Shown here: positions 1 through 64,000 of the stretch, in pieces | Layout: every line of letters starts with the position of its first letter | Position numbering within the stretch: position 1 is the first letter of the stretch | DNA from: an uncultured Gammaproteobacteria bacterium | Lineage (GTDB): Bacteria; Pseudomonadota; Gammaproteobacteria; GCA-001735895 | DNA: 64,000 nt | Assembly (NCBI GenBank): GCA_937894085.1 | Contig: CALCSG010000217.1 | Coordinates: forward strand, 2,199 to 66,198 | Direction: 5' to 3' | Notes under the pieces: model-generated | The model's database searches: none | What the model was told of the DNA's origin: nothing | Seen by the model: only the letters and a program-made list of their open reading frames with translations | Translations under genes and position numbers: made by a program

Positions 1-571
1 CATTATCTTCTAACATTGAAATAAATTTCGTAAAATCCAAGTAACGCCAGATCTTTTGATCGCTGTTCTCTGGCGGTAATAATGCTGGATGACAAGCTTT
101 TATAAAAGCAGCTAAACCCTCCTTTCGAGCTTTTAAAGCTAATTGAAAAGCCTCTTCTTCACCATATTTATTAACAGAAAAAGCTTGGCCTTTATGCTTA
201 CCATTTCCAATAGGCCAATGTGCCTGCCATACTAAACTTTTATATCTTTTGCCTTTTTTTGTGGATGACGAGTAGCTTCTATTTACGCCAGTTGCTCCTG
301 ATACGTTTCTACGATTTGCTTTTCTTTTCCCTGAAAGTGTAAGTTCAGTGTTTGGGTTTTCGTAGTACTGGCTTTTTACTGCATCTCTGAATAATTTTGC
401 AGCCTCAAGAGAGCCATCTTTACCATCATATTTATTATCATTAAAGAAATGATGGAACTTATTTCCGTCTCGCTGAAACCTTACCCACCAACCATGCAGA
501 CCTACTTTGTGAGGCACTTTAGGTTCTTGGTCTATACGAGAAATATTTGAAAGTTCTGGACTTCTTTGCAT
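1..571 (-). CDS. AP2-domain DNA-binding protein, 5' part only (gene runs off window start); start ATG at 571-569
   Basis: Reverse-strand translation from the ATG at 569-571 gives MQRSPELSNISRIDQEPKVPHKVGLHGWWVRFQRDGNKFHHFF...GKRYKSLVWQAHWPIGNGKHKGQAFSVNKYGEEEAFQLALKARKEGL, i.e. two AP2/ERF-like repeats (W..G.F.T.EEA.AYD pattern). The frame continues open to position 1. Not in the ORF track because it is truncated. Low-GC context. Confidence 0.5.
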   Translation of the reverse strand, partial: MQRSPELSNISRIDQEPKVPHKVGLHGWWVRFQRDGNKFHHFFNDNKYDGKDGSLEAAKLFRDAVKSQYYENPNTELTLSGKRKANRRNVSGATGVNRSYSSSTKKGKRYKSLVWQAHWPIGNGKHKGQAFSVNKYGEEEAFQLALKARKEGLAAFIKACHPALLPPENSDQKIWRYLDFTKFISMLEDN

Positions 572-697
572 AGGAAATAATTACCTAGGTATAACGCCCA
601 GCATCAGAGGGAAAGCGAAGTGGAGGGAGGAACGACTGGAACTTTGCTTTTTCCGGCTGCATGCAATTGTTAGCTTTTGTTAAATATAAATACACAA

Positions 698-1567
698 TTA
701 TTTGAAAACCTTATCACCAAACATTTCATAGTCATGCATAAAAGATTCAAATTGTTTCGAATTTGAGGCTTTTTCTGGGTTATCTCTAATGTACTTTTCA
801 ATTTTTTCAGTATTAATTTCTTTTCCCAACTCATTAACATGATTAGCTTTTTCGATTATGTAATCTATGAACCCATCTGGCCACTGGTATTTTCGGGGAC
901 TTATTTTACCTGATCTTAATGCTATTCTGCTTGACCTCATCTTGTTTATGTTACTGCTTTTAATAAAGCCCAAAATGATGAATGAAGGTAATTTTGTATA
1001 AGTGAAAATGTTACTAGAATTTCCTGCAATATCCATCGAAATTGTTCTTAAGAAATACCCATTAATGTTTGATGGTAACCCCTTTCCAGTTACAGACTCT
1101 ATTCTATCAACAGGGAACAAGTGCTGTTCATATTGGAATAAGTTATCGACCTTTCCTAGTATAAATTTTGATATATGGATTTCAGCATCATCAAGTAGTT
1201 GAATGTACTCTGGTGGTTTACCAGCAATATCATTTTTACTTCTAATATAAGTTAGCGTTCTCCATGAAATAGAAGCACAGAATTTAGATAACCAATCTCC
1301 ATAATTGGCATTACTTATACCGTTATTTACAAATGGATAAAATATTTTATTAGCAAATTTTGTTTCCCATTTGGAAAATATATCCTCGCAGTCACCGCAA
1401 AGCCAAAATTCTTTTGCTAAATCTTGGGCGCGTTTATGCACCTCGTTTGATTCTCGTAAAAAACCTGTAATAGAAGTTTTTTTTGACCATTTACCAATGA
1501 ACTTGGGAATAAAGTGGCTAACCTCTAGATCTTTCTTCTTTTTACAAAGTTTACATTTTCCCTGCAT
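698..1567 (-). CDS. Hypothetical Cys-rich protein with HNH-like N-terminus (CxxC...LEVSHFIP...LCGDC)
   Basis: 289-aa ORF. N-terminal CKLCKKKKDLEVSHFIPKF...WLCGDCEDIF resembles the HNH nuclease CxxC-(DH)-CxxC zinc-finger scaffold. AT-rich codon usage unlike the rest of the window. The C-terminal ~200 aa are unrecognised. Confidence 0.45.
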   Translation of the reverse strand: MQGKCKLCKKKKDLEVSHFIPKFIGKWSKKTSITGFLRESNEVHKRAQDLAKEFWLCGDCEDIFSKWETKFANKIFYPFVNNGISNANYGDWLSKFCASISWRTLTYIRSKNDIAGKPPEYIQLLDDAEIHISKFILGKVDNLFQYEQHLFPVDRIESVTGKGLPSNINGYFLRTISMDIAGNSSNIFTYTKLPSFIILGFIKSSNINKMRSSRIALRSGKISPRKYQWPDGFIDYIIEKANHVNELGKEINTEKIEKYIRDNPEKASNSKQFESFMHDYEMFGDKVFK

Positions 1568-2096
1568 TGGTGACTTCCGTATTTAAGCTAACAGTTTATT
1601 GGAAGGAATCCTTTCTATCAGGTTCTAGAAGGCTTCCTTCTATTTCTATAATCCCTGTTTTCATTACAGGATACTAATTGCGCGCCTGGCCATATCAATC
1701 AAATAACCGGGGGCCGTTACACAAAAAATTTGACACCAGTAACGACCGCTCTCATCACTTTCCTACCTAATGCAACGCATGTAAACAATGACCGAAATTA
1801 TGGATACTCATTACTGCCGAATTGCTTTAACTGACTGGCAAAACATCTTAACTAAGTCATTGGTTCGGTTGACGATGGTATCTATGTTGCGTAGCCAGCA
1901 TTACTTTTAAAATGGATTGCATCCCTTGTTTCCGTAAACGGTGCGTCCGTGCACCACTACTCCAGCTAATAACATGCCGGTATGACGGTTTCGTGTTATT
2001 TACTGAATCATCTTGCTAATCACCCTGATTTATCAACGATATCCTGGGCAACCAATCTATCAATAACTAATCGCCATAACATCTGAAACAGATCCG

Positions 2097-2342
2097 CTAA
2101 TGATCACACTTATCCATTTTCTCTTTTGATTTGGGTAACACCGATATGAGGAAGGTCGAGATCAGGATTATCGGTGACAGTAAGAGCAGGATAAAACCGA
2201 AAAACATGATGATATGCTGCAAATTCCAGATGTGGGGCACCACATGCATGGCGACCAGTATCAGCATAATACCGGCTGTAAAGAAGATAAGCGAAGCTGC
2301 CACTCCTTCGCGCATTGTTTGACAACCTAAGGTTAATAACAT
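2097..2342 (-). CDS. Small two-TM membrane protein, last gene of the cytochrome operon
   Basis: 81-aa ORF, strongly hydrophobic (two predicted helices), 30 bp downstream of the NapC/NirT-family gene on the same strand. Confidence 0.4.
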   Translation of the reverse strand: MLLTLGCQTMREGVAASLIFFTAGIMLILVAMHVVPHIWNLQHIIMFFGFILLLLSPIILISTFLISVLPKSKEKMDKCDH

Positions 2343-2372
2343 GCTTTTATCCTCAATCTATTTTTCTGATTT

Positions 2373-3020
2373 TTATTCATTTTCAGCCATTAGCTTTTTC
2401 GCTGTGCCTTTTTCCAGCCCGAACTCGAGCTCGATCATTTCATTCCAGGCAGCTCTTTTGAATGTTTTTTCATGCGGAACCTTGCGGTGTACCAGGTTGT
2501 AATGACATTCGATACAGCTTTTATCTTTAGCGTCTTCCAGGTGAATTTTACGGGTATCCGGACGATCACCGTAAATCGCCTCTTTAACATGACAGCGTTT
2601 ACAGGTTGCCGAGTCTCGATCTTTAAACCATTTCCTGGCTTCAAATGCTGCTTCTGGTAAATGCAGTGCATTCATCACGGGGTCATCATAGTTAGGGCCA
2701 AAAACAGCCCCTTTCACCTGCTTGATAACATCTTTACCTCCAATGAAATGATCCCAGGTTGCCGATATCACTCCTTCAGATACGTGACAGTCTCCACAAC
2801 TCGCCTGTACACCCGAACTGGGTTTGTAATGCTTCGACTCACGGTATGGCTCGGCAACAATTCCCATGGAATGGCAGGTCGTACAAAATTCTTCACTGCT
2901 GGTGTAATGATCAAACTCAATCAGGAAAAGAATGAACACAATACCTGCTATACCTCCAACTAACAGGGCAAACAGAACATGGCGGGTTATAAATGCGGGT
3001 AAAGGTAATTTAATCTTCAT
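2373..3020 (-). CDS. NapC/NirT/NrfH-family membrane-anchored tetraheme cytochrome c (quinol dehydrogenase)
   Basis: 215 aa with an N-terminal TM helix and four CxxCH motifs (CTTCH, CGDCH, CKRCH, CIECH) at NapC/NirT-like spacing. Overlaps the upstream octaheme gene by 11 bp. Confidence 0.85.
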   Translation of the reverse strand: MKIKLPLPAFITRHVLFALLVGGIAGIVFILFLIEFDHYTSSEEFCTTCHSMGIVAEPYRESKHYKPSSGVQASCGDCHVSEGVISATWDHFIGGKDVIKQVKGAVFGPNYDDPVMNALHLPEAAFEARKWFKDRDSATCKRCHVKEAIYGDRPDTRKIHLEDAKDKSCIECHYNLVHRKVPHEKTFKRAAWNEMIELEFGLEKGTAKKLMAENE

Positions 3021-4464
3021 TGCCTTTTCCCTGCCCGAAACCCAGTATAGGATTCGCTTTTTGCGGATGATTTAACCAGTCATGATGCTCTGAACCATTG
3101 ATATGCTTTTTGATCAGCGCATCACCTTTCTCTTTTCCAGCAACTTCACGTATCTGGGCTAGAAATTTTCCGTAAAAATCACTGCCCAGATCACTCATGC
3201 CTTTCCAGGTTGAACTGGGACTGCCCATCGCGGCACCATGCCTGGCCAGCGTTCCATGTGTATGCCACAGATTCCAGTAGGTGACTTCTAATGGTTCATC
3301 GAAAGGAAGAGGGGTCAACAGGCCTGCAGAATATAGATCCTGCATGATTGCCTGTGCAGGCTTGCCATATTTTTCATTATAAAGCTCGACCACATTATCA
3401 AATTGTGACATGGCATTTTCGCTAAACCCCTTACTGTGGCATTCCAGACAGGTTTTTGTCATCGCACCTCTGCGACGTTTAGGCGATGCAACAGCCTTAA
3501 CCTTGCCCATACTACCATCCATTTTTGAAATGCTTTCGCCACGTCCCGGTAAAGGCTCGGAGGTTGATAGTTCGCGTTTATCACCATCTTCAAAAATTAT
3601 TAAATATTGCTGTTCTGACACAGCTGAATTCAGGTTCCACGAGTCACGCATTCCAACATCGTGAGTGGATTTCATTTTTCCTGCAGCGCCCATATGACAG
3701 GTAACACAGGTAGGTGCAGCCGAATAATCCTGTCCTGCTACCCATTGATCACTGTCCATATTCATGTCTTTTTTATGTGCTTCATACATCATGCCATGCT
3801 TTGAAGTTTCATAAACTTCCTTATCGGGTGAATCGGGGCCGGAGTGACAATAAATACAGGCCTGTGGTTCACGCGCCTGTGCTTTGGAAAATGTATGCCG
3901 GCCATGACAGGCAGAACAGGAACCGACAGATCCATCAGGGTTAATTCGTCCAATACCTGAATTAGGCCAGGTGGATGGATCGAGTGAACCGTCACCACGT
4001 ACTTTAACTTCAGATCCATGGCACTTTGCACAACCCGCATCATTGATCGAAGGACTGCCAAAATGTTGAGAAAGTGCAGGCATACGGTTTTTAATAATTG
4101 ATAGAGCTTTGGTATGCACAGAACCTTTCTGTTGTTTTAATTCAGTTTCATGACAACGCCCGCAATCTTTGGGTGACACGATGGTAGCAATAATACTGCC
4201 TTCATGTTCGATAGCATCGATGTCTTCTTCATAAGCCTGATGACAATCCAGACAGTTAACATTAGCTGCCGCATGTGCACTGTTTTTCCATTGATGGGTT
4301 AATCCTGCCGAGGACCTGGCATGACAATCTACACAGGCTTTTCCTTCTTCACTACCCCAGGTACTGGAGTCCAGTGTTACTTTATCAGCCACAGCAGACG
4401 CCGAGAATAACAGGATAAATATGACTGTAAAAGCTGATAAAGGGGTCTGTGTAAAAGGCTTCAC
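3010..4464 (-). CDS. Octaheme c-type cytochrome, hydroxylamine-oxidoreductase (HAO) family-like, periplasmic
   Basis: 484 aa with a signal peptide and eight CxxCH motifs (CVDCH, CLDCH, CGRCH, CAKCH, CSACH, CIYCH, CVTCH, CLECH). No CxxCK. Coupled to a NapC/NirT (CycB-like) gene, as seen for HAO-family octahemes. Confidence 0.65.
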   Translation of the reverse strand: MKPFTQTPLSAFTVIFILLFSASAVADKVTLDSSTWGSEEGKACVDCHARSSAGLTHQWKNSAHAAANVNCLDCHQAYEEDIDAIEHEGSIIATIVSPKDCGRCHETELKQQKGSVHTKALSIIKNRMPALSQHFGSPSINDAGCAKCHGSEVKVRGDGSLDPSTWPNSGIGRINPDGSVGSCSACHGRHTFSKAQAREPQACIYCHSGPDSPDKEVYETSKHGMMYEAHKKDMNMDSDQWVAGQDYSAAPTCVTCHMGAAGKMKSTHDVGMRDSWNLNSAVSEQQYLIIFEDGDKRELSTSEPLPGRGESISKMDGSMGKVKAVASPKRRRGAMTKTCLECHSKGFSENAMSQFDNVVELYNEKYGKPAQAIMQDLYSAGLLTPLPFDEPLEVTYWNLWHTHGTLARHGAAMGSPSSTWKGMSDLGSDFYGKFLAQIREVAGKEKGDALIKKHINGSEHHDWLNHPQKANPILGFGQGKGNED

Positions 4465-4489
4465 TGCATTACTCCACTATTATTATTTT

Positions 4490-4525
4490 TAGTTATATTA
4501 AAACAGCCCCATTTAAGGGGCTAAA
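4490..4525 (-). terminator. Hairpin (agcccc-atttaa-ggggct), terminator/attenuator-like between cytochrome b and the HAO-like gene
   Basis: 6-bp GC stem at 4505-4510/4517-4522, followed on the minus strand by GTTTTAAT. Sits in the 92-bp gap between two minus-strand genes. Confidence 0.3.
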
Positions 4526-4556
4526 TTCAATTGCTGGTATTAATAAATATTTCTAA

Positions 4557-5156
4557 TTATTCTTTCTCAAAACCGAAAATCATTGCTTTGAGGTATCCAA
4601 GAAATTCATCACTGGTGGTCAAAGCCAGATACAGATGAACGATAAGAAATGCTAACAACATAAAAGCCATTGCGGTATGAATCAGCGCAATCACTAACAG
4701 GCTAACATCCCCAAGACCAATCATTGGCCAGTAAGGATAAAAAAAGTAGAGCAGACCACTTAGTACCGCAAATGGAAGCATAAAGATATGCAATGACAGG
4801 TATGCCATGCGCTGCATGGGATTTAGCTTTGAGCGTCTGGTTTTATGGTGAGGATGTTCACTACCACCAATAAATATATCCACCCCGTAATACTTCACCA
4901 TCGCTAACAATTTATTCATATTGGCAGGAATATATTGCTTCCACTCGCCGGTAACCATGTGCCAGAAAATACCCAGAAACCAGATGGCTATCAAAGACCA
5001 GGCAGCTACGATGTGAATATCAACCGCTTTTTCAAAGCCAAAAAAATCAAAAGTATCATGAATCTCAAAACCAGTTACCAGTAAGGTAATTACCAGTAAC
5101 CCCTGAGACCAGTGCCAGATCCGCTCGAAGCGGGTATACATCATGACTTCTTTCAT
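4557..5156 (-). CDS. Dihaem cytochrome b membrane subunit (Ni/Fe-hydrogenase-type cytochrome b / PhsC/CybB family)
   Basis: 199 aa with four TM helices. N-terminal RFERIWHWSQ motif and conserved His positions typical of PF01292-type cytochrome b. Start overlaps the upstream octaheme gene stop (ATGA). Confidence 0.8.
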   Translation of the reverse strand: MKEVMMYTRFERIWHWSQGLLVITLLVTGFEIHDTFDFFGFEKAVDIHIVAAWSLIAIWFLGIFWHMVTGEWKQYIPANMNKLLAMVKYYGVDIFIGGSEHPHHKTRRSKLNPMQRMAYLSLHIFMLPFAVLSGLLYFFYPYWPMIGLGDVSLLVIALIHTAMAFMLLAFLIVHLYLALTTSDEFLGYLKAMIFGFEKE

Positions 5157-6781
5157 TGTTTCTTCCTCCGTCTGGAAAATAACACTCGAACCAGACCATG
5201 CAGGCCGACCCCACCAAAAGTTCCTGCTACTGCCAGCCAGCCGATAGTGTCGAGGATGCTATTGTTATCGCGTCCCGGCATATAAAAATCTGTCAACTTA
5301 TCCAGTCTGCCGCCTTTGCTGTGGCAATCTGCACAACTTAAGGTCTGATCCTTGGGGGCAACCATATGCGCCAATGGCATGTGCATGGTGGTTTCAATGA
5401 AACCATATTCACCACTATAGTCTGCTCCCGCTTCTTTCATGGCCTCACTGATAGCACTGTCCCAGTCGTAAGATTTCCAGTAGGCAGCCTTATCCTTACC
5501 AAACAGATGGATCAGTGCCAGAGTGTTATTACCCTTGTCATAAGGTTGTTTACCGCGCATTACCTTAAAAGGCCAGATACGTGCATTCGGGTCGTCATAG
5601 GATCCGGAAAAATTATTTAACTCGACCACTTCTTGCGGATTGATTTTTTCATCCAGTTGCTTGAAATGAACATTACCGGATAACCAGGCATATTCCGGCT
5701 CAACATTTTCAGCCCATTTAAAATTTCCTTTTTTAGTGACATAGGTGACATAACCATGCTCATCTTTCATGGTGATTTCTTTTCCATCCGCATCTTTTTT
5801 ACCTGCAGTTGTCCAGTCCCACCATAATTTTGAAGGTACACCGCCTCGTGCATAAGCAGGTATGTGACAGGTCGTACAGGCTACTTTATCGGTATGATCA
5901 TTGATTTTATTATTCAAAGTCGATTTGTGTGGCGTCATCCCATGACATGACTCACAGGTAGCTCGACTATTATCATCACGTCCGGGCACATCGATACCGT
6001 GTGTATCTTTGGCAACCGGGTTATAACGACTACCTTTAACATCATGTCCATCAGTAGTATGACATTCACTACATCCAAAATTCAGGCCATCCACACCCAT
6101 GTGAACATCCAGCTCTTTTTTCGGATTGGTCATCGATGAGTCCAGATCACCGTGTTTGACTCCATCTCCGCCGCCGCCATAAAAGTGGCAGACACCGCAA
6201 TTCTCTCGACGTGTTTTACCTACCTTTTGCGCGACATCGCTTAAATCAGCCACTTTCCAGACTTTCTTACTGCCTTTCGGAAAAATCTTCTCCTTGTAGT
6301 TTGGATGACCGGCATCGGTTGGAAATTTCTTGTAGGTATCGGTAGTGTCGTGACAAACCAGACAGTCAACTTTATCTTCTGCAGTAAAATCGAAGCTGTC
6401 ATCTTTCCAGCCATAACCAATATGACAACTTGTGCAGCGTGGTTGATTACTGGTAATGGATAAACAGAAATTATTTATTACGCTTTTTTTACCGACTTCT
6501 TCACCAGTATCGGGATTGGTAAACGTCCAGTTCCAGTGCTTGGTTTTATGTAACTGTTTACTGGCCTCGGTATGACAACTGAGACAGGCTTTAGTGACTT
6601 CAGGACCTGTTTTAAAAGGTTTTTGAAGTTCTTCGAATTTACTGTGATCAGCGGTTGAAGTAGATTTTTTGGTAGTTGCACTTTCCTGCATAGCCAGACT
6701 TACACTGGCAAAACTGCTCAGATAAAGACACAGCGATATCAGAAAAGCAGATGTTTTATAACTGCTATTACGGGAAATCAT
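5153..6781 (-). CDS. Octaheme c-type cytochrome, OTR (octaheme tetrathionate reductase)-like, with C-terminal TM anchor
   Basis: 542 aa with a signal peptide and eight CxxCH motifs (CLSCH, CTSCH, CLVCH, CGVCH, CSECH, CESCH, CTTCH, CADCH). Hydrophobic C-terminal helix followed by RRRKKQ. Translationally coupled to the cytochrome b gene. Confidence 0.6.
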   Translation of the reverse strand: MISRNSSYKTSAFLISLCLYLSSFASVSLAMQESATTKKSTSTADHSKFEELQKPFKTGPEVTKACLSCHTEASKQLHKTKHWNWTFTNPDTGEEVGKKSVINNFCLSITSNQPRCTSCHIGYGWKDDSFDFTAEDKVDCLVCHDTTDTYKKFPTDAGHPNYKEKIFPKGSKKVWKVADLSDVAQKVGKTRRENCGVCHFYGGGGDGVKHGDLDSSMTNPKKELDVHMGVDGLNFGCSECHTTDGHDVKGSRYNPVAKDTHGIDVPGRDDNSRATCESCHGMTPHKSTLNNKINDHTDKVACTTCHIPAYARGGVPSKLWWDWTTAGKKDADGKEITMKDEHGYVTYVTKKGNFKWAENVEPEYAWLSGNVHFKQLDEKINPQEVVELNNFSGSYDDPNARIWPFKVMRGKQPYDKGNNTLALIHLFGKDKAAYWKSYDWDSAISEAMKEAGADYSGEYGFIETTMHMPLAHMVAPKDQTLSCADCHSKGGRLDKLTDFYMPGRDNNSILDTIGWLAVAGTFGGVGLHGLVRVLFSRRRKKQ

Positions 6782-6866
6782 GATACCCCCTCCCTAAAGT
6801 TTATTGCTTATAGTATCTCTGACCAAAGGCTGTAGACATTCATCTACAGCCTTTACCAGAACCCTC

Positions 6867-8156
6867 TTACAAGGAGTTTTCAGCCGAAGCAATCATCTTC
6901 GGAGCAGTTACATCTGTGGGGAGTTTAGTAAACTTTTTAACCAGACCAGGCCATAGCAGGTTGTAATATAACTCTGCACGAACCAGCTCTACACCTTTAG
7001 CAGGTATCGAGTATTCCAGGTCACGTTTTTCAAATGCTTTCAATCGAGTATCTGCACCCTGACCTTTTGCAGTTGGTGGACCTGTTGGCTTTCCATCACC
7101 ATCAACTAGAGTCAAAAACATAAATGCTTGTTTATCTTCTTTAGCGGGGTGGCCTTTAGCATTTTGCCAAACTACATTTCCGCTCTTATCATAAGCTGAA
7201 ATCTTTACATAGATATTTCTAAAGGGAGCGCCTGTAGGCATGGTATGTGGCTGTTTATTCTTAATCGTAACAGTCGACATTATGTTACCGCCATTCTTCT
7301 TACTGTCCATACTGAATAGTACTGAACGCTGTAACATACCCAAATCATGTCCACCGCCCATACTGTGATCGGCTACAGCATCATTAGTCGGCATGTGGCA
7401 TGACAGGCAATCAACCTGTGCATTACTGGCAATGTATTCATCACCCGTTGCACATAGAGGAACACCGTGAGAATTATTGCGCTTATCATGACAACCCATG
7501 CAAGCATCTGAACTTCTCAACTGCGTTGGGTTACTTTCCATAGGCATCGCCTGAATGGTCTTACCATCAATGGTTACCGCCTCGCCCAGATGTGGGTTCG
7601 GTTTTTGATCTGCTTCTCCACCACCAAAACCAAATGCATCACCGGCTGATGCCAGTTTCTGTAATTTAGTATTAGAATGGCGACCGGATCCCTGCAGCAC
7701 GTCAGAAACTTCATATGCCATCATACCGAGCTGCATTTTTCCATTTGCGGCGGTAGTACCTTTAAATTTTTTCAATGTATGACAGGCTACGCAGTTGACG
7801 CCTTCAGCATAGGCAGGTGTCGCGTCAAGTTTGGTCTTTTTATCTTTGGCGGCATTCGGGGCATGGCACTGTATACAAACTGGAAATTTGCCTGCTTTTG
7901 TTTTTACACCCTCCTGACCAGGATCACCAACAACGTTTCTATAAAATGTTCCATGAATGGGATCGTTGAACGCGGTACTGTTCGCATGCATCGAACCTTT
8001 CCATTGTTTATAGATTTCTTTATGGCAGGTTTTACAGGTTTCAGATGAGACCTGGTGAATTGATTTGTCAGCAAACACATTTGTAGCTGAGACTAAACTT
8101 AAACCACAAAATACAATTGCTGAAAATAACATCGAAGTTTTTGTCTTGTTGCGCAT
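6867..8156 (-). CDS. Pentaheme c-type cytochrome with a ~150-aa haem-free C-terminal domain
   Basis: 429 aa with a signal peptide and five CxxCH motifs (CKTCH, CIQCH, CVACH, CMGCH, CLSCH). First gene of the minus-strand cytochrome cluster, with a 494-bp AT-rich upstream region. Confidence 0.7.
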   Translation of the reverse strand: MRNKTKTSMLFSAIVFCGLSLVSATNVFADKSIHQVSSETCKTCHKEIYKQWKGSMHANSTAFNDPIHGTFYRNVVGDPGQEGVKTKAGKFPVCIQCHAPNAAKDKKTKLDATPAYAEGVNCVACHTLKKFKGTTAANGKMQLGMMAYEVSDVLQGSGRHSNTKLQKLASAGDAFGFGGGEADQKPNPHLGEAVTIDGKTIQAMPMESNPTQLRSSDACMGCHDKRNNSHGVPLCATGDEYIASNAQVDCLSCHMPTNDAVADHSMGGGHDLGMLQRSVLFSMDSKKNGGNIMSTVTIKNKQPHTMPTGAPFRNIYVKISAYDKSGNVVWQNAKGHPAKEDKQAFMFLTLVDGDGKPTGPPTAKGQGADTRLKAFEKRDLEYSIPAKGVELVRAELYYNLLWPGLVKKFTKLPTDVTAPKMIASAENSL

Positions 8157-8650
8157 TCCTGTCCTTCCTTATATGTTTTTATAAATTATAAAAAGAGCAA
8201 CATTCAACATAAAAATTTTAGCTTTATGGCTGCTTGAAAGATTAGTTTTGACTGGAGACTTTCACTAATTCAATTCTAAACTTCGCACTTCATCGACTTT
8301 CGTTTGCTAAAGACGAAAAATACGCGACTTATACTGCTCTCAAAGTATTTAAATATTTGGGGGTTTTTATTAAAAATCGAAAACAAAACCTAATTTTCTA
8401 ACTTTCATATTCATCCCTTCTTTATATTTTTTTTAAGGTAGCTAAAATATTAGCTTAAACACGACAACATAAGTTAATAACTCTTACAATTACACCGAAA
8501 ACAGGGGCTATACTGCAAAATAAGTGGCATTTAATTAATGTAAATTAATTTTTTAGCGGATACATACAGGCATCTTTTCTGCTTATCAACTAGCGGGAAG
8601 ATCTACTTAAAGAATAAAATATTCCTTATATAAAGACCGTTTAATCGATC

Positions 8651-11542
8651 TTATATTTGAGCTAAAAGTAGTTTTTTCATTTCAGCAGAGGGCACTGCCG
8701 GACTAAACAAATATCCCTGCATCTGATCACAGCCCTCAGCAAGCAATAGCTCAAATTGCTGAGGAGTTTCCACACCTTCGGCGATCAGATGCAGGTTCAT
8801 GCTTTTACCTAAGGCTATAATAGCCCGGGTAATTGCCAGATCCTCCTGGTCGCCGGGTAGATCACGCACAAATTCACGATCAATTTTCAATTTATCTACC
8901 GGAAACCGCTTTAGATAACTGAGCGATGAATAACCTGTCCCAAAGTCATCAATGGCTAAATCGACTCCCAAAGATTTTAATGCATTGAGTGTATGAATCG
9001 CCTGCTCGGCATTTTCCATTAACATGCTTTCGGTTATTTCCAGCTCAAGATAACCAGCATCAAGCCCGGATATCTGCAATATCTGCTGCACTTGCGAAAC
9101 AATATCAGCTTGAGTGAGCTGACGTGCTGATAAATTGACTGACATTTTTAGCGCAGGTAACCCGGCCCGCTGCCACTCAACGGCCTGACGACAGGCCTCG
9201 AACAGTACCCACTTTCCTATCGGTTCTATCAACCCGCTTTCTTCTGCGAAGGGAATAAACTGGTTTGGAGATACCAGACCTGTTTGCGGATGCTCCCAGC
9301 GTATCAGAGCTTCCATGCCAACTATCTGGTTAGAACTTAATTCGATCTGAGGTTGATAATAAAGACGAAATTCTTCACGATTTAACGCATGCCGCAAATC
9401 AACCTGAAGCTTTTGACGCTCTTTGGCGATGGCTGTCAGAGTATCAGAAAAGTACTGAAATCCATTGCGCCCCAGGTCTTTAGCCCGATACATAGCAGCA
9501 TCCGCATTTTTAATCAGGGTGTCGACATTTTCGCCCTGCTCAGGATAAATCGAGATACCGATACTACTGGAAACAAAAAGCTCATGACCGTCAATAGCAA
9601 ACGGCTTTCTGAATCTTTCCAGTATCTTCTCTGCGACCAGAGCGGCATCCTGTGGTTGATCAATCTGCTCAACCAGAATTAAAAACTCATCGCCACCCTG
9701 ACGTGCAACGGTATCACCCTGACGCACAATTTCCTTTAAAATCGTTGACGCACTCTGTAATAATTTATCGCCTACCGCATGCCCAAGAGAGTCATTGACC
9801 TCCTTAAAATTATCCAGATCTATGAACAATAAAGCCATATTCACTTTGCTTCGACTGGCTCGATGAATGGCATGTTCCAGGCGTAACTGAAATAACATGC
9901 GATTCGGTAAATTCGTCAGCGGATCGTGATGTGATAAATATTCAAGTCGCTGCTGGGTTTCTTTAATTGCACTTATATCACCGAAAACACCTACATAATT
10001 TGTCAGCTTACCGGTTTCATCTTTGAGTGTATTTATAGTCAGCCACTCCGGGTAAAGCTCACCTGATTTGCGCCTATTCCAGATTTCTCCCTGCCAATAA
10101 CCTTTTGCCTTAATAGATGACCACATTTCTATAAAGAAAGGGTTTTTATGTTGCCCGGAATGCAGGAATGAGGGATTCCTGCCGATGACTTCCTGTTCGC
10201 TATAACCAGTAATTTCTGTAAATGCCGGGTTGACACTGACAATATTGACATCAGCATCGGCAATAATCACACCTTCCACGGTTGACTCTACAATCTTGGC
10301 CGCCAGTAACTGCTGCTTTTCAGCCTGCTTTCGGCGCGAAATATTCCTGATGACACCTGAAATAGCCAAAGGTATACCATCATCATCCGCAATGGCTCGA
10401 GAGATAGCCTCTACGTCAACAAAATCACTATTGATACTATTTAGTTTAAACTCTGCAACGCAGTGCTCCTCCCTGGCGATAGCCTGGTCGGAAAATAGCT
10501 TCACACAACGATCATGATCTACAGGGTCAACAAATTCACTCCAGTGACGGGCCAGGGAAGACTCAACTGAATTTCCCGTAAGCTTTTCCCATGCGGGACT
10601 GAGAAACTCCCAGCAGCCATTAATATCGATACGAAAAAGCACATCTTCCATATTATTAATGACGGTTCTATAGGCTTCTCTACTTTCTTTTAATTCAGTT
10701 TCCCGTTTACCGATATTTTCCGCCATAGAATTAAATGCGAGACTTACCTGGTCCATATCCTGATCGGCTTCTCTATTCAGACGTACAGAGTAATCACCAT
10801 TTGAAAGCCTGACGGTGGCCGCATTCATACTTTTCATTCGCTTCAGAAGAATTCGATTCAACATCCAGGATGCGATAATTAAACTGACAAGAAAAATTAA
10901 TGTCTTAAGGATCAGCTCTTTTTTCAGCTCGGACAATAACCTGTCCTGGAAAAGTTGAGCGGGCAATTTTATACTTAAAATTCCCCGTAAATCATCAAGT
11001 TTATAACCATAGGCGGTATCATAATTTTCACTGATACTGGCCGGCGCATTTTTTTGTTCTCCATGGCAGACAAGACATTGGGTAACTATGCGCAGAGGTG
11101 CTGAAAAGTGATAAGCCTGTTCCCCGGTGGGTTTAATAAAAGGTACAAACCTGTCTGTCGCCTGTGGGTTCTGTCTGAAATAATTCATTGCCTCCAGTTC
11201 CACACTATCGGCCTGATTCTGAGGGTTTCTGGGTCTGTCCGAAACACTGTTAAACCATATACCATCATCAGTTAATAAATTATATTCTTTTGCGATTCTA
11301 CTAATTGAGTGAGCCGGCAAAAAACGGATAGTTTTATCATTAACGGAAATATTTTCTTCGATGAATACCCGTTGATAAACTCGCCGCATGGAAACCAGAA
11401 CACCCTGTAATATTTTTGATTCCCGGTAGATGCCGGCTTTAACGGATTCGACACTGAGTAGATAGCCACGATATTCCACCAGCCCAAATGCCAGTAACAT
11501 AATACCGCTTATTGCAAAAAGTGTTTTTGTCTGGAGATTCAT
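8651..11542 (-). CDS. Signalling protein: periplasmic haem-c sensor domain (CxxCH, DUF3365/Tll0287-like) - TM - HAMP - 2xPAS - GGDEF - EAL
   Basis: 963 aa. N-terminal TM, then a periplasmic domain with CLVCHGEQ, then a second TM plus HAMP. PAS domains, GGDEF (RQGGDEFLIL) and EAL (EALIRW...DDFGTGYSS) motifs are intact. Confidence 0.85.
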   Translation of the reverse strand: MNLQTKTLFAISGIMLLAFGLVEYRGYLLSVESVKAGIYRESKILQGVLVSMRRVYQRVFIEENISVNDKTIRFLPAHSISRIAKEYNLLTDDGIWFNSVSDRPRNPQNQADSVELEAMNYFRQNPQATDRFVPFIKPTGEQAYHFSAPLRIVTQCLVCHGEQKNAPASISENYDTAYGYKLDDLRGILSIKLPAQLFQDRLLSELKKELILKTLIFLVSLIIASWMLNRILLKRMKSMNAATVRLSNGDYSVRLNREADQDMDQVSLAFNSMAENIGKRETELKESREAYRTVINNMEDVLFRIDINGCWEFLSPAWEKLTGNSVESSLARHWSEFVDPVDHDRCVKLFSDQAIAREEHCVAEFKLNSINSDFVDVEAISRAIADDDGIPLAISGVIRNISRRKQAEKQQLLAAKIVESTVEGVIIADADVNIVSVNPAFTEITGYSEQEVIGRNPSFLHSGQHKNPFFIEMWSSIKAKGYWQGEIWNRRKSGELYPEWLTINTLKDETGKLTNYVGVFGDISAIKETQQRLEYLSHHDPLTNLPNRMLFQLRLEHAIHRASRSKVNMALLFIDLDNFKEVNDSLGHAVGDKLLQSASTILKEIVRQGDTVARQGGDEFLILVEQIDQPQDAALVAEKILERFRKPFAIDGHELFVSSSIGISIYPEQGENVDTLIKNADAAMYRAKDLGRNGFQYFSDTLTAIAKERQKLQVDLRHALNREEFRLYYQPQIELSSNQIVGMEALIRWEHPQTGLVSPNQFIPFAEESGLIEPIGKWVLFEACRQAVEWQRAGLPALKMSVNLSARQLTQADIVSQVQQILQISGLDAGYLELEITESMLMENAEQAIHTLNALKSLGVDLAIDDFGTGYSSLSYLKRFPVDKLKIDREFVRDLPGDQEDLAITRAIIALGKSMNLHLIAEGVETPQQFELLLAEGCDQMQGYLFSPAVPSAEMKKLLLAQI

Positions 11543-11685
11543 AACATATGACTATAGCTGCTTACAGCTAAAAAAAGTTATGAAATTGAATATTAAAACC
11601 TATAAAACATGATCAGATTTCTGCATTCTATTCAAATCAGTTCATTAAAAAAACTTTTAATCTGAACTTCAGGAAACTACGGCAG

Positions 11686-13122
11686 TTATTTAATAATTGC
11701 TGCAAACTCTTTAACCAGTGCATCAGCAGTAATACCATTAGCAAATTTAGTCACAAAGCTGCCATCCGGGGCCATTAAATAAAGGCTGGCTGTATGGTCC
11801 ATGGTATAAAGGCTCGAATCTGATTTATCTCTCGGGCCTTTTTCATACTTAACCCTGAACTGATCGGCAACCCGTTTTATCATCTGTTCAGAACCGGTAA
11901 GCCCAATCAGGCGTTGATCAAAGTAACTGACATAATTTCGTAACAGTTTTACCGTATCCCGTTCAGGATCAACAGAAATGAAATAAGGTTGAACCTGCTC
12001 TGCCAGTACACCCATCTGTTGCAGTGCCTGAGTCAATACCGTTAAACTGGTTGGACACACATCAGGGCAGGAAGTATAACCAAAAAACACCAGTGAATAT
12101 TTTCCCTTCATATCCTGTTCAGTCACAGTTTGTCCAAGATGATTGGTCAGAAAGAAACGCCCTCCCAACCCATCAATGACGGGACTATCGTCACCATAGG
12201 CCGCCATCCTTGCTTTTGCGGCAGCATCCAGATTAGCATTCAGACATCGCTTGATGACATCTGTATTGTATTCCATCAATTTAAGATAAAGTTCCGGCCC
12301 CGCTTGCAGATCAAGCCCCAGAGTATCCAGTTCACCAATATTTATACTCTGCCCTGCGGTTAACAACTGAAGATTTTTCGCTGGCATACTCTTGTCTATA
12401 AACAAACATGCAGCTTCATGACTGGTTATTCTTGTCCTGACTTTAAGCAAGTCTGTAACCCTTTCTACATCCCACGGAGAACCAGAAACTCGATCCAGTG
12501 TTTGCAGCGCATAGGCCTGCTCAAAATAATTCAGGTTGTCATAATACGAAACGCCGAGACCGGCTTTTAATCCTCGATATCCATATTCGTATTCTTTATC
12601 AATACGACGTAACGGATCCAGCATGGCCATTCGATTTCTAATATAAATATGGGAGCGGGCAGGGTCCAGCTGGACCAGCGCTTCGGTCAACTCATCTAAC
12701 ATGATGATTGCATTACGGTCATCCATCCAGAAAAAGGGATCTCGAAAATCGGGATTCTGTCGTGACGGTAAAATTTTCAGATCGGGGCTGGACAGTAACT
12801 CGATAACTTTGACCGTTTCTGGTAACTGGCTCACTGTTGACTGCAAGGTTTTTTCCAGTTCCTGGCCTACCCAGATAAATAAGCTGGATTCAGCAAGCTG
12901 CTGTTGCTGAGTTTCGCTTAACTCAAAGTTATAGGGTGTGTTTTTTCCATCAATTAACAGCAGGGGCTCGCCTATATCCTGCATCAGGCCGGAGACTATA
13001 GAATGCACCGGTTTAATACTGGTCACCACCCTGAATTTATTTGCTGACCAGGCAGGCAGACTGGTAACCATCAACCCACAACTAACGAGCAGGATAAATA
13101 GCGGAAGAATTTTTTTTATCAT
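11686..13122 (-). CDS. Fusion protein: ZnuA/TroA-like periplasmic metal-binding-fold domain + SCO1/SenC copper chaperone (thioredoxin-like, CxxxCP)
   Basis: 478 aa. The N-terminal half aligns to the ZnuA architecture (VVTSIKPVHSIV...LFIWVGQELE). The C-terminal half carries the SCO1/SenC signature GKYSLVFFGYTSCPDVCP. Signal peptide present. Confidence 0.7.
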   Translation of the reverse strand: MIKKILPLFILLVSCGLMVTSLPAWSANKFRVVTSIKPVHSIVSGLMQDIGEPLLLIDGKNTPYNFELSETQQQQLAESSLFIWVGQELEKTLQSTVSQLPETVKVIELLSSPDLKILPSRQNPDFRDPFFWMDDRNAIIMLDELTEALVQLDPARSHIYIRNRMAMLDPLRRIDKEYEYGYRGLKAGLGVSYYDNLNYFEQAYALQTLDRVSGSPWDVERVTDLLKVRTRITSHEAACLFIDKSMPAKNLQLLTAGQSINIGELDTLGLDLQAGPELYLKLMEYNTDVIKRCLNANLDAAAKARMAAYGDDSPVIDGLGGRFFLTNHLGQTVTEQDMKGKYSLVFFGYTSCPDVCPTSLTVLTQALQQMGVLAEQVQPYFISVDPERDTVKLLRNYVSYFDQRLIGLTGSEQMIKRVADQFRVKYEKGPRDKSDSSLYTMDHTASLYLMAPDGSFVTKFANGITADALVKEFAAIIK

Positions 13123-13457
13123 TGCTTAAAGTTTAATTCAATCTGCTTTATTGCGGCATCAACCTGTTGCGTGAAATCCTGTGAATCAGGACAGGAAGAA
13201 TTGTTACTCATAAAATTCATGAATGAGTCATTGGTTGCTTGTTCAAACCAGTCACCTAATACCCGCTGTTTGGGTAAGTGCACCACTAAAGTCAGCTTGA
13301 TTCGCTGCATTTGATCCATGTAACGACATTGCAGCGCAACTCCATTGAGCTGCCCCATACCGGCTATTGCCGATAATTGATCTGGTGTTGCGGCACCAGC
13401 TGGTGCAAACCACAATAAGCTTGCGATTAACGGGACTATTAACTGACTACTTTTCAT
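13119..13457 (-). CDS. Hypothetical secreted protein (signal peptide, conserved Cys pair)
   Basis: 112-aa ORF. Its stop overlaps the start of the SCO1 fusion (ATGA), so the two genes are coupled. Confidence 0.5.
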   Translation of the reverse strand: MKSSQLIVPLIASLLWFAPAGAATPDQLSAIAGMGQLNGVALQCRYMDQMQRIKLTLVVHLPKQRVLGDWFEQATNDSFMNFMSNNSSCPDSQDFTQQVDAAIKQIELNFKQ

Positions 13458-13477
13458 TTTTTACTCTGTATAATTGC

Positions 13478-14344
13478 TTAATGTTCGATATTTTCATCGT
13501 TTAACATTTTCAATAAATGGTCGGGGATTTCTCTGGCGCGGGAAAAATTTGCACCCGTTAATACGGCGTTGTTAAATCGTGTATTTTGAAGAAGTGATTC
13601 ACTAAAATTTGCGTTATCAAGGCGCGCACCATTTAATAAAGAATTGCTTATATTGGCACCAGTAAAATCAGAATTTTCCAGTGCGCCACCGGTTAACACC
13701 ACGTTATAAAATGTACTGTCTCGCAGTTTGCTGCCAATCAAAACCGCCCGCTGCATAAAACAGCCGACAAATTTACTTCTATTAAAATTACTTTCTTCCA
13801 TCGCAATATCTTTCATGTAGGCGGTTGTGAAATCAGCCTGCTCGGCAAACACTTCATTTAAATTAGCGCCAAACATATTGGCCCTGGTAAATTGACTGTT
13901 GCTCAGGTTGGCACCATCAAATGTGGTGTGAAAAAGATCGGCTTCGGTCATATCCACCTGTTCCATCTGACACTCGGTTAAAATGGCCCATTTCAAATCT
14001 GCCTTACGAAGGCTTGAGCCAGTTAGATTGCATCCGGAAAGCTTCGCATTAGATAGATCCACACCATCCAGTATTGACCCTTGTAAATCAATACCCTCTA
14101 AAGACCTGCCTGCAAAGGAGCAATGTCTCAGATCGGTTGCTGCCTGTGGAGACTCACAATCACCTTTTTCTGCTGCATAAAGTGAAACAGCAGGGAAAAG
14201 AGCCGCAAATATAAATGTAAATAGAACTGTTCTGATCGATCGCACAAATAATTCCCGGTCTGATATTTCTAGCTGCTTGACAAACAGCAGGAATGACCGT
14301 CTATTAAACAAGATAAACGGGTCGTTGACTTTGATATTGATCAA
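13478..14344 (-). CDS. Pentapeptide-repeat protein (secreted)
   Basis: About 200 aa of A(D/N)LxX-type pentapeptide repeats (ANLSNSQFTRANMFGANLNE...). N-terminal hydrophobic segment. The true start may lie downstream of the annotated Met. Confidence 0.75.
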   Translation of the reverse strand: MINIKVNDPFILFNRRSFLLFVKQLEISDRELFVRSIRTVLFTFIFAALFPAVSLYAAEKGDCESPQAATDLRHCSFAGRSLEGIDLQGSILDGVDLSNAKLSGCNLTGSSLRKADLKWAILTECQMEQVDMTEADLFHTTFDGANLSNSQFTRANMFGANLNEVFAEQADFTTAYMKDIAMEESNFNRSKFVGCFMQRAVLIGSKLRDSTFYNVVLTGGALENSDFTGANISNSLLNGARLDNANFSESLLQNTRFNNAVLTGANFSRAREIPDHLLKMLNDENIEH

Positions 14345-14402
14345 GAGTCTACATTCGTTACTGGGGTTATAATATCAAATTCAGCTTATAATATTTCTTT
14401 AC

Positions 14403-15080
14403 ATGCTTTTAAAATTCACTCTAGTTGTTTGTTCTTTATTGTACCTGTCTTCAGCGGTAGCTTCGGAGGTCGATTATGACCCCGATATCGGCAATGAAAT
14501 TAATGAAGTTTGTGCTGGCTGTCATGGCGAATACGGGCAGGGTGGAAAAGAAGGATTATACCCCCGACTGGCAGGTATGCCGGCTGTTTTCATCGCAAAA
14601 CAGCTTGAATTGTTCAGAAGCCACAAACGCCCTAATATGCCGATGCTGCAATATATTGATGAACGTCAAATGCCGGATCAGGACATCTTAAATATTTCCA
14701 TTTATCTTTCTAAAATAAAACTCAATACACGGTTACCCCCTGTCGATGAAACAGCCGCCGATTTTGACGCTTATGCGCGTTTGCTGGAATCTAAAAAATT
14801 AATGCAAATTCCACGCGCAAAAGGCAATGTGGAAAATGGCTTAAAACTTTACAAAAAAGAATGTGCAAGTTGTCACGGTAAAGATGGTTATGGAATAGAT
14901 AAAAAAGGCGTTCCCTTATTAGCCGGGCAATACACCAGTTACCTGTGGAAACAGGTGGATAAATTGCGTAAAAAAATCAGGATTCACGATATAGATGAAC
15001 CCGATACAGAATTACTTAATGATTTTAGTGATCAGGAGCTGACAGATATATTTGCGTGGTTATCTACAGCGGACGATTAA
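14403..15080 (+). CDS. Dihaem cytochrome c4-family protein
   Basis: 225 aa with a signal peptide and two CxxCH motifs (CAGCH, CASCH) in two c-type domains. Confidence 0.8.
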   Translation: MLLKFTLVVCSLLYLSSAVASEVDYDPDIGNEINEVCAGCHGEYGQGGKEGLYPRLAGMPAVFIAKQLELFRSHKRPNMPMLQYIDERQMPDQDILNISIYLSKIKLNTRLPPVDETAADFDAYARLLESKKLMQIPRAKGNVENGLKLYKKECASCHGKDGYGIDKKGVPLLAGQYTSYLWKQVDKLRKKIRIHDIDEPDTELLNDFSDQELTDIFAWLSTADD

Positions 15081-15386
15081 ACCCGAAAACTAATCCTGAC
15101 ATTGACCTGTGTGGCAGGAGTTATTTTTTATTGTCCATTAATGATTATTACTCCTTCAAAAAAGATTAGAGGCTGTTTTCTCAGTATGAGTTGAAAAGCT
15201 GATATTTCCACTGTTTCATTAATAAATATCTTTAATGTACTGCAATTGCAGTATTTACCCACCCCGTTGCAATCCCTAGCATAGTCTTAATTTCGGGCTC
15301 CCCTGATTCGTATCTGTCACAATGAGGGGAAGTACCCATTCTATCAACGGTCATTTTCGCGTGATTTTTCACGGAAAATTACGCAC

Positions 15387-16856
15387 ATGGAGCACAATAT
15401 GCCTAACGGTTTAAGACTATTAAAAACTGAAGCCTATATCGATGGTAAGTGGATATCCGCCGAAAGCGGTAAACGATTCCCTGTTACCAATCCTGCGAAT
15501 GGAGAGTTACTGGCTGAAGTACCTGATTTAGGGCAATCCGAAACTCGCCTGGCAATTGAGCAAGCCAATGCTGCCTGGCCGGCATGGAGAGAGAAAACTG
15601 CAAAAGAGCGGGCGAATATTCTACGCCGCTGGTATGAATTACAGGTTCAGCATCAGGAAGACCTGGCGCAACTGATGACCGCCGAACAGGGTAAACCCCT
15701 CGCCGAGGCACGCGGCGAAGTGATATATGCCGCTTCATTTGTCGAATGGTTTGCGGAAGAAGGCAAACGGATTTACGGTGATGTAATTCCCACAAATGCT
15801 AATGATCGACGAATTCTGGTCATCAAACAACCGATTGGTGTGGTCGCTGCCATCACTCCGTGGAATTTTCCACTTGCCATGATTACCCGCAAGTGCGCAC
15901 CTGCCCTTGCCGCCGGTTGCCCAGTAGTGGTCAAACCTGCGGATCTAACCCCATTATCGGCACTGGCGCTGGCTGCTCTGGCCGAACAGGCAGGTATTCC
16001 TGCCGGTGTGTTTAATGTGGTCACCAGTAAAAGCCCGATTGAAGTCGGCGCTGAACTGACATCAAATCCATTAGTGCGAAAACTGTCCTTCACCGGATCT
16101 ACCGCAGTCGGTAAAAAACTGATTGAGCAGTGCGCTGCAACGGTCAAGAAACTGTCTCTGGAACTGGGCGGTAATGCACCCTTTATCGTATTCGATGATG
16201 CGGATCTGGATGCGGCTGTTGCCGGGGCCATGGCGTCAAAATATCGCAACGCGGGGCAGACCTGCGTATGCGCTAACCGCCTGCTGGTTCAGGACGGAGT
16301 ATACGACGCATTCGCAGAAAAGCTTGCAGTTGCCGTATCAGCCCTGAAGGTAGGGCATGGAATAGATGAAGGCGTCACACAGGGACCGCTGATTAATGAG
16401 GCCGCTATAGCCAAGGTGGAAGACCATATCAGCGATGCCGTGGCACACGGAGCGCGCATCTTATGCGGGGGTCACCGTCACGAAATAGGTGGAACCTTCT
16501 TCCAGCCCACTATCCTCGCAGATGTAACCGAAGTGATGAAGGTTAGCCGCGAAGAGACCTTCGGCCCGGTTGCCCCGCTGTACCGCTTTAAGGATGAGCA
16601 GGAAGCTATCCGTCTGGCGAATGATACAGAATTCGGGCTCGCGTCCTATTTTTACAGCCGTGATATCGGCCGCTGCTGGCGCGTCGCCGAGGCACTCGAA
16701 TACGGCATCGTCGGCATCAACGAAGGCATTATCTCGACCGAAGTTGCTCCATTTGGCGGCGTAAAGGAATCCGGTCTGGGCAGAGAAGGATCGAAATACG
16801 GCCTGGAAGACTTTACCGAAATTAAATACATGTGCATGGGCGGCCTGAATAGTTAG
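15387..16856 (+). CDS. gabD: Succinate-semialdehyde dehydrogenase (NAD(P)+), aldehyde dehydrogenase family
   Basis: 489 aa with strong GabD-like sequence throughout (catalytic Cys region GQTCVCANR, ELGGNAPFIVF). The start may be the internal MPNGL Met. Confidence 0.9.
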   Translation: MEHNMPNGLRLLKTEAYIDGKWISAESGKRFPVTNPANGELLAEVPDLGQSETRLAIEQANAAWPAWREKTAKERANILRRWYELQVQHQEDLAQLMTAEQGKPLAEARGEVIYAASFVEWFAEEGKRIYGDVIPTNANDRRILVIKQPIGVVAAITPWNFPLAMITRKCAPALAAGCPVVVKPADLTPLSALALAALAEQAGIPAGVFNVVTSKSPIEVGAELTSNPLVRKLSFTGSTAVGKKLIEQCAATVKKLSLELGGNAPFIVFDDADLDAAVAGAMASKYRNAGQTCVCANRLLVQDGVYDAFAEKLAVAVSALKVGHGIDEGVTQGPLINEAAIAKVEDHISDAVAHGARILCGGHRHEIGGTFFQPTILADVTEVMKVSREETFGPVAPLYRFKDEQEAIRLANDTEFGLASYFYSRDIGRCWRVAEALEYGIVGINEGIISTEVAPFGGVKESGLGREGSKYGLEDFTEIKYMCMGGLNS

Positions 16857-16909
16857 CCAGCCTCATTCAACATTTCAATTATTGATACTCATTTAGTGGA
16901 GAACCTACT

Positions 16910-18199
16910 GTGAAAACCAATCAACAATTACAGCAACGCAAACAGATGGCCATAGCTCGCGGTCAGGGCAATGTGGCACCTATTTATGTAGATCACGCAC
17001 TAAATGCCGAAATATGGGATGTTGAGGGTCGACGTTATATCGATTTCGGTTCCGGTATAGCGGTGGTCAATACAGGACACAGTCATCCAAAAATCAGGGC
17101 GGCAGTGCATGAACAGCTGGATAAATTCAGTCATACCTGTGTCATGGTGAGCCCTTATGAAAGTGCGGTCGAACTGGCCGAACGTCTGAATGCTATCGCA
17201 CCCATTAAAAATGCCAAATCGATGTTTGTCACTACCGGTGCTGAAGCGGTTGAAAACGCCATCAAGATAGCCAGAGTGCATACCGGTCGCCGCGGCGTTG
17301 TCGCATTCAACGGCGGTTTTCATGGCCGCACCAGCATGGGTATGGCTTTAACCGGTAAGGTAGCACCCTACAAAGCAGGCTTTGGCCCTTTCCCCGGAGA
17401 AATCTATCATGTGCCCTTTCCGATTGAATATCATGGCATCAGTGTGACCGATTCCCTGCGTGCACTGGATACCCTGTTCAAGGTTGATATTGAGCCAGAA
17501 GCTGTTGCTGCCATTATCATTGAACCGGTACAGGGTGAAGGTGGGTTTTATCCAGTTCCGCCCGGCTTTTTGAAAGATTTACGCAGCATCTGTGACCAGC
17601 ACGGTATCGTATTGATATGCGATGAAATCCAGACCGGCTTTGCACGTACCGGGCGTATGTTTGCTGTCGAGCACGATGCTGTCGAACCCGATCTGATGAC
17701 CCTCGCAAAAGGCATGGCGGGCGGATTTCCAATCGCCGCAGTGGTTGGCAAGGCGGAGATCATGGATGCCCCGTCGCCTGGTGGCCTGGGCGGAACCTAT
17801 GGCGGTTCACCCATCAGTTGTGCGGCAGCACTTGCTGTTCTGGATGTCATTGAAGAAGAGTCCCTGTGTGAGCGCGCAACACAGATTGGCGACAATATTT
17901 CATCTCATCTGCTTAAGCTGCAGACCGCTCATACCCGCACCATCGGACAAATCCGGCATACGGGTGCCATGGTCGCTATTGAACTCATCAGGGAAGGCGA
18001 TCCCGAACAACCTGATCCTGACCTGGCCAAACAAATTGTTGCTGAGGCTGCCGAAAGGGGCTTAATCCTGTTGTCCTGCGGTATTCGAGGCAATGTCATT
18101 CGTATACTGGTACCCCTGACCATCAGCGATGCGGTACTACAGGAAGGTCTGGAAATATTATCCGGGATTATCAACAACTCGGTGGCCATGGCGGCCTGA
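16910..18199 (+). CDS. gabT: 4-aminobutyrate aminotransferase (class III PLP aminotransferase)
   Basis: 429 aa, GTG start. Class III aminotransferase motifs (ICDEIQTGFARTG, TLAKGMAGGFP). Confidence 0.9.
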   Translation: MKTNQQLQQRKQMAIARGQGNVAPIYVDHALNAEIWDVEGRRYIDFGSGIAVVNTGHSHPKIRAAVHEQLDKFSHTCVMVSPYESAVELAERLNAIAPIKNAKSMFVTTGAEAVENAIKIARVHTGRRGVVAFNGGFHGRTSMGMALTGKVAPYKAGFGPFPGEIYHVPFPIEYHGISVTDSLRALDTLFKVDIEPEAVAAIIIEPVQGEGGFYPVPPGFLKDLRSICDQHGIVLICDEIQTGFARTGRMFAVEHDAVEPDLMTLAKGMAGGFPIAAVVGKAEIMDAPSPGGLGGTYGGSPISCAAALAVLDVIEEESLCERATQIGDNISSHLLKLQTAHTRTIGQIRHTGAMVAIELIREGDPEQPDPDLAKQIVAEAAERGLILLSCGIRGNVIRILVPLTISDAVLQEGLEILSGIINNSVAMAA

Positions 18200-18231
18200 G
18201 AAATCTGAAACCTTTTAACCTGGATAAATCA

Positions 18232-18267
18232 GGGGCAGTTTATAAAACTGCCCCTTTTTGTTATGGC
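18232..18267 (+). terminator. Rho-independent terminator after gabT
   Basis: GGGGCAGTTTT-AT-AAAACTGCCCC perfect 11-bp inverted repeat followed by TTTTTGTT. Confidence 0.75.
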
Positions 18268-18276
18268 TTCAGCTGT

Positions 18277-19110
18277 CTAAGGATTATCCGTATCTGGAAA
18301 ATCATCTTCATTAGCCAGCGTGTCGAAAAAAAAGGTAAACAGTTCGGCCTGCGAAGATATATTTAATTTTGCATAGATATTTCTGCGGTGTACACGCTCC
18401 GTGGTAGGCGATATGCCTAACTCCCTGGCGCAGGATTTCGAGGAATGTCCACGCAGCATCATTTGTGCGACACGGCGTTCCTGCGGAGTCAGAGTTTGCG
18501 CACCAAAGCTGGAAAAATAATCCGACAGCTGTTTTTTCAATCGTACTTTGGGTGACTCTATTAAAAGGGAGGCGTGCAGTTTGACGCAGCCGTCAATTAT
18601 GGATTTAACGGCATTAAGTTCATGTCGTTCGAGATCAGAATAGACCTCGAAATGCTCTGTTCTGCCCAGTGACGCGAGGACTGCCGAGTCATTGTCGATC
18701 GGTATCAGATAAGCCATTTCATCGCGTAAACCGGAGCGCATGTAGTAATCGGTGTAATAAATACTGTCGAAAAAACCATCTGGCGCAATGTCATGTAAAC
18801 GATATAATTCGGCCTCTGCCTGGTTTTCCAGCCATTGCAGATAAAAAGGACTTAACAGATATGCTCCTTCAAAATATCGTCCATACAGGGCCTGCCGGTC
18901 GAGCGGGGCAAGCTCCTCGTGCAATACTACAGGGGATTGATGGCGGTGATAAACCAGCATAACCATGCTGTCGATATCCGCCCTGTGGCGTAAAAACCCA
19001 CTCAGTTGCTTATAAAAACCGGCTCTTCCGATAAATGAGATTAATAAGCCTGCCTGTTCGGCCAATGGCTGTATATGCCTGACATCAAAGGGTATAGCAG
19101 AATCATCCAC
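18277..19110 (-). CDS. LuxR-family transcriptional regulator (C-terminal HTH, uncharacterised N-terminal ligand domain)
   Basis: 277 aa. C-terminal ERRVAQMMLRGHSSKSCARELGISPTTERVHRRNIYAKL is a LuxR/GerE-type HTH. Confidence 0.8.
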   Translation of the reverse strand: MDDSAIPFDVRHIQPLAEQAGLLISFIGRAGFYKQLSGFLRHRADIDSMVMLVYHRHQSPVVLHEELAPLDRQALYGRYFEGAYLLSPFYLQWLENQAEAELYRLHDIAPDGFFDSIYYTDYYMRSGLRDEMAYLIPIDNDSAVLASLGRTEHFEVYSDLERHELNAVKSIIDGCVKLHASLLIESPKVRLKKQLSDYFSSFGAQTLTPQERRVAQMMLRGHSSKSCARELGISPTTERVHRRNIYAKLNISSQAELFTFFFDTLANEDDFPDTDNP

Positions 19111-19138
19111 ATTATTAACCCGCTAACATCTGTCAGAG

Positions 19139-20059
19139 TTAATGTTTTATCGGCATGATAGCCGGCAGTTCTGCAGCATCTGCCGGGGTAGCCAGTGCCA
19201 CGACTTGCGGACGTTGAAGTTTGGATAGCGGGCCGAGACTGTTCAGGTAGCTATGGTCAAATTCATTCTTTCGATACACAGAGAAATCAACCGGATTATC
19301 GCGAAAACTTTTTAAAGGTTGTCCAAGGCTACGAATACCAACTTCACGATCTCTGCGTACACGTGAAAGATTGATTTCTACAGGAATGACCTCTTCGCCA
19401 CTACCAGCCTGATGAATAACATAACCGGAAGGCCCTACCACAATGGAGTGACCGTTGCCGCATTCACCAGTGCCGTTAATATCGAAAAAATAACACTGAT
19501 TGATCGCTGCCATTGCTCTTGCAATAGGAAGCTCAACATCCCGGTCGATGGTATCCGTCATGGTTGGATGCAGGATCACCTCAGCGCCCATAGATACCAG
19601 GGTGCGTGTAGTTTCTGGAAACCACATATCGTAGCAGATGGATACACCGAATCGCCCTACTTCTGGCACATCAAAAACGAGAAATTCCGTACCCGACTCA
19701 ACGCCGAGTTCATAGGGACGAAATGGAAACATCTTGCGGTATCGACCCACCACATGGCCATACGGATTGATCACGGATGCTGTGTTGTACAATAGTTCAC
19801 CGTAACTTTCAAACATAGAACCCGGCAGTAACCAGAGGCCATAGCGGCTGGCTATTTCACAAAAATGGGCTTCTGCCGGCCCGGGCATGGGTTGCGCGTG
19901 CTCTGGTGACGGGCCGAAGGTTGCAAGCTCGCTAAAAACTATCATCTGTACCCAGGGGAAACGGTTCACTATGGAGACAATGCGTTTTTCCATTGCCTCG
20001 ATATTATTACCTGCCAATGAAACATTCATTTGGACACCTGCAATACAAAAAGGTACCAT
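19139..20059 (-). CDS. Carbon-nitrogen hydrolase family amidase (nitrilase superfamily)
   Basis: 306 aa. Contains a GVSICYDMWFPE-type catalytic Cys block consistent with the E-K-C triad fold. Confidence 0.8.
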   Translation of the reverse strand: MVPFCIAGVQMNVSLAGNNIEAMEKRIVSIVNRFPWVQMIVFSELATFGPSPEHAQPMPGPAEAHFCEIASRYGLWLLPGSMFESYGELLYNTASVINPYGHVVGRYRKMFPFRPYELGVESGTEFLVFDVPEVGRFGVSICYDMWFPETTRTLVSMGAEVILHPTMTDTIDRDVELPIARAMAAINQCYFFDINGTGECGNGHSIVVGPSGYVIHQAGSGEEVIPVEINLSRVRRDREVGIRSLGQPLKSFRDNPVDFSVYRKNEFDHSYLNSLGPLSKLQRPQVVALATPADAAELPAIMPIKH

Positions 20060-20554
20060 TATTTTTTACCCCCGTTAAAAATAAATACAGTAACTCATTG
20101 ACCGCTGAATGCTACCTGCCTAATAAGACCGTAAGAATATATCTTTATTTGAATATGCTAGCTTTTATTGTATATGTTATGGCTATACGATACTTTCACA
20201 GAGTTGAAACTGTATATTCAGTTTACTACATTTAACAGAAACCTGATTCCTCTATCATGAAATGATGCATCAGCTTAGCCAGAATAAATTTCAGCTGATT
20301 AATTATAAAAAATGTATAGTTGGCTTTTTTCATACCTTAACTTTCAACATCCATGCTTTAAGTATGATAATTTTAGTGCAAGCATAATATATACAAAGAA
20401 TCGTAAAAACATTATAAACAACCATAGAAGCATCGATTCATAAAGAATATTATGGATAGTTATTAAAATATCCAGATATAAAAAGGCCGAATTTCTGTGA
20501 AGTCAGACCATTTCAATCGTTTCGGTATTAACCAAAGTCAAGAGGAATAAAATA

Positions 20555-21529
20555 ATGAAAATTAAAAATAAAATTTTTTGTAGTGCGCTGGTATCCGCAG
20601 CGATTTGCTGGGCGGGAAGTGTTACTGCTGCAGACCAGAAATACGTAACGATAGGTACTGGTGGTCAAACAGGTGTGTATTATGTTGTAGGTCAGTCCAT
20701 CTGCAAACTGGTCAACCGTGGCCAGAAACAACATGGTATCAAATGTACAGCACCATCTACCGGTGGTTCTGTGGCGAATCTGAACGCGATCAAGGCTGGT
20801 CAGCAGAATATGGGTGTGGCCCAGTCTGACTGGCAATATCATGCCTACAAAGGCACCAGCAAGTTCGAAGATCAGGGTGCTAACAATAATCTACGTCATG
20901 TTTTCTCGGTCCATCTGGAGCCCTTCACAATTGTTGCCAGAGCTGATTCCGGCATCAAAACTTTTGATGACCTGAAAGGCAAGCGCGTTAACATCGGAAA
21001 CCCCGGTTCAGGTCAACGCGGCACCATGGAAGTTATCATGGAAGCAAAGGGCTGGACCAATGATGTATTCAAGTTCACCTCCGAATTGAAATCAGCAGAA
21101 CAGGCTCAGGCGCTGTGTGATAACAAAATAGATGCAATGGTGTTTGTGGTCGGTCACCCCAGTGGGTCCATCAAGGAAGCAACCACTTCCTGCGATTCTA
21201 TTCTGATACCGGTAACAGGTCCTACAATTGATAAGCTGGTTGCGGATAATTCTTACTATGCGAAAGCGGTTATCCCGGGTGGGATGTATACAGGTACGGA
21301 TGCGGATACCAATACCTTTGGTGTGGCAGCGACTTTTGTATCCTCTACCGATACCGATGAAGATACTATCTACCAGGTGGTAAAAGCTGTTTTTGATAAT
21401 TTCGAAATTTTCAAAAAATTACATCCAGCGTTTGTAAATCTTGATAAAAAGAAGATGATCAATGATGGTCGTACCGCACCTTTGCACGATGGTTCGGTAA
21501 AGTATTTTAAAGAAGCTGGTTTAATGTAA
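20555..21529 (+). CDS. TRAP transporter solute receptor, TAXI family
   Basis: 324 aa with a signal peptide. TAXI-family signature (TIGTGGQTGVYY...GGSVANLNAIKAGQ). Confidence 0.85.
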   Translation: MKIKNKIFCSALVSAAICWAGSVTAADQKYVTIGTGGQTGVYYVVGQSICKLVNRGQKQHGIKCTAPSTGGSVANLNAIKAGQQNMGVAQSDWQYHAYKGTSKFEDQGANNNLRHVFSVHLEPFTIVARADSGIKTFDDLKGKRVNIGNPGSGQRGTMEVIMEAKGWTNDVFKFTSELKSAEQAQALCDNKIDAMVFVVGHPSGSIKEATTSCDSILIPVTGPTIDKLVADNSYYAKAVIPGGMYTGTDADTNTFGVAATFVSSTDTDEDTIYQVVKAVFDNFEIFKKLHPAFVNLDKKKMINDGRTAPLHDGSVKYFKEAGLM

Positions 21530-21584
21530 GTCCGAATGCCGGTAGATTATCCTGGTAACAGGTAAACTGCTAAATTCGTTTTTT

Positions 21585-21620
21585 CTGTCCTGCGACGACT
21601 GTAATGTCTTTGCAGGACAG
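21585..21620 (+). other. Stem-loop (9-bp stem ctgtcctgc/gcaggacag) in the TRAP SBP-permease intergenic region
   Basis: Perfect 9-bp inverted repeat with an 18-nt loop. Could attenuate read-through from the binding-protein gene into the permease gene. Confidence 0.35.
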
Positions 21621-21916
21621 CACAATTAAAAATAAATAATAAGGGGTTTGTCAGAACCCTGTTTTCCGCTACCACCGGCTTTTCTGAATGTGTTTGAAGT
21701 TGTGTTTCACCGCAGGATGTTTAACCAGCGATTACCGATTACGGTCAGTTGCTGTTAATTAAATGCCACGACCATTTTCCGGATCTTAATTTAATACCTG
21801 TTTATACGATTGAGGTAGCAAAAGCTGACACAGTTATAAAAAGCATTGAAAGTTTCAGGAGGAAGGTTTCATTGCATCCTAAAATAAAAATATTCATGAC
21901 TTGAGGGGAATGAACA

Positions 21917-24529
21917 ATGACCGATGAAACGATAAAAACGGCTGCCGAAAAGGAAGCGGAGCTGCAGGATTTAATTGCACAGGTTGATACAGGGCCACGA
22001 AACCCGAGCGGAATGTCCAAAAAAATTATTCTTGGCGTTGCTGCGCTCTGGTCACTATTCCAGTTGTGGATTGCTTCGCCTTTACCTTTTGTGGCCGGTT
22101 TTGCCATTTTTAACGATACCGAAGCACGCTCCATCCACCTGGCGATTGCCATTTTTCTGGCATTCCTTGCCTATCCGGCACTGAAAGGTTCACCGCGCGA
22201 TAGAATTCCTGTGCAGGACTGGGTACTGGCCATAGTTGGTTCATTTTCTGCGGCTTATATTTACATTTTCTATGTTGAACTCTCTGCAAGACCCGGTGCG
22301 CCCATCATGCAGGATATTGTTGTTGGCTGCATCGGTATGGTGCTGTTGCTGGAAGCCACTCGTCGCGCCCTCGGGCCGCCGTTAATGGTGGTGGCCATGA
22401 TCTTCCTGATATATACCTTCGCAGGACCTTACATGCCGGAGATCATCGCTCACCAGGGTCAGGAGCTAAGTTCGGTTGTTAACCATCAGTGGGTAACCAC
22501 GGAAGGTGTGTTTGGTATTGCACTTGGTGTTTCAACCAGTTTCGTTTTCCTGTTTGTATTGTTCGGTGCGATGCTCGATAAGGCGGGTGCCGGTAACTAT
22601 TTTATAAAAGTCGCGTTTTCCATGCTCGGTCACCTGGCTGGCGGCCCTGCCAAAGCAGCCGTGGTGTCATCTGCCATGACCGGACTTATTTCCGGTTCCT
22701 CTATTGCAAACGTGGTAACAACGGGTACTTTCACGATACCGATGATGAAACGAGTCGGATTTTCGGCTGAAAAAGCAGGTGCTGTTGAAGTGGCTTCATC
22801 TGTAAATGGTCAGATCATGCCGCCGGTTATGGGAGCAGCGGCTTTCCTGATGGTTGAGTACGTGGGTATCACCTATTTTGAAGTGGTTACACATGCTTTC
22901 GTACCCGCACTGATTTCCTATATTGCGCTCGTATATATCGTTCATCTTGAAGCAATGAAAGCGGGTATGAAAGGTTTACCCAGGGTGAGTGCGGTTAAAC
23001 CATGGCAACAGAAGTTAATGGGTATGCTACTCGGTTTTATAGGCACTGCGGGGGTAGCTGCGGTGGTCTACTATGGCATGGGCTGGATTAAACCTACATT
23101 TGGCGATGCTGCGATTTATGTTATCTCAATTCTGCTGGCGAGTGTGTATGTCTACCTGATCTGGATCGGTAGTCGTCACCCTGAGCTGGAGCTGGATGAC
23201 CCCAACGCACCCATGGTCAAATTGCCTGAAACAGGACCGACCGTTAAATCGGGCTTACACTTTATTCTTCCGGTAGTTGTGCTGGTCTGGTGCCTGATGG
23301 TTGAAAGACTTTCACCTGGACTATCGGCATTCTGGGCCACTGCTTTTATGATCTTTATCCTGGTTACACAAAAGCCTTTATTTGCGTTTTTTCGTGGCAA
23401 TTCAGATCAGATTGGAGCCAGTGTCAGACAGGGTTTTCAGGACCTTCTGGACGGATTGATTGATGGCGCACGCAACATGATCGGTATCGGTATAGCGACA
23501 GCGACAGCCGGTGTGATTGTGGGTGCTGTATCGCAAACCGGGGTAGGCGCTGTACTCGCTGATCTGGTCGAGATTATGTCTTTTGGCAACCTGCTGTTGA
23601 TGCTGTTACTGACAGCGGTACTCAGCCTGATCCTCGGTATGGGTCTACCGACCACGGCCAACTACATTGTGGTTTCATCTCTGCTGGCTCCGGTTATAGT
23701 CACATTAGGCCAGCAGTCTGGTCTGATCGTGCCGTTGATTGCAGTTCATCTCTTCGTGTTCTATTTTGGTATCATGGCGGATGTAACTCCACCGGTCGGG
23801 CTGGCCTCTTTTGCTGCTGCTGCGATCTCGGGTGGTGATCCCATAAAGACAGGTTTTGTCGCCTTCTTTTACAGCCTGCGTACCGCAGTCCTGCCTTTCC
23901 TGTTTATTTTCAATACCGATATACTGCTAATCAATGTGGGGTGGGCCGAAGGTATCTTTGTGTTCATTGTCTCGACAATTGGTATTCTCATCTTTACTGC
24001 CGCCACGCAGGGCTATTTTATTACCCGTAACCGTTTCTATGAATCACTGGCGATGATACTGATTGCTTTTACCCTGTTTCGTCCGGGTTTCTGGATGGAT
24101 ATTATGGTGCCGCCATTTCATGAACGTGCTGCCACTCAACTGGTTGAAGAAGCAGGAAAAATGAACCCGGGTGATCAATTACGCCTCGAAGTCGATGGAG
24201 TAGATGAAGTGGGAAGCCCACGCAGTTTCATCGCGCTATTGACTATGCCGGAGGGCAAGGATGGTGCTGAACGCCTTGCTAAAGCCGGTCTGGATTTTAG
24301 TGTTGATGGTGACCTTGTGCTGATCAATAATGCGGCCTTTGATAGTGTGGCCGAAAAAGCCGGGCTGGAATTTGATCAGAAAATTACCGGAATGATGGCC
24401 CCGCAATCGCAGCCTTATAAGCAGTTTATGTTTATCCCTGCACTGTTATTACTGGCCTTGATCTGGCGCGTACAGCGAAAACGCCGTGATGAGAATACTG
24501 GAACCGCAACGAAACCAATCGAAGCATAA
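21917..24529 (+). CDS. TRAP transporter fused 4TM/12TM permease (TAXI-associated)
   Basis: 870 aa, polytopic. DctM-like core with a fused small-subunit-like region. Directly follows the TAXI receptor gene. Confidence 0.85.
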   Translation: MTDETIKTAAEKEAELQDLIAQVDTGPRNPSGMSKKIILGVAALWSLFQLWIASPLPFVAGFAIFNDTEARSIHLAIAIFLAFLAYPALKGSPRDRIPVQDWVLAIVGSFSAAYIYIFYVELSARPGAPIMQDIVVGCIGMVLLLEATRRALGPPLMVVAMIFLIYTFAGPYMPEIIAHQGQELSSVVNHQWVTTEGVFGIALGVSTSFVFLFVLFGAMLDKAGAGNYFIKVAFSMLGHLAGGPAKAAVVSSAMTGLISGSSIANVVTTGTFTIPMMKRVGFSAEKAGAVEVASSVNGQIMPPVMGAAAFLMVEYVGITYFEVVTHAFVPALISYIALVYIVHLEAMKAGMKGLPRVSAVKPWQQKLMGMLLGFIGTAGVAAVVYYGMGWIKPTFGDAAIYVISILLASVYVYLIWIGSRHPELELDDPNAPMVKLPETGPTVKSGLHFILPVVVLVWCLMVERLSPGLSAFWATAFMIFILVTQKPLFAFFRGNSDQIGASVRQGFQDLLDGLIDGARNMIGIGIATATAGVIVGAVSQTGVGAVLADLVEIMSFGNLLLMLLLTAVLSLILGMGLPTTANYIVVSSLLAPVIVTLGQQSGLIVPLIAVHLFVFYFGIMADVTPPVGLASFAAAAISGGDPIKTGFVAFFYSLRTAVLPFLFIFNTDILLINVGWAEGIFVFIVSTIGILIFTAATQGYFITRNRFYESLAMILIAFTLFRPGFWMDIMVPPFHERAATQLVEEAGKMNPGDQLRLEVDGVDEVGSPRSFIALLTMPEGKDGAERLAKAGLDFSVDGDLVLINNAAFDSVAEKAGLEFDQKITGMMAPQSQPYKQFMFIPALLLLALIWRVQRKRRDENTGTATKPIEA

Positions 24530-24543
24530 AAGGAGCCTATGAA

Positions 24544-24996
24544 ATGTATAAAGATATCTTGTTACCAATTGATCTTAACCATAAAAGCTCCTGGCGAACA
24601 TCATTGCCGGTAGCGTTGGGTTTTTGTCAATGTTTTAAAGCCCGCCTGCACGTGATGACGGTTATTCCAAATTACGGTATGTCTATGGTCGGTGAGTATT
24701 TCCCCGAAGGGTTTGAAAAGAAGCATGTTGAAAGTGCAAATAAGTTGTTGCATGCCTTTACTCTTGAACATATACCGAAAGAGGTTGAGGTACAGCACAT
24801 CGTGGCTCAAGGAACAACTTATAAGGAGGTTCTGACTACCGCAGAAAAAATAGATGTGGACCTGATCATTATGGGTTCTCACCGACCCGAGTTGAAGGAT
24901 TATCTGCTGGGGCCTAATTCGGAGAGGGTTGTCAGGCATTCTCCTCGCTCGGTACTGGTGGTTCGCGATAATCAGCCCAACGATGAACTTTTATAA
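24544..24996 (+). CDS. Universal stress protein (UspA family)
   Basis: 150 aa. C-terminal DLIIMGSHRPELKDYLLGPNSERVVRHSPRSVLVV matches the UspA ATP-binding motif region. Confidence 0.8.
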   Translation: MYKDILLPIDLNHKSSWRTSLPVALGFCQCFKARLHVMTVIPNYGMSMVGEYFPEGFEKKHVESANKLLHAFTLEHIPKEVEVQHIVAQGTTYKEVLTTAEKIDVDLIIMGSHRPELKDYLLGPNSERVVRHSPRSVLVVRDNQPNDELL

Positions 24997-25360
24997 CAAA
25001 AATTCCTGCTGTTAAAATTCCACTCAGATCGTGTCCAATACGGGCACGACCTGAGCGGTTTATTCAGGCTAATCGTTCTTCCAGTACAACCCGAACATTA
25101 GCCCTTACCCCCCAATTACGAACAAAGTTGAAAGCACTCTCCTGTGCGTTGAATTTTCAGAAAATTCTGATATTACAGGCATCCCGCTCTCACCCTTAAC
25201 TTGTTCGACAAATTGCATATCAGACAATCGCACATATGGACAGAGTGTTTAGCACCCCGGTTCATCGTATGGCTATGGGCTTTCGCAGTGCAGCAGGTTT
25301 GGGCGTGATTAACGGGAAACCGGGTGAGCGAATTGCTCACGTCCGGATCTGTGTGAAGGG

Positions 25361-25386
25361 GATGGGCAGCAATGGCTGCCTTTAAC
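25361..25386 (+). terminator. Terminator-like hairpin (ggcagc-aatg-gctgcc-ttt) at the 3' end of a structured intergenic segment
   Basis: 6-bp GC stem plus a TTT run. Lies between convergent genes. May terminate a small plus-strand transcript (see findings). Confidence 0.3.
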
Positions 25387-25413
25387 TACCTGCTACGTTA
25401 GTGGATAGTTTAT

Positions 25414-26406
25414 TCAGGCCAGTACTTTTAACTTTGATGGATAGCGAATGATTCTTCGGCCTTCTTCAAAATTGTCGAAGCTGTGTTGCCAGGTAGTTCC
25501 CGGCCAGCGAAGCTCCATCTGGCCTTTTGCCGGCCGGTAAACCGAAGTGTAAACGGTGCCGAAACCCCGATCGTACTCTGTCGAATATAATGGTGGGCTA
25601 AGAAAAGATTTTATAAAACCTTTCTCAGTTTCTTCCGTATCCGCCAGTCGACAGGACAGAAATTGCTCCCGTTCCAGTGATGACGTTGCGTTGGCGTGTC
25701 TGACCCACTCGATACGCCCCTGATGGTTGGTGGCGACCGGTATTTTTCGAATCACCGGAGCACGGTCAGGAGATAAAAAAGCTGTCTGGAACTGACCATG
25801 CTTATCCAGCAGGGTGACATTATACGACATGTGCGTCGGTATATGCGTCAACACTTCAACCGCCTGCTCGGTGCTATCGCAAAACTCCAGTACATATCTC
25901 AATATCAGAGGTACGCCAAAGCCATAGCCGACAACCTTGCGCCCGCCAAATGAAAGCGAAACGGATAGCCCATCGTCATTCATTCCATCCAGTACGCCCC
26001 ATAGACAGTCACCCATTGCTATGACCCGTTTATCGTTCCAGCGAGTCATCAAAAGACTGCCTTCGCACAGACGCGGGCTGTAATCATAGTTACGCACCAG
26101 CACCGACTCATGCCGGTCTGGCCACACCGCCTGAGAACAACCAGCGATATAGGGAGGAGGACGGTACAGTGAGAGTAAACGCGCCTGCTGGTCCCCACCA
26201 CCTGCCAGGTTCAACAGGCGTTCATAGGTTGGTACCAGTTCAGGGACATATTGACGCAGCATGCGGCGCGACTCCAGATAACTGGGTCGCGCCGCATCAC
26301 CTTCGGACAAAAACCATTTGTGATAAGCGGGCCAGTGCTTTTCAAAAAAAGCCGACCATTTCTCTCCTGGCTCATCTTCTGCGATGGCGTTAAAGTGTAG
26401 TTGCAT
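25414..26406 (-). CDS. C45-family / Ntn-hydrolase-type acyltransferase-hydrolase (acyl-CoA:6-APA acyltransferase-like)
   Basis: 330 aa. An internal GCS motif (YIAGCSQAVW) matches the autoproteolytic Gly-Cys nucleophile site of C45/Ntn hydrolases. Last gene of a four-gene operon. Confidence 0.5.
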   Translation of the reverse strand: MQLHFNAIAEDEPGEKWSAFFEKHWPAYHKWFLSEGDAARPSYLESRRMLRQYVPELVPTYERLLNLAGGGDQQARLLSLYRPPPYIAGCSQAVWPDRHESVLVRNYDYSPRLCEGSLLMTRWNDKRVIAMGDCLWGVLDGMNDDGLSVSLSFGGRKVVGYGFGVPLILRYVLEFCDSTEQAVEVLTHIPTHMSYNVTLLDKHGQFQTAFLSPDRAPVIRKIPVATNHQGRIEWVRHANATSSLEREQFLSCRLADTEETEKGFIKSFLSPPLYSTEYDRGFGTVYTSVYRPAKGQMELRWPGTTWQHSFDNFEEGRRIIRYPSKLKVLA

Positions 26407-26420
26407 TTTAAAATCTATAC

Positions 26421-27875
26421 TTAAAGAATCTTAAATGCTCCATCGATACTCATCGGTATGTCGGCCTGGTCGACTTTGTCGAGGGACTGCGATGCATACA
26501 TACCGTGCAGATCGCGTATCCAGCGCTGGGCGCGTTCGTTAAGCGTAAAGTCGTCGTTCATCAATCTTTCGCGCGTAATCAGGATACCCAGATCCGCACC
26601 CTTATAGATATAATCTCCAGCACCAATAATACGCAGGTAAAAGCCTTCATTTTCAGAGGTAATACCACGACGGTGATAATCAAAGCGTTCATACATTATG
26701 CGTCCATCGTCCTGCAATTCCCAGATACCTGATTCTGGTGCACTGCTGACCCATTCAACCCGGTCCTCATTGAACTTGAGCACCAGCTGACTCCAGCTAT
26801 CGATATTCTCCGCATCCGCCCAGCGTTCATTCAGTTCACTGACATCGAGATCAAATTCAACATCCGAGAATTCGAGCAGGTGAAATAGAAATAGAGGTGC
26901 ATCGGCATGCGCGAAAGCCGCGCTGTTGGTAAGACTGCTTACGCCGGTGACACGTGGATTTAGTTCTCCCAGGTAGATCTCGCCATTGTCCTGATCAATT
27001 AGGAAGTCCAGCTCGAAGTAACCGCGATAACCTTCTTCACGCAGTACTTCACCAAATTTGAAAGTATATTCCCTGGCCTTGTCGCGCACTTCCTGGGAAA
27101 ATGCATCGGCAAAGATTTCATTACCGCACCAGCCGCCCTTGTAAGGCGTCAGTTCCTTAAAGCCAACCAGTTCAGTCATCAATGGCCCGACGATAGTACC
27201 CTGTTTGGTAGTACAGGCTTCAATAGCGGAGCCACGCACATTGACCCGTTTCATGATCTTGATCTCGGGTTCCTTCTCGATATATTTTGCGTATTTTTTA
27301 TATTCGTCTTCGTTGGAAATGAACCAGGTAGTCTTGCCGGAATCGCCAAACGCCGATTGTAAAACCAGATCATTGCCCAGCTCTGCGGAAACTTCACAAA
27401 GCTCCTTGTAGCTACCTACTTTGGACAGAATATTCGGCACGCTTGGCACCCCTGCGCGGTTTCCCAGACGCACGGTTTCGATCTTGTTGTCCACCCGCTC
27501 GCGTAGTTCGGCGGAAGGAAACCACACATCAAGGCCCAGTTCTGCACACAGCGCCTCTGTCTCTTCATTGAACATCAGAAAGACAGCTTTTCCGCCCGGC
27601 CCTTTGGACTCGATAAAATCGATGACTTCCTTATGTTGTAGCAAATAGTTATTGATATCTTCTATGCTTTCAAACTCCCGGTGAGGCATTTCACTCGGCA
27701 CAAAGACATTCGGATGGCGACCGTCAAAACAGTCGATGTAGTTGATGTAATGAAAATTACGCACCCATTCACTGACACCCAACAGATTGAAGTTGGTCGC
27801 ACTGAAGAAAAATATCGGCGTTTCATTACGATGAAAAAAACGACGTATGTCTGAAATATTTTTTAGTTTTCTCAT
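26421..27875 (-). CDS. ATP-grasp family carboxylate-amine ligase
   Basis: 484 aa. Has the ATP-grasp core (ELNPR block, YFELDFLID, Gly-rich loop) but is not closely similar to any named ligase I can identify. Confidence 0.65.
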   Translation of the reverse strand: MRKLKNISDIRRFFHRNETPIFFFSATNFNLLGVSEWVRNFHYINYIDCFDGRHPNVFVPSEMPHREFESIEDINNYLLQHKEVIDFIESKGPGGKAVFLMFNEETEALCAELGLDVWFPSAELRERVDNKIETVRLGNRAGVPSVPNILSKVGSYKELCEVSAELGNDLVLQSAFGDSGKTTWFISNEDEYKKYAKYIEKEPEIKIMKRVNVRGSAIEACTTKQGTIVGPLMTELVGFKELTPYKGGWCGNEIFADAFSQEVRDKAREYTFKFGEVLREEGYRGYFELDFLIDQDNGEIYLGELNPRVTGVSSLTNSAAFAHADAPLFLFHLLEFSDVEFDLDVSELNERWADAENIDSWSQLVLKFNEDRVEWVSSAPESGIWELQDDGRIMYERFDYHRRGITSENEGFYLRIIGAGDYIYKGADLGILITRERLMNDDFTLNERAQRWIRDLHGMYASQSLDKVDQADIPMSIDGAFKIL

Positions 27876-27909
27876 GTTAATCCTCTTGGTTTAATTTTTT
27901 TAATGTTGA

Positions 27910-30795
27910 TTAATCCTGCTTAACTGATTCATCGGTATGGATTACTGCTGTGATATCTGCCGCTATTTCAGAGACCGAAATTCTCGCTGCCTTTTCAGTT
28001 CCCGTTACCAGGGCTTCTTCACTGAACACACGTAAACCCAGGTCCGGTCGGTAACCATGTATTTCCTTTACGTCCAGTGCGCGCATGAAATTTAGTATCT
28101 CCTGGCTGACCACCTGGCCCGGCACCAGGATCGGAAACCCCGGTGGATAGGGAATTACAAATCCGGCGCTTACCACCTCACGACCTTTCTGCATTTCCAT
28201 ATCAATGCTGTCATCATCTATACGCATGTAGTCGCACAACAAATCGTCATAGGCCAGAAAATAGGCCATGCGGATATCACCTTCATGAGTGCCAGTAGCT
28301 TTTCCCGGACTGAACATGGCATGAAAATGACTGAAATCAGGCAGTGGCGGTAAATCTATGGTCAGTGAATCAATACGATTCTGTATAATTTTACGTTCAC
28401 GCGGGCTGCTGTCCTTCCATTCATGGTCCAGTTCATTGGCGATCTTGACCAGTACACCGATCAGGTATGCGACTGAACTGCGCGTGGTGCCAATATTGGT
28501 CATGAACAATACTGAGTTGCGTGATGTTTTGTTGATTTGTATACCGTATTTGTCCATCAGGTATTTGTTTTTGAAGGTGTCTCCATCAATACCTGTTTTA
28601 CCGACATACAGGGTAATACGGCTGGGATCAATCACGAAATCATCTACCGTCCAGGCTTCTTCCATGTTCAGATTACGCCAACCGGTCTTCACATCATAAT
28701 AGGAACTGATGCCGGAAGGTCGATAATCATCGGGAATCATCTGACCTGCGGAGAGTACGCTGAAGTATTTATTCAATAAGGGGTGGGTAGTCACCCTTTC
28801 GCGTAGCGACATGGCAAGATCGAGCTGCTTCTGTACCAGCTCATAGCCTTCCAGTTCTACCTGGCGACGCCCCACATCAAGAGAGGCCAGAATCTGATAG
28901 TTAGGAGATGTAGAGGTATGCGTCATGAACGCCTCAGAAAAGGATTCTTCCACCTTGTGGCGAAACTCCTGATCATATACATGGATCATAGAGCCCTGGC
29001 GTAACGAGGTCAGCGTTTTATGGGTGGATTGAGTAGCGTAGACGCGCACCTTAACCAGGTCAGGATCAGGCATCAGTGTTGTTTTTAGCCACAGTTCATC
29101 GTCGTCCTTGTCTTTCAGTTTTTTCAGTGTTTTCTGGAAACCTGCATAGGTTTCCCGATACTTGTCACTAAGAAAACGAGCTTCCAGCGTACGTGCGTTA
29201 TACATCGCGGTGCGTTTTCGATAGGTTGGATGAAACCCGGCGAAGGCGAACCACGCTTCATCCCACAGAAAGATCAGGTCAGGCTTGATGGCCAGACATT
29301 CCATCATGATTTTTTCGACGTTGTACACCACACCATCGAAGGTGCAGTTAGTCAGTAGTAACATCTTGACCCGATCCAGCATGCCAGCGCGTCGATACTC
29401 TAACAGGCGGTGTTTTATTTCATGCAGGGGTACTGCGCCGTACATGGAATATTCACTCAGTGGATAGGAATCAAGATACGACACCTGTGCGCCGGATAGC
29501 ACCATGCCATAGTGATGGGACTTATGACAGTCGCGGTCGACCAGCACGATGTCGCCAGGCTTGATCAGCGCCTGCACCACGATTTTGTTCGAAGTCGACG
29601 TCCCATTCGTAGCAAAATAGCTGCGTTTCGCGCCGAAAGCCCGAGCGGCAAGTTCCTGCGCCCGTTTGATCGGACCATGCGGTTGCAGCAGGGAATCCAG
29701 CCCGCCGGATGTAGCTGATGTTTCTGCCAGAAACACATTCATGCCATAAAATTTCAACATATCACCCACCCACTTGGACTTGGTGAGTGATTTACCGCGT
29801 GAGATGGGCATAGCGTGGAAAACACCTGTCGGCTTGCGGCTGTATTCCTTTAACGCGGAAAAGAACGGCGTTTCGTAACGCGAATTGATGCCGCGCAGGA
29901 TAGCCAGATGCAACTCCAGGTAATCTTCCTGCCGATAAAAAACGCGGCGGAATTTTTCTGTTATATTTCCGGCAATCTCTTCTACTGCTACATCGGTAAC
30001 CAGGTACAGATCCAGTTCCGGGCGTAATTCAGAAATCATCGCGCCCAGCATGGGGCCACGATCGGTATCGGGTAATTCCTCAGCCTCTGATTCATTGATG
30101 CCCGCAAGCAACCGTTGCAGTACTTCCAGGTGATTCTTGGAGCGGAAGGGAAAGCCGTAGCGTATGACACAGGCCTGGATATTATAATTGAACAGAATTG
30201 CAATAAGGGCGTCTTCAAAGGTCGGCACCGAAATCACTTCATAATGGAACTGGTCATCATCACGCCGCATCTCAATCAATCCTTTGCGCAAACGCAACTC
30301 TTCAGCATCCGTCATTTCTTCGACGAATAACACCTCAAAGTAGGGTTTTTGCTGGATAGATTCGTCTTCTGTATATTCCTCTTCCTTGTCGCAGGAACTG
30401 TCGCCGGAGCTGAGACGCTTGATGGAAGAAAATGTCCCGCGTTGATAGGTGTGCGTGGTTATCGCTCGAACCAGGCGTTCAACCATACGACTCAGGGTGG
30501 AATAATCCTCACGTTCCAGAAACTTCCAGAGAGTTCTGAAATCTTCTCGTGAGGGAAAAGCGGTGTAGTATTCGATCGTTTCTAGAATCGTCATCGCATC
30601 ATGCGCTGCTTTTTTAAAACGCGCCACATCGGTTTTTCTTGCGGATCGATCACTCAGTTGTTTGGTATAATGTTCCAGACGATGCCAGGTATCAAATCGT
30701 AATTGACTGGCGCTATGGTAAAAGTCCAGAGACTTTCTAAGAATTTCTTTCGGGCTTTCTAACATATTTGCCTCTTTTGTTGATTGATGTTCCAT
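27910..30795 (-). CDS. Orn/Lys/Arg decarboxylase family (fold-I PLP) enzyme, oversized with N- and C-terminal extensions
   Basis: 961 aa. Blocks FATNGTSTSNKIV, DRDCHKSHHYGM, TQSTHKTLTSLRQGSMIHV (PLP-Lys in S-T-H-K) and AFMTHTSTSPNYQILASLDV match LdcI/SpeF-type decarboxylases almost residue for residue. About 150 extra N-terminal residues. Confidence 0.85.
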   Translation of the reverse strand: MEHQSTKEANMLESPKEILRKSLDFYHSASQLRFDTWHRLEHYTKQLSDRSARKTDVARFKKAAHDAMTILETIEYYTAFPSREDFRTLWKFLEREDYSTLSRMVERLVRAITTHTYQRGTFSSIKRLSSGDSSCDKEEEYTEDESIQQKPYFEVLFVEEMTDAEELRLRKGLIEMRRDDDQFHYEVISVPTFEDALIAILFNYNIQACVIRYGFPFRSKNHLEVLQRLLAGINESEAEELPDTDRGPMLGAMISELRPELDLYLVTDVAVEEIAGNITEKFRRVFYRQEDYLELHLAILRGINSRYETPFFSALKEYSRKPTGVFHAMPISRGKSLTKSKWVGDMLKFYGMNVFLAETSATSGGLDSLLQPHGPIKRAQELAARAFGAKRSYFATNGTSTSNKIVVQALIKPGDIVLVDRDCHKSHHYGMVLSGAQVSYLDSYPLSEYSMYGAVPLHEIKHRLLEYRRAGMLDRVKMLLLTNCTFDGVVYNVEKIMMECLAIKPDLIFLWDEAWFAFAGFHPTYRKRTAMYNARTLEARFLSDKYRETYAGFQKTLKKLKDKDDDELWLKTTLMPDPDLVKVRVYATQSTHKTLTSLRQGSMIHVYDQEFRHKVEESFSEAFMTHTSTSPNYQILASLDVGRRQVELEGYELVQKQLDLAMSLRERVTTHPLLNKYFSVLSAGQMIPDDYRPSGISSYYDVKTGWRNLNMEEAWTVDDFVIDPSRITLYVGKTGIDGDTFKNKYLMDKYGIQINKTSRNSVLFMTNIGTTRSSVAYLIGVLVKIANELDHEWKDSSPRERKIIQNRIDSLTIDLPPLPDFSHFHAMFSPGKATGTHEGDIRMAYFLAYDDLLCDYMRIDDDSIDMEMQKGREVVSAGFVIPYPPGFPILVPGQVVSQEILNFMRALDVKEIHGYRPDLGLRVFSEEALVTGTEKAARISVSEIAADITAVIHTDESVKQD

Positions 30796-30816
30796 GGTTG
30801 CATTATCAAGGCTCGA

Positions 30817-33800
30817 TTACAATTGAGCCGGTACAATGGATTCTGTTTGCCGATAATCTGCAAGGGGTGCTGCACTGACTTCAACAAGATCTTTTCTTAC
30901 AAAACCGAAGAGTTCACGTAGAACAACCGATAGTGTGGTGAAATCCGCTGCTGGTACAGCATTCAACTCGGCGATCAGTTGCACACAGTGCTCAATTTGA
31001 AATCCATGCGCAGCTCTCCAGCTTTCCATTTGATTACTCGATTCATCCTGTAGCGGACTATTTAGCACATCGATACAGATAGACTTCTGCAGATATAACA
31101 GATCATCGCGCAGTGACACGCGAGCAATCGCCTGCCAGCGCGTATTACGTGGCAACTCGCCTATCTTTTCTCTCAGCCAGGGAAGTTGCAGTAAATCACC
31201 CAACCCAAAAAATGTTGTCACCACGCTATCCAGCTCGATATGAGTCTGGATGGAGATCTCCACTAATTCCATCGAAGCGGAAAGGGTATCAAAAATCATA
31301 CTGTGTGCAGCAAGCTGTTCGGGAACGCCGGATTCCAGCAAGTGTCTATATTTCTGGTTGACCTGCGCCTGATGATGAATGAAATCTGACTGCAACAGGG
31401 CGGCGACATACTGTATTCGAGCCTGATATCGCTCCACGTTGAGTTTGATGTGTATCGGGCGCGGCGCATTCTGAATCATCCAGCGCACCGAGCGTTCCAG
31501 CAACTTACGCGTCTCAAACATCATGTTCTTCTGTACATCCCTGTCGCTAATATCCAGACTCTCAATCTGCTTCCACACATTATTTAAGCCAAATATCTCC
31601 CGCACAATGATAAATGAGCGTGTGATATCGCCTTCCGTTGCGCCCGTCTCTTCCTGCATTCTATACATAAAGGTAATGCCTGCTCGATTGACTAAACCGT
31701 TAGCAAGTTCGGTGGCGATAATTTCGCGACGTAAACGATGTCCCATCATCGCGTCCGGGTAAGCACTGCGTAACGCAGTGGGAAAGTAATCGATTAGTGT
31801 CTGCTCCAGGTATGGATCATCAGGAAGGTCAGATGCAATCAGGCCTTTCGACAGACCGATTTTTACATACGCAATCAACACCGACAGTTCCGGTGCTGTC
31901 AGGCCTTCTGACGCACTCAGTCGTTCCTGCATAACCTCATCCGTGGGCAGATATTCCAACGCCCTGTTCAACCCGCCCTGATGTTCCAGTTTACGAATCA
32001 AACGACCATGAGCTTCAAGCATCCTGCGCGAATTAAAACTGGACAGGCTCAGGGCCTGGGTCTGATAAAAATTATTTTTCAGCACCAGAAGCGCGACCTC
32101 ATCCGTCATGCTGGCGAGTAATTCACTACGCTGTTGTAAGGTCATTTCTCCGCTAGACATGACGGTATTCAGCAGTATCTTGATATTGACTTCATGATCA
32201 GAACAATCGACGCCGGCGGAGTTATCGATGGCATCGGTGAAGATGCACCCTTTTTGTTGAGCGAACTCGATACGTCCAGACTGGGTCAGTCCCAGATTTC
32301 CACCCTCTGCCACTACCCTGCAACGTAATTGATTGCCGTTGATGCGTAACGCTTCATTGCTGCGGTCGCCCACATCTGCATGTTGCTCATGCGATGCCTT
32401 GACATAGGTGCCAATGCCGCCATTCCACAGCAGATCAACCCTGGCTTTTAACAGCAGCTGTATGAGTTCAACAGGGGTCAGCCGGGTCACGCTGATTTGC
32501 AGTCGATGAGCCATCTCTTCACTGAGCTGTATCGACTTCGAACTGCGCGCAAAGATACCGCCGCCCTGAGAAATAATCGACCTGTTATAATCTTCCCAGC
32601 CTGAGCGAGGCAGATTGAATAGCCGCTCGCGCTCAGCATAAGACTGTTCACAATCTGGGTTGGGATCGAGAAATATATGCTGATGATTGAAGGCGCCAAT
32701 CAGCTCAATGTTGCGCGATAGTAACAGCCCATTGCCGAACACATCACCACTCATATCGCCAATACCGACGACCGTGAAGGGATTATTATCTATATCCATC
32801 GACAGATCTTTGAAATGTCGCTTAACCGACTCCCAGGCGCCGCGTGCAGTAATGCCCATGCCCTTATGATCATAGCCTACAGAACCGCCTGATGCGAAAG
32901 CGTCGCCCAGCCAGAATTGATAGGAAGCAGCGACCTCGTTGGCGATATCAGAAAAAGTTGCAGTGCCTTTATCAGCTGCCACAACCAGGTAAGGGTCATC
33001 TCCATCATGACGAAAAACCCGCTCTGGCGGAACGGGTACACCATCAACCAGGTTGTCAGTAATATCCAGCAATCCGCTGATGAAGGTCCGGTAACAATTG
33101 ATGCCTTCAGCAAGAATCTGATCGCGTGTTCCCTGCACGGGCAACTGTTTTGTCAGGAAGCCGCCCTTGGATCCACCTGGAACAATTACCGAGTTTTTCA
33201 CCATCTGTGCCTTGACCAGCCCCAGCACCTCGGTGCGAAAATCCTCCTGCCGATCAGACCAGCGTAATCCGCCGCGCGCTATTTTGTCGCCGCGTAAATG
33301 CACACCTTCCACACGTGGGGAATAAACAAATATTTCATATTTAGGCCTGGGTTCAGGCATGTCTGGCACGCGAGCAGAATCGAATTTAATCGACAGGTAA
33401 TCATGTTGTCCACCCTCCCTGTTTAACTGGAAATAATTGGTGCGCAGGCTGGCCGAGATTGCGCCCATAAAACGCCGGATAATACGGTCTTCATCAAGAC
33501 TTTCTACCTGCTCCAGAAGTTGAATAATCTGCGCCTCCAGCTGTGCATTACGTTCTTCACGCGAGCCCGTGAAATCCGGGTCAAAGCGCGTCTCAAACTG
33601 CTGAATCAATATTGCAGCAATGTGCGCATTTCCTACCATCGCCTGGATCATATAGTCGTGACTGAAGGTGCCACGCACCTGGCGAAGGTAATGCGAATAG
33701 GCGCGTAAAATATCGACCCGACGCCAGTCAATAATGGCGCGTAGAATAAGCCTGTTGAATCCATCGTTAGAGGATTCACCCTGAAATATACGTTTAAAGG

Positions 33801-35721
33801 CATCCTCAAAAAAACTTTTAACCTGCTCCAGCTGCAACTCCTGTTCGGTATGCTGCAGGCCGAAGTCATGAATCCACACAGTCTCCCCACTTTTCAGCCT
33901 GATCCTGCTGGAATGTTCATCTATGACCTTCAGGCCCATATTCTCCAGCATGGGCAGGGCTTCTGACAACGCCACAGCTACTCCGAAACTGAACAACTTG
34001 AAGCGTAACAAATTGTCAGGAGAGTCTTCCTTACGCAACAGCTCCATCGAAATATCGCCTGGCTTTTGCAGAGCCGCGATATGTTTTATATCCTGCACCG
34101 CTTCCTCAGGCGAATAGGATTCACGGTAATCCGCCCGAAACCCTTCTCCGTAAAGTCGAAACAATTGAATACCCTGTTCTTCTCCATGAGTTCCAATCAG
34201 CGCATTGCGCATCAGGTCTCGCCACGGCTGTGAGACGGCGACAATGTCGGATTCTATGTTTTTTATATCGAATAACTTGATCGCGTCCGATGAGATATGT
34301 ATTAGAAAGTTTACTCTCGCCAGCAGCGCTTCATTGATCTGCACACTAAAGTTTACCGTTTCACCACCCAGCGCCTGTTCGAGAATTCGACCGATACTCT
34401 GCCGCACCTCGGTATTAAAATGGTCGCGCGGTATAAATACCAGGCAATTATAAAAACGGCGATAGGGATCCTTACGAATAAAAATCCTGGTTTCCTGCCT
34501 TTCCTGCAGTTGCATGATGCCAATAGAGGCCTCAAGCAATTCATCCTCGCTGATCTGAAACAACTCATTGCGAGGGTAATTCTCCAGAACACTCAGCAGG
34601 TTGCGTTCTGCATAGCTGTTTTGATGCAGACCGCTGCGTCTTAATACATTTTCCACCTTGCGGCGCAACAGCGGAATATGATGCGTGTCACTGGTATAGG
34701 CCGATGAGGTATATAAGCCCAGAAAGCGGTGCACTCCGGTCACTTCACCCTCGGTATTGAATGTTTTAATGCCAATGTAATCCATATAACCGGGTCGATG
34801 CACCCTGGATGCTGAACCGGACCGGGTTAGCACAAGCAGCTCGGGCACACGCGCCAGACGGCGAATATCAGCTGGCAGGGAAGCAAAACTGCGGCACAGC
34901 TGTTCACCGTCATCACTCTCTTCCTTGCGCAATATGCCAAGTGAAGTTCCCGGAATTATATTTAACTGGTCTTCACCATCTAAATTGACCAGGCTGTGTT
35001 GACGATAACCCAGGAACACGAAATTTCCTTCCAGCAGCCATTGCAGGTAGGCAAAATTTTCATTTAATTCATCATTTTCAAGCGGCAGCGCCTGGCTTTT
35101 TGCCTGCGAGAGAACTTCAGATAATCTGACACGCATAGCTGCAAAATCTGCTACCGCGGTTTTCACATCAAGCAGGGCCTGTTCGATCCGCTTATGGATT
35201 TGGGTAAGCGACTCCTCATCATTTTGTCGATCAATCTGGAAATGCATAAAGGATTCATCAACCAGATGTTTTTTAGCTGACCGCGGTGCACCGGCCGTTT
35301 TGAAATGTCCTTCCTCTCCACGCTGTACATGCATCACGGGATGGATCGATAGATGAATGGATGAACCGTCCTGATTGATCGCCATACGTACGGAATCGAC
35401 CAGAAAAGGCGTATCGTCGGTGATAATGTCAATCACTGTATGCGCCGATTCCCACCCATCCCGCTCCAAAACAGGGTTATAAACACGTATCAGCGCATCG
35501 CTACCGGGTAACCGTTGCTTCGCAATATTCCAGTGCGCCAACAGCAAAGCGTATACATCTTCTATGGTGGCTTCTTCCAGGTAGTCGGCTGAAATGCCCG
35601 CAAGATAAAGTCTGACAAAGGACTCCAGATCGTTTGCCTGACCCGGTAAACGATCATGCAAAAGCTTAGACATTTTAGTTATATAGCCATCCAGGGAAAC
35701 GGGCATCTGCATCATCCTCAT
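30817..35721 (-). CDS. gdhB: NAD-specific glutamate dehydrogenase, large (~180 kDa) GdhB type
   Basis: 1634 aa. Length and sequence are characteristic of the bacterial giant NAD-GDH family (Bac_GDH). Confidence 0.9.
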   Translation of the reverse strand: MRMMQMPVSLDGYITKMSKLLHDRLPGQANDLESFVRLYLAGISADYLEEATIEDVYALLLAHWNIAKQRLPGSDALIRVYNPVLERDGWESAHTVIDIITDDTPFLVDSVRMAINQDGSSIHLSIHPVMHVQRGEEGHFKTAGAPRSAKKHLVDESFMHFQIDRQNDEESLTQIHKRIEQALLDVKTAVADFAAMRVRLSEVLSQAKSQALPLENDELNENFAYLQWLLEGNFVFLGYRQHSLVNLDGEDQLNIIPGTSLGILRKEESDDGEQLCRSFASLPADIRRLARVPELLVLTRSGSASRVHRPGYMDYIGIKTFNTEGEVTGVHRFLGLYTSSAYTSDTHHIPLLRRKVENVLRRSGLHQNSYAERNLLSVLENYPRNELFQISEDELLEASIGIMQLQERQETRIFIRKDPYRRFYNCLVFIPRDHFNTEVRQSIGRILEQALGGETVNFSVQINEALLARVNFLIHISSDAIKLFDIKNIESDIVAVSQPWRDLMRNALIGTHGEEQGIQLFRLYGEGFRADYRESYSPEEAVQDIKHIAALQKPGDISMELLRKEDSPDNLLRFKLFSFGVAVALSEALPMLENMGLKVIDEHSSRIRLKSGETVWIHDFGLQHTEQELQLEQVKSFFEDAFKRIFQGESSNDGFNRLILRAIIDWRRVDILRAYSHYLRQVRGTFSHDYMIQAMVGNAHIAAILIQQFETRFDPDFTGSREERNAQLEAQIIQLLEQVESLDEDRIIRRFMGAISASLRTNYFQLNREGGQHDYLSIKFDSARVPDMPEPRPKYEIFVYSPRVEGVHLRGDKIARGGLRWSDRQEDFRTEVLGLVKAQMVKNSVIVPGGSKGGFLTKQLPVQGTRDQILAEGINCYRTFISGLLDITDNLVDGVPVPPERVFRHDGDDPYLVVAADKGTATFSDIANEVAASYQFWLGDAFASGGSVGYDHKGMGITARGAWESVKRHFKDLSMDIDNNPFTVVGIGDMSGDVFGNGLLLSRNIELIGAFNHQHIFLDPNPDCEQSYAERERLFNLPRSGWEDYNRSIISQGGGIFARSSKSIQLSEEMAHRLQISVTRLTPVELIQLLLKARVDLLWNGGIGTYVKASHEQHADVGDRSNEALRINGNQLRCRVVAEGGNLGLTQSGRIEFAQQKGCIFTDAIDNSAGVDCSDHEVNIKILLNTVMSSGEMTLQQRSELLASMTDEVALLVLKNNFYQTQALSLSSFNSRRMLEAHGRLIRKLEHQGGLNRALEYLPTDEVMQERLSASEGLTAPELSVLIAYVKIGLSKGLIASDLPDDPYLEQTLIDYFPTALRSAYPDAMMGHRLRREIIATELANGLVNRAGITFMYRMQEETGATEGDITRSFIIVREIFGLNNVWKQIESLDISDRDVQKNMMFETRKLLERSVRWMIQNAPRPIHIKLNVERYQARIQYVAALLQSDFIHHQAQVNQKYRHLLESGVPEQLAAHSMIFDTLSASMELVEISIQTHIELDSVVTTFFGLGDLLQLPWLREKIGELPRNTRWQAIARVSLRDDLLYLQKSICIDVLNSPLQDESSNQMESWRAAHGFQIEHCVQLIAELNAVPAADFTTLSVVLRELFGFVRKDLVEVSAAPLADYRQTESIVPAQL

Positions 35722-36128
35722 ATTTTCATTTTGTCCCTTTTCAGGGAGTGTGACTCAATTTTTTATAATGTAGAATCCACAACGGGACTGGAGTTCTGCG
35801 TACTGTAAGCAGGTTCATGTCCAGGCAATTAGACGACTGCCTGTTAAACACCTTTTAGTACTGAGTGTTCCCATGACTTAATCTAAATAGTTTTACCGGA
35901 ATTCTCTGTTCCAGTTTAAATTACATCTAATACTTGCGGTAACGCTTAGATATGTAAATACTATGTTTTGAATGCTTGCTTGACGAAAACCGCAAGTAAT
36001 GAGATTTTCAGTAAATACTGAATTAATAAATCTGCCTGCCTGGCCATGATCCTTGATGACCCGCTCAGGACGAAAATCATCAGACCCTGGATTTGATTTC
36101 CGGGAGAACTGAAAAAAGAGAATAAGCA

Positions 36129-37037
36129 ATGATACTCGGTCAACTCAACGATATAGATGTGAAGTTATTACGCGTGTTTCGCCAGATTGTGGAATGCGGC
36201 GGCATGACTGCTGCGGAGCTGGAATTAAATATTAGTCGCTCTGTCATCAGCAGGCAGTTAAAAGACCTGGAGATACGACTGGGAGGGCTTCGTCTGTGTC
36301 AACGAGGTCGCGCCGGATTTGCACTGACCGATGAAGGGCAGCATGTGTATGATTCGATCATCAAGTTACAGACCGCGATGGACTCGTTCCGCGCCGAGGT
36401 CAACGACCTGCATCAAAAAATGACCGGTAACCTGGTGATTGCTCTGGGTGATCTCACCATGACAAATCCGCATGCGCGTATCTCACAGGCAATACAGAAA
36501 TTCAATCAAATTGCACCTGATGTCTCGCTGGAATTACATGCCCAGTCACTGAATGCCATTGAGTCGAGTATCATCGATGGAGCTTATCACATAGGGATCG
36601 TACCTCTGCACCGAAATTCCAGTAGCCTGGATTATCACCCCTTATTTAGTGAAAAGATGCATATATACTGCGCCCGCTCTCATCCACTGTTTGATGCTGA
36701 CCACAGCAAGCTGGACTGGGATGATATAAAACATTACCCATTTGCCGGGCTGGGCTATCATTCGCCCAATATGGAATTAACGCACGAAAAGGGGCTAAAG
36801 CGCAGTGCAACAGCATATGATCAGGAGTCCATCGCCACCCTGATTAGCTCGGGAATTTATATCGGTTTTTTACCCGATCATTATGCGGATATTTTTGTCG
36901 CGGATAGTCACATGCAGCGCATTGAGAATGAAACTTTTGAATACGACGTACAGTATTCCGCCATTATCCGGCGCGCACCTGTTTCATCGCGTAGCGTACA
37001 TGTACTGATGCAATGTCTGGTGGAAGCTCACCAATAA
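36129..37037 (+). CDS. LysR-family transcriptional regulator, divergent from the gdhB operon
   Basis: 302 aa. N-terminal wHTH (LLRVFRQIVECGGMTAAELELNISRSVISRQLKDLE) plus a LysR substrate-binding domain. Confidence 0.85.
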   Translation: MILGQLNDIDVKLLRVFRQIVECGGMTAAELELNISRSVISRQLKDLEIRLGGLRLCQRGRAGFALTDEGQHVYDSIIKLQTAMDSFRAEVNDLHQKMTGNLVIALGDLTMTNPHARISQAIQKFNQIAPDVSLELHAQSLNAIESSIIDGAYHIGIVPLHRNSSSLDYHPLFSEKMHIYCARSHPLFDADHSKLDWDDIKHYPFAGLGYHSPNMELTHEKGLKRSATAYDQESIATLISSGIYIGFLPDHYADIFVADSHMQRIENETFEYDVQYSAIIRRAPVSSRSVHVLMQCLVEAHQ

Positions 37038-37314
37038 ATATTTATCCGCACAAATCGAATCAATTCGTTTCAATGCATGAACAGTTTATCTATTCCAGGT
37101 ATTCTACTGCCGAAGCGATTACGGACTCTGCTACTGACAGCTGTTAGCTAACATTTATATTCCTGTTAAATTTGGATCAATTAACCGCTAATGCGGGGAA
37201 GCCCGAACAGGAATCCTGATATTTCCTGTCTTCCCGGACAATCCCGCCATCCAGCGGCGGGATATAAATCCACTTAACTAACAGCCCTGTTCCAGACAAT
37301 CTCCAGTGTCAAGT

Positions 37315-37566
37315 TCACTTCATGTGTTTTAGCAATTTCAGTCCTTTTCTACGCTGAGCCACAATGACTTCAATTTCTTTCTTATCACTTTTGTTTGTCC
37401 CTTTTTCCTTTGCAGCTTCCAGCTTTTTACAAAGTTCCTTCTGCTTGGCCTTGAGTAATTTCAGCACCTTCTTAAGGTACTTTTTTTTCCCTTGCTGCTT
37501 TTTTTTAGATTCATCAAAAAAATCATTGATGGCCGTCAATAGCTTATTGGTCTTTATTTTTTTCAT
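37315..37566 (-). CDS. Small lysine-rich basic protein (hypothetical)
   Basis: 83-aa ORF, about 35% Lys with a coiled-coil-like repeat pattern. Sits 14 bp downstream of the Na/Pi cotransporter gene on the same strand. Confidence 0.35.
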   Translation of the reverse strand: MKKIKTNKLLTAINDFFDESKKKQQGKKKYLKKVLKLLKAKQKELCKKLEAAKEKGTNKSDKKEIEVIVAQRRKGLKLLKHMK

Positions 37567-37580
37567 CTAAGAGTTATCCT

Positions 37581-39452
37581 TTAATGCTGTAAGTTGACGA
37601 TTTCATCAGCATCATCTTCATCAAGCTGCACACTACGTAAGGCGGCTTTAAAATCACTATCACCTTTCGTAAACAGTACTTCTCCCATTTGCACGAGATT
37701 TCTTGCCACGTCATAGGCATAAGCAGAGTCGTTCATCAGTGAGGTTGCCATTCTGGCAGTGATCCGGCCTTCCCGGATTAGACGTTCGATGGTGTCATTA
37801 ACCATGCGGTCATGTTCTTCCATTTCAAGTTTAATCACATCCATCAACAGCATTTCTCCCATATCATCTTCATCTTTTCTGATATTCTCCAGTCTGCGCA
37901 TAACCGAACCAAGTCCAGCTCGTATCTTGTTATATTCCTCGCGGATATACTGGTTATCGGAGGCTATGTACTGAACAAGATTACCATGCATATGTTTGGT
38001 ATCTTTGATGGCTTCTACTATGTCCCGGCCTGCCGCCCTTAGCATGAATAACTCGTCGGCCTGTTGCTCCGACATGTTCAGGGAAGACTTACTGATAAAA
38101 CTGACAATCTCACTATATAAATCCTTGATCTTGTTATCATATTCATCATCCATATCGATACTCATCGGCTTACCAGGTTTATCGGCTATATCTTCCAGAC
38201 TATCTTCTGACAAAATATCATGGCGATGCAGGCTCAGCCCGTGGGCAATAATTGCGAAAGCATTTTCATACAGGTGTACGGTTTCTTTACGCACGGATTC
38301 CAGCGCGGTATCCGGCAACTCAAAGGCAGACTCGTTCAGATACATTGGCTCCGCTTCGGCAATTGTTTTATCAGGCATCAAGCGGGTAACCAGACGCACC
38401 AGTGGATTAACCAGCGGTATCATGATGATGACGCCCGCAACATTGAATATGGTGTGGAATACGGCAAGTTTAAGCGTGTAGTCAGTTGGTGCGAGACCAA
38501 TAATGTCTGAGATGACATCAACCAGCCAGGTAATTTGATTGATCATCAGTATAAATACAATCCCGGCCGACACCTTAAACAAAACATCTGACAGGGCCAG
38601 TCGCTTGCCATCTGTATTGGATGTCAGAGAACCCAGTATGGCAGTGATAGTGGTACCTACGTTGGCACCTATAACCAGTGCCAGCGCGTTATCATAGGTC
38701 AGTTGCTGCACCGACAGTGCGGTTATGACCAGTACCAGTGTGGCGTGGCTTGACTGCATGATAATGGTGGCCAGTATTCCAATCAGGGTAAATACCAGCA
38801 ACCCGGCAAAACCTTCCATTGCGTAGTCAGTCAGGTTGATTTGAGTCTGGAATGTCTCAAAACCTTCTTTCATGTGGTGAATACCCAGAAAAAGGAACCC
38901 CAGTCCAGCCAGGATGTAACCAAACCCTTTTAACGATTTAGATTTCTGGAACACCAGCACCACGCCAAACACCAGCATCGGCATTGCGTAGGCAGAGATT
39001 TTTACCTTTAAACCAAAACCCGCAATGAGCCAGGCGCCGGTCGTGGTACCAACATTGGCACCAAAGATAATACCCATACCCTGTACCAGCCCAATAAGAC
39101 CTGCACTTAGAAAAGAGATAGTAATAACGGATACAAGAGAGCTGGACTGCATGATGGTCGCAGCAGTAAAACCAAAGGACAGGCTTTTCCACATTTTGTT
39201 AGTGCTTTTACGCAATACTTTTTCCAGCGTGCCGCCGGTAAATGCCCGGAATCCCTCTTCCAGTGAAAACATTCCAAATAGAAAGATAGCGACACCCGCT
39301 GCTATTTCCTTGAAATTAGGACTAATCCAGAACCCATAGGCGAGGATGACAAGCATTGTCGGCAAGATTATTTTTTTTAGCATATTCCAGTATTTCTCAT
39401 AATTAAAGATGTAATTAAACGCAGATAATAAACGAAGGTTGGTAGACTTCAA
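37581..39452 (-). CDS. Na+/phosphate cotransporter family protein (NptA/YjbB-like) with C-terminal PhoU-like domain
   Basis: 623 aa. Duplicated GANVGTT motifs in the TM region and a C-terminal soluble PhoU-like helical domain. Confidence 0.85.
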   Translation of the reverse strand: MKSTNLRLLSAFNYIFNYEKYWNMLKKIILPTMLVILAYGFWISPNFKEIAAGVAIFLFGMFSLEEGFRAFTGGTLEKVLRKSTNKMWKSLSFGFTAATIMQSSSLVSVITISFLSAGLIGLVQGMGIIFGANVGTTTGAWLIAGFGLKVKISAYAMPMLVFGVVLVFQKSKSLKGFGYILAGLGFLFLGIHHMKEGFETFQTQINLTDYAMEGFAGLLVFTLIGILATIIMQSSHATLVLVITALSVQQLTYDNALALVIGANVGTTITAILGSLTSNTDGKRLALSDVLFKVSAGIVFILMINQITWLVDVISDIIGLAPTDYTLKLAVFHTIFNVAGVIIMIPLVNPLVRLVTRLMPDKTIAEAEPMYLNESAFELPDTALESVRKETVHLYENAFAIIAHGLSLHRHDILSEDSLEDIADKPGKPMSIDMDDEYDNKIKDLYSEIVSFISKSSLNMSEQQADELFMLRAAGRDIVEAIKDTKHMHGNLVQYIASDNQYIREEYNKIRAGLGSVMRRLENIRKDEDDMGEMLLMDVIKLEMEEHDRMVNDTIERLIREGRITARMATSLMNDSAYAYDVARNLVQMGEVLFTKGDSDFKAALRSVQLDEDDADEIVNLQH

Positions 39453-39722
39453 TATTAGAAAGCATTAAAAAGCAATAACTGGGCCAATAATTGGACTTAA
39501 CAATTAATTCCTTAAATAACAATAACTTATCTTAATACTTTAAGTAAAAAGAAAGGAGTAAGGGGGTGTAACCAAATGAATAAGTTCTTAACACATATTC
39601 AATGAATAAACTGATCAAAAAAGGTTACCTAAGAGCTTAAGACCTTTATCAGATCTATAAAGGCCAAAAACTGTGACAGCAGAAAAAGGGGTAATAAGAT
39701 AACGAGCTAAACTATCATTTGG

Positions 39723-40052
39723 TTACAGTGACCGATCTTTACAAAATCTGTAATACAGATGCAGAGCATTAATCACTAAATAGTTTTGGCTCTTTCGCCT
39801 TTGTTGCTGGATATTCGAAACCACAGGAGGTCTTTCAGGGGCACCATCAGTAACAGAAACGAGAGCCATAATAATCAACAGCAGCAAAATAAAAATTGTT
39901 TTTTTAAGATTTTGAATCTCTTTATTTTCTCGTTTTTCACGGTTAGACCGGTCACTCATTGTTTTACTAATTGGATTACTTATTGGTTTACTTATTGGTT
40001 TACTTATTGGTTTACTTATTGGTTTACTTAAATCACTAGTTGTATTCATCAT
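39723..40052 (-). CDS. Small membrane protein with N-terminal (KPIS)n tandem repeats, sigma-54-dependent
   Basis: 109 aa. KPISKPISKPISKPISNPISK encoded by a 12-bp DNA tandem repeat, then a basic segment and one TM helix. A sigma-54 promoter lies 28 nt upstream. Confidence 0.5.
   Translation of the reverse strand: MMNTTSDLSKPISKPISKPISKPISNPISKTMSDRSNREKRENKEIQNLKKTIFILLLLIIMALVSVTDGAPERPPVVSNIQQQRRKSQNYLVINALHLYYRFCKDRSL
39959..40030. repeat. 12-bp tandem repeat (TTGGTTTACTTA) x ~6, in-frame within the small ORF
   Basis: Four perfect and two degenerate copies. Encodes (S/K)PIS repeats on the minus strand. Confidence 0.8.
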
Positions 40053-40089
40053 TTAATCTCTCTCAAATATAGATTGGATATAATGACTT

Positions 40090-40106
40090 AAGCAATAATT
40101 GCTCCA
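40090..40106 (-). promoter_or_regulatory. Sigma-54 (RpoN) -24/-12 promoter: TGGAGC-N5-TTGCT
   Basis: Minus-strand sequence TGGAGCAATTATTGCTT matches TGGCAC-N5-TTGCW with GG and GC at the canonical spacing. It sits about 40 nt upstream of the ATG of the repeat-protein gene and directly downstream of an NtrC-family activator gene. Confidence 0.6.
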
Positions 40107-40228
40107 ATTATACTAATAGATGACAAATACCTGTATATTCAAAGAGTTATAAATTTTTTTGGTGGTATAGAGAGACTAATAGAGGGTGTAATGAAATACT
40201 GGTTTTATAACCCATCGAGCAGGAGAAA

Positions 40229-40246
40229 CAGCTTTTCGAACAGCTG
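40229..40246. promoter_or_regulatory. Near-perfect 18-bp palindrome (CAGCTTTTCGAACAGCTG), candidate enhancer/UAS for the NtrC-type activator
   Basis: 16 of 18 positions are palindromic. Located about 130 bp upstream of the sigma-54 promoter. Confidence 0.3.
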
Positions 40247-40369
40247 GGTTAAGCGCGGAAAGGTCTCGGCGAGGCAACCTGAATCATCATTAAGTTACAC
40301 CCCCTTTACGATCAATAAACACCATTAAGCGTGCGGAACAAACTGTAACATGAAGATTTTGCTTTATAG

Positions 40370-41803
40370 CTATTCTTCATTATTATGCAAACGTGCCAGC
40401 CGACGATTCAAAGCTGGACGGGAAATCCCGAGCAACGTGGCTGCCACCCCCTGATTACCATTGGCTCGCTGCATCGCTTCACGTACCAGGCAGGTATCTG
40501 CCTGGTTGAGCGTAGGGAATTGTCCCGGTATCTGTAGCAGGTTGTTGTTTTCAAGCTTGCTCGTTTCGGTTTTCCGGGCGGGCATAATCTGCTGCTGTTT
40601 TTCAACCGCATTTCTGAATCGATCGAGAGAAAGTATCGAGCCGGATCGATGGGTAGCGACGGCATCAAAAACCAACGCCCTGAGCTCCCGAATATTACCA
40701 GCAAAGTGATATATTCCCAGCAAGTCATACAGTTCCGGAGGGGCGACCAGGTCATCTTTTCCCATAGATTTTGCTGCATCTACCACAAACCGTTTAACCA
40801 GTAAGGGTAAATCTTCCCGTCTATCACGCAATGGCAAAAGTTCAATCTGATGTACTGACAGGCGAAAATATAGATCAGAACGAAAATCATCGTCCAGCAT
40901 ACGTTGATGGAGATTTCTATTAGTTGCACAGATAATGCGTACATCACTGTTAATGCTAATATCCGAACCCAGTGGGTTATACCTTTTTTCCTGTAGCAGG
41001 CGTAACAATTTAATCTGTGATGCGTGAGATAACTCTCCAATCTCATCCAGAAAAAGGGTACCGCCCACTGCTGCTGAAATCAGTCCTTTGCGGGTATCTG
41101 TAGCCCCGGTAAAGGCACCTTTCTTATGCCCGAAAAGGGTATCTGAAAACAGCGCGTCATCCAGCCCGGCGACATTAACGGGTATTAACTCACCAGTGAG
41201 ACCACTTAACTGATGGATTGTTCTGGCCAACAATTCCTTACCTACTCCGGTTTCGCCGGTGATTAACACGGGCTCATTTGAATTAGCGATAGCCTCTGCA
41301 TACTGGAAAACCGAGTGCATTTTTTTACTAACCGTATCGAAACAGCTGAATACCTGAGCATGCTCAAGCTTATTGGTTAACAGATAATCCTTCAGCACGT
41401 TAACCTGTCGTCGCAGAGAACGCATTTCTACAGCTCGCTTAACACTGGATATCAGTCGACTTTCCTCGACAGGTTTGACCAGATAGTCAAACGCACCCTG
41501 TTTCATACTTGATACAGCTGTTTCCACATCCTGCGCTGCCGTCATCACAATGACCGGAACCTCAGGATAACTTTTTATCAGAGCAGGCAATAAGTCGATT
41601 CCAGATATTTCAGGCATATACAGATCAAGCAAAATAACCGCGACTTCCTGCTGCTGAAGAAGCGGAAGCAAATCACGGCTATCCTGCAAGGTAATAACCG
41701 GTTTTAACCCGGCACCCGATAACAGCAATTTTGAACTATGCAGTACCGTGGATTCATCATCCACCAGTACCAGAGGAAGCTCGGTGGAAGCTTGATAACT
41801 CAT
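40370..41803 (-). CDS. Sigma-54-dependent response regulator (NtrC family: REC - AAA+ - Fis-type HTH)
   Basis: 477 aa. Receiver domain with a D-containing acidic pocket, GETGVGKELLARTIH Walker A, a GAFTGA-like sigma-54 interaction region, and a C-terminal HTH. Confidence 0.9.
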   Translation of the reverse strand: MSYQASTELPLVLVDDESTVLHSSKLLLSGAGLKPVITLQDSRDLLPLLQQQEVAVILLDLYMPEISGIDLLPALIKSYPEVPVIVMTAAQDVETAVSSMKQGAFDYLVKPVEESRLISSVKRAVEMRSLRRQVNVLKDYLLTNKLEHAQVFSCFDTVSKKMHSVFQYAEAIANSNEPVLITGETGVGKELLARTIHQLSGLTGELIPVNVAGLDDALFSDTLFGHKKGAFTGATDTRKGLISAAVGGTLFLDEIGELSHASQIKLLRLLQEKRYNPLGSDISINSDVRIICATNRNLHQRMLDDDFRSDLYFRLSVHQIELLPLRDRREDLPLLVKRFVVDAAKSMGKDDLVAPPELYDLLGIYHFAGNIRELRALVFDAVATHRSGSILSLDRFRNAVEKQQQIMPARKTETSKLENNNLLQIPGQFPTLNQADTCLVREAMQRANGNQGVAATLLGISRPALNRRLARLHNNEE

Positions 41804-42217
41804 CTATTTTGACTCCTGATAAACAGGTAAACGGATACTGACCACGGTTCCTGAGTCACTGGATGACTCAAAGTTTAAAGAGCCATGATGATTCTCTATG
41901 ATCGTACTGGATATGGATAATCCGAGGCCAGTACCACCGGATTCAAGACGGGTGGTGAAGAAAGGTTCTGTCACCCTTGCAATATCTTTATCGTCGATAC
42001 CGCTACCCTGATCCACTATACGGATCAATAAGAACTTACTTTCTGAATCAATCATTGACTCTACTCTGACAGCCTGATTTTTATTGGTCAGGGATTGTAG
42101 CGCATTCAGCATGACATTGATAAATACCTGCTCCAGTTGCTGAAAGTTACCTTTAATTATGGGAATATCCGCTGCAAGTTGAGTTACCCAATGATGAGTG
42201 TATTTGTGAACCTGATT
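41804..42217 (-). pseudogene. 3' portion of the sensor histidine kinase (N-box/G1/G2 HATPase_c domain), separated from the upstream portion only by an in-frame TGA
   Basis: The same reading frame as the upstream ORF continues through the TGA at 42218-42220: ...SASAIL*NQVHKYTHHWVTQLAADIPIIKGNFQQLEQVFINVMLNALQS...DQGSGI...GGTGLGLSI. Confidence 0.6.
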
Positions 42218-44383
42218 TCATAATATTGCAGATGCCGATCTGATTACCATATTAATATCAACATTTTCATTCAAATCACCTGGGTCATTTTTGCCGAGGC
42301 GCTTCAGGTTTTCTACGATCGCTTTGATGCGTCTGGAATTATCCTTGATTTCAGATATCAACTCTCCCAGCGCATCTCCTTCTTCGGCAAACGACAGGCC
42401 ACCCACAGAGAAGTCACCCTGCAGCTGATAATATTCTCTGAGCACCGGCATGGCGTCTTCCCACACATGACTGAACAGTGCCGCACCGGTCTGAATCGCA
42501 TTATTCGGATTATTGATTTCGTGCGCTACACCGGTGGCAAGCACCCCGATAGTAGCAAGACGGGCATTGCGGATGGCATGAGCCTGGAAATTTCTTTTTT
42601 CGGTAATATCCGTGGCAATCACCATGGCCGTTTGAACCTCATGTTTTTCCAGAATGGGGACTATCCTGATTTCCAGCCAGCTCGACTCATCATTGGTCGG
42701 GTACTGAAAATAACCCACTTCACCTTTTTGAAAAGCCTGTGCCAGTAACTGCCTGTAATCTTGCTGATAGTTAGCAGGCACTAAATCAGCAGATTGTATT
42801 TCCTCTCCACGAATACCGGAAAATTCCAGCGCGGCTCCACGGTTCATCATGAGTATTTTTCCTGCCCCGTTCACCGACATTATTCTGTCTGGCGACTGAT
42901 TGAAAATAACGCGTAATTTTTCTTCTGAATCTCGCAGGTCATCATCAGCCTGTTTTTTCTCGGTAATGTCTTCAGCGACTCCAACCAGTCTGTAGATGCT
43001 GCCGTTTTCATCACGTACCGGAAAAGCATTATCTCTAATCCAGCGTTGACTACCATCCGCTCGTCTAACCCGGTAAATTGCTTCCATTGAACCCGATCCT
43101 TTAACAGCATTATTCAACGCCTCTAACCATTGCCCCCGGTCATCAGCATGAATTGCACTGGAAAACAGTGCAGGATCTGCATACAGTTCTTCGCACTGAA
43201 TACCCCATAGCTTTTCGATAGCGGGACTGACATACAGAAAGTGACTTCTATCAACCGGCATTGCCCAGTAAACATCATCAACCGTTTCGCTCATTTGCCA
43301 TAACAGTTGCTCCCGGTCTTTTAGTAACTGGTCTATTTTCTGGCGTTCCTGCAGGCCAAGTTTCATCCTGAGCAGAAAAGTGGATAAAAGCAGGGTAAGC
43401 AGGATACCGGTAAAAAGCACAGCAACCGGTGCTTTTTCAAAAGCCTCAGCACTGCGAAAATGTTCATTTGCCGCAGCCGTAATCGTCCATTTCCTGTCGC
43501 CCATTAAAACGACTTCAGAAAGAAAATTTTTACGATGCATCAGCCATTCCTGTATCTGGGGTTCCCCAAACTCTCTGGCCGAATTCAGCCGACTGGAATA
43601 ATATTCCAGAAAACGGGAGTCGATATCAGCATTATCATCCTGGATCAGCACATCAACCCCGCGCGGTTCCAGGTAACTGATCGCCGCATGAGCCAGCTCA
43701 TCCAGCTTCAACACTGCCACAACAAACCCGCTTAAGCTGGCAGATTCCTGCTCAAATCCTGGCGTAAATGTTGATTTTTCGGAAATGCCGGAATACAGCG
43801 GATGACAGGCGATGATTACATATTTATCATCGTTCGCACTGGATAGTTTTAACCGTCCACTGACTGTCATCTCGCCAGTTTGCATTGCTTTGAATATCGT
43901 TTCACTGAGAATTGAGCCCGGTATAATCCTGTATCCTGGTTGAAACCGGTTACTCCCCCGATTCTCTGCAAAAGTCAGACTGGAAAATGCCCCCGGTAAG
44001 CTGTTAGCCTGCAGCTGAACAGAGCCCTTGTAGCTGCTATCATCAGCAACGACCAGGCCAATCATTTCTATACCTGGATTTCGCTCAAGCAATGGCATTA
44101 CAACCCGATGAAATTGATCAGCAGTGATCGATTCAATAGACTGTACATAATCTCCAGTCATCCTGACCGGTTCCAGCGCACTTTCAAAACCCAGTTTTAA
44201 CAGACGGTTACGATTATGAGCAACCCAGCTAAATTCATTATCTCTTTGTATGCCGAACTGTTTGTTGACAACCCAGAAAGCAGCCGCGGTAAACGAAAAC
44301 CCCAATAAAGCAATCAGCCATATCACCAGATGCTCACTCACAAGATGCTGAATAAATTTTACAATCTGGCCGAAATTTTTCAT
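42218..44383 (-). CDS. Sensor histidine kinase, 5' portion: TM - periplasmic CHASE-like domain - TM - 2xPAS - HisKA (H-box VAHEINNP); truncated by an in-frame stop
   Basis: 721-aa ORF ending 40 codons after the H-box, with no ATP-binding domain in this ORF. Confidence 0.75.
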   Translation of the reverse strand: MKNFGQIVKFIQHLVSEHLVIWLIALLGFSFTAAAFWVVNKQFGIQRDNEFSWVAHNRNRLLKLGFESALEPVRMTGDYVQSIESITADQFHRVVMPLLERNPGIEMIGLVVADDSSYKGSVQLQANSLPGAFSSLTFAENRGSNRFQPGYRIIPGSILSETIFKAMQTGEMTVSGRLKLSSANDDKYVIIACHPLYSGISEKSTFTPGFEQESASLSGFVVAVLKLDELAHAAISYLEPRGVDVLIQDDNADIDSRFLEYYSSRLNSAREFGEPQIQEWLMHRKNFLSEVVLMGDRKWTITAAANEHFRSAEAFEKAPVAVLFTGILLTLLLSTFLLRMKLGLQERQKIDQLLKDREQLLWQMSETVDDVYWAMPVDRSHFLYVSPAIEKLWGIQCEELYADPALFSSAIHADDRGQWLEALNNAVKGSGSMEAIYRVRRADGSQRWIRDNAFPVRDENGSIYRLVGVAEDITEKKQADDDLRDSEEKLRVIFNQSPDRIMSVNGAGKILMMNRGAALEFSGIRGEEIQSADLVPANYQQDYRQLLAQAFQKGEVGYFQYPTNDESSWLEIRIVPILEKHEVQTAMVIATDITEKRNFQAHAIRNARLATIGVLATGVAHEINNPNNAIQTGAALFSHVWEDAMPVLREYYQLQGDFSVGGLSFAEEGDALGELISEIKDNSRRIKAIVENLKRLGKNDPGDLNENVDINMVIRSASAIL

Positions 44384-44983
44384 GATGACACCTGGATAAC
44401 GGTCCGCATCTAAACAACTTTCTGGATGATGGCAGGCAAATTTAGAGGAAATAAAATATTTTAATTCCAGGAATCTTATACTGGTTACATACAGCCACCC
44501 TAATAATATTTCATCAGTGAAAAGCTTTTTAAAGAATTAACCTGGAAATATAAAGTATCTCTTTAACTTTGCCCACATGAGCAAGGACATGAATAACCGA
44601 TTAAGAAAACTAAAACTCAACTTTCATAATTACGATAATTAAGAAGCTAAATCAGCCATAGTTTCCAGCAGTAACATACGTCCCTCTTCAATATCTGCAC
44701 TTTCAGGCATACTATTTCTGCGTCTGGATATTTCATCAATTGTCATTAAATGGAGCTGAATAATATCTTTTGGCATTGCATTCAATATTTCCTCTTACAA
44801 GGGTAAAGCAGATTGCCTGATGCAACGCACTGAGTACCTTCACGAAGCTTCCTATCACTATTCGTTACTGCTCATTTAAAAAAAGTGCAGATTTTTGATA
44901 CTTTTTAGAGGCATACTAGTGAGGGCCTGTGCCTGCAATCAATACGACATTACGGCTTAGGCTGTTAATGAGGATAATTAGCT

Positions 44984-45958
44984 ATGTATAAAAAGAGTAA
45001 TGATACCCTGGCAGTTTTTATCGTAATTTTACTCGCCCTGTCAGCATGCAACAAACAGGAGCCCTTGAGCGCAATGGGCCTGCTGGAATGGGACCGCCTT
45101 GAACTGATTGCGGAGACTAATGAACCCATTCTAGAAAGAGTTGCACAGGAAGGCGATATGCTGGAGGCCGGTGCTATTATTCTGCGCCAGGATGCGCGCC
45201 GTATTCAGGCACAGCTGGATGAAGCAAAAGCCGCCAGGGACCAGTCACAGGCGCGCCTTGCCGAACTCAGGCGAGGTCCGCGTGCAGAACGCATTGACGA
45301 AGCTAAGGCAAAACTACAGGCCGCGCAGAGTGGGGAAGACAACGACCGTACTGAATTATTACGCCTGCAATCTTTACTGGATAAAAATCTGATCAGCAAG
45401 GAATCGGTCGATTCGGCACGTAACAGGCTCAAAGTCAGTACCGCCAATAAAAGTGCAGCAAGAGCAGCCGTGGAAGAATTATTAAATGGCACCACGATTG
45501 AAGAATTAAACCAGGCTGATGCGGCGCTAGCACAGGCAGAAGCGGTTGTGAGGGTGCTTAGCATTACAATGGATAATCTGACCCTGCGTACTCCGCGTGC
45601 GGGCCGTCTGGATAATTTACCCTACCAGGCTGGTGAACGCCCTGCTGCGGGAGCGGTAATCGCCGTGATACTGATTAACAGTGTTCCCTATGCACGTATC
45701 TATGTGCCGGAGCCATTACGAGCCGGGGTAAATCAGGGGTCACAGGCCACTATTTATATTGATGGTATCGATCAGCCCTTTTCCGGCAAGGTGCGTATGA
45801 TCAGTAGTGAAGCGGTGTTTACGCCCTATTATTCACTGACAGAAAGAGACCGATCACGCCTCAGTTATCTTGCCGAAGTAGAGTTGGACAAGAGCAGGAT
45901 ACAACAACTGCCGTCCGGCATACCGGTACGTGTTGAATTTCAGGCGGCCTTAAATTAA
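44984..45958 (+). CDS. HlyD-family membrane fusion / secretion protein
   Basis: 324 aa. N-terminal anchor, long coiled-coil and beta-barrel domains. First gene of the ABC-2 efflux operon. Confidence 0.8.
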   Translation: MYKKSNDTLAVFIVILLALSACNKQEPLSAMGLLEWDRLELIAETNEPILERVAQEGDMLEAGAIILRQDARRIQAQLDEAKAARDQSQARLAELRRGPRAERIDEAKAKLQAAQSGEDNDRTELLRLQSLLDKNLISKESVDSARNRLKVSTANKSAARAAVEELLNGTTIEELNQADAALAQAEAVVRVLSITMDNLTLRTPRAGRLDNLPYQAGERPAAGAVIAVILINSVPYARIYVPEPLRAGVNQGSQATIYIDGIDQPFSGKVRMISSEAVFTPYYSLTERDRSRLSYLAEVELDKSRIQQLPSGIPVRVEFQAALN

Positions 45959-45967
45959 ATCCATACA

Positions 45968-46912
45968 ATGAATCCTGAAAATGCCATCGAATCGATAGAC
46001 CTGACCAAACGTTTTGGTGAGCTGGTCGCCGTCGATCATGTCAACCTGGTGATACCTCGTAAACGTATATTCGGCTTTCTGGGGCCGAATGGTTCCGGTA
46101 AATCGACCACTATTCGCTTATTGTGCGGCTTATTGACGCCTACCTCGGGCAGTGTCAGCGTATTAAATTACCGGGTGCCGGAACAGGCAGAAATCCTGAA
46201 ACAGAAAATTGGTTATATGACACAACGTTTTTCTCTGTACGAAGACCTTACCGTGTTCGAAAATCTCAATTTTATGGCACGAATTTACAGTATGCCGGCT
46301 GCGCAGAGGCGTACACGTACTGCAGAAGTGATGGAAACTTTCCGTCTCGATAAGCTGGCAAAACAGTTTGCCGGCACGCTCAGCGGCGGGCAGCGCCAGC
46401 GCCTGTCACTGGCCGCTGCGACCCTGCATCGCCCGGAACTACTGCTTCTGGATGAACCGACCAGCGCGGTCGATCCACAAACCCGTCGTGACTTCTGGGA
46501 TAATCTGTTCCAGCTGGTGGATGACGGCACCACTATCCTGGTTTCTACGCACTACATGGACGAGGCAGAACGCTGTCACAATCTCGCCATTCTCGATCAT
46601 GGACGCATGGTTGCGAACGGTGAACCGGAAACGCTGATGCAGGAAATAAATAGTGATGTGGTAGAAGTAGAGTCAAAACAACCGCGCCAGGTTGCGCACA
46701 CCCTGAAGGATAAAATCCATATTATCAGCGTAACCCAGCTGGGTGCTCGTCAGCGCGTACTGGTCAGTAAACAGCAGGGTGAAGCGCAATCCTATGTTCA
46801 GCAGTTACTGGATTCTGCACAATTAACTGCAGAGTGTCATGCCACCCACCCCAGCCTGGAAGATGTATTCGTTACCGTCACCTGCAAACAGCCGCGGACA
46901 GGTGATATATGA
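45968..46912 (+). CDS. ABC transporter ATP-binding protein
   Basis: Walker A GPNGSGKST, signature LSGGQRQRL, Walker B LLLLDEP. Confidence 0.9.
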   Translation: MNPENAIESIDLTKRFGELVAVDHVNLVIPRKRIFGFLGPNGSGKSTTIRLLCGLLTPTSGSVSVLNYRVPEQAEILKQKIGYMTQRFSLYEDLTVFENLNFMARIYSMPAAQRRTRTAEVMETFRLDKLAKQFAGTLSGGQRQRLSLAAATLHRPELLLLDEPTSAVDPQTRRDFWDNLFQLVDDGTTILVSTHYMDEAERCHNLAILDHGRMVANGEPETLMQEINSDVVEVESKQPRQVAHTLKDKIHIISVTQLGARQRVLVSKQQGEAQSYVQQLLDSAQLTAECHATHPSLEDVFVTVTCKQPRTGDI

Positions 46913-48012
46913 AACTCAGTTTAACCCGCCTGTTTGCGATTCTGCAGAAAGAGGTACAGCAACTGCGCAGGGACCGCCTGACGTTTGGCATGATTGTAGG
47001 TATTCCACTCATGCAAATCATATTGTTTGGTTTCGCGATTAATACGGATGTGAGAAATTTATCGGCCGCTGTCGCTGACCAGTCCAACACCCAGTTATCA
47101 CGTCAGCTGGTGGCAGATATGCTGGCTACCCAGGTGATAGACCGGGTTCAACATGTGAACACGGGGGCGCAACTTAAAACCCTGCTGGATCAAGGCGATA
47201 TCAAGATCGGTATTCTGATCCCTGCGGATTTTGAGCGCCGTCTACAGCAATCCAGCAGACCCGCTGCGCAACTGATGATTGATGGCAGTGACCCCATTAT
47301 CCTGTCCACCGCCCAGTCACTCACAAAAATGAGCTTTAATCAGCGTAACGCGGCAAAATCGATTAAACCTCCTGAACTGTTTGAAGTGAGAAATTACTAT
47401 AATCCCGAGCGTCGCTCAGCGGTGTTCGTGGTGCCGGGTCTGATCGGAGCGATCCTCACCATGACCATGGTGCTGTTTACCGCGGTCGCTATTGTCAGAG
47501 AGCGTGAACGCGGTAACCTGGAACTGTTAATCAATACCCCGGTCAGCACCACTGAACTGATGATCGGGAAGATTATTCCCTATATTATTATCGGCCTGAT
47601 ACAGGTTGCCATCATCATGCTGCTCGGCATGTTTCTGTTCCACGTTCCGGTAAATGGTCGGGTACTGGACGTGTACCTGGCCTCGGGTATTTTTATCGCG
47701 GCCAACCTGAGCCTTGGGCTGGTGATTTCGACGGTTGCAAAAAACCAGTTCCAGGCCATGCAACTTACCTTTTTCTTTTTCCTGCCTTCGTTATTGCTAT
47801 CCGGGTTTATGTTTCCGTTTGAAGGTATGCCGAGGGCTGCGCAAATTATTGCCGAAATTTTGCCAATGACTCACTTCATGCGTTTGATTCGTGGCATCAT
47901 GTTACGTGGCGCAGAATTATCCCAGCTATCGATGGAGGTTTATGCACTGGTTATTTTCACCATCATCACCATGAGCTTTGCCATTTTACGGTTTAAAAAG
48001 CGCCTCGATTAA
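46909..48012 (+). CDS. ABC-2 type transporter permease
   Basis: 367 aa, six-TM ABC-2 fold. Overlaps the ATPase gene by 4 bp. Confidence 0.85.
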   Translation: MKLSLTRLFAILQKEVQQLRRDRLTFGMIVGIPLMQIILFGFAINTDVRNLSAAVADQSNTQLSRQLVADMLATQVIDRVQHVNTGAQLKTLLDQGDIKIGILIPADFERRLQQSSRPAAQLMIDGSDPIILSTAQSLTKMSFNQRNAAKSIKPPELFEVRNYYNPERRSAVFVVPGLIGAILTMTMVLFTAVAIVRERERGNLELLINTPVSTTELMIGKIIPYIIIGLIQVAIIMLLGMFLFHVPVNGRVLDVYLASGIFIAANLSLGLVISTVAKNQFQAMQLTFFFFLPSLLLSGFMFPFEGMPRAAQIIAEILPMTHFMRLIRGIMLRGAELSQLSMEVYALVIFTIITMSFAILRFKKRLD

Positions 48013-48036
48013 GTGACCACTTTTTAGGAGCAATCA

Positions 48037-49125
48037 ATGTCTTTTTTAATGAAACGCTACCATTCACCCGGTACCTCGCCCGGCACCCTGCACAAGGCGC
48101 ATAAAATTCAGGGTGCCCCGCTCAAAATCACCCTGATTGATTACACTGATAGTGAATTTTTAGAGAAGACAATAGACCAGCCTGAAGAGTGCAGGGACTA
48201 CCTGGATCGCGCTACGATTACCTGGATACATGTACAGGGCGATGCAGAACCCGACACCATGCACCAGCTGGGCAACCTGTTTAACCTGCATCAGCTGGCG
48301 CTGGAAGATGTGATCAATACCGGGCAACGACCGAAGGTGGATGACTACAAGGATCAGTTGTTTGTCGTGATGTCACATCCGTTGATTGAAAATGTCGATG
48401 GCGGAAACGCTAAAATAAGCGTTGCCCAGTTAAGCCTGTTTGTGGGTAAAAACTTTGTCATCAGTTTTCATCCCGGTGCTAATGACCCGTTTAATCCGGT
48501 GCGCCTGCGCCTGCGTGATGCGGTAGGACGTATCCGTCAGCGTGGTTCCGACTACTTGCTCTACGCGTTACTGGACCTGGTGATTGATGAAGGTTTTCCG
48601 GTGCTTGAGAATCTGGGCGATGAAATTGAACAGCTGGAAGAAGAATTGCTTGATGTGCCTACTCGTAACTCCCTGCGCCAGTTGCACCATCTCAAACGCA
48701 CCCTGCTCATTGTACGGCGCATGTTATGGCCTCAGCGCGAAGTGCTGAATAGCCTGGTACGGGATGACAGTGGTCTGATCGAGGAACAGAATCAGATTTA
48801 TTACCGGGATTGTTACGATCACACAATACAGATCATGGACCTCATCGAAACCTACCGGGATATGGTCACGGGCCTGCTGGATATCTATCATTCCAGCGTA
48901 AGTTATCGTCTGAATGAAGTGATGCGGGTGTTAACTATTATCGCCACTATCTTTATTCCGCTTACCTTTATTGTTGGTGTGTACGGAATGAATTTCAGCA
49001 ATGAAAGCAGCCCCTGGTCGATGCCGGAATTACGCTGGTATTATGGTTACCCGCTGGTATGGGTGCTGATGATAGTGATCGTCGGCTTTATGCTGTATTA
49101 TTTCCGGCGCAAAAAATGGTTTTAA
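48037..49125 (+). CDS. corA: CorA-family Mg2+/Co2+ transporter
   Basis: 362 aa. YGMNF motif (VGVYGMNFSNE) before the last TM pair. Confidence 0.9.
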   Translation: MSFLMKRYHSPGTSPGTLHKAHKIQGAPLKITLIDYTDSEFLEKTIDQPEECRDYLDRATITWIHVQGDAEPDTMHQLGNLFNLHQLALEDVINTGQRPKVDDYKDQLFVVMSHPLIENVDGGNAKISVAQLSLFVGKNFVISFHPGANDPFNPVRLRLRDAVGRIRQRGSDYLLYALLDLVIDEGFPVLENLGDEIEQLEEELLDVPTRNSLRQLHHLKRTLLIVRRMLWPQREVLNSLVRDDSGLIEEQNQIYYRDCYDHTIQIMDLIETYRDMVTGLLDIYHSSVSYRLNEVMRVLTIIATIFIPLTFIVGVYGMNFSNESSPWSMPELRWYYGYPLVWVLMIVIVGFMLYYFRRKKWF

Positions 49126-49679
49126 GGTGATTGTCTTCGACGGTAAAAATGGCGCGCCCAGAACAGTGCAGCTACAGCGGCAATGACTGCCATAACTTCA
49201 ATTTCATATTTTTTAATATCACCGAGAAACAGTTCCACGGCATGCCCGAAGTAGTAACCGGCGAGAGCAATACAAACGGCCCAGATTGCGGCACCGGTCA
49301 GATTGAGTAAGGTAAAGCGCATATAGGAAACTTCGCTCATGCCGATCACAAAAGGAGTTACAGTGCGTATGCCGTACAGAAAGCGGAAGCCCAGGATAAG
49401 CAGGTTCTGATGCCGCTCCAGGATCTTCAACACACGGGTTGCCGGGGTCTGCCAGGCAGGGTGTTTTGCGAGGGTGGTTTTACCATGCCGCCGGCCCAGA
49501 AAGAAATACAGCTGATCGCCGATCACGGTACCGAAAAATCCGCAGATAATAACCCACTCAAGTTCAAGATAACCCAGGTGTGCGGCGACACCTGCAAGAA
49601 TCATTATGGTTTCACCTTCCAAAAAAGTGCCAATGATAAGCGCAGGGTAGCCGTAGGTTGAGAGTATTGATTCAAGCAT
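49122..49679 (-). CDS. DedA/TVP38-family membrane protein
   Basis: 185 aa. DedA core motif region (FLEGETIMILAG...GDQLYFFLGRRHG). Confidence 0.85.
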   Translation of the reverse strand: MLESILSTYGYPALIIGTFLEGETIMILAGVAAHLGYLELEWVIICGFFGTVIGDQLYFFLGRRHGKTTLAKHPAWQTPATRVLKILERHQNLLILGFRFLYGIRTVTPFVIGMSEVSYMRFTLLNLTGAAIWAVCIALAGYYFGHAVELFLGDIKKYEIEVMAVIAAVAALFWARHFYRRRQSP

Positions 49680-49828
49680 GGTTTATTGCGGGCATGATTT
49701 TAAATTGTAAAGAAACTTGTAATGAGCTCATACTGTCGAAGGAAGCTGTACCGTTTCAACTTCAGCCGCCAATACAATTGCAGGATTGCGCAGAAAGTAA
49801 ATATTAATTCATCACTCACGGACAAACC

Positions 49829-50947
49829 ATGCCTAAAAATAACCTGGAACTTCTTAACCAGCTCGGCCAGAGCATCTGGCTGGATTTTATCGATCGTAGC
49901 ATACTCACCGATGGTACGCTGGCGGGACTGATTCAACAGGATAATCTCGCCGGTCTGACATCGAACCCGGCCATTTTCGAAAAAGCGATCTCCCAGGATA
50001 AAGCCTATACAGATGACATTCAGCGCACGAAGCATAGTGATGTCAGCTCCCAGACACTTTATAGCACCCTGGTGTTAGAAGATATAGCTCGTGCAGCAGA
50101 TTTGTTTCTACCGGTTTATAAAGCAAGTGCGGGCAGGGATGGTTATGTGAGCATCGAGGTTTCACCCCTGCTGGCACGCGATAGCGAGGCTTCCATAGTG
50201 GAAGCACGCGAACTCTGGGCGAGCTTAAATCGACCCAATATCATGATCAAGATACCCGGTACAGAACAGGGCCTGAAAGCCATAGCAATATTGCTCGCTG
50301 AAGGGATTAACGTGAATGTAACCCTGCTGTTTTCGATTGAACGTTATGTCGCGGTGCTGGAAAACTATGTACAGGCACTGGAAGTAAGACAGGCAAAGGG
50401 ACTGCCACTCAACAATGTGGCATCAGTGGCAAGTTTCTTTTTGAGCCGGATTGATGTCAAAATCGACGCAATACTGGATGCGATGCCAACCGGCAGTGAT
50501 GCATCTACAGCCACGCATGAGTTACGCGGACGTACCGCTATTGCCAGCGCAGCACTCGCCTATCAGCAATATCAGAATATGGTGCAAAGTACGCGATGGC
50601 AGGCACTCGTGAAAAACGGTGCGAAGGTGCAGCGTTTATTATGGGCAAGTACCGGAACCAAGGATCCTGCGTATAGCAACATCAAATACGTGGAGGCGTT
50701 GATTGCACTCGATACGGTGAATACCCTGCCGCGCGATACCCTCGATGCTTACAGGGCACATGGTGAACCGGTGCTGCGGATCGCGCAATCGATGGCCGAT
50801 GCGCAGCAGGTAATGCTGCAACTTGACGCGATGGGGATTGATATACCGACCCTGATGCAGGCGCTGGAAGAGGAAGGTATCCGTAAATTCGTCGAGCCGT
50901 ATAACAAAATACTAACCACTCTCGATAGCCTGCGCACCGGGGTTTAA
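49829..50947 (+). CDS. tal: Transaldolase
   Basis: 372 aa. [30 protein letters not shown] and IKIPGT (Schiff-base Lys) blocks. Confidence 0.9.
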
Positions 50948-50976
50948 CCACATGCAACACACGGAGGGCTTTAAGC

Positions 50977-51290
50977 ATGCCGCAAAATGCCAGCCTGGTG
51001 CTGTTTGGTGCCCTCGGTGACCTGGCCTGGCGCCTGGTCGGACCTGCCATCTATGACCTGCATTGTAAAAACCAGTTACCCTCAAGTTTTCGTTTGAATG
51101 GGGTGGATCGCGCCATCGATACCGAAAAATTGATCGATCGACTACGTGACGGCGCGAGCCGGTTTACCTGCGTACCGGTAAGCGCATGAGCCCGGCGCGT
51201 ATGAAACCCTGTTGCATGATGTACTGCCGGGGGATGCTACACTATTCATGCAGCGACCAGCTCGAATACCGGGTAAACATCGCCGATCCA
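50977..51290 (+). pseudogene. zwf: Glucose-6-phosphate dehydrogenase (zwf) remnant: N-terminal ~68 aa plus a short out-of-frame C-terminal piece, with most of the gene deleted
   Basis: 70-aa ORF LVLFGALGDLAWRLVGPAIYDL...GVDR matches the Zwf NADP-binding N-terminus. About 10 bp downstream, a different frame reads AYETLLHDVLPGDATLFMQR, matching the Zwf C-terminal AYERLLLD..GD.TLF.R block. Confidence 0.6.
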
Positions 51291-51309
51291 GACACAACAG
51301 GAGATTAAG

Positions 51310-51828
51310 ATGGATTTGTATAACACTGAAAATATTATCCGGCTGATACCCGGCATTGTCGTACTGTTTGCCGGGAGAAATATTTTCTGGTTGTTCATAG
51401 CCCTGATTGGTTTCCTGGCAGGCATCCAGTTCGCCAGTTTATGGCTGGCAGATCAGCAGACCTGGATGATCCTCATGGCTGGCGTGTTTGCCGGAATAAT
51501 TGGCGCGCTACTGGCCGTAGTCTTCGAGCGGGTGGCTTTTGCGCTGGCCGGATTCTACGCGGCGGCGTTGTTAGCGAGCTTGTCAGCCGCCAGATTCGGG
51601 GTAATGGATATTCACCTGGTTATGATCGTCGCCGGCATAGCTGGCGCGCTCATTGCATTTGTGCTGACCGACTGGGCCATCATTATTCTATCCGCACTGG
51701 CGGGGGCTGCGACGATCGTTTCAGTGTTTGCACTAGAACCGCCGATCGAAAGCAGTCTCTTTATCGTACTCGCCATAATTGGCGTGCTGGTACAGAGCGC
51801 CATGCTGAAACGGCATAAAACAGGCTGA
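51310..51828 (+). CDS. Hypothetical integral membrane protein (5-6 TM)
   Basis: 172 aa, Ala/Gly/Leu-rich hydrophobic ORF with an RBS-like GGAGA upstream. Confidence 0.55.
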   Translation: MDLYNTENIIRLIPGIVVLFAGRNIFWLFIALIGFLAGIQFASLWLADQQTWMILMAGVFAGIIGALLAVVFERVAFALAGFYAAALLASLSAARFGVMDIHLVMIVAGIAGALIAFVLTDWAIIILSALAGAATIVSVFALEPPIESSLFIVLAIIGVLVQSAMLKRHKTG

Positions 51829-52157
51829 TAGTTTTATCATCCAGGAGTCGGTCAGTTTAACTTATCGTATCGAGAAAAATGCATTTTCCTCAGTAGCTTC
51901 ATCCTAAGTTCGACAGGCTCATGGAATCTAATAACAGAAGTATCAGGCTTCGCTAGAGTAATGCCTGATTACTATTCTACCCTTCATGATTTTCCTTATT
52001 TCGTATATATTTCTTGACTCTAATCATGATGGTCATAGCTAATTTGATATAGAGTTTGCCAGAAAAATAATTTTTCATAAATTTCTGATGGACTGTGCGA
52101 TTGAGTAATTTTTTCCCGCCACAATGATTTCAATAAGGCAAATAGGTAGGTATAAAA

Positions 52158-53789
52158 ATGTTTAGATTTTTCCAGGAAATGGAGGATGCCGCAGAAACCT
52201 CCAGTAAGGCTAATTTTATCAAATATGGTATTGTCATTATCTTCATGATAGCGGTACTTATCCTGAGCTTTAACTCTATGGGTGAGTTACCGACGAATGT
52301 ATTCCTTGTTATAGCAGCACTGTTTGGTGCCTATATGGCAATGAATATCGGCGCAAATGATGTCGCTAATAATGTCGGCCCGGCAGTGGGTTCAAAAGCC
52401 CTTACACTCGTAGGTGCCATCATTATCGCGGCTATATTTGAAGCTGGTGGAGCTTTTATCGCCGGTGGCGATGTCGTGGGTACCATTAAAAATGGCATTA
52501 TTGATATAAAGGCTTTCCATGGCGATGTGAATAGCTTTATCTGGGCCATGATGGCGGCACTTCTCGCGGCAGGTTTATGGTTAAACCTGGCAACTAAATT
52601 TAAAGCACCTGTTTCTACCACTCATGCAATTGTGGGTGGCGTGATGGGAGCGGGTATTGCGGCAGGCGGGTTTTCCATCGTTTCCTGGGGAACCATGGGA
52701 GAAATTGCAGCTTCATGGGTTATCTCACCAGTACTGGGTGGCATCATAGCGGCAGCATTTTTATTTTCTATTAAGAAATCCATGGTTTTTAAAGAAGATA
52801 AAGTAAACGCAGGTAAGTTTTGGGTTCCAGTTTATGTCGCTATTATGACATGGGCATTTGCCACTTATCTCACCTTAAAAGGTCTTAAGCAAATATGGCC
52901 CAAAATTGTCGATATCCTGCCATTTCTGCCAGATGAGAAGAAGCCCAGTTTTATGATTGCATCTATTATTGGCCTGATTCTCGCGGTAATTGTTTTCTTC
53001 GTTGTTAGAAGGAGCGTATCACTGAAACAAAACCTGAAAAACGATAGAGCCAGTATCAATACTTTATTTACCGTTCCGCTCATCTTTGCAGCTGCATTGT
53101 TGAGTTTTGCACATGGAGCGAATGATGTCGCGAATGCGATTGGACCACTGGCTGCGATTAGTGATGCGGTCAATACGGGAGGCATTGCTTCGAAGGCGAG
53201 CATTCCATTCTGGGTGATGGCCGTTGGCGCACTCGGTATTGTTGTTGGCCTGGCATTATATGGTCCTAAGTTGATTAAAACGGTCGGTTCAGAAATAACA
53301 GAACTGGATCAGATGAGGGCTTTTTCGGTCGCTATGGCCGCTGCGGTCACGGTCATTGTGGCCAGTCAGCTTGGGCTGCCGGTAAGTTCTACACATATTG
53401 CCATTGGTGGTATCTTCGGTGTGGGTTTCTTACGGGAATATTTACAGGGCCATAAGGAAGTCATTAAACTGGATGAAGAAGAAAGAAGACTGGTGAAAGA
53501 AGAAAACAAGCTGGAGCAATTCCGCGAAAATCTTCAGGAATTATTAGATCTGCCTGATGACAAGAAAGATAAAAAAGTTTACAAGCAAATCGGTAAACTT
53601 TACGAGATGGTAGAGCATGAAGAAAGAATTCTAGAAGAAGAACAGCGTATTGTTAGTACTTTACAAAGGAAAAAATATGTAAAAAGAGATGCCTTTAAAA
53701 AGATTATTATGGCATGGATTATTACAGTTCCTGTTGCCGCAGTTCTTTCCGCGTGTATTTACTACATGATTAGAGGCATGATGCTTTAA
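52158..53789 (+). CDS. Inorganic phosphate transporter, PiT family, with a long charged cytoplasmic loop
   Basis: 543 aa. Duplicated GANDVAN signatures (GANDVANNVGPAVGS; GANDVANAIGPLAA). Confidence 0.9.
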   Translation: MFRFFQEMEDAAETSSKANFIKYGIVIIFMIAVLILSFNSMGELPTNVFLVIAALFGAYMAMNIGANDVANNVGPAVGSKALTLVGAIIIAAIFEAGGAFIAGGDVVGTIKNGIIDIKAFHGDVNSFIWAMMAALLAAGLWLNLATKFKAPVSTTHAIVGGVMGAGIAAGGFSIVSWGTMGEIAASWVISPVLGGIIAAAFLFSIKKSMVFKEDKVNAGKFWVPVYVAIMTWAFATYLTLKGLKQIWPKIVDILPFLPDEKKPSFMIASIIGLILAVIVFFVVRRSVSLKQNLKNDRASINTLFTVPLIFAAALLSFAHGANDVANAIGPLAAISDAVNTGGIASKASIPFWVMAVGALGIVVGLALYGPKLIKTVGSEITELDQMRAFSVAMAAAVTVIVASQLGLPVSSTHIAIGGIFGVGFLREYLQGHKEVIKLDEEERRLVKEENKLEQFRENLQELLDLPDDKKDKKVYKQIGKLYEMVEHEERILEEEQRIVSTLQRKKYVKRDAFKKIIMAWIITVPVAAVLSACIYYMIRGMML

Positions 53790-53834
53790 TCTGGAATTTT
53801 TTTCAGCTTTTTTGATACGACCATTTGAATGGAA

Positions 53835-53864
53835 CAGTGTTACCTGTTTTAACAGGTAACACTC
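53835..53864. repeat. Strong 13-bp-stem inverted repeat downstream of the PiT gene (terminator-like hairpin without a T-tract)
   Basis: AGTGTTACCTGTT-TTAA-AACAGGTAACACT. Confidence 0.5.
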
Positions 53865-53981
53865 CGCTATCCAAATCAAAAGCTTGCACATCATTTTCGT
53901 ACTCAACCAACTTTTCCGGGTTGAACATTACCGGCTAAAACCGTTTGTTGTTTCGGTTGAATACCATTTTAAAACTCCCTG

Positions 53982-54263
53982 TCATGCTTCTGATGATGAC
54001 GGCGGATCCATACTGGAACCTCCGGTCATACGAATTACCCGGCCCACCGTCAAGCCCTGCACAGGGATCGAGAACACTACTACACAGTAGGTCAGCTTCA
54101 GTATCAGGCTGCGCGAATAGTCTTCCGACAGCGCCATGGCTACTGAGATACCACCGCGTAAACCATCCCAGGTTAGAACCGAGATGGCACCTTTGGCCTG
54201 CGTCTTCACCCGTCCAGGCGAACCGATAATATCCTCGACACTCAGCCGGCGCGTCGACAGCAC
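53982..54263 (-). pseudogene. Remnant of a CPA1-family Na+/H+ antiporter (C-terminal TM segment only)
   Basis: 93-aa ORF with LTWDGLRGGISVAMALSL...VVVFSIPVQGLTVGRVIR, matching the conserved TM-XI/XII region of NhaP-type exchangers. No upstream remainder of the gene is present. Confidence 0.45.
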
Positions 54264-54320
54264 GATCAGTTGTGATCCCCAAATACGTTGTTCGTTTTTT
54301 CTGCAACAGTTCGCGCTAAA

Positions 54321-56684
54321 TTAATCATTTTGAGCGGAGTTTAATTCCGCACCTGGAAAACCCGGAATTGCCGCCGCAAAAACAGTTTCGATATGCTCAG
54401 CAAATATAAACTCAATATCTTTAAAAACCTGTTCCGGCAACTCGGTAAGATCCTGTTCATTTTCTTTAGGCAGTATTATGTGCTTGAAACCGGCACGGTG
54501 AGCCGCCAGCATTTTTTCTTTGATACCGCCAACCGGCAACACCAGGCCACTGAGAGTAATCTCACCGGTCATTGCAGTATCACTTCTAACCGGTAACCCG
54601 GTATAAGCTGAAGCCAGCGCCGTTGCCATAGTAACCCCTGCCGATGGACCATCCTTCGGGGTCGCGCCGGCCGGCACATGAATATGCGCGCCGGATTTAC
54701 GAATTTGTTCCTTAACAATTCCCAGCGCATCGGCCTGCGACCACAGATAACTCTGTGCAGCTTTGGCTGATTCCTGCATGACGCTGCCGAGCTGCCCGGT
54801 AAGTACCAGATCCTTGCCTTCGGGTAATAAAACGGCCTCTACATAGAGTACATCGCCGCCCATTTCAGTCCATGCTAATCCGGCCACAACGCCGGCCGGC
54901 ATCGATTCACGTCTCGCTTCACGGGTCATATGCGCCGGCCCGAGAAACTCGATGATCATCTCTCTGTTCAGGGTCAGCGATTCCAGCCTGCCATCGGCAA
55001 CCCGGTTGGCTACCTTACGCGAAATGCGCCCGAGAGCGCGTTCCAGCGAACGTACCCCGGCTTCTCGCGTATAACTCTGAATGATAAAATCGAGCTCGGC
55101 ATCACCGATCACCAGCTGTTCAGGTTTCAGGCCAGCCTCGCCTAGTCGGCGTCCGATAATGTAACGTTTTGCGATCTCGCGTTTTTCTTCGGCACTATAA
55201 CCCGACAGTCGCAATACTTCGATGCGGTCCAGCAATGGTGCGGGAATGCTATCCAGCGTATTCGCTGTGGCGACAAAGAATACGCTGGACAGGTCATACG
55301 GCAGATCAAGATAGTTATCATTGAACTGATCATTTTGAGATGGGTCGAGGATTTCCATTAATGCAGCTGCCGGATCACCACGATAATCGTGTCCCAGCTT
55401 GTCAATTTCATCTAGCATGAGCAGTGGGTTTTTAACACCGGCGCGACGTATGGCACGAATGATGCGCCCCGGCATGGCGCCTACATAGGTGCGACGGTGC
55501 CCCCTGAGCTCGGCCTCATCATGCGGCCCGCCAAGGCTCATACGTTCAAAAATCCGACCCAGCGCCCGGGCGATAGACTGGCCGAGTGAAGTCTTACCAA
55601 CACCTGGAGGACCAACGAAACACAGAATCGGCGCCTTCGCCTGTGGATTGAGCTTCATCACGGCCAGATGTTCGATGATACGTTCCTTGATTTCCTGCAA
55701 ATCAAAATGATCCTCATCGAGAATATCACGCGCACGCTTAAGGTCGAGGTTGTCTTCCGTCACTTTCTGCCACGGCATGTCCAGCACAAGGTCGACATAA
55801 CTACGACTGGTCTGGTAATCAGAAGCGTTGGCTGACATGCGCTCCAGCCGTGACAGTTCTTTTTCAACTTCCTTCTTAACCAGTTCGGGTAATGTGACCT
55901 CTGCCATGCGGCGGCGCAATTCAGCAACTTCTTCCTGCTCCGGACTGGATTCGCCAAGTTGCGCCTGGATTTCACGTAGTTGTTGACGCAGCATCATCTC
56001 GTGCTGCTCAACAGTCATCTTGGATTCCACTGCTTTGGAGATCTGCTTTTGCACCTCTAAAACCTGTACCTCATGCGTGAGAAAGTCCACAACCAGACTT
56101 AAGCCTTCCAGTTGTGTATTGGCTGCCAGTAAGTGATTTTGTTTATCGACATCAATAGAGGTCATTGTCGACAACACATAAGCCTGTTGTAATGGCATTT
56201 CCAGGTCCGATACCATTTGTTCGAGATCAATCTGCATCTGCGGTGGACCCAGCGACATCATGTGTGCCGCAAGGTCGAGCATGGTGCGGTGCATTGCTTC
56301 AACTTCAGTCCCGGTATCAGTAGGCTGCGTCAGGTATTTAACGCGGAACTGAGGGTAAGGTGATGTTTGTACCACTTCAACCCGCTCAATGCGTCGACTA
56401 CCCTGCAGCATCAAATGTATGGCACCTTCATGCCGTTTCATGTGGCGGATTACGCACAGCGTACCGACTGAATAAAAATCACCCGTCCCGGGTTCATCGA
56501 CCTCGGTATTACGCTGGGTAAATACAGCAATCTGTTTATCTTCGGTTGCCAGTGCGGCTTCAACGGCTGCCTGTGATGCGGGGCGTCCAGCGGTGATCGG
56601 CAACATGATATTGGGAAATGCCACACCATTTTTTAACGGAAAAACAGGAACTGTTAATAACTCTGTATCTGTGGAAACGTTCAT
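54321..56684 (-). CDS. lon: ATP-dependent Lon protease
   Basis: 787 aa. Lon N domain, AAA+ GPPGVGKTS, and protease Ser motif [17 protein letters not shown]. Confidence 0.95.
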
Positions 56685-57022
56685 CGTGCGTTATCCTTAT
56701 CTGTAGTTAAATACACCAGTAGCATTCCATTATGGTATTCAGTGCGTACCACACTCATTTCAATAGCTTCGGGTAAAGGGATAATGCGCTTGAACCAGTC
56801 ATAGGTTATCTCCATCGACAAAAGTGTTTCATTATCTGAAATACACCAGTCACGCCTTTTCCCTTCCACAATCAATTTATCTTTTTGAGTTGAAATTTTC
56901 ACATCGTGTTCAGCTATGCCGGCCAGCTCAAGTTTCACCAGCAAACCATCAGCACAGCGATAAACATCGACCCTCGGTTGCCAGCCACCGGGCCGATAAA
57001 AATCAGATGACTGTTGTTTCAT
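56681..57022 (-). CDS. Hsp20/alpha-crystallin family small heat-shock protein
   Basis: 113 aa with an alpha-crystallin domain. Its stop overlaps the lon start (4 bp). Confidence 0.8.
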   Translation of the reverse strand: MKQQSSDFYRPGGWQPRVDVYRCADGLLVKLELAGIAEHDVKISTQKDKLIVEGKRRDWCISDNETLLSMEITYDWFKRIIPLPEAIEMSVVRTEYHNGMLLVYLTTDKDNAR

Positions 57023-57415
57023 ACTCGCCTCGCCTGCAAAGAATTGTCAATAAGTGTTCGAATCACAATCAATCACCTTCATCGTTCGATGTTATTGAAT
57101 CTGTCACAATTTTAATTGCACAGCTACCGAACTTTCTGCCGTCATAAACAGGCGACCGCGCGAGTTTAGTAAACCCATTCCTGAAGTATGCAGTCGGTGA
57201 CTACTCAGCGTAATTAAAAAAGTCAAAAGTTATTCACCACTTAGTCACGAAGAAAAACAAATGACCTTAAAAAGGTAACCAGATAAATCTGCTATTATCA
57301 AAATTTTGAAAAAACTTATCACTCGATCACCAGCTCCCGGCTCAACAGCTCGCTGACGAGCTTAACCGTCAGCCCGTTATGCTAGATTTATAAAAATGTG
57401 CAAATAGCGTGCAAA

Positions 57416-58114
57416 TCATTGAACGCTATAACCCTTGCCTTCCATACAAGCTCGTAAAGCACGATTATAAGACGCACGCTTATCACTCAACTCGATGCTC
57501 GAAACATTTGCAGGTGGCTGACTTGGATCATAATTAGTCTGACTAACACCCCACGAATGACAGGCAAAACGATCATCTGCCTGTTGCTGCTCGCTTTGTT
57601 TCATTTTAGGATAGAAAAACAGTTTATCAGCCACTACAGATACCGGCTTTTGGTCGATGTCAGCCGGTGGTTCGGTAACAACATAGCCTTTACGATCCGG
57701 TTGCCAGACATAATACACATCGTTCGCATAATAGTAGGGAGTACCGCTAATCCATAAGGTCGAATACACGGTCGGCAGTGTTGAAACCACTATGCCGGCA
57801 GGTGGTGTTACGATAATATAACGGCTGCCAGACGGTCGATACCAGATACCACCAGAAAAATAGAAATCGTCGTCACGATAATGTATCCGGTGACGGCTGA
57901 CAGGCAACCTGTCTACCTGATAACCCCGGCGTGGATAACTCTGATTGTGCCGAAAGCGATTGTCTACCTTACAGTGTTCGGCGTTACGGTTTCCCGGCTG
58001 ATTACATTTACCCCGGTCCGCGTAAACCGCAACAGAGAAAATACCCGATAACAAGGTCACAGTTATGCTGAATTTAAACAATCGATTTAGTCGCATAGTT
58101 TTTACTCCAATCAC
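57416..58114 (-). CDS. Hypothetical secreted protein, paralog of the adjacent gene (shared C-terminal CHxW...AC(M/L)EG(K/R)GY motif)
   Basis: 232 aa with a signal peptide and an aromatic-rich (Y/W) middle region. Confidence 0.55.
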   Translation of the reverse strand: MIGVKTMRLNRLFKFSITVTLLSGIFSVAVYADRGKCNQPGNRNAEHCKVDNRFRHNQSYPRRGYQVDRLPVSRHRIHYRDDDFYFSGGIWYRPSGSRYIIVTPPAGIVVSTLPTVYSTLWISGTPYYYANDVYYVWQPDRKGYVVTEPPADIDQKPVSVVADKLFFYPKMKQSEQQQADDRFACHSWGVSQTNYDPSQPPANVSSIELSDKRASYNRALRACMEGKGYSVQ

Positions 58115-58137
58115 GGTTAATCAAGTTAAGGGAGGGT

Positions 58138-58794
58138 TTAGCGTACTTTGTAACCACGACCTTCAAGGCAGGCAGTCATAGCTCGTGTGTAATCGTGTGA
58201 CTGACGCTCAACTTGCGCATATTGCCTGGCATAACTATCATCATTCTGATTTTCAATTTGCTGTGCCTGCTTCTTTTGAGAGGAGTCGGCTGCAGAACCA
58301 ATTAACGCACCGGTTATCGCACCCAGTACCATCCCCCTGCCAGCTTGTCGAGGACCAGAGAGCATAGATCCGATTACTGCTCCGCCAAACGCCCCTACCG
58401 CAGTATTTGCTCCAGATGGCTGCTCGGATACAACATTAACCTGCTGATGTGGCGCAATCGCTGCCTGCCCTGGATCATAGCCGGTTTTTTGAACTGCCCA
58501 GATATGACATTCATAACGGTCTCTATCCTGCTGCGTCTGACTTTGGCCATTAAGAGGGTAATAAAAAAGCTGGGTTTGCGGAGGAGGTGTGACTGTACGG
58601 GACTCAACGCGATATGCAGGTTGAACACAAGCCGTTACTACCATTCCCGATAGGGCTATAATGATTAAATTTATTGCCCGTGTCAGGTGCAAACTAAATT
58701 TTGCGGTGAATAATTCAAACACTGGTCCCTCCGGTTTCAAATAACAGATACAAGTTAGATCAATTATCATCTCATTCGTTAACCAGTAAAGCAA
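58138..58794 (-). CDS. Hypothetical protein with glycine-zipper segment, paralog of the adjacent gene
   Basis: 218 aa. GAFGGAVIGSMLSG...GAITGALIGSA glycine zipper. C-terminal motif shared with the 57416-58114 gene. Confidence 0.55.
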   Translation of the reverse strand: MLYWLTNEMIIDLTCICYLKPEGPVFELFTAKFSLHLTRAINLIIIALSGMVVTACVQPAYRVESRTVTPPPQTQLFYYPLNGQSQTQQDRDRYECHIWAVQKTGYDPGQAAIAPHQQVNVVSEQPSGANTAVGAFGGAVIGSMLSGPRQAGRGMVLGAITGALIGSAADSSQKKQAQQIENQNDDSYARQYAQVERQSHDYTRAMTACLEGRGYKVR

Positions 58795-58981
58795 TGTGTT
58801 AAGTCAACGGCTTTAAAAATAAAATATTTATATTTTCTTTGTGGAATTCTCTAAATAAATTACGGCGTAATTAAGCAATTAGCAGTCAGTCAAACTTAGC
58901 ATAAATCTACTCGGCAATTAGCGCGCGGTGTAACTACCTGTTGTGATCATCATGCAGGGTGCGCCGTGCGCACCAGAAGCC

Positions 58982-60670
58982 TCACTTTTTATGCCGATAC
59001 GCGTCCAGCACCTCTTCCAGCGTATTGAAGTAGGCATGTTTGCCAAATGCCTTGCGCAACGCATGGTGATTCTCCTGCCTGACGTCTTGCGGAATTTGCG
59101 CAATCACCAGGCGTATATCCTTTTCTTGCAATATTTGATGAATCGAACGCAGCGTTTTAGTCGCAGTATAATCGATATCATCCACCGCTGAGGCATCCAG
59201 ACAAAACCAGTGTAACGGGGGTTTTGAGTCATTCACGAGGGCAGTTATTTCCTCCGACAACTGTTGGGCGTTAGCATAGTAGATGCTGTGGGTGAAGCGG
59301 TAGATGACTAACCCGGGTAGCGCCTGGGCTTTGTCAGCAACTGGGCGTGCACGTAGAATACCCGACTTGCCTGGCACCAGCAGGGCGTTCTTCGGCTGAT
59401 AACCACGCCGAGTATGATCGATCAGCGACAGTACGATGGCGAGTATGATGCCGTCTTCCACACCCACGAACACAACCATCAGCAAGGTGATCATCGCCAC
59501 CCAGAACTCCGATGGACGCTGCTTGAGGATACTGTGCATGCCTTTCAGATCGACCAGTTCGATACCGATTAGAAATACCACTGCCGATAAAACCGCTTCA
59601 GGCATAAAAGCCAGTGGTGCTGTAAGAAAAAGCAGAACCAGTAACACAATAAGCGCAGTGAAAATCAGCGATAGCTGGCTACGCCCACCGGCGCTGTCGA
59701 CCATCTGGGTCTTGGTCGGGCTACCGTTGACGACAAAGGTACCGGACAGGCCGGCGCCTATATTTGCCAGCCCCAGACCGGTGAGATCGATGTTAGCGCT
59801 GAAGCGTTCGTTATAGCGTGCGGCATAAGCTCGCGAGGTTGCCGCACTCTGCGCCAGGATGACAACGAACATGGCAAATGCAGTGGGCACCAGTTTTTGC
59901 AGAAGTTCCCAGCTCCACTTGACCTCCGGCAGCCCGATATGAGGCAGGCCGCTCGGGACGGCTCCCAGTACATGCATGTGTTTACTGAAATCGAGCGCCC
60001 AGCTTAGAATAATTGCACCCACTACTGCAATCAGTGCGCCCGGTATCCTGTGTGAAATTTTTCTCGACGTGACAATAATCAGCAGCACACTGAGCGCAAC
60101 GGCAAGTGCATAGAAGTTGACCTGCCCGATGCTCTGAACATCTTCCCAGATCTTTGACAGTGTGCCATGACCGCCACCTTTCAGGCCAAGCATGCCGGAC
60201 ACTTCTCCCAGTGCGACCTGGATTCCGACCCCCGACAGGAAACCGATCAGTACCGTTCGCGACATGAAATCCGCCATGAAGCCCAGCCCGATAAAACGCG
60301 CCAGAAACAGGAATCCTGCCGCCATCAGGGCAAGAACCCCGGCCAGTGCCAGGTATTCGTCTGAACCGGTAGCAGCAATCCCCACCAGCCCGGCGGCCAG
60401 GATGGTTGCGGTAGCTGAATCGGCACCAACCACAAGATGGCGCGATGAACAGAAAATAGCGAACAGAAACATCGGAATGAGCATGGTATACAAGCCGGTA
60501 ATCACCGGTGTTCCGGCGATCTTGGTGTAACCCATCACCTCGGGTATAGCCAGCGCGGCCAACGTGATGCCGGCAATAATTTCCGCCGGGATCTGACTGC
60601 TGTTGATGGGCAGCACTCCCTGGAGGAAAGGAATTCTGAAAAACTCAAACTTGCTTTTTATAGTTGTCAT
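58982..60670 (-). CDS. SulP-family anion transporter with C-terminal STAS domain
   Basis: 562 aa. SulP TM core plus a STAS domain. Confidence 0.9.
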   Translation of the reverse strand: MTTIKSKFEFFRIPFLQGVLPINSSQIPAEIIAGITLAALAIPEVMGYTKIAGTPVITGLYTMLIPMFLFAIFCSSRHLVVGADSATATILAAGLVGIAATGSDEYLALAGVLALMAAGFLFLARFIGLGFMADFMSRTVLIGFLSGVGIQVALGEVSGMLGLKGGGHGTLSKIWEDVQSIGQVNFYALAVALSVLLIIVTSRKISHRIPGALIAVVGAIILSWALDFSKHMHVLGAVPSGLPHIGLPEVKWSWELLQKLVPTAFAMFVVILAQSAATSRAYAARYNERFSANIDLTGLGLANIGAGLSGTFVVNGSPTKTQMVDSAGGRSQLSLIFTALIVLLVLLFLTAPLAFMPEAVLSAVVFLIGIELVDLKGMHSILKQRPSEFWVAMITLLMVVFVGVEDGIILAIVLSLIDHTRRGYQPKNALLVPGKSGILRARPVADKAQALPGLVIYRFTHSIYYANAQQLSEEITALVNDSKPPLHWFCLDASAVDDIDYTATKTLRSIHQILQEKDIRLVIAQIPQDVRQENHHALRKAFGKHAYFNTLEEVLDAYRHKK

Positions 60671-60965
60671 TTTACAGCTCCTCTGAAGCCGGGAAGTCCG
60701 ATTGCCTCAGTGCTAGCCGAAAGGAACAGGCCAAACACCAGATGATGTCGTCTATCAGGTAAAATCGAACGTCAAACTCCTACTTTGTAAACCATAACTA
60801 ACTCCAGGCAGCCTTTCTTTAAGTCCTGGCAAGAGTAAAGCATTTCTTTCTATTGAAAATATTTATTTGCTGAATCTCAGGGATATGCAGCTAAAACTTT
60901 GATCATACCGAAGGCTGAATGATTCCCTTGATCATATTTGAGTCACAGCCGAGGCTTGCTTGAAG

Positions 60966-61463
60966 CTAATACGTCTGTTTGCTCGTAATAAATCGATAAG
61001 GTATTTTTATTAGTTTATTGCCTGTATCCAGATGCACCACCGATTCCCACTCCATAGTACTTCTGGTGCAAAATGTTAGTGCGCTCTTAGCGCTGTAATG
61101 GCCGTTTCCAGTATGCTTTAAATTAACGAAATTAGGTGGCATTTTCATATCGGTGCCATTGATATCAACTGAAACATTATCGACAGTCATACCAGAAATA
61201 ATTACTTCGAGTGTTAACTGATCACTGATCGGAATCGAACGTGGTTGTATGGCAAAACTTACACTACTCCCATCTGCTAAAATCGTCTCGCAGGGACCTG
61301 CACGTAAATCACAGGAAGGATCAAAGGCTAAGCTGACTGGTATTAGGGAATGATTCAGATTCATAAACCATTGCTGATAAATAACCCAGCTTAGGACTAG
61401 AAAAAACAGTAGCATAGCTACAATCCAGTTAAGTTTACTGATTTCTTCAAAAGCTTTTTTCAT
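60966..61463 (-). CDS. Hypothetical membrane-anchored periplasmic protein (last gene of the NosL/ABC module)
   Basis: 165 aa. One N-terminal TM helix, two Cys and a beta-rich periplasmic domain. 20 bp downstream of the NosY-like gene. Confidence 0.45.
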   Translation of the reverse strand: MKKAFEEISKLNWIVAMLLFFLVLSWVIYQQWFMNLNHSLIPVSLAFDPSCDLRAGPCETILADGSSVSFAIQPRSIPISDQLTLEVIISGMTVDNVSVDINGTDMKMPPNFVNLKHTGNGHYSAKSALTFCTRSTMEWESVVHLDTGNKLIKIPYRFITSKQTY

Positions 61464-61483
61464 GGCTAATTAACTAACCAGAG

Positions 61484-62311
61484 CTAAGGTAAATCGCTAC
61501 GTTGAAAAAAGAAATATCCTGTACCGGCACAGATACTTCCAAAAACTACCGGATATATGACCGCATAGGCAATATAACCAGCCTGCGAGAAGTTATCAAG
61601 AATGATATAGGCCGTCGGTCCTAACAGCACCAGTTGCGGGTCAAATAACATCATGGTCGCGGTGCGAAACACCTGCATCGGGTTTGCCAGTGCGATTGCC
61701 ACTGCTGTTTGCGGAGGCAGGTTCTCCTGGATCATAATTCCCAGCAGGATTAAATCGAGGAACAATAGCAATGTTAACCAGGTAATAAATGCCGCACCCT
61801 GAGCAACATCTGATGAACGTGCCAGGGTTGATATCAACATACCAATACCTAAAAAGCACCATGCCAGCGCCATTAATAAAGCAGTATAGTAAATAAAAAG
61901 GTTCCAGGGTATTTCCGAATCCTTGATTACACCCCAGATTACCGCACCGAGCATAGCAAGAAAAACAGGCAGAAAGACCACAAAAAAGCGCCCGAAGAAA
62001 CGCCCCCAGAACCAGGCAGCTAATGATACCGGTAATGACAGCATGTATTCAAAGACGCCGGCCTCTCGATCTCCTGCTACCGAACGCACTGTTGTTATTA
62101 ATACAAAAATGGGCAGTATGGCCATCGACAGTTGTATGTAGGTCACCAGTAAACGCGATAAACCGGTAAATCCCATAATACGTGATTCGGACAGGCCAAA
62201 GGCGAACAACAGCACCACTATGCCCCCAAATACCAGCGAATAAACCATAAACCAGCGTGCGCGCAGAGATTCAATTATGTCAGTATATGCCGTTAACCAG
62301 AGATGTTTCAT
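61484..62311 (-). CDS. ABC-2 family permease, NosY-like
   Basis: 275 aa, six TM. Overlaps the NosL-like gene by 4 bp. Confidence 0.7.
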   Translation of the reverse strand: MKHLWLTAYTDIIESLRARWFMVYSLVFGGIVVLLFAFGLSESRIMGFTGLSRLLVTYIQLSMAILPIFVLITTVRSVAGDREAGVFEYMLSLPVSLAAWFWGRFFGRFFVVFLPVFLAMLGAVIWGVIKDSEIPWNLFIYYTALLMALAWCFLGIGMLISTLARSSDVAQGAAFITWLTLLLFLDLILLGIMIQENLPPQTAVAIALANPMQVFRTATMMLFDPQLVLLGPTAYIILDNFSQAGYIAYAVIYPVVFGSICAGTGYFFFQRSDLP

Positions 62312-62814
62312 TGTGTGTTTTCCCGTTGTTTTGCCTGCTCTCTGAGACGTTGCTCTAATTGTAATCCATGCACATTGAATCGCTGTTCAACTTCACTGAT
62401 ATGAACTTTTGCACGATCAAAACTCATGCTGCCACTAACAGCTTCAAGTTGAGCCCCCAGACCGTATTCCATTGGTGTGGTTTTCTTCAGTACGTAAGTT
62501 GCTGTGGTGGCATCGATCCATTCTTTACTACGATGATCAGCTACCCAGAACTCCGTCCTTCCATCATCTTTCCACGGTTTATCTTCAAGCCACAGGGCTG
62601 CACATCCGAAGTCATCAAATTTTTCTACCACAGAACGTTTTTTCCCAGCAGGATAGTAACGAATCTGAGCTGCAAAATGCGGATCGCTCAACACCATGCG
62701 ACAACGCTCACAGGCATCTCTGTCCCATTTAATCTCTAGCGGACCTGTGTCCGGTTCACCGGAGCAGGCTGTCAGTAAGGTTATAAATATTAGCGATAGT
62801 AATCTAGCCAACAT
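62308..62814 (-). CDS. NosL-family copper-binding lipoprotein
   Basis: 168 aa. Lipobox LLTAC, a DACERCRM metal-binding motif (CxxCxM as in NosL), and conserved KFDDFGC...DATTATYV blocks. Confidence 0.7.
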   Translation of the reverse strand: MLARLLSLIFITLLTACSGEPDTGPLEIKWDRDACERCRMVLSDPHFAAQIRYYPAGKKRSVVEKFDDFGCAALWLEDKPWKDDGRTEFWVADHRSKEWIDATTATYVLKKTTPMEYGLGAQLEAVSGSMSFDRAKVHISEVEQRFNVHGLQLEQRLREQAKQRENTQ

Positions 62815-63694
62815 TTTCTACACCAGTTTGTTGCTGTTCGCCTGCTTCCTTCATCTGTATGCCGGCCAACAGGGCCGCATAACGTGATAACATACCGAGA
62901 AATCGTAACCGATCCGGCCCGGCAACTATGCCTTTCCATGTTGTGCGGTGATCGTCTTCCGTTTTAAAACCCCATTCGGTGAGTGCCCTGGCAAAAGCAT
63001 CTTCATGGCGAATCATCGAGATACTGCACAGCAACATGCTGGACATATCGACCAGGTCGGCCACTTCGTCATCCAGCACAATTTTCCCCTGATCCATTTC
63101 AACAACCCGGTTCACCAGCGATGCTACTTCATCCAGCCGGTGGCTGGAAATCAACATGGCAGAAGTTTTCTGTTTTTCGGCTAATAGTTTAAACAGAATA
63201 TGCCTGGCTTCCGGATCGAGATTAGCAGCAGGTTCATCCATCACCAGTAATTCACTATCACGCCCGAGAGCGATGGAAATTAACAGTTTCTGTTTCTGCC
63301 CACCGGATAATTTGACGAAAGGTTGATGCTTAAATTGAAGCGCATCAAAACCCAGTTGTTTTGCTACATCTATCATGCGTTGCGGATCAGCATTACACAG
63401 GCTTGACGCAAACCGGATCAACTGACCCACAGGCATTCTCAGCGGGGGAGGCAATTGCGGTACAAAACCCACTTTGGATAAAACCTGCTGACGAAATTCA
63501 CGCGGGTTCATGTCATCGATAGTGACACTGCCAGTACAGTTATACTCGCCTAACAGGCAACGAATTAAGGTCGTTTTACCCGCACCGTTTGAACCGACCA
63601 GAGCAACACGATGACCACGCTGGATAGTTAAATCTATACCCTTCAGCACTTCATTGCGGCGAAATTTTTTAGTGACGTTTGAAAATTGAATCAT
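62804..63694 (-). CDS. ABC transporter ATP-binding protein, NosF-like (start taken at internal Met MIQFSNV; the track ORF extends further 5')
   Basis: Walker A GSNGAGKTT, signature LSGGQKQKL, Walker B LLVMDEP. An upstream ferredoxin ORF occupies the region that the longer ORF would overlap. Confidence 0.75.
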   Translation of the reverse strand: MIQFSNVTKKFRRNEVLKGIDLTIQRGHRVALVGSNGAGKTTLIRCLLGEYNCTGSVTIDDMNPREFRQQVLSKVGFVPQLPPPLRMPVGQLIRFASSLCNADPQRMIDVAKQLGFDALQFKHQPFVKLSGGQKQKLLISIALGRDSELLVMDEPAANLDPEARHILFKLLAEKQKTSAMLISSHRLDEVASLVNRVVEMDQGKIVLDDEVADLVDMSSMLLCSISMIRHEDAFARALTEWGFKTEDDHRTTWKGIVAGPDRLRFLGMLSRYAALLAGIQMKEAGEQQQTGVENVG

Positions 63695-63731
63695 GGCGCG
63701 GCTAATATAATATCTAATATAGATGCCAACA

Positions 63732-64000
63732 CTAAAGGAATTTATCCAGACCCTTAATCTTGAAATTGAGTGAATCGGTTGGGCAAACATCGACACACAT
63801 ACCACAACGGGTACAGTCTGACGTAATATCCTGATTAACTTCATGAGCACGACCGCGAATAGTTAAATCAAGCACATGCGGTACCAGGCATATTTTCCGA
63901 CAATCCCCTTCATGATGACAGGCTTCGGCGTTATACACGACACGCACCGGTGAAAACGTACCTACGACAGCATAGGTAACACCAATAGGGCAGACATAAC
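63732..64000 (-). CDS. 4Fe-4S ferredoxin-domain protein, 3' portion (gene continues beyond the window end)
   Basis: CTRCGMCVDVCP and an upstream CPIGV cluster motif. The minus-strand frame is open to position 64000. Confidence 0.55.
   Translation of the reverse strand, partial: YVCPIGVTYAVVGTFSPVRVVYNAEACHHEGDCRKICLVPHVLDLTIRGRAHEVNQDITSDCTRCGMCVDVCPTDSLNFKIKGLDKFL

Follow-up and report, generated by a model that had tools for sequence, protein, structure and literature searches.

The locus described here raises the question of what a compact group of genes encoding a decarboxylase, an ATP-grasp enzyme and a putative self-cleaving hydrolase achieves, and from which substrate it starts. The window, that is the whole stretch of 64,000 nucleotides that was analysed, carries on its minus strand four co-directional ORFs for a C45 hydrolase (25414-26406), an ATP-grasp protein (26421-27875), a decarboxylase (27910-30795) and a large NAD-GDH (30817-35721), separated by 14, 34 and 21 bp, respectively, when the annotated decarboxylase start is used. 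A LysR gene (36129-37037, plus strand) is divergent from them, and the 407-bp region in between (35722-36128) is presumed from this gene arrangement to contain a promoter/operator; a consensus scan of these 407 bp gave no strong sigma-70 match. Genes, coordinates and gaps were thus found as reported in the first-pass annotation, and Pfam and NCBIfam matches bore out its domain identities (GDH, OKR_DC_1, ATP-grasp, C45 and LysR). The decarboxylase probably begins at the second ATG (30765), which is preceded 5 nt upstream by an AAAGAGG Shine-Dalgarno sequence; the product would then be of 951 aa, as reported by gene callers, instead of 961 aa, and the gap to the GDH gene would be of 51 bp instead of 21. 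The GDH is complete (1634 aa) with all eight Bac_GDH Pfam domains (873 bits for the catalytic domain), and the LysR protein displays the HTH_1 (PF00126) and LysR_substrate (PF03466) domains.

The decarboxylase had been taken for a basic-amino-acid enzyme of the LdcI/SpeF type, which further analyses do not support. Its OKR_DC_1 match (1.6e-76) is clear and its best named NCBIfam matches are Ldc, Adi and Spe models, but it falls far below the cut-offs of LdcC, LdcI, AdiA and SpeF, scoring 4-8 fold under every KOR-decarboxylase cut-off. With E. coli LdcI/CadA, AdiA and SpeF it shares the PLP fold-type I OKR_DC_1 catalytic domain, the C-terminal domain and the S-x-H-K PLP motif, while identity is ca. 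25-30%, far under the family cut-offs, and it differs from them by an extra N-terminal domain and an Arg at the side-chain pocket. Its alignment with Rv2531c of M. tuberculosis (PDB 9N0N/9N0O), in contrast, spans residues 23-950 and all four domains (832.9 bits, E 2.8e-249, 45% identity). The ca. 150 N-terminal residues previously left unexplained do exist as extra sequence; they amount to ca. 180 aa when compared to LdcI (residue 309 opens the major domain, as against ~130) and correspond to the Rv2531c N-terminal domain, a four-helix bundle (PMC12329521). Rv2531c was described in 2026 as an L-glutamate decarboxylase that produces GABA from glutamate both in vitro and in vivo but shows no activity towards Lys, Orn and Arg (PMC13506015); the one long-form enzyme characterised thus leaves untouched the basic amino acids used by LdcI/CadA, AdiA and SpeF.

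The residues proposed to set specificity point the same way. The PLP-lysine motif STHK (K593), correctly noted at first reading, is kept without change in relatives, and H424, K425, K593, R599, T629 and N755 of the window enzyme all match the Rv2531c set; in Rv2531c numbering, H405/K406, the PLP lysine, R576, T606 and N731 are invariant in 59/59 cassette homologues. Only R718 is changed, to K742, a Lys being found at this position in all cassette decarboxylases. The invariant R599 argues against an LdcI/SpeF/AdiA-type specificity; its equivalent is placed in the authors' Rv2531c model for binding the free gamma-carboxylate (PMC13506015). The window decarboxylase is most likely, on sequence grounds, a "cloaked" glutamate decarboxylase of the recently discovered Rv2531c type. 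It resembles Rv2531c (PDB 9N0N/9N0O/9N0P; PMC13506015, PMC12329521) in its four domains, including the extra N-terminal one, and in its GABA-shunt association, and differs in that its gene opens a conserved cassette, in the Lys at R718 and in that its activity is predicted; neither of the two papers mentions ATP-grasp or C45 neighbours of Rv2531c. An identity of only 45% and the one changed substrate-site residue count against the glutamate reading. Because the K0.5 of Rv2531c for glutamate is so high (509 mM, with a kcat/K0.5 of 136 M-1 s-1; PMC13506015), enzymes of this type may have a different physiological substrate in other organisms.

If the decarboxylase is of the Rv2531c type, the four-carbon amine is GABA made straight from glutamate, and not putrescine. 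The earlier proposal that nearby GabD and GabT fit a four-carbon amine end-product holds, with GABA as the amine. GabD (15387-16856, plus strand) is an NADP-dependent succinate-semialdehyde dehydrogenase (NF008415, 831.8 bits against a cut-off of 828; TIGR01780 SSADH, 741.6), and homologues recur beside the cassette in other loci. GabT (16910-18199, plus strand), is a 4-aminobutyrate--2-oxoglutarate transaminase (TIGR00700, 585.6 bits against 506.65), and 25 of the 54 loci with full flanks have a GabT homologue at most 10 kb away from ATP-grasp. A LuxR/GerE-type regulator follows (18277-19110, minus strand; PF00196 GerE, 1.2e-14, residues 205-259), with an uncharacterised N-terminal domain; it also adjoins the neighbouring carbon-nitrogen hydrolase gene in loci L001, L003, L004, L006, L018 and L019.

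Transport genes are consistent with glutamate as the starting compound. The TAXI-family TRAP solute-binding protein (20555-21529, plus strand; TIGR02122, 345.7 bits) is a probable glutamate receptor: it matches V. cholerae VcGluP (PDB 8S4J) with 422 bits (E 1.1e-125) and keeps the ligand residues Y45, S75, Q93, H123, E125 and G156, with changes at Y200 (to F), M201 (to V), D157 (to Q) and S40 (to G). VcGluP is glutamate-specific (PMC11574862), and pyroglutamate is likewise bound by it. The fused TRAP permease next to it (21917-24529, plus strand; TIGR02123, 683 bits; PF06808 and PF11874) has the DUF3394 "claw" domain, the architecture described for VcGluQM, although VcGluPQM in Vibrio lies in a different context (argR-mdh).

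Altogether, the region from 15387 to 37037 is probably best explained as a glutamate-utilisation island of roughly 22 kb built around the GABA shunt, a reading for which homology and genomic context form the basis. Glutamate would be imported by the VcGluPQM-like TAXI-TRAP system and converted by the 951/961-aa decarboxylase into GABA and CO2; GabT and GabD would then take GABA to succinate, glutamate being remade from 2-oxoglutarate, while the large NAD-GDH would supply 2-oxoglutarate, the GabT co-substrate, from glutamate with release of nitrogen. The LysR and LuxR-type proteins may act as local regulators. The route from glutamate via GABA and succinate semialdehyde to succinate is that of the canonical GABA shunt and Gad systems (GadA/B-GadC, YbaS, GabT/GabD), and in E. 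coli acid resistance an amidase, the YbaS glutaminase, likewise accompanies glutamate decarboxylase. Unlike in Gad systems, the decarboxylase here belongs to the OKR family, unrelated to group II GAD, GABA is apparently consumed and not exported, and three additional conserved enzymes are present.

Comparison of 80 loci from several phyla, 54 of which have full flanks and were used for presence counts, indicates which genes belong together. Decarboxylase, ATP-grasp and C45 genes occur in the same order and on the same strand in nearly all 80 loci, an arrangement far beyond chance; C45 lies beside ATP-grasp in 54/54 full-flank loci and the decarboxylase is present in 50/54. The linkage of GDH (2/54) and LysR (1/54) is not beyond chance, so that what stands of the four-gene operon under LysR control initially proposed is its decarboxylase-ATP-grasp-C45 part. 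GDH is a lineage-specific addition, adjoining the cassette only in L004, which is arranged like the window, and in L070 and L079, where it lies downstream of GabT; LysR is also lineage-specific, an orthologue (68% identity) divergent from the decarboxylase being found in L001 only. A carbon-nitrogen hydrolase (19139-20059, minus strand; PF00795, 2.6e-34), which the first-pass annotation had not included in the unit, is the fourth conserved member: it occurs in 48 of the 54 loci, as a rule as the co-directional gene immediately upstream of the decarboxylase, and is replaced by an amidase-signature amidase in the remaining six.

In Chondrinema a single strand carries SSADH-gabT-CNhyd-DC-permease-ATPgrasp-C45, and beta-proteobacterial loci show TAXI-TRAP-Usp-CNhyd-DC-ATPgrasp-C45-GabT followed by the large GDH (full length in L079, a partial match in L070). 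Where the decarboxylase is missing, ATP-grasp and C45 lie amid genes for an agmatinase-family enzyme, a 5-guanidino-2-oxopentanoate decarboxylase (770 bits), an ALDH and a D-amino-acid dehydrogenase, or else follow a PotA/PotD-type ABC importer and GabT. Since such loci carry either genes leading from arginine to 4-guanidinobutyrate or GabT with a polyamine/GABA-type ABC importer, GABA looks like the common denominator, or hub, of these contexts. Counting against this picture, in C. necator N-1 the trio of ATP-grasp, C45 and amidase is present with neither decarboxylase nor GabT nearby, and several loci have linked Dpp/Opp-type peptide ABC importers, as might be expected if the trio degraded something taken up by the cell and did not make a product. 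This trio is very widespread, strongly conserved and found with GABA-making genes across bacterial phyla; no literature on this uncharacterised module was found, in line with the initial remark that this is not a textbook pathway.

The ATP-grasp protein has a CPSase_L_D2 match and belongs to a family named "biotin carboxylase" in databases (PRK06524/NF005096; 763.7 bits against a cut-off of 684), which is a misnomer: TIGR00514 accC gives just 22.8 against 626.5, no BCCP, carboxyltransferase or other biotin carboxylase partner occurs at the locus, and hhalign or motif alignment shows no conservation at the positions equivalent to BC K159, K238 and E296, with Val/Ala in place of the base E296. 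At least 7153 homologues exist, with 65-89% identity across phyla. The AF2 model (pLDDT 79.5) is closest to bicarbonate-activating biotin carboxylases, PurK and PurD, and not to dipeptide ligases, the best matches being biotin carboxylase domains (TM ~0.6, 14% identity). AccC, PurK and PurD share with it the three-domain fold and the E-x-N Mg/ATP motif with its following Arg (here E304, N306 and R308, the last equivalent to BC R292), while identity is ca. 14% and the partner here is a C45 hydrolase.

The C45 protein (PF03417, 4.5e-32; NF040521, 178 bits against 85) is predicted to be a Cys-Ntn autoproteolytic amidohydrolase/acyltransferase with a propeptide of 89 residues and Cys90 as nucleophile. 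The GCS motif already recognised (G89-C90-S91) is conserved, C90 being invariant and G89 and S91 kept in at least 90% of 38 sequences. The top PDB fold for its AF2 model (pLDDT 91) is isopenicillin-N acyltransferase 2x1c (E 1.8e-13, TM 0.68-0.72). Penicillium IAT (PDB 2X1C-E) and Drosophila Tan share the Pfam AAT domain, the Gly-Cys self-cleavage site and the Ntn alpha-beta-beta-alpha fold; however, identity to IAT is ca. 13-14%, the IAT propeptide has 102 residues instead of 89, and the window protein has a bacterial catabolic context with an ATP-grasp partner. C45 relatives cleave amides of non-alpha-linked amino acids, delta-aminoadipyl for IAT and beta-alanyl for Tan. The carbon-nitrogen hydrolase, in which Glu-Lys-Cys triad-like motifs were seen by eye (FSELA, RYRKMF and SICYDMW), is far under the cut-off of every named NCBIfam family. 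For ATP-grasp and C45 no clear unrelated assignment emerged, nor any pointer to a cyanophycin or peptidoglycan role.

GABA catabolism requires no more than GabT and GabD, which leaves the trio without an evident need. Tentatively, and as one possibility among several, it may make and hydrolyse a GABA amide conjugate in an ATP-dependent manner. The ATP-grasp enzyme would form an amide bond between GABA and a partner, in which GABA would either react through its amino group or be activated to 4-aminobutyryl phosphate and donate the acyl group; C45, self-cleaved at Gly89-Cys90, would hydrolyse or transfer this omega-aminoacyl or gamma-linked amide, and the amidase, here the carbon-nitrogen hydrolase, would take off a terminal amide or carbamoyl nitrogen. 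The small conjugate made and broken alongside the shunt could be a buffer, an osmolyte or a pathway intermediate. Carnosine synthase, an ATP-grasp enzyme, yields beta-alanyl- and GABA-histidine, and MfnD attaches a gamma-glutamyl group to the amine that a PLP decarboxylase releases. The general logic by which an amine, an ATP-grasp ligase and an amidohydrolase point to an amide conjugate may still hold if GABA is taken as the amine; ATP-dependent ligases are paired with Cys/Ntn amidohydrolases around an amine-containing small molecule in glutathionylspermidine synthetase/amidase, PuuA/PuuD, carnosine synthase/carnosinase and Ebony/Tan, although GspS, PuuA and PuuD lack homology to the trio. 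A make-and-break cycle would waste ATP, and the BC/PurK/PurD-like fold, as opposed to that of dipeptide ligases, also counts against such a mechanism.

ATP-driven opening of an amide or lactam (e.g. 5-oxoproline, 2-pyrrolidone or an imported peptide-like amide) that feeds the shunt is a less likely role. Following a urea-amidolyase or 5-oxoprolinase logic, the BC-like enzyme would N-carboxylate or phosphorylate the substrate, and C45 and the amidase would hydrolyse it to glutamate or GABA. This would suit the fold similarity to the N-carboxylases BC and PurK, the retained Arg308, the exchange of the carbon-nitrogen hydrolase for an amidase-signature enzyme (allophanate hydrolase and AtzE are members of the amidase-signature family), the Dpp/Opp-type or other importers and the binding of pyroglutamate by VcGluP. 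We know, however, of no ATP-grasp lactamase, the BC K238 and E296 equivalents are not conserved, and this role alone leaves unexplained why the trio lies beside three different GABA-producing routes, including arginine-derived ones.

It is doubtful that, in bacteria with the cassette, the ATP-grasp enzyme first builds a gamma-glutamyl conjugate on which the decarboxylase then works instead of on free glutamate, with C45 freeing GABA from the decarboxylated conjugate and the amidase recycling the handle, for which MfnA/MfnD and Puu-type protection are precedents. The near-universal tight linkage of the three genes is in its favour, but ATP-grasp and C45 persist in loci devoid of the decarboxylase, the Thiothrix-type ATP-grasp from such a locus being the same orthologue, with 84% identity to a decarboxylase-linked one. 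The very poor K0.5 of Rv2531c for free glutamate would also fit; yet M. tuberculosis employs the decarboxylase on its own and turns labelled glutamate into GABA, and R599 is set for a free gamma-carboxylate in the authors' model (PMC13506015).

By analogy with Nit1 and Nit2, the trio might instead clear or rebuild damaged side products that arise when glutamate/GABA transamination and decarboxylation run at high flux, such as gamma-glutamyl compounds that have lost a carboxyl or an amino group. Deaminated-glutathione amidase and Nit2/omega-amidase are among the named families closest to the carbon-nitrogen hydrolase, and the trio accompanies PLP enzymes working at very high substrate concentrations; such a repair function is nevertheless improbable, as the resemblance to Nit1/Nit2 is weak (50-66 bits, where the cut-offs lie at 355-500) and repair systems are rarely so tightly operon-linked, or associated with an ATP-dependent ligase and dedicated importers.

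The LysR-controlled polyamine-conjugate pathway first suggested, in which putrescine or cadaverine would be conjugated by ATP-grasp (gamma-glutamyl- or glutathionyl-like) and released by C45, is very unlikely despite the OKR_DC_1 domain with its Ldc/Adi/Spe matches, a GabT/GabD pair that could also complete putrescine catabolism, and the PotA/PotD-type importer adjoining GabT-CNhyd-ATPgrasp-C45 in L067 and L028, because the locus lacks a polyamine-forming step, an amine oxidase and a GS-type PuuA/PauA ligase, the decarboxylase combines sub-cut-off scores with full-length kinship to an enzyme inactive on Lys, Orn and Arg and an invariant Arg (R599) for which side-chain carboxylate binding has been proposed, the linked importer is of glutamate type and LysR is not conserved with the cassette.

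Finally, a universal stress protein gene (Usp; 24544-24996, plus strand; PF00582, 8.6e-23) lies between the permease and C45 genes; among the 80 loci, 8 (6/54 with full flanks) have it next to the cassette together with the TRAP genes.

The five ORFs lie exactly where the first-pass annotation had placed them and its domain calls were upheld by Pfam and NCBIfam: on the minus strand, genes for a C45 Ntn hydrolase (25414-26406), an ATP-grasp enzyme (26421-27875), a decarboxylase (27910-30795) and a glutamate dehydrogenase (GDH, 30817-35721) and, on the plus strand, a LysR regulator (36129-37037). They come from an uncultured aquatic gammaproteobacterium whose nearest relatives in genome collections are Chromatiales-like MAGs, with 82-85% identity for the ATP-grasp protein. 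The tight spacing of 14, 34 and 21 bp stands as annotated, except that the last gap, between GDH and decarboxylase, is probably 51 bp because a second ATG of the decarboxylase (30765), 10 codons downstream of the first, is preceded by AAAGAGG, a good Shine-Dalgarno sequence, and because gene callers give a 951-aa product on identical metagenomic contigs; no ribosome-binding site precedes the first ATG (ORF end 30795). Scanning for promoter and terminator consensus sequences gave no matches above shuffled expectation, and no clear sites were seen in the intergenic regions.

In the PDB, the decarboxylase matches entries 9N0N and 9N0O, which correspond to Rv2531c of Mycobacterium tuberculosis, in a single alignment of residues 23-950 with residues 16-920 of Rv2531c (832.9 bits, E 2.8e-249; 45% identity). 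CryoEM of Rv2531c has revealed an additional domain at the N-terminus, a four-helix bundle, as well as a domain resembling response regulators (PMC12329521), and the same four-domain architecture is found in the window protein, with the extra N-terminal domain followed by response-regulator-like, catalytic and C-terminal domains. The N-terminal residues once described as unexplained are thus accounted for by a domain of the Rv2531c type, and this region is kept among 59 homologues from other cassettes (decarboxylase-ATP-grasp-C45 cores), with 29-39% identity per block. Pure Rv2531c, a cooperative tetramer, converts L-glutamate to GABA in a Mg2+-dependent reaction with hysteresis, a Hill coefficient of 4 and a K0.5 of 509 mM, and does not act on lysine, ornithine or arginine; in cells deleted for it, GABA is reduced by 84% and no label passes from 13C-glutamate to GABA (2026 PNAS paper, PMC13506015).

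The PLP lysine K593 (in STHK) is invariant in 60/60 sequences, together with H424 and K425, the counterparts of the pair H405/K406 that Rv2531c requires for its internal aldimine. Among the residues proposed for glutamate recognition, R599, T629 and N755 are identical to R576, T606 and N731 of Rv2531c, R576 being the proposed gamma-carboxylate ligand (PMC13506015), while K742 stands in for R718, a conservative exchange shared by every cassette enzyme; recognition and PLP-site residues are invariant across the 59/59 cassette homologues. The Orn/Lys-type reading of the first-pass annotation does not fit these Rv2531c-like residues, nor the NCBIfam scores, which are 4-8 fold under the cut-off of every lysine, arginine or ornithine decarboxylase model (LdcC, 205 vs 968; LdcI, 180 vs 1056; AdiA, 174 vs 1167; SpeF, 156 vs 1310). 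Moreover, these classical enzymes have three domains in ca. 710-760 aa and lack the extra N-terminal domain common to Rv2531c and the window protein, whereas the latter has 951 or 961 aa with the major domain starting at residue 309. The full-length homology to Rv2531c, the kept recognition residues and the scores far below these cut-offs together argue for a probable glutamate decarboxylase, which adds to a family whose characterisation dates only from 2026.

The neighbourhood agrees with this assignment. GabT (16910-18199; TIGR00700, 585.6 vs a cut-off of 506.65) and GabD (15387-16856; NF008415, 831.8 vs 828) were both recognised at equivalog level. For the TAXI binding protein (20555-21529), the match to VcGluP of V. 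cholerae, which is glutamate-specific (PMC11574862), reaches 422 bits; most ligand-contacting residues are kept, with Y200 changed to F, M201 to V, D157 to Q and S40 to G. As in VcGluQM, the TRAP permease is fused and has a DUF3394 "claw". This TAXI-TRAP pair (20555-24529, plus strand) is a close relative of the glutamate transporter VcGluPQM. The 1634-aa GDH displays eight Pfam domains (ACT, helical-motif, catalytic and C-terminal set), as in large NAD-GDH of the GdhB/L-GDH180 type. Taken together, the island (15387-37037) would provide glutamate uptake, conversion of glutamate to GABA and of GABA to succinate, and release of 2-oxoglutarate and ammonium from glutamate; at this locus the predicted roles of decarboxylase, shunt enzymes and importer are supported by homology and genomic context. 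The four-carbon amine that had been read from GabD and GabT is indeed indicated, but not as putrescine, since GABA is predicted to arise directly from glutamate. GDH, GabT, GabD and TAXI-TRAP are ordinary in themselves. Next to GabT, a gene on the minus strand (18277-19110) encodes a 277-aa regulator with a C-terminal GerE/LuxR HTH, its N-terminal 200 residues having no Pfam match. This regulator is kept beside the CN-hydrolase gene even in Thiothrix-type loci that have no decarboxylase and, for this reason, may be a dedicated sensor of the module's substrate.

The ATP-grasp protein passes NF005096 (PRK06524; 763.7 vs 684), a model labelled "biotin carboxylase" which simply describes this uncharacterised ATP-grasp family under that name. 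It scores 22.8 against TIGR00514 (accC; cut-off 626.5), and genuine biotin carboxylase (BC) models give only 23-35 bits against cut-offs of ca. 600-1100 (24-35 vs 597-1114 for those other than accC). No Pfam match to BCCP or carboxyltransferase occurs among window ORFs of at least 150 aa at 698-58114, the part of the window that was scanned, or in six annotated plasmid loci. A genuine biotin carboxylase was rejected on the basis of the missed cut-offs and of partners not found in the scanned ORFs or annotated relatives. In a local, low-confidence hhalign alignment with E. coli AccC (Prob 58%, 14-21% identity), K159 and K238 are replaced by Q173 and W249, and E296, by motif extension, by V312 (Ala in the consensus), while E276, E288, N290 and R292 correspond to D290, E304, N306 and R308; conclusions on BC catalytic residues are tentative because of this low confidence. 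Membership of the ATP-grasp superfamily is indicated by a PF02786 match and by invariant D290, E304 and N306. In the AF2 model (pLDDT 79.5), the nearest folds are BC domains (Foldseek E ca. 1e-16) followed by PurD and PurK, at ca. 14% identity, and searches of the PDB with the single sequence or a profile returned weak, partial BC/CPS matches only. For so large a family, conservation is unusual: 65-89% of residues are identical between phyla, homologues number at least 7153 and, at E <= 1e-30, clustering at 50% identity gives 363 clusters. No Rosetta-stone fusion was found in 150 representatives (full-length relatives of ca. 440-650 aa, or shorter fragments); an apparent decarboxylase-ATP-grasp ORF of 1780 aa in the beta-proteobacterial locus L079 is an artefact, being out of frame in high-GC DNA. 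A distant paralogue from Actinobacteria (P0338/P0393/P0397) stands alone beside dapB and an M16 peptidase gene, a context which is uninformative.

The C45 protein belongs to PF03417 (AAT; 112 bits vs 23.2) and NF040521 (C45_proenzyme; 178 vs 85). Cys90 is invariant in a G-C-S motif whose G89 (>=90%) and S91 are nearly so, and the AF2 model (pLDDT 91) finds its best fold match in isopenicillin-N acyltransferase (IAT; precursor 2x1c), an Ntn fold. Both the Gly-Cys cleavage site and the modelled fold point to a predicted autoproteolysis, which would leave Cys90 as the N-terminal nucleophile. IAT was identified by fold search only, the sequence having no meaningful match in the PDB. The CN-hydrolase has motifs resembling the Glu-Lys-Cys triad of its family and matches none of the named subfamilies.

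Searching species-representative genomes with the ATP-grasp protein gave at least 555 relatives, of which the best 80 loci were analysed by tblastn and ORF clustering. The order decarboxylase-ATP-grasp-C45, on one strand, is found in Gamma-, Alpha- and Betaproteobacteria, Flavobacteriaceae, Planctomycetota and an "Eiseniibacteriota" MAG. In the 54 loci with full flanks, C45 is always present (54/54), followed by the decarboxylase (50/54), CN-hydrolase (48/54), GabT (25/54), TAXI/TRAP (9/54), large GDH (2/54) and the LysR orthologue (1/54). The four-gene arrangement under LysR proposed in the first-pass annotation is therefore conserved for the decarboxylase, ATP-grasp and C45 genes but not for GDH and LysR, which are lineage-specific additions. 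The CN-hydrolase gene mostly lies directly upstream of the decarboxylase gene and occurs at 19139-20059 in the window; the six of the 54 loci without it have an amidase-signature amidase just after C45. We read this swap as non-orthologous displacement, so that amidase activity would be part of the system. The conserved unit thus comprises decarboxylase, ATP-grasp, C45 and amidase. The amidase-signature gene replaces CN-hydrolase in sponge-symbiont-like Gammaproteobacteria (L007-L010, L015, L016 and L020), where it lies beyond C45 and the gene, on the opposite strand, of a conserved 140-190-aa protein that has no Pfam match and recurs in 16 loci.

Glutamate dehydrogenases have been acquired more than once: the window lineage and locus L004 have a large GDH gene ahead of that for the decarboxylase, a full-length one follows GabT in L079, with a partial match at the same place in L070, and a small GDH is divergent from the cassette on Rhizobium plasmids. 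In two Rhizobium leguminosarum loci (L086 and L087) the cassette is carried by conjugative plasmids, with a small Glu/Leu/Phe/Val dehydrogenase divergent in both, and is adjoined by fixAB-type genes in the former and by a radical-SAM RiPP cluster in the latter; in strain OyaliB of this species, the C45 gene is split by IS elements. Nothing about function could be learned from the remaining genes that recur nearby, which encode a 149-aa protein lacking Pfam matches, a VOC/glyoxalase, a Cys-rich protein of 217 aa, an SDR, a serine dehydratase and a fumarase.

Loci without the decarboxylase tell us most. In Thiofilum, Thiothrix, Shinella, Roseateles and locus L080, the ATP-grasp-C45 pair, with CN-hydrolase nearby, occurs without decarboxylase among genes for an agmatinase-family enzyme, a 5-guanidino-2-oxopentanoate decarboxylase (770 bits vs a cut-off of 500), an aldehyde dehydrogenase and a D-amino-acid dehydrogenase/racemase. 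This set is the route from arginine via 2-ketoarginine and 4-guanidinobutyrate to GABA. The Thiothrix-type ATP-grasp protein is 84% identical to the decarboxylase-linked one of the same clade and is therefore the same orthologue. In two further loci (L067 and L028) the genes of a PotA/PotD-type ABC importer are followed by those for GabT, CN-hydrolase, ATP-grasp and C45, and a plasmid of Chondrinema litorale (Bacteroidota) carries, on one strand, SSADH, gabT, CN-hydrolase, decarboxylase, permease, ATP-grasp and C45. In all 54 full-flank loci the pair has a decarboxylase, the guanidinobutyrate gene set or GabT beside it, the simplest common factor being GABA or a close neighbour. This is complicated by several soil and marine Alpha- and Betaproteobacteria in which the trio of ATP-grasp, C45 and amidase lies beside Dpp/Opp-type ABC importers. 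On plasmid pBB1 of Cupriavidus necator N-1 (L091), CN-hydrolase-ATP-grasp-C45 occurs without decarboxylase or GabT, with a Dpp-type importer upstream, a MocR/GabR-type regulator (GntR plus aminotransferase fold) downstream and an ALDH gene also present; this is the sole examined context not obviously involving a GABA source.

Homology and genomic context support a link of the trio to GABA-related genes. We give a little less than even weight to the trio being an unrecognised, phylum-spanning GABA-processing pathway, either for GABA-amide synthesis and turnover or as an ATP-dependent way of making or consuming GABA beside the shunt. As to mechanism, we prefer, though it is rather doubtful, a scheme by analogy in which the ATP-dependent ligase and the Ntn hydrolase would make and break a GABA amide conjugate, with the amidase taking off a terminal amide or carbamoyl group. 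It is suggested by family precedents: IAT and Tan, both C45, act on delta-aminoadipyl and beta-alanyl amides, the ATP-grasp carnosine synthase makes GABA-histidine, and in the MfnA/MfnD pair the amine released by a PLP decarboxylase is then gamma-glutamylated. Rivals to this conjugate scheme are an ATP-driven system opening amides or lactams to feed the shunt, a "handle" model with the decarboxylase acting on a gamma-glutamyl conjugate, and metabolite repair by the trio. The trio may also change how Rv2531c-type glutamate decarboxylases work outside mycobacteria. Least likely, and rejected, is the polyamine-conjugate pathway first put forward for this operon, since the decarboxylase is predicted to be glutamate-specific and the annotated genes at 13478-39452 include no GS-type/GspS ligase, amine oxidase, class-I-GATase/CHAP amidase or polyamine source of the Puu/Pau or glutathionylspermidine families. 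A cyanophycin or peptidoglycan role, named at the outset as a possible refutation, was rejected: similarity of the ATP-grasp protein to CphA or Ddl models is only noise, and the 80 loci hold no cell-wall or cyanophycinase genes.

No account of the trio was found by full-text searches of the literature, and the Rv2531c papers (PMC13506015, PMC12329521) mention no ATP-grasp/C45-type neighbours. The "biotin carboxylase" Bphy_7724 of P. phymatum in the literature could not be tied to the ATP-grasp family. What is new is the near-obligate tie, outside mycobacteria, of an Rv2531c-type decarboxylase to an ATP-grasp/C45/amidase module that is itself faithful to GABA-generating contexts. The known range of "cloaked" glutamate decarboxylases thereby grows beyond M. 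tuberculosis to take in many Proteobacteria, Bacteroidota and Planctomycetota of sea and soil, in genes currently annotated as ornithine/lysine decarboxylases, and a glutamate importer, GabT/GabD and GDH in the same island give independent genomic support for a glutamate/GABA role. The main pathway is explicable. The decarboxylase is normally accompanied by a very widespread, mis-annotated set of three enzymes, one an extremely conserved ATP-grasp protein with thousands of homologues and the reference name "biotin carboxylase". Three GABA sources occur with the same trio and the amidase is replaced by an unrelated one, which directs the search for a substrate towards GABA or compounds next to it and makes the function of the trio directly testable.

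GABA metabolism bears on osmoadaptation, acid stress, symbiosis and host interaction. A missing branch of it would be of general interest because of this role in stress and symbiosis and because Rhizobium plasmids carry the cassette, in one case beside fixAB genes.

Elsewhere in the window, five consecutive genes on the minus strand (2373-8156) encode NapC/NirT (2373-3020), a seven-haem Multi-haem_cyto protein (3010-4464), cytochrome b561 (4557-5156), a Cytochrome_cB/MtrC-like protein (5153-6781) and a c554-like protein (6867-8156), and may form a periplasmic or extracellular electron-transfer module. A 963-aa GGDEF-EAL protein with PAS, HAMP and Tll0287-like sensor domains (8651-11542, minus strand) is adjoined by an unusual ZnuA-SCO1/SenC fusion (11686-13122, minus strand). 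Finally, two phosphate transporters, a Na/Pi cotransporter and a PHO4 family member (37581-39452, minus strand, and 52158-53789, plus strand), lie within 16 kb, with a sigma-54 response regulator (40370-41803) and a CHASE-PAS sensor (42218-44383) between them.

Follow-up and report, generated by a model that had tools for sequence, protein, structure and literature searches.

A probable sigma-54-dependent regulatory unit joins a CHASE-kinase two-component system to a small membrane protein and a Na/Pi-family transporter

Downstream of an NtrC-type activator gene in a 64,000-nucleotide stretch of DNA from an uncultured gammaproteobacterium (the whole stretch is referred to below as the window) lies what is probably a sigma-54-dependent regulatory unit of the classical enhancer / IHF / -24,-12 type, a reading to which we assign a probability of about 0.7. 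As a regulatory unit it is of an ordinary kind, and it offers a clean, testable candidate regulon for an uncharacterised CHASE-domain two-component system, comprising an enhancer box, an IHF-like site and two putative sigma-54 promoters. The locus ties the system to a transporter of the Na/Pi family, and does so in sulfur oxidisers, both free-living and symbiotic, whose phosphate handling is poorly understood. The genes concerned are the following:

42218-44383, minus strand: sensor histidine kinase, N-terminal 721 codons (CHASE, two PAS and HisKA domains by Pfam), ending at an in-frame TGA (42220-42218)
41804-42217, minus strand: in-frame continuation of the kinase (N-box and HATPase_c by Pfam), in which a separate ORF from an ATG at 42112 comprises 102 aa
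40370-41803, minus strand: NtrC-type enhancer-binding response regulator, here called the activator (receiver, AAA+ with GAFTGA, HTH_8; Pfam and motif reading)
39723-40052, minus strand: small membrane-protein gene, 109 aa, with a basic N-terminus, one TM helix ending SVTDG, a KPIS repeat and a lineage-specific C-terminal extension (ORF and family comparison)
37581-39383, minus strand: Na/Pi cotransporter family gene, 600 aa (Pfam and NCBIfam), counted from the ATG that gene callers chose on identical contigs
37315-37566, minus strand: Lys-rich 83-aa ORF, 14 nt past the Na/Pi stop, a conserved partner of the transporter

A probable promoter recognised by comparison

The promoter that opens the unit had been picked out in the initial annotation of the sequence:

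40091-40106, minus strand: promoter P1, -24/-12 element TGGAGC-AATTA-TTGCT, with TGG and TTGC invariant and equally spaced in orthologues

The element stands where that annotation put it, as TGGAGC-N5-TTGCT on the minus strand (40106-40091) some 40 nt before the small-gene ATG at 40052 (the TGG lies 54 nt and the motif end 38 nt before it), and its GG and GC dinucleotides keep the canonical spacing of the TGGCACG-N4-TTGCW frame, as do those of a second promoter, P2, described below. Calling it a "textbook" sigma-54 promoter was unjustified. With a matrix built from the 29 intergenic sigma-54 sites tabulated for Salmonella (Table 3, PMC3844500), P1 scores 7.4 bits, below the 16.0-23.5 bits of the known promoters used for training, the matrix being enterobacterial and penalising the -24/-23 variation typical of this clade. 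It ranks 28 among 127,966 window positions, and the 28 sites that equal or exceed its score compare with 24.9 +/- 4.7 in shuffles. Simple patterns show no enrichment in the window either: TGG-N8-TTGCW occurs 8 times against 6.65 expected, and TGGCACG-N4-TTGCW is likewise not enriched. The -24 hexamer TGGAGC is a poor fit to enterobacterial promoters, being without the usual C-24 and A-23, and the hexamers found across the clade (TGGAGC, TGGCTT, TGGTAC and TGGCCC) all differ from TGGCAC. By score alone, P1 cannot be told from background.

What, then, sets it apart? Thirteen promoters were compared: eleven of the P1 type (window, L170, L008, L006, L087, L088, L092, L173, L177/L178 and L179) and two copies of P2. 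The layout recurs in about nine lineages, in each case following orthologous genes for the CHASE kinase and the NtrC-type activator. TGG and [T/C]TGC are invariant and identically spaced in all 13 promoters while the bases between them vary, the distance from the P1 TGG to the ATG stays within 51-61 nt across lineages, and intergenic DNA outside the conserved elements is not conserved; the truncated contig L176 also retains the TGG motif together with the IHF-like site. Because the -24/-12 dinucleotides and three other elements hold their positions in orthologous loci beyond chance, P1 is accepted as very probably a real sigma-54 promoter and a target of the neighbouring two-component activator, with a transcript start predicted near 40080.

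Could the -24/-12 match nevertheless be fortuitous, the small gene being read through from the activator gene or transcribed from a sigma-70 promoter? The background-level score of P1 would fit such a reading, as would a perfect TATAAT that abuts the -24 element (40113-40108) and the want of a convincing terminator after the activator gene, where the weak stem of a palindrome discussed below is the sole candidate. This hexamer, however, has no -35 partner and is not kept in the other lineages, and no sigma-70-type promoter upstream of the small gene passes a scan. By contrast, the TGG/TTGC spacing and the ATG distance are fixed in about nine lineages as neighbouring bases drift, and the rigid distances of the conserved IHF-like site and boxes can be understood only if the promoter is enhancer-dependent. 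We consider the fortuitous match improbable and retain P1 as the promoter of the small gene. A Pho box or sigma-70 promoter at P1, formed by a half Pho box and the -10 hexamer (TTGTCAT...TATAAT), was also rejected: the second half-site is absent, as is a -35 partner, and the combination is not conserved. No Rfam family matches in 37000-41000. Counting against the sigma-54 reading, the window holds no rpoN or ihf genes and no RpoN-box motif.

Inverted boxes, an IHF-like site and a palindrome

Between the activator gene and P1 lie four further features:

40287-40306, minus strand: P1 distal enhancer box AAGGGGGTGTAACTTAATGA, an inverted repeat with a conserved GGGGTGTAA core
40181-40197, plus strand: P1 proximal enhancer box, AGAGGGTGTAATGAAAT on the plus strand and ATTTCATTACACCCTCT in gene orientation (repeat search and orthologue comparison)
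40137-40149, plus strand: P1 IHF-like site ATTCAAAGAGTTA, one mismatch to WATCAANNNNTTR, at a conserved position
40229-40246, no strand assigned: 18-bp near-palindrome CAGCTTTTCGAACAGCTG, between the two boxes, probably non-functional, being neither rarer than chance nor conserved

The common layout has a TTACACCCC box some 85 nt, and a GGGGTGTAAC box in inverted orientation some 197 nt, upstream of the TGG. The proximal TTACACCC is found 83-86 nt before the TGG in every lineage but L008, and the distal GGGGTGTAA core lies 195-200 nt upstream in nine of the ten P1 promoters that reach that far; spacing is exceptional in L008, with the proximal box at -98 and the distal box at -380. Eleven of the 13 promoters carry, on the same strand and at -41 to -43, an IHF-like site with at most one mismatch to WATCAANNNNTTR; the match is perfect in L087, L173 and L177/L178. 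Shuffled regions of about 240 nt give 0.59 matches (at most one mismatch) anywhere. The match to WATCAANNNNTTR falls between enhancer and -24 element, the arrangement expected of an IHF-assisted promoter. The distal box is overlapped by a 13-codon ORF (MMIQVASPRPFRA) with a good Shine-Dalgarno look, which is not conserved (L006 lacks the ATG, and the ORF of L008 is a different one, of 25 codons), and its "ATGAT" therefore belongs to the DNA box.

The GGGGTGTAAC-type boxes lack dyad symmetry, which is unusual for sites of Fis-type HTH dimers. This asymmetry and the 111-115 nt that separate the inverted repeats would also fit boxes that serve a different regulator, or that mark the ends of a small element, mobile or invertible. 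Against this, where the boxes stand and which way they point with respect to the promoter is the same in every lineage, genes for a recombinase or transposase are absent from the vicinity, and the boxes are not a dispersed repeat, since three of the four copies of GGGTGTAAY in the 64 kb window (0.79 expected) sit in this locus. Their presence also follows the conserved HTH of the activator, whose recognition-helix region, "LLGISRPALNRRL", does not vary among the box-bearing lineages but is changed in more distant homologues without boxes. An origin of the boxes unconnected with the activator thus strikes us as quite improbable, and we continue to read them as activator sites.

The initial annotation had looked elsewhere for the activator's enhancer, to the near-palindrome, which is present as placed (8 of 9 pairs complementary), although "right after" the activator stop codon was a loose description of a distance of 124 nt. 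In its favour, CAGCTGTTCGAAAAGCTG forms a dyad at 16/18 positions, as NtrC-family operators usually do, its distance from the -24 element downstream is 123-140 nt, and some relatives carry a loosely similar stretch, CTGTTYGA. It is nonetheless highly unlikely to be the activator binding site (UAS). Near-palindromes of equal quality number 14 in the window (7.3 +/- 2.7 in shuffles), and within its own 81-nt segment this one is matched by 6% of shuffles. In the closest relative, L170, the symmetry is lost, the counterpart CTGCTGCCTGAAAAGCTG pairing at 4 of 9 positions with the TTCGA core altered; no dyad above shuffle level recurs at this position in the other lineages, the palindrome columns are unconserved in the 11-promoter alignment, and P2 has no counterpart. 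The palindrome was discarded and P1 retained because comparison across lineages conserves the promoter and not the palindrome; the actual enhancer is probably the conserved inverted pair of GGGGTGTAAC boxes plus the IHF-like site.

The P1 match and the palindrome each stand at background level, and comparison alone separated the real element from the chance one. The same comparison exposed the probable enhancer and a second promoter, both missed in the initial annotation, which is a caution for motif reading.

A probable second promoter before the transporter gene

The arrangement upstream of P1 has a copy before the Na/Pi gene:

39715-39727, plus strand: P2 distal box, degenerate (CACTGTAACCAAATGA in gene orientation), overlapping the small-gene stop codon; a perfect 13-nt inverted repeat with the proximal P2 box, aligning with the P1 distal box and present in L170
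39634-39672, minus strand: hairpin GGCCTTTAT-N7-ATAAAGGTC between the small gene and P2, with a similar stem in L170
39561-39577, plus strand: P2 proximal enhancer box (AGGGGGTGTAACCAAAT on the plus strand), 85 nt before the P2 TGG, the same distance as in P1
39517-39529, plus strand: P2 IHF-like site TAACAATAACTTA, one mismatch, at -43 as in P1
39471-39486, minus strand: promoter P2, -24/-12 element TGGCCC-AGTTA-TTGCT, 103 nt before the Na/Pi ATG, 14.8 bits, conserved in L170

An RpoN matrix scan, which the initial annotation had named as a check on P1, left P1 at background and scored this second site better. P2 ranks second in the window (0.83 expected at its score), still under the Salmonella training range. 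The P1 and P2 elements are in exact 620-nt register, and on this alignment the two promoters are paralogous. The intervening hairpin is unconvincing as a terminator between the small gene and P2 (no U-run, z = -0.74).

The transporter is assigned with ease, matching PF02690 in two stretches (162.9 bits against a cut-off of 29.1) and NF037997 (160.8 against 50). The Lys-rich ORF has no family match in Pfam or NCBIfam, and its homologues follow Na/Pi orthologues in many loci without the regulator pair; a Pfam search of the genes upstream of such orthologues came back empty, and nothing relevant was found in the literature on sigma-54 control of Na/Pi transporters. The initial annotation suggested that the Na/Pi gene and the Lys-rich ORF could be co-transcribed with the small gene. 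Across a gap of 14 nt, the Lys-rich ORF is surely co-transcribed with the Na/Pi gene, but the latter here has a candidate promoter of its own in P2 and no need of read-through. Since most other lineages have one promoter only, single-promoter co-transcription of all three genes is probably the ancestral state.

The sequence shows a set of elements conserved at rigid distances, the domains that the proteins carry, and genes that are strictly linked; from this we infer the following mechanism. Two inverted boxes, each about 17 bp long with the consensus GGGGTGTAACCAAAT, would be the binding sites of the activator; they start 85 and 197 nt upstream of the TGG, which places them at roughly -110 and -220 relative to the predicted start. 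IHF, at its site 43 nt before the TGG, would bend the DNA, and the activator ATPase would open the complex of sigma-54 (RpoN) holoenzyme on TGGAGC-N5-TTGCT, transcription starting near 40080. The first product would be a small inner-membrane protein with a basic, probably cytoplasmic N-terminus and a helix ending SVSDG or SVTDG. The duplicate arrangement of boxes, IHF-like site and TGGCCC-N5-TTGCT would drive the Na/Pi gene and the Lys-rich ORF, and its presence before the Na/Pi gene suggests that one activator governs both units; most related lineages would make do with a single promoter for all three genes.

A small membrane protein that travels with the regulator pair

The small gene was initially described as encoding a 109-aa KPIS-repeat membrane protein, and this proved correct: SKPIS repeats and one hydrophobic segment are present, the repeat being a 12-nt unit in 6.4 copies (39954-40030). 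The gene has a Shine-Dalgarno sequence in five of the six lineages read, its TM codons show synonymous changes only between L087 and L088, and we take the protein to be real. By family comparison it is a member of a rare family of 17 unnamed clusters with one membrane helix ending SVSDG, defined here, left unnamed by gene callers and family databases, and found only with this regulator pair. Searches of Pfam and NCBIfam gave no match, and there is no homology to described families (MgrB, SafA, KdpF, AcrZ, others). The KPIS repeat and the long tail are lineage-specific.

In every family context examined a Na/Pi gene lies downstream, and the CHASE kinase and activator lie upstream wherever the contig reaches. 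The reverse does not hold: of 80 Na/Pi-orthologue loci fetched from metagenomes, L092 alone combines the small ORF with the activator and the distal box, and the other 79 do not, and the equally close orthologues of L090 and L091 (72% identity) are without the small gene. Because such orthologues do without it, and because it occurs only with the CHASE kinase and activator, we would place the small protein in the signalling module, where it might, for instance, partner the kinase in the membrane or modulate it by feedback, and we do not regard it as an obligatory transporter subunit. A more specific proposal, which we put forward tentatively, is that the SVSDG protein might be an undescribed dedicated accessory of the CHASE-kinase/sigma-54 activator system, anchored in the membrane and modulating or feeding back on the kinase that controls a Na/Pi-type anion transporter. 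If true, it would amount to a new signalling module of three parts, confined to Sedimenticola-like sulfur-oxidising Gammaproteobacteria and to their symbiotic relatives.

An intact activator and an interrupted kinase

The activator carries the Pfam domains Response_reg, Sigma54_activat (1.3e-57), AAA_lid_14 and HTH_8, and its motifs are intact: the receiver Asp D60, GETGVGKE and DEIGEL (Walker A/B), GAFTGA and a Fis-type HTH. Its best solved relatives are NtrC1-type proteins, and it falls under every named NCBIfam equivalog cut-off (AtoC, NtrC, ZraR, GlrR, LuxO, others), the best being AtoC at 331.8 bits against 714. More distant homologues (L009-L034, 42-58% identity) were considered as members of the same regulon; TGG-N8-TTGC is often found downstream of them, but they come without boxes, small protein or Na/Pi gene and are therefore members of other regulons.

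P1 had been proposed as the direct target of the CHASE/PAS kinase and NtrC-like regulator pair. With the promoter conserved and the activator intact, the adjacent activator likely acts on P1, but the pair itself is compromised. The in-frame TGA precedes the ATPase domain of the kinase, at a codon that specifies Lys in the orthologues of L006, L008, L170 and L179, and the same stop appears in five independent metagenome contigs. Selenocysteine at this position was rejected, the relatives carrying Lys and not Cys. Because the stop codon interrupts the kinase gene, signal input may be lost or altered in this genome, and the system is perhaps not inducible here.

It is thus possible, though we lean against it, that the architecture is genuine and the module is decaying or rewired in this genome, with a kinase pseudogene, a small gene under relaxed constraint and an activator deaf to its original signal. 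The recurrence of the TGA in five independent assemblies would agree with this, as would the varying copy number of the small-gene repeat (5 vs 3) and the loss, relative to L170, of the small-gene stop codon, which adds about 30 residues as a basic C-terminal tail atypical for the family. On the other hand, beyond the TGA the kinase frame shows no other damage and is conserved to the same degree as the remainder (65-68% identical to orthologues, no frameshift), the activator, both promoters and the transporter are intact, and UGA read-through or a two-piece kinase is possible.

Relation to known systems

The rhizobial dctA promoter, under DctB/DctD, is a case of sigma-54-dependent two-component control of an adjacent transporter gene. 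There as here, the genes for the kinase and the NtrC-family activator adjoin the transporter gene that they control (here putatively), and two upstream sites lie about 100 nt or more from the -24/-12 element. The present system differs in the CHASE and two PAS domains of its sensor, its Na/Pi-family cargo, the small membrane protein that comes first, and its sites, which are inverted asymmetric boxes about 112 nt apart where dctA has adjacent dyads. The resemblance does not extend to orthology, all named equivalogs being under cut-off.

Two-component systems that induce a small envelope protein feeding back on the sensor are known in ZraS/ZraR-zraP and PhoQ-MgrB. The most direct predicted target here is likewise a small envelope protein that occurs only with its sensor and regulator pair; it has no sequence similarity to those systems, and feedback is hypothetical here. 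The operon kdpFABC, which encodes a transporter and is controlled by a two-component system, opens with the gene for a small membrane peptide, KdpF, and a single-helix peptide gene directly upstream of a transporter, in the same transcription unit in most lineages, recalls this arrangement. The L090 and L091 orthologues, however, are without the small gene, which is why a role as obligatory subunit was argued against above.

NtrB/NtrC-glnAp2 and NifA-nifH are the textbook promoters with enhancer, IHF site and -24/-12 element. The order of elements and their distances are alike, the enhancer lying 100-200 nt upstream, a bend site of the IHF type falling between it and the promoter, and GG and GC being one helical turn apart. 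Unlike in these promoters, the box is unrelated to TGCACC-N5-GGTGCA or TGT-N10-ACA, and the -24 hexamers depart from TGGCAC.

Locus organization and promoter scores

All genes of the locus lie on the minus strand.

Features of the locus (P1 and P2, -24/-12 sites)
44383-42218, minus, sensor kinase (CHASE, two PAS domains, HisKA), 721 codons
42217-41804, minus, in-frame continuation of the kinase with the HATPase_c domain
41803-40370, minus, NtrC-type activator (receiver, AAA+, HTH_8)
40229-40246, 18-bp palindrome
40106-40091, minus, P1 motif TGGAGC-AATTA-TTGCT
40052-39723, minus, small membrane-protein ORF, 109 codons
39486-39471, minus, P2 motif TGGCCC-AGTTA-TTGCT, 103 nt before the Na/Pi ATG
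39383-37581, minus, Na/Pi cotransporter family gene, 600 aa
37566-37315, minus, Lys-rich ORF, 83 codons

The initial annotation described a “textbook” sigma-54 promoter, a palindrome and a small repeat-containing membrane protein, and all three are found where it placed them. “Textbook” is an overstatement, as P1 motif and palindrome each stand at chance level. With a weight matrix built from 29 intergenic sigma-54 sites of Salmonella (Table 3 of PMC3844500), which themselves score 16.0-23.5 bits, P1 reaches 7.4 bits and ranks 28th of 127,966 positions; 28 sites in the window score at least as high, versus 24.9 +/- 4.7 in shuffles. The window contains 8 matches to TGG-N8-TTGCW (6.65 expected) and 14 palindromes of 18 bp with at least eight of nine pairs, versus 7.3 +/- 2.7 in shuffles. 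Taken alone, the P1 motif is not above chance. A perfect TATAAT hexamer adjoins its -24 element (40108-40113, minus); it lacks a -35 partner and is not kept in relatives.

A conserved, probably enhancer-dependent architecture

A repeat search revealed three short segments that recur in exact 620-nt register, one of them the -24/-12 segment, whose copy lies at P2. P2 scores 14.8 bits and is the second-best site of the window, against an expectation of 0.83 sites as good. When the two upstream regions are aligned, an ATTT..TTACACCC box appears 85 nt upstream of each TGG, with an inverted second copy farther upstream. GGGTGTAAY occurs four times in 64 kb (0.79 expected), and three of the four lie within this locus.

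Thirteen promoters were compared: eleven of P1 type (the window, its closest relative L170, the Sedimenticola MAG locus L008, and related loci L006, L087, L088, L092, L173, L177/L178 and L179) and two P2 copies.

Elements of the compared promoters (positions from TGG)
TGG and [T/C]TGC: invariant, with identical spacing, in all 13; P1 TGG to ATG of the small gene, 51-61 nt
IHF-like site, at most one mismatch to WATCAANNNNTTR: -41 to -43, same strand; 11 of 13, three perfect
Proximal box TTACACCC(C): -83 to -86 (L008, -98)
Distal box GGGGTGTAA: -195 to -200 (L008, -380)

The bases between TGG and TGC vary (TGGAGC, TGGTAC, TGGCTT, TGGTAT, TGGCCC, TGGTCC), and the intergenic DNA outside these elements shows no other conservation among the promoters compared. 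The truncated contig L176 retains an IHF-like site as well as the TGG motif (TGGCAT). The arrangement is the one usual for enhancer-dependent promoters, and elements kept at set positions matching that anatomy are strong evidence that P1 works, low as it scores. The promoter call of the initial annotation was thus right, although sequence alone could not justify it, and it overlooked P2. In L008 (7525-7780) an insertion of ~180 nt between the boxes moves the distal one to -380 from its usual ~-197; evidently the enhancer tolerates this greater spacing, or this locus can do without its distal box.

The activator carries the acidic pocket, D60, Walker A (GETGVGKE), Walker B (DEIGEL), GAFTGA and a Fis-type HTH. 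It falls under the cut-off of every named equivalog (best AtoC, 332 bits versus 714) and is outside every named regulator family. The protein is unchanged on 13 metagenome contigs. Among species-representative genomes, its nearest relatives (78-80% identity) come from MAGs of Sedimenticola and of a lucinid-clam symbiont. Its HTH region, LLGISRPALNRRL, is identical across all box-bearing lineages, but not in homologues at 42-58% identity, where boxes are absent and other genes lie downstream; this pattern fits the boxes as putative activator binding sites. Their asymmetry is unusual for sites of this family. In the related contig L180 (1787-3216) the activator gene is split into ORFs of 412 and 63 aa, the HTH apart, by a frameshift or assembly error; in its sister contig L179 the gene is unbroken (476 aa).

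Could the palindrome be the enhancer, as initially proposed? It is situated between the proximal and distal P1 boxes. L170, with 76% DNA identity over the locus, reads CTGCTGCCTGAAAAGCTG there, with four of nine pairs and an altered TTCGA core, and the other lineages have unrelated sequence. Alignment of the P1 and P2 upstream regions shows no counterpart at P2, and the best dyad in each inter-box segment is not consistently above shuffles. The palindrome was therefore rejected as activator target and is best regarded as a lineage-specific chance feature.

The small membrane protein and the kinase

The 109-codon ORF combines SKPIS repeats (12-nt unit, 6.4 copies) with one hydrophobic segment. 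Its family is rare (5 matches in an indexed profile search; 17 clusters among 1.84 billion representatives), and the ORF is judged a real gene. Reading frame, hydrophobic helix and an (L/I)A.xSVSDG motif are kept throughout, helix codons of L087 and L088 differ only synonymously, and a Shine-Dalgarno is present in five of six lineages read (that of L092 is weak). Basic N-terminal regions (5-12 Lys/Arg in most members) and short, neutral or acidic C-terminal tails predict an N-in topology.

Family members are typically 57-83 aa. The extra length in the window has two lineage-specific sources: expansion of SK(P/I)IS to the KPIS repeat, and loss of a stop codon seen in L170 (aaggTGAgag to aaggCGAaag). 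Translation now ends at a TAA within the P2 distal box, adding ~30 codons (39723-39815; L170 4195-4290) that form a basic tail atypical of the family. Repeat number is polymorphic, with five units in the window and L001 versus three in L002. The repeat (39954-40030) varies between otherwise identical contigs (L002 4560-4620), and since changes are always in frame, this is length and not phase variation. Two assemblies, L003 and L089, terminate within the repeat.

The kinase gene (41804-44383) is interrupted by an in-frame TGA (42220-42218, minus) between HisKA and the ATP-binding (HATPase_c) part. Relatives have Lys at this codon, ruling out selenocysteine, and five independent metagenome assemblies share the stop, ruling out sequencing error. 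The frame 3' of it is intact, with the same level of conservation as the remainder of the gene. Either this population has recently lost the system's input, or read-through of the stop or synthesis as two pieces still provides the kinase.

Gene linkage and transcription units

Every fetched small-protein context has the Na/Pi gene downstream and, where the contig reaches, the CHASE kinase and activator upstream. Among 80 Na/Pi-orthologue loci fetched from metagenomes (54-73% identity), only L092 has activator, distal box and small ORF; the other 79, including L090 and L091 (72% identity), do not. A Lys-rich ORF of ~83 aa follows the transporter in many of the 80, and in many lineages with or without the regulator pair (for example window 37315-37566; L091 4150-4404; L090 3491-3751; L177 2741-3001). 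Neither Pfam nor NCBIfam gives a match to this ORF, which looks like a transporter partner not described before. Because Na/Pi loci mostly lack the module and many carry the Lys-rich ORF, transporter and Lys-rich protein are taken as the older pair, to which a single clade added kinase, activator, promoter and small protein as a module. Since the small protein belongs to that module, gene linkage leads us to favour a signalling role, as a partner of the kinase or in feedback, over that of an obligatory subunit of the transporter.

P2 is confined to the window and L170 lineages. In the others, the 73-390 nt between the small gene and the Na/Pi gene hold no sigma-54 motif or box, so co-transcription from a single promoter is probably ancestral. 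The proposed co-transcription needs amending for the window, where the Na/Pi gene has its own P2; a hairpin lying between small gene and P2 makes an unconvincing terminator, and read-through may add to P2-driven transcription.

The arrangement resembles DctBD-dctA and NtrBC-glnAp2 in its enhancer, IHF site, -24/-12 element and target adjoining the regulator genes, here predicted from sequence; the small protein is possibly a twist similar to ZraP or MgrB. A literature search found no report of sigma-54 control of Na/Pi transporters, and no Rfam element was found in the locus.

The window's top sigma-54 matrix match, TGGCGCGCTCATTGCATT (51642-51659, plus; 15.0 bits), lies within an ORF (51310-51828), with no GGGGTGTAAC box nearby; the match is ~500 nt upstream of a gene (52158-53789) for a phosphate transporter of the PiT/PHO4 family. 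A GC-rich hairpin, ATCCCGCC-N7-GGCGGGAT, 3' of the Lys-rich ORF (37241-37263, minus) lacks a T-run and faces a convergent LysR-type gene (36129-37037); the operon may end at this hairpin. A multihaem cytochrome gene cluster and a gene for a 1634-aa NAD-specific glutamate dehydrogenase (3010-8156 and 30817-35721) are ordinary chromosomal content, consistent with a Sedimenticola-like gammaproteobacterium.

Follow-up and report, generated by a model that had tools for sequence, protein, structure and literature searches.

In the window (the whole 64-kb stretch of DNA that was analysed), a histidine kinase gene, an NtrC-type regulator gene and a Na/Pi cotransporter family gene lie on the minus strand. 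Translation of window positions 41804-44383 gave one frame of 860 codons, from the ATG at 44383 to the TAG at 41804. The sole internal stop of this kinase frame was the TGA at 42220-42218, codon 722, around which the protein sequence reads ...RSASAIL*NQVHKYTHHWVTQ.... In the ORF list, the frame appears as a 721-aa ORF (42218-44383) and a 102-aa ORF (41804-42112) in the same frame, and the interval 42113-42220 consists of the stop codon and 35 sense codons ahead of the first downstream ATG. The features of the locus are as follows.

42218-42220, minus strand: in-frame TGA (codon 722), followed by A (UGA-A context)
42218-44383, minus strand: upstream ORF of 721 aa, ending at the TGA and colinear with orthologues from their start codon
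41804-42217, minus strand: continuation after the stop, 137 sense codons and TAG, encoding the rest of the catalytic ATP-binding domain
41804-42112, minus strand: ORF of 102 aa, with an internal Met of the N-box helix (MLNALQS...) as its start
40370-41803, minus strand: NtrC-type response regulator / sigma-54 activator, 477 aa, intact
40092-40106, minus strand: sigma-54-like -24/-12 box TGGAGCAATTATTGC, a consensus match about 40 nt upstream of a small repeat-containing ORF (ATG 40052)
39472-39486, minus strand: sigma-54-like -24/-12 box TGGCCCAGTTATTGC, a consensus match about 90 nt upstream of the Na/Pi cotransporter gene (ATG 39383)
37581-39383, minus strand: Na+/Pi cotransporter family gene, 600 aa (Pfam PF02690, E = 4.9e-48)

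The preliminary description had placed an NtrC-type regulator beside the kinase, and the adjoining gene was indeed found to be intact, with a receiver (acceptor Asp in LLDLYMP), an AAA+ domain (Walker A GETGVGKE, GAFTGA) and a Fis-type HTH. Its AGGAG Shine-Dalgarno sequence is embedded in the 3' end of the kinase gene, whose TAG is immediately followed by the regulator ATG. Boxes comparable to TGGAGCAATTATTGC were found in the same intergenic space of orthologous loci, and the counterparts of TGGCCCAGTTATTGC were the nearly identical TGGCCCGATTATTGC in locus L098 and TGGTACCATCATTGC in locus L099. These sigma-54-like boxes are consensus matches and were not enriched above chance window-wide. 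The order of kinase, regulator, (small ORF) and Na_Pi_cotrans was the same at the loci of two kinase orthologues, P0002 (the closest one) and P0007. The Na/Pi cotransporter gene is thus the conserved downstream neighbour, and it is probably the target of the regulator.

In a six-frame scan of the 64 kb, no other domain-splitting stop with at least 90 open codons on each side was found; the remaining five cases were ordinary same-frame ORF boundaries or overlapping non-gene ORFs. Long window ORFs were intact, up to 1634 aa (glutamate dehydrogenase). TGA is a normal terminator here, closing 10 of the 44 window ORFs, five of them as TGAA. No tRNA genes were found in the 64-kb window.

Domains of the kinase and position of the stop

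When read through the TGA, the frame showed a CHASE-TM-PAS-PAS-DHp-HATPase_c architecture. The Pfam matches before the stop were CHASE, PAS_3, PAS_4 and a weak HisKA (20.5 bits against a cut-off of 26.9), and the HATPase_c match (PF02518, residues 748-855, E = 2.8e-20 in the read-through translation) lay wholly after it. The 721-aa ORF contains an N-terminal TM helix, CHASE, a second TM helix, PAS_3, PAS_4 and the DHp/HisKA helices and, as mapped on the P0002 model, also the first strand and a half-helix of the catalytic domain. The H-box, AHEINNPNN, was invariant across the orthologues. The closest solved structures to the kinase core were LvrB (8vc9, E = 6.8e-21) and E. coli ZraS (9jfj, E = 7.2e-18), and both alignments extend over the H-box. 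After the stop, the N (QQLEQVFINVMLNAL), G1 (DQGSGI), F (EPFFTT) and G2 (GGTGLGL) boxes were intact, with all invariant columns kept.

About 40 uninterrupted orthologues, 820-880 aa long where complete, were colinear with the kinase frame. As both sides of the TGA aligned colinearly with uninterrupted orthologues (E = 0), they belong to one ancestral gene and not to a chance juxtaposition; thus, the earlier view of the two ORFs as one kinase gene carrying one nonsense codon was borne out. A comparison of orthologues at this codon, which had been suggested alongside that view, was run on 30 aligned sequences with 33-69% identity over the pre-stop part. All 30 were uninterrupted and carried a sense residue at the codon-722 column, and none carried a stop. 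Lys, Gly, Ser, Ala, His and Asp were the residues seen in this column, which corresponds to a variable helix position, and Cys was absent from it; the codons of the nearest orthologues were AAA (L098) and GGC (L099). The nonsense codon itself is one substitution away from GGA, AGA, CGA or TCA. A protein scan of a collection of genome contigs gave distant relatives only, whose identity over the C-terminal 257 aa did not exceed 54%. A 690-aa homologue lacking HATPase_c (P0031) was rejected as a second truncation case because its locus, L017, shows a frameshift further upstream, after which the kinase core carries on in another frame. The frameshift is either a separate lesion or a mistake confined to one Logan assembly.

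In the AlphaFold model of P0002, the DHp helix ends at 697, and the residue aligned with the stop, K722, lies in the first catalytic-domain helix (710-728, pLDDT about 90). According to this model, the TGA sits inside the first helix of the catalytic domain, 16 residues into that domain, and not in an inter-domain linker. The stop had been assigned to an unconserved linker; the residue is variable as described, but the assignment to a linker has to be given up. Consequently, the 721-aa product would be devoid of the N, G1, F and G2 boxes. The DHp and catalytic domains do not share one uninterrupted frame, owing to the TGA at codon 722.

Occurrence of the TGA in related assemblies

TGA was present at codon 722 in all 16 related loci inspected, which came from about ten assemblies. 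These covered three runs from PRJEB22997, a Baltic Sea project (ERR2206789, ERR2206774 and ERR2206756), the ENA assemblies ERZ1283791, ERZ1283888, ERZ1283824, ERZ27059977 and ERZ23486368, and Logan SRR11600248. The assemblers and pipelines were mixed (MEGAHIT k141 and k127 contigs, a scaffolded assembly and Logan), and one TGA-carrying run comes from an SRA submission outside PRJEB22997. Moreover, the gene calls of ERZ27060321 showed the same split into 721 and 102 aa, and the exact 721-aa product was found on 12 contigs. The related contigs are not copies of the window, since they showed 0-2 SNPs relative to it and, in some cases, a 24-nt indel.

No full-length allele was found among about 15 billion proteins, and the 90% cluster of the product held 721-aa members only. 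Exact patterns with NNN at the codon gave no match in the GTDB species representatives and JGI metagenomes, a result that is uninformative on sense alleles. The search for a sense codon that had been proposed for the raw reads was, in effect, run at the level of the assembly consensus; no sense codon was found, and the stop was left standing. The TGA is genuine and reproducible, not an artefact of one assembly. The organism is an uncultivated gammaproteobacterium from the Baltic Sea, and its near-clonal population is fixed for the TGA allele at consensus level, below which a minority sense allele may exist.

Age of the lesion and alternative readings

We consider it highly probable that a genuine nonsense mutation inactivates the CHASE-PAS-PAS histidine kinase gene in its catalytic ATP-binding domain. 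Normal termination at this stop would yield a protein of 721 aa that comprises the sensor, PAS and DHp parts and lacks the ATP-binding domain. The 137 post-stop codons showed no excess divergence when compared along the entire branch leading to an orthologue of 66% identity. The C/N identity ratio of the kinase was 1.048, against 1.02-1.09 in intact orthologues, and 2 conservative departures were counted at 49 conserved columns after the stop. Likewise, dN was 0.224 after the stop and 0.232 before it, while dS was saturated (1.5 or more), so dN/dS is of limited use. The post-stop codons bear the purifying-selection signature seen elsewhere in the gene; hence, either the lesion is young compared with the split from the nearest orthologue, or the UGA is still read through at a low level. 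Because the comparison covers the whole branch and the population is clonal, a recent lesion would not show as decay; the within-population SNPs (0-2 per contig) are too few for a test of selection after the mutation. Recent pseudogenisation, one of the causes named in the preliminary description, emerged as the best-fitting reading, with the lesion fixed in a near-clonal population and the downstream codons free of decay.

The undecayed post-stop codons are equally expected under continued translation by read-through. In such leaky termination, the UGA would occasionally be decoded by a near-cognate tRNA (e.g., tRNA-Trp) and a little full-length kinase made, the stop being a strong down-tuner of the kinase level rather than a knockout; this could coexist with the nonsense mutation as the main explanation. 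UGA followed by A, the context found here, is a comparatively weak termination signal in E. coli. Leaky termination would fit the intact post-stop codons, in which dN and the departures at conserved columns are similar to those of intact orthologues, and the allele persists across many samples and thus is not strongly deleterious. Bacterial genes with in-frame stops are widespread and in many cases still under purifying selection (PMC7918605), 101 of 161 Salmonella pseudogenes yielded low-level protein (PMC9122581), and low-level read-through has been argued for many such stops in bacteria (PMC7918605, PMC9122581). However, read-through in Salmonella concerned chiefly UAG followed by C, not UGA-A (PMC9122581). 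Signs of programmed read-through were also missing: no orthologue has a stop at this column, so nothing points to a programmed, conserved event, and neither a stimulatory RNA structure downstream (z = 0.19) nor an Rfam recoding element was found. The population is too clonal for measuring selection after the mutation. Overall, leaky termination was judged unlikely. It is distinctly unlikely that the UGA is tolerated as a fixed attenuator of expression, with a few percent of read-through leaving a trace of full-length CHASE-PAS kinase, or that the 721-aa product is kept as a dedicated phosphatase or sink for the regulator; if true, the population would have re-tuned, not destroyed, a phosphate-transport regulatory module.

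That the 721-aa sensor-DHp protein pairs with a separately translated catalytic fragment and works with it in trans, as a natural split kinase, appears very improbable. Engineered EnvZ domain A and domain B can associate and function in trans; here, the truncated product retains the H-box, and the 102-aa ORF was called downstream as a separate HATPase_c protein in all assemblies. However, the only in-frame start after the stop is the ATG inside the N-box helix, and the fragment from that ATG lacks the first two strands and half of the N-box helix (as mapped on the P0002 model), together with the conserved Glu and the first Asn. Moreover, this ATG has no suitably spaced Shine-Dalgarno sequence, the nearest GGAG being 18 nt away, and no orthologue is divided like the pair of 721-aa and 102-aa ORFs. 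A split kinase formed through the 102-aa ORF was therefore rejected on the basis of fold and start site, and this ORF is most likely a gene-calling artefact, a fragment and not a real gene.

A sequencing error had also been offered as a cause; under this reading, here taken to include assembly errors, the true codon would be a sense codon and the gene intact. A single-base substitution would suffice, and the source is plausibly metagenome-assembled. However, the same TGA occurred in all 16 loci across several separate sequencing runs, different assemblers and different pipelines, and in contigs that differ from the window elsewhere, so this cause was set aside as extremely unlikely. Finally, recoding of the UGA, as selenocysteine or under a TGA-sense genetic code, would involve the codon used in both kinds of recoding, but its likelihood is negligible: the 96 nt around and after the UGA folded no better than shuffles (-10.7 kcal/mol, z = 0.19), no SECIS hairpin 3' of the UGA and only sub-threshold chance matches in Rfam were found, the aligned position is a variable helix residue with no Cys in orthologues, and a variant code (table 4 or 25) is contradicted by the window ORFs that TGA closes and by the lack of any other gene broken by an in-frame TGA in the 64 kb.

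Consequences and comparison with known systems

Under inactivation by a nonsense mutation, a sense codon would have become TGA by a one-step substitution, interrupting a kinase gene that is otherwise full length. The truncated kinase would be unable to autophosphorylate, and the intact NtrC-type regulator would thus probably lose its cognate phosphodonor. Sigma-54-dependent activation of the adjacent Na/Pi cotransporter module would then be lost or reduced. In HisKA kinases, the H-E-x-x-N motif is linked to phosphatase activity; the 721-aa protein keeps this motif, and binding or dephosphorylation of the regulator by it might persist. Rho-dependent polarity could come on top, from the 414 nt that are left untranslated upstream of the regulator start. 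Overall, this is most probably an ordinary, evolutionarily recent gene inactivation.

Annotations should present the 721-aa and 102-aa ORFs as one disrupted kinase gene and not as two proteins, and the 102-aa "HATPase_c protein" in public protein collections should be regarded as a gene-calling artefact. The case also shows that looking up an allele in independent metagenome assemblies is a way of testing for a suspected sequencing error that needs no reads. The locus adds one more loss of a two-component kinase in a free-living aquatic lineage, with a sigma-54 activator and its probable Na/Pi cotransporter target apparently left without cognate input. This could matter for phosphate handling by the Baltic population, while general understanding is unchanged.

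Among known cases, the locus resembles the single-nonsense "pseudo-pseudogenes" (Belinky et al. 2021, PMC7918605; Feng et al. 2022, PMC9122581), in which, as at this locus, a gene colinear with its orthologues is intact apart from a single in-frame stop. Here too, the downstream frame is undecayed and may be read through at a low level. Unlike those cases, the kinase case rests on a population-wide metagenome consensus from an uncultivated organism known from DNA alone, and its stop stands in a UGA-A context, whereas UAG-C was the one most often read through among the Salmonella pseudogenes (PMC9122581).

As a two-component pair, the locus is comparable to ZraS/ZraR, NtrB/NtrC and AtoS/AtoC, in which a HisKA-type kinase with a HEIxNP H-box is paired with a sigma-54 enhancer-binding response regulator. 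The partner here, with its receiver, AAA+ domain (GAFTGA) and Fis-HTH, is of the ZraR/NtrC/AtoC type, and sigma-54-like boxes adjoin the operon. In contrast to ZraS, NtrB and AtoS, however, the sensor module combines CHASE with two PAS domains, a Na/Pi cotransporter gene takes the place of zraP, glnA or ato genes as conserved neighbour, and the kinase is truncated ahead of the ATP-binding domain. The 721-aa product would keep the dimerisation and histidine-phosphotransfer helices, similar to engineered EnvZ domain A and other DHp proteins without a kinase domain. The natural DHp-only proteins Spo0B and ChpT are dedicated, conserved genes. Compared with EnvZ domain A and DHp-only proteins, the 721-aa form is due to an accidental stop in the first catalytic helix, and any activity that it may have is hypothetical.

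The interrupted kinase frame and its orthologues

Translation of the minus strand of the window from 41804 to 44383 gave 860 codons with only one internal stop. The features of this frame are as follows.

Features of the interrupted kinase gene (window positions, minus strand, or residues)
42220-42218: in-frame TGA, codon 722, between INMVIRSASAIL and NQVHKYTHHWVTQLAADIPIIKGNFQQLEQVFINVMLNALQS (translation)
42218-44383: upstream ORF, 721 aa (mechanical ORF list)
41804-42112: downstream ORF, 102 aa (mechanical ORF list)
Residues 85-252: CHASE, before the stop (Pfam)
Residues 383-470: PAS_3, before the stop (Pfam)
Residues 494-597: PAS_4, before the stop (Pfam)
Residues 615-702: HisKA, weak match, before the stop (Pfam)
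Residues 748-855: HATPase_c, after the stop (Pfam, E = 2.8e-20)

The interval 42113-42220, where the preliminary description had placed the interruption, comprises the stop and 35 sense codons ahead of the first downstream ATG. When all six frames of the window were scanned for stops with at least 90 open codons on either side, the kinase TGA and five further sites were obtained; as broken genes, these five were rejected, being ordinary boundaries of same-frame ORFs or overlapping non-gene ORFs.

Orthologues were searched among 5.8 billion protein clusters using the read-through translation as the query. Approximately 40 clear orthologues (820-880 aa, 36-66% identity, covering 97-100% of the query) shared the CHASE-PAS-PAS-kinase architecture. 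The two ORFs were colinear with these uninterrupted proteins on both sides of the TGA, in agreement with the earlier proposal that they form one kinase gene, and the split frame was confirmed as a genuine observation and not a chance juxtaposition. The homologue names (Sedimenticola sp., bivalve and tubeworm symbionts, Candidatus Thiodiazotropha, and Sedimenticolaceae) suggest a gammaproteobacterium near Sedimenticolaceae.

The preliminary description had also called for a comparison of orthologues at the stop codon, and all of them were sense there: no aligned orthologue had a stop or a gap in this column, which held Lys (10), Gly (11), Ser, Ala, His (4), and Asp (3). Little or no variation was seen at the flanking Leu or at the I/K/T positions downstream. 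The corresponding codon was AAA in the locus of P0002, the closest orthologue, and GGC in that of P0007. GGA, AGA, CGA, and TCA are each one substitution from TGA, and the residues they encode lie within or close to the set of this column. Another orthologue, P0031 (690 aa as called; contig L017, 2280-4850, Logan assembly of SRR28385528), was broken by a frameshift, after which its kinase core and HATPase_c carried on in another reading frame as far as the regulator gene. The two readings are a second, independent inactivation within this kinase family and a misassembly confined to one run; as a shared stop site it was rejected, the frameshift lying elsewhere in the gene.

The stop codon in independent assemblies

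Public assemblies were queried for the exact products of the split gene. The 102-aa ORF occurred together with the 721-aa ORF, or with a version differing by one residue, in three run assemblies (ERR2206789, ERR2206774, and ERR2206756) of PRJEB22997, the Baltic Sea reference metagenome project (PMC6067050), in ERZ1283791, ERZ1283888, ERZ1283824, ERZ27059977, and ERZ23486368 (scaffold name ALNE18-1), and in the Logan assemblies of ERR2206789 and SRR11600248. A further look-up found the same split in the gene calls of ERZ27060321. The exact 721-aa protein was present on 12 contigs from NCBI and ENA, the longest being 81,740 bp. The codon extracted from the fetched loci was TGA in 16 of 16.

Matching contigs differed from the window by 0-2 SNPs across 2.5-14 kb, and apart from these the population was clonal for as much as 14 kb. 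Only two SNPs were found against other assemblies: 42628, where ERZ1283791 alone has Thr in place of Ala in the second PAS domain, and 44600 (intergenic, upstream of the kinase), where the window differs from the five other assemblies covering the site. Moreover, a tandem repeat was 24 nt shorter in three assemblies. Thus, the contigs are more than duplicates of the window sequence. A sequencing error in an intact gene, one of the earlier alternatives, is very unlikely, as the TGA is common to all 16 loci. The 90%-identity cluster of the 721-aa protein had two members, both of 721 aa; accordingly, no full-length allele of this population was found among approximately 15 billion proteins. The premature stop in the sensor kinase gene is therefore real and population-fixed at the assembly-consensus level. 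In practical terms, the case shows that independent public assemblies can settle whether a suspected error is one.

Truncated product, possible read-through, and age of the lesion

No decay was apparent in the post-stop segment from the sequence comparisons. The ratio of post-stop to pre-stop identity to orthologues was 1.048 (1.02-1.09 in intact orthologues), and the 49 post-stop columns conserved at 90% or more showed two departures, both conservative (I to V and L to I; 0-6 in intact orthologues). Nei-Gojobori dN against P0002 was 0.224 post-stop and 0.232 pre-stop, with dS saturated (1.5 or more). Purifying selection thus acted on the catalytic domain during almost the whole period after divergence from the nearest known relative. 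The mutation is either recent relative to that divergence, or some translation of the segment continues; the population is too clonal to separate the two. With the stop real and the post-stop codons undecayed, recent loss of function is most likely, as the preliminary description had offered under pseudogenisation.

Low-level UGA read-through is improbable and would be compatible with loss of function. It has been argued that purifying selection persists on many genes with in-frame nonsense substitutions and that low-level read-through of them occurs (PMC7918605; PMC9122581), and continued translation would equally leave the segment undecayed; however, the stop occurs in no orthologue, so there is no sign of a programmed event. 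Selenocysteine insertion is very unlikely: a 96-nt stretch spanning the UGA and the sequence after it folded at -10.7 kcal/mol, which did not improve on shuffles (z = 0.19), giving no stimulatory or SECIS-like fold, Rfam returned sub-threshold chance matches only, and no aligned orthologue had Cys at this column. A code reading TGA as sense was likewise rejected as very unlikely, since TGA serves as the terminator of 10 of the window's 44 ORFs, five of them with TGAA, and even the longest ORFs, of up to 1634 aa, are unbroken.

The position of the stop was examined on an AlphaFold2 model of P0002 (mean pLDDT 76, built from 33 aligned sequences). The final helix of the DHp domain extends to residue 697 and is followed by a short low-confidence linker, and the catalytic domain opens with a strand (706-708) and a helix (710-728) at pLDDT of approximately 90. 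The TGA aligns with K722, in mid-helix. Of the "unconserved linker" described earlier, the variable residue is borne out by the alignment, but the modeled site is in the first catalytic-domain helix. The 721-aa product is thus predicted to stop 16 residues into the catalytic domain, without the N, G1, F, and G2 boxes.

A natural split kinase made of the 721-aa and 102-aa proteins is very unlikely. The sole in-frame ATG/GTG/TTG past the stop is a Met within the N-box helix (INV-M-LNAL); its product would lack two strands, half of the N-box helix, the conserved Glu, and the first Asn, and the nearest GGAG is poorly placed, 18 nt from the ATG. A gene-calling artefact is therefore the best account of the 102-aa "HATPase_c protein" annotated in all the assemblies, and the practical value of the finding is correct annotation.

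The proposed regulator-cotransporter module and known systems

The genes downstream of the kinase are as follows.

Features downstream of the kinase (window positions, minus strand)
ATG abutting the kinase TAG, directly downstream: NtrC-type regulator, 477 aa, intact (sequence/Pfam)
40092-40106: sigma-54-like -24/-12 box TGGAGCAATTATTGC, upstream of the small ORF (consensus match)
39723-40052: 109-aa ORF with KPIS repeats, between regulator and cotransporter
39472-39486: sigma-54-like -24/-12 box TGGCCCAGTTATTGC, upstream of the cotransporter (consensus match)
Downstream of the KPIS ORF: Na/Pi cotransporter family gene, 600 aa

The regulator gene is preceded by an AGGAG Shine-Dalgarno of its own, and its product combines a receiver domain that retains the acceptor Asp with Walker A and B motifs, GAFTGA, and a Fis-type HTH. 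The KPIS ORF had no Pfam match; its repeats are encoded by a 12-nt tandem repeat (6.4 copies, 39954-40030), which is two units shorter in the three Baltic assemblies (L003/L103 and L100), giving 101 aa; no other length polymorphism was seen in the population. The order kinase, regulator, (small ORF), and Na/Pi cotransporter was common to the P0002 and P0007 loci, where near-identical or similar boxes lie in the equivalent intergenic space (L098 at 5894 and L099 at 10273); window-wide, such consensus matches were not above chance. The boxes at this shared position suggest a conserved kinase/sigma-54 activator/Na-Pi cotransporter module. In the P0007 locus, a shorter second CHASE-HisKA-HATPase_c kinase and a stand-alone receiver protein (L099, 2955-5529) directly precede the orthologous kinase. 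This pair is absent from the window, where the upstream neighbors are a divergently transcribed HlyD-like protein and an ABC-2 transporter operon.

The system would normally activate the cotransporter module from sigma-54 promoters, and the regulator in this population is probably left with no cognate phosphodonor. Binding or dephosphorylation of the regulator by the truncated protein, in which the H-E-x-x-N motif is preserved, may still occur, and the 414 untranslated nt might expose the regulator gene to Rho-dependent polarity. A PHO4/PiT family phosphate transporter (52158-53789, plus strand), a CorA Mg2+ transporter (48037-49125, plus), and a SulP/STAS sulfate permease (58982-60670, minus) all lie less than 20 kb from the module. 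Given this second phosphate transporter in an ion-transporter-rich region, the affected module is probably not the only route of phosphate uptake.

The solved structures nearest to the kinase core are LvrB and E. coli ZraS, consistent with a kinase of the ZraS/NtrB/AtoS type that has a sigma-54 activator as its partner. The unbroken DHp-catalytic frame of a functional kinase is absent from this gene; like a nonsense-type pseudogene, it carries an in-frame stop, shared by all 16 loci, in a region colinear with intact orthologues. Bacterial genes that are intact but for a single nonsense substitution are common, and this case is an ordinary one.
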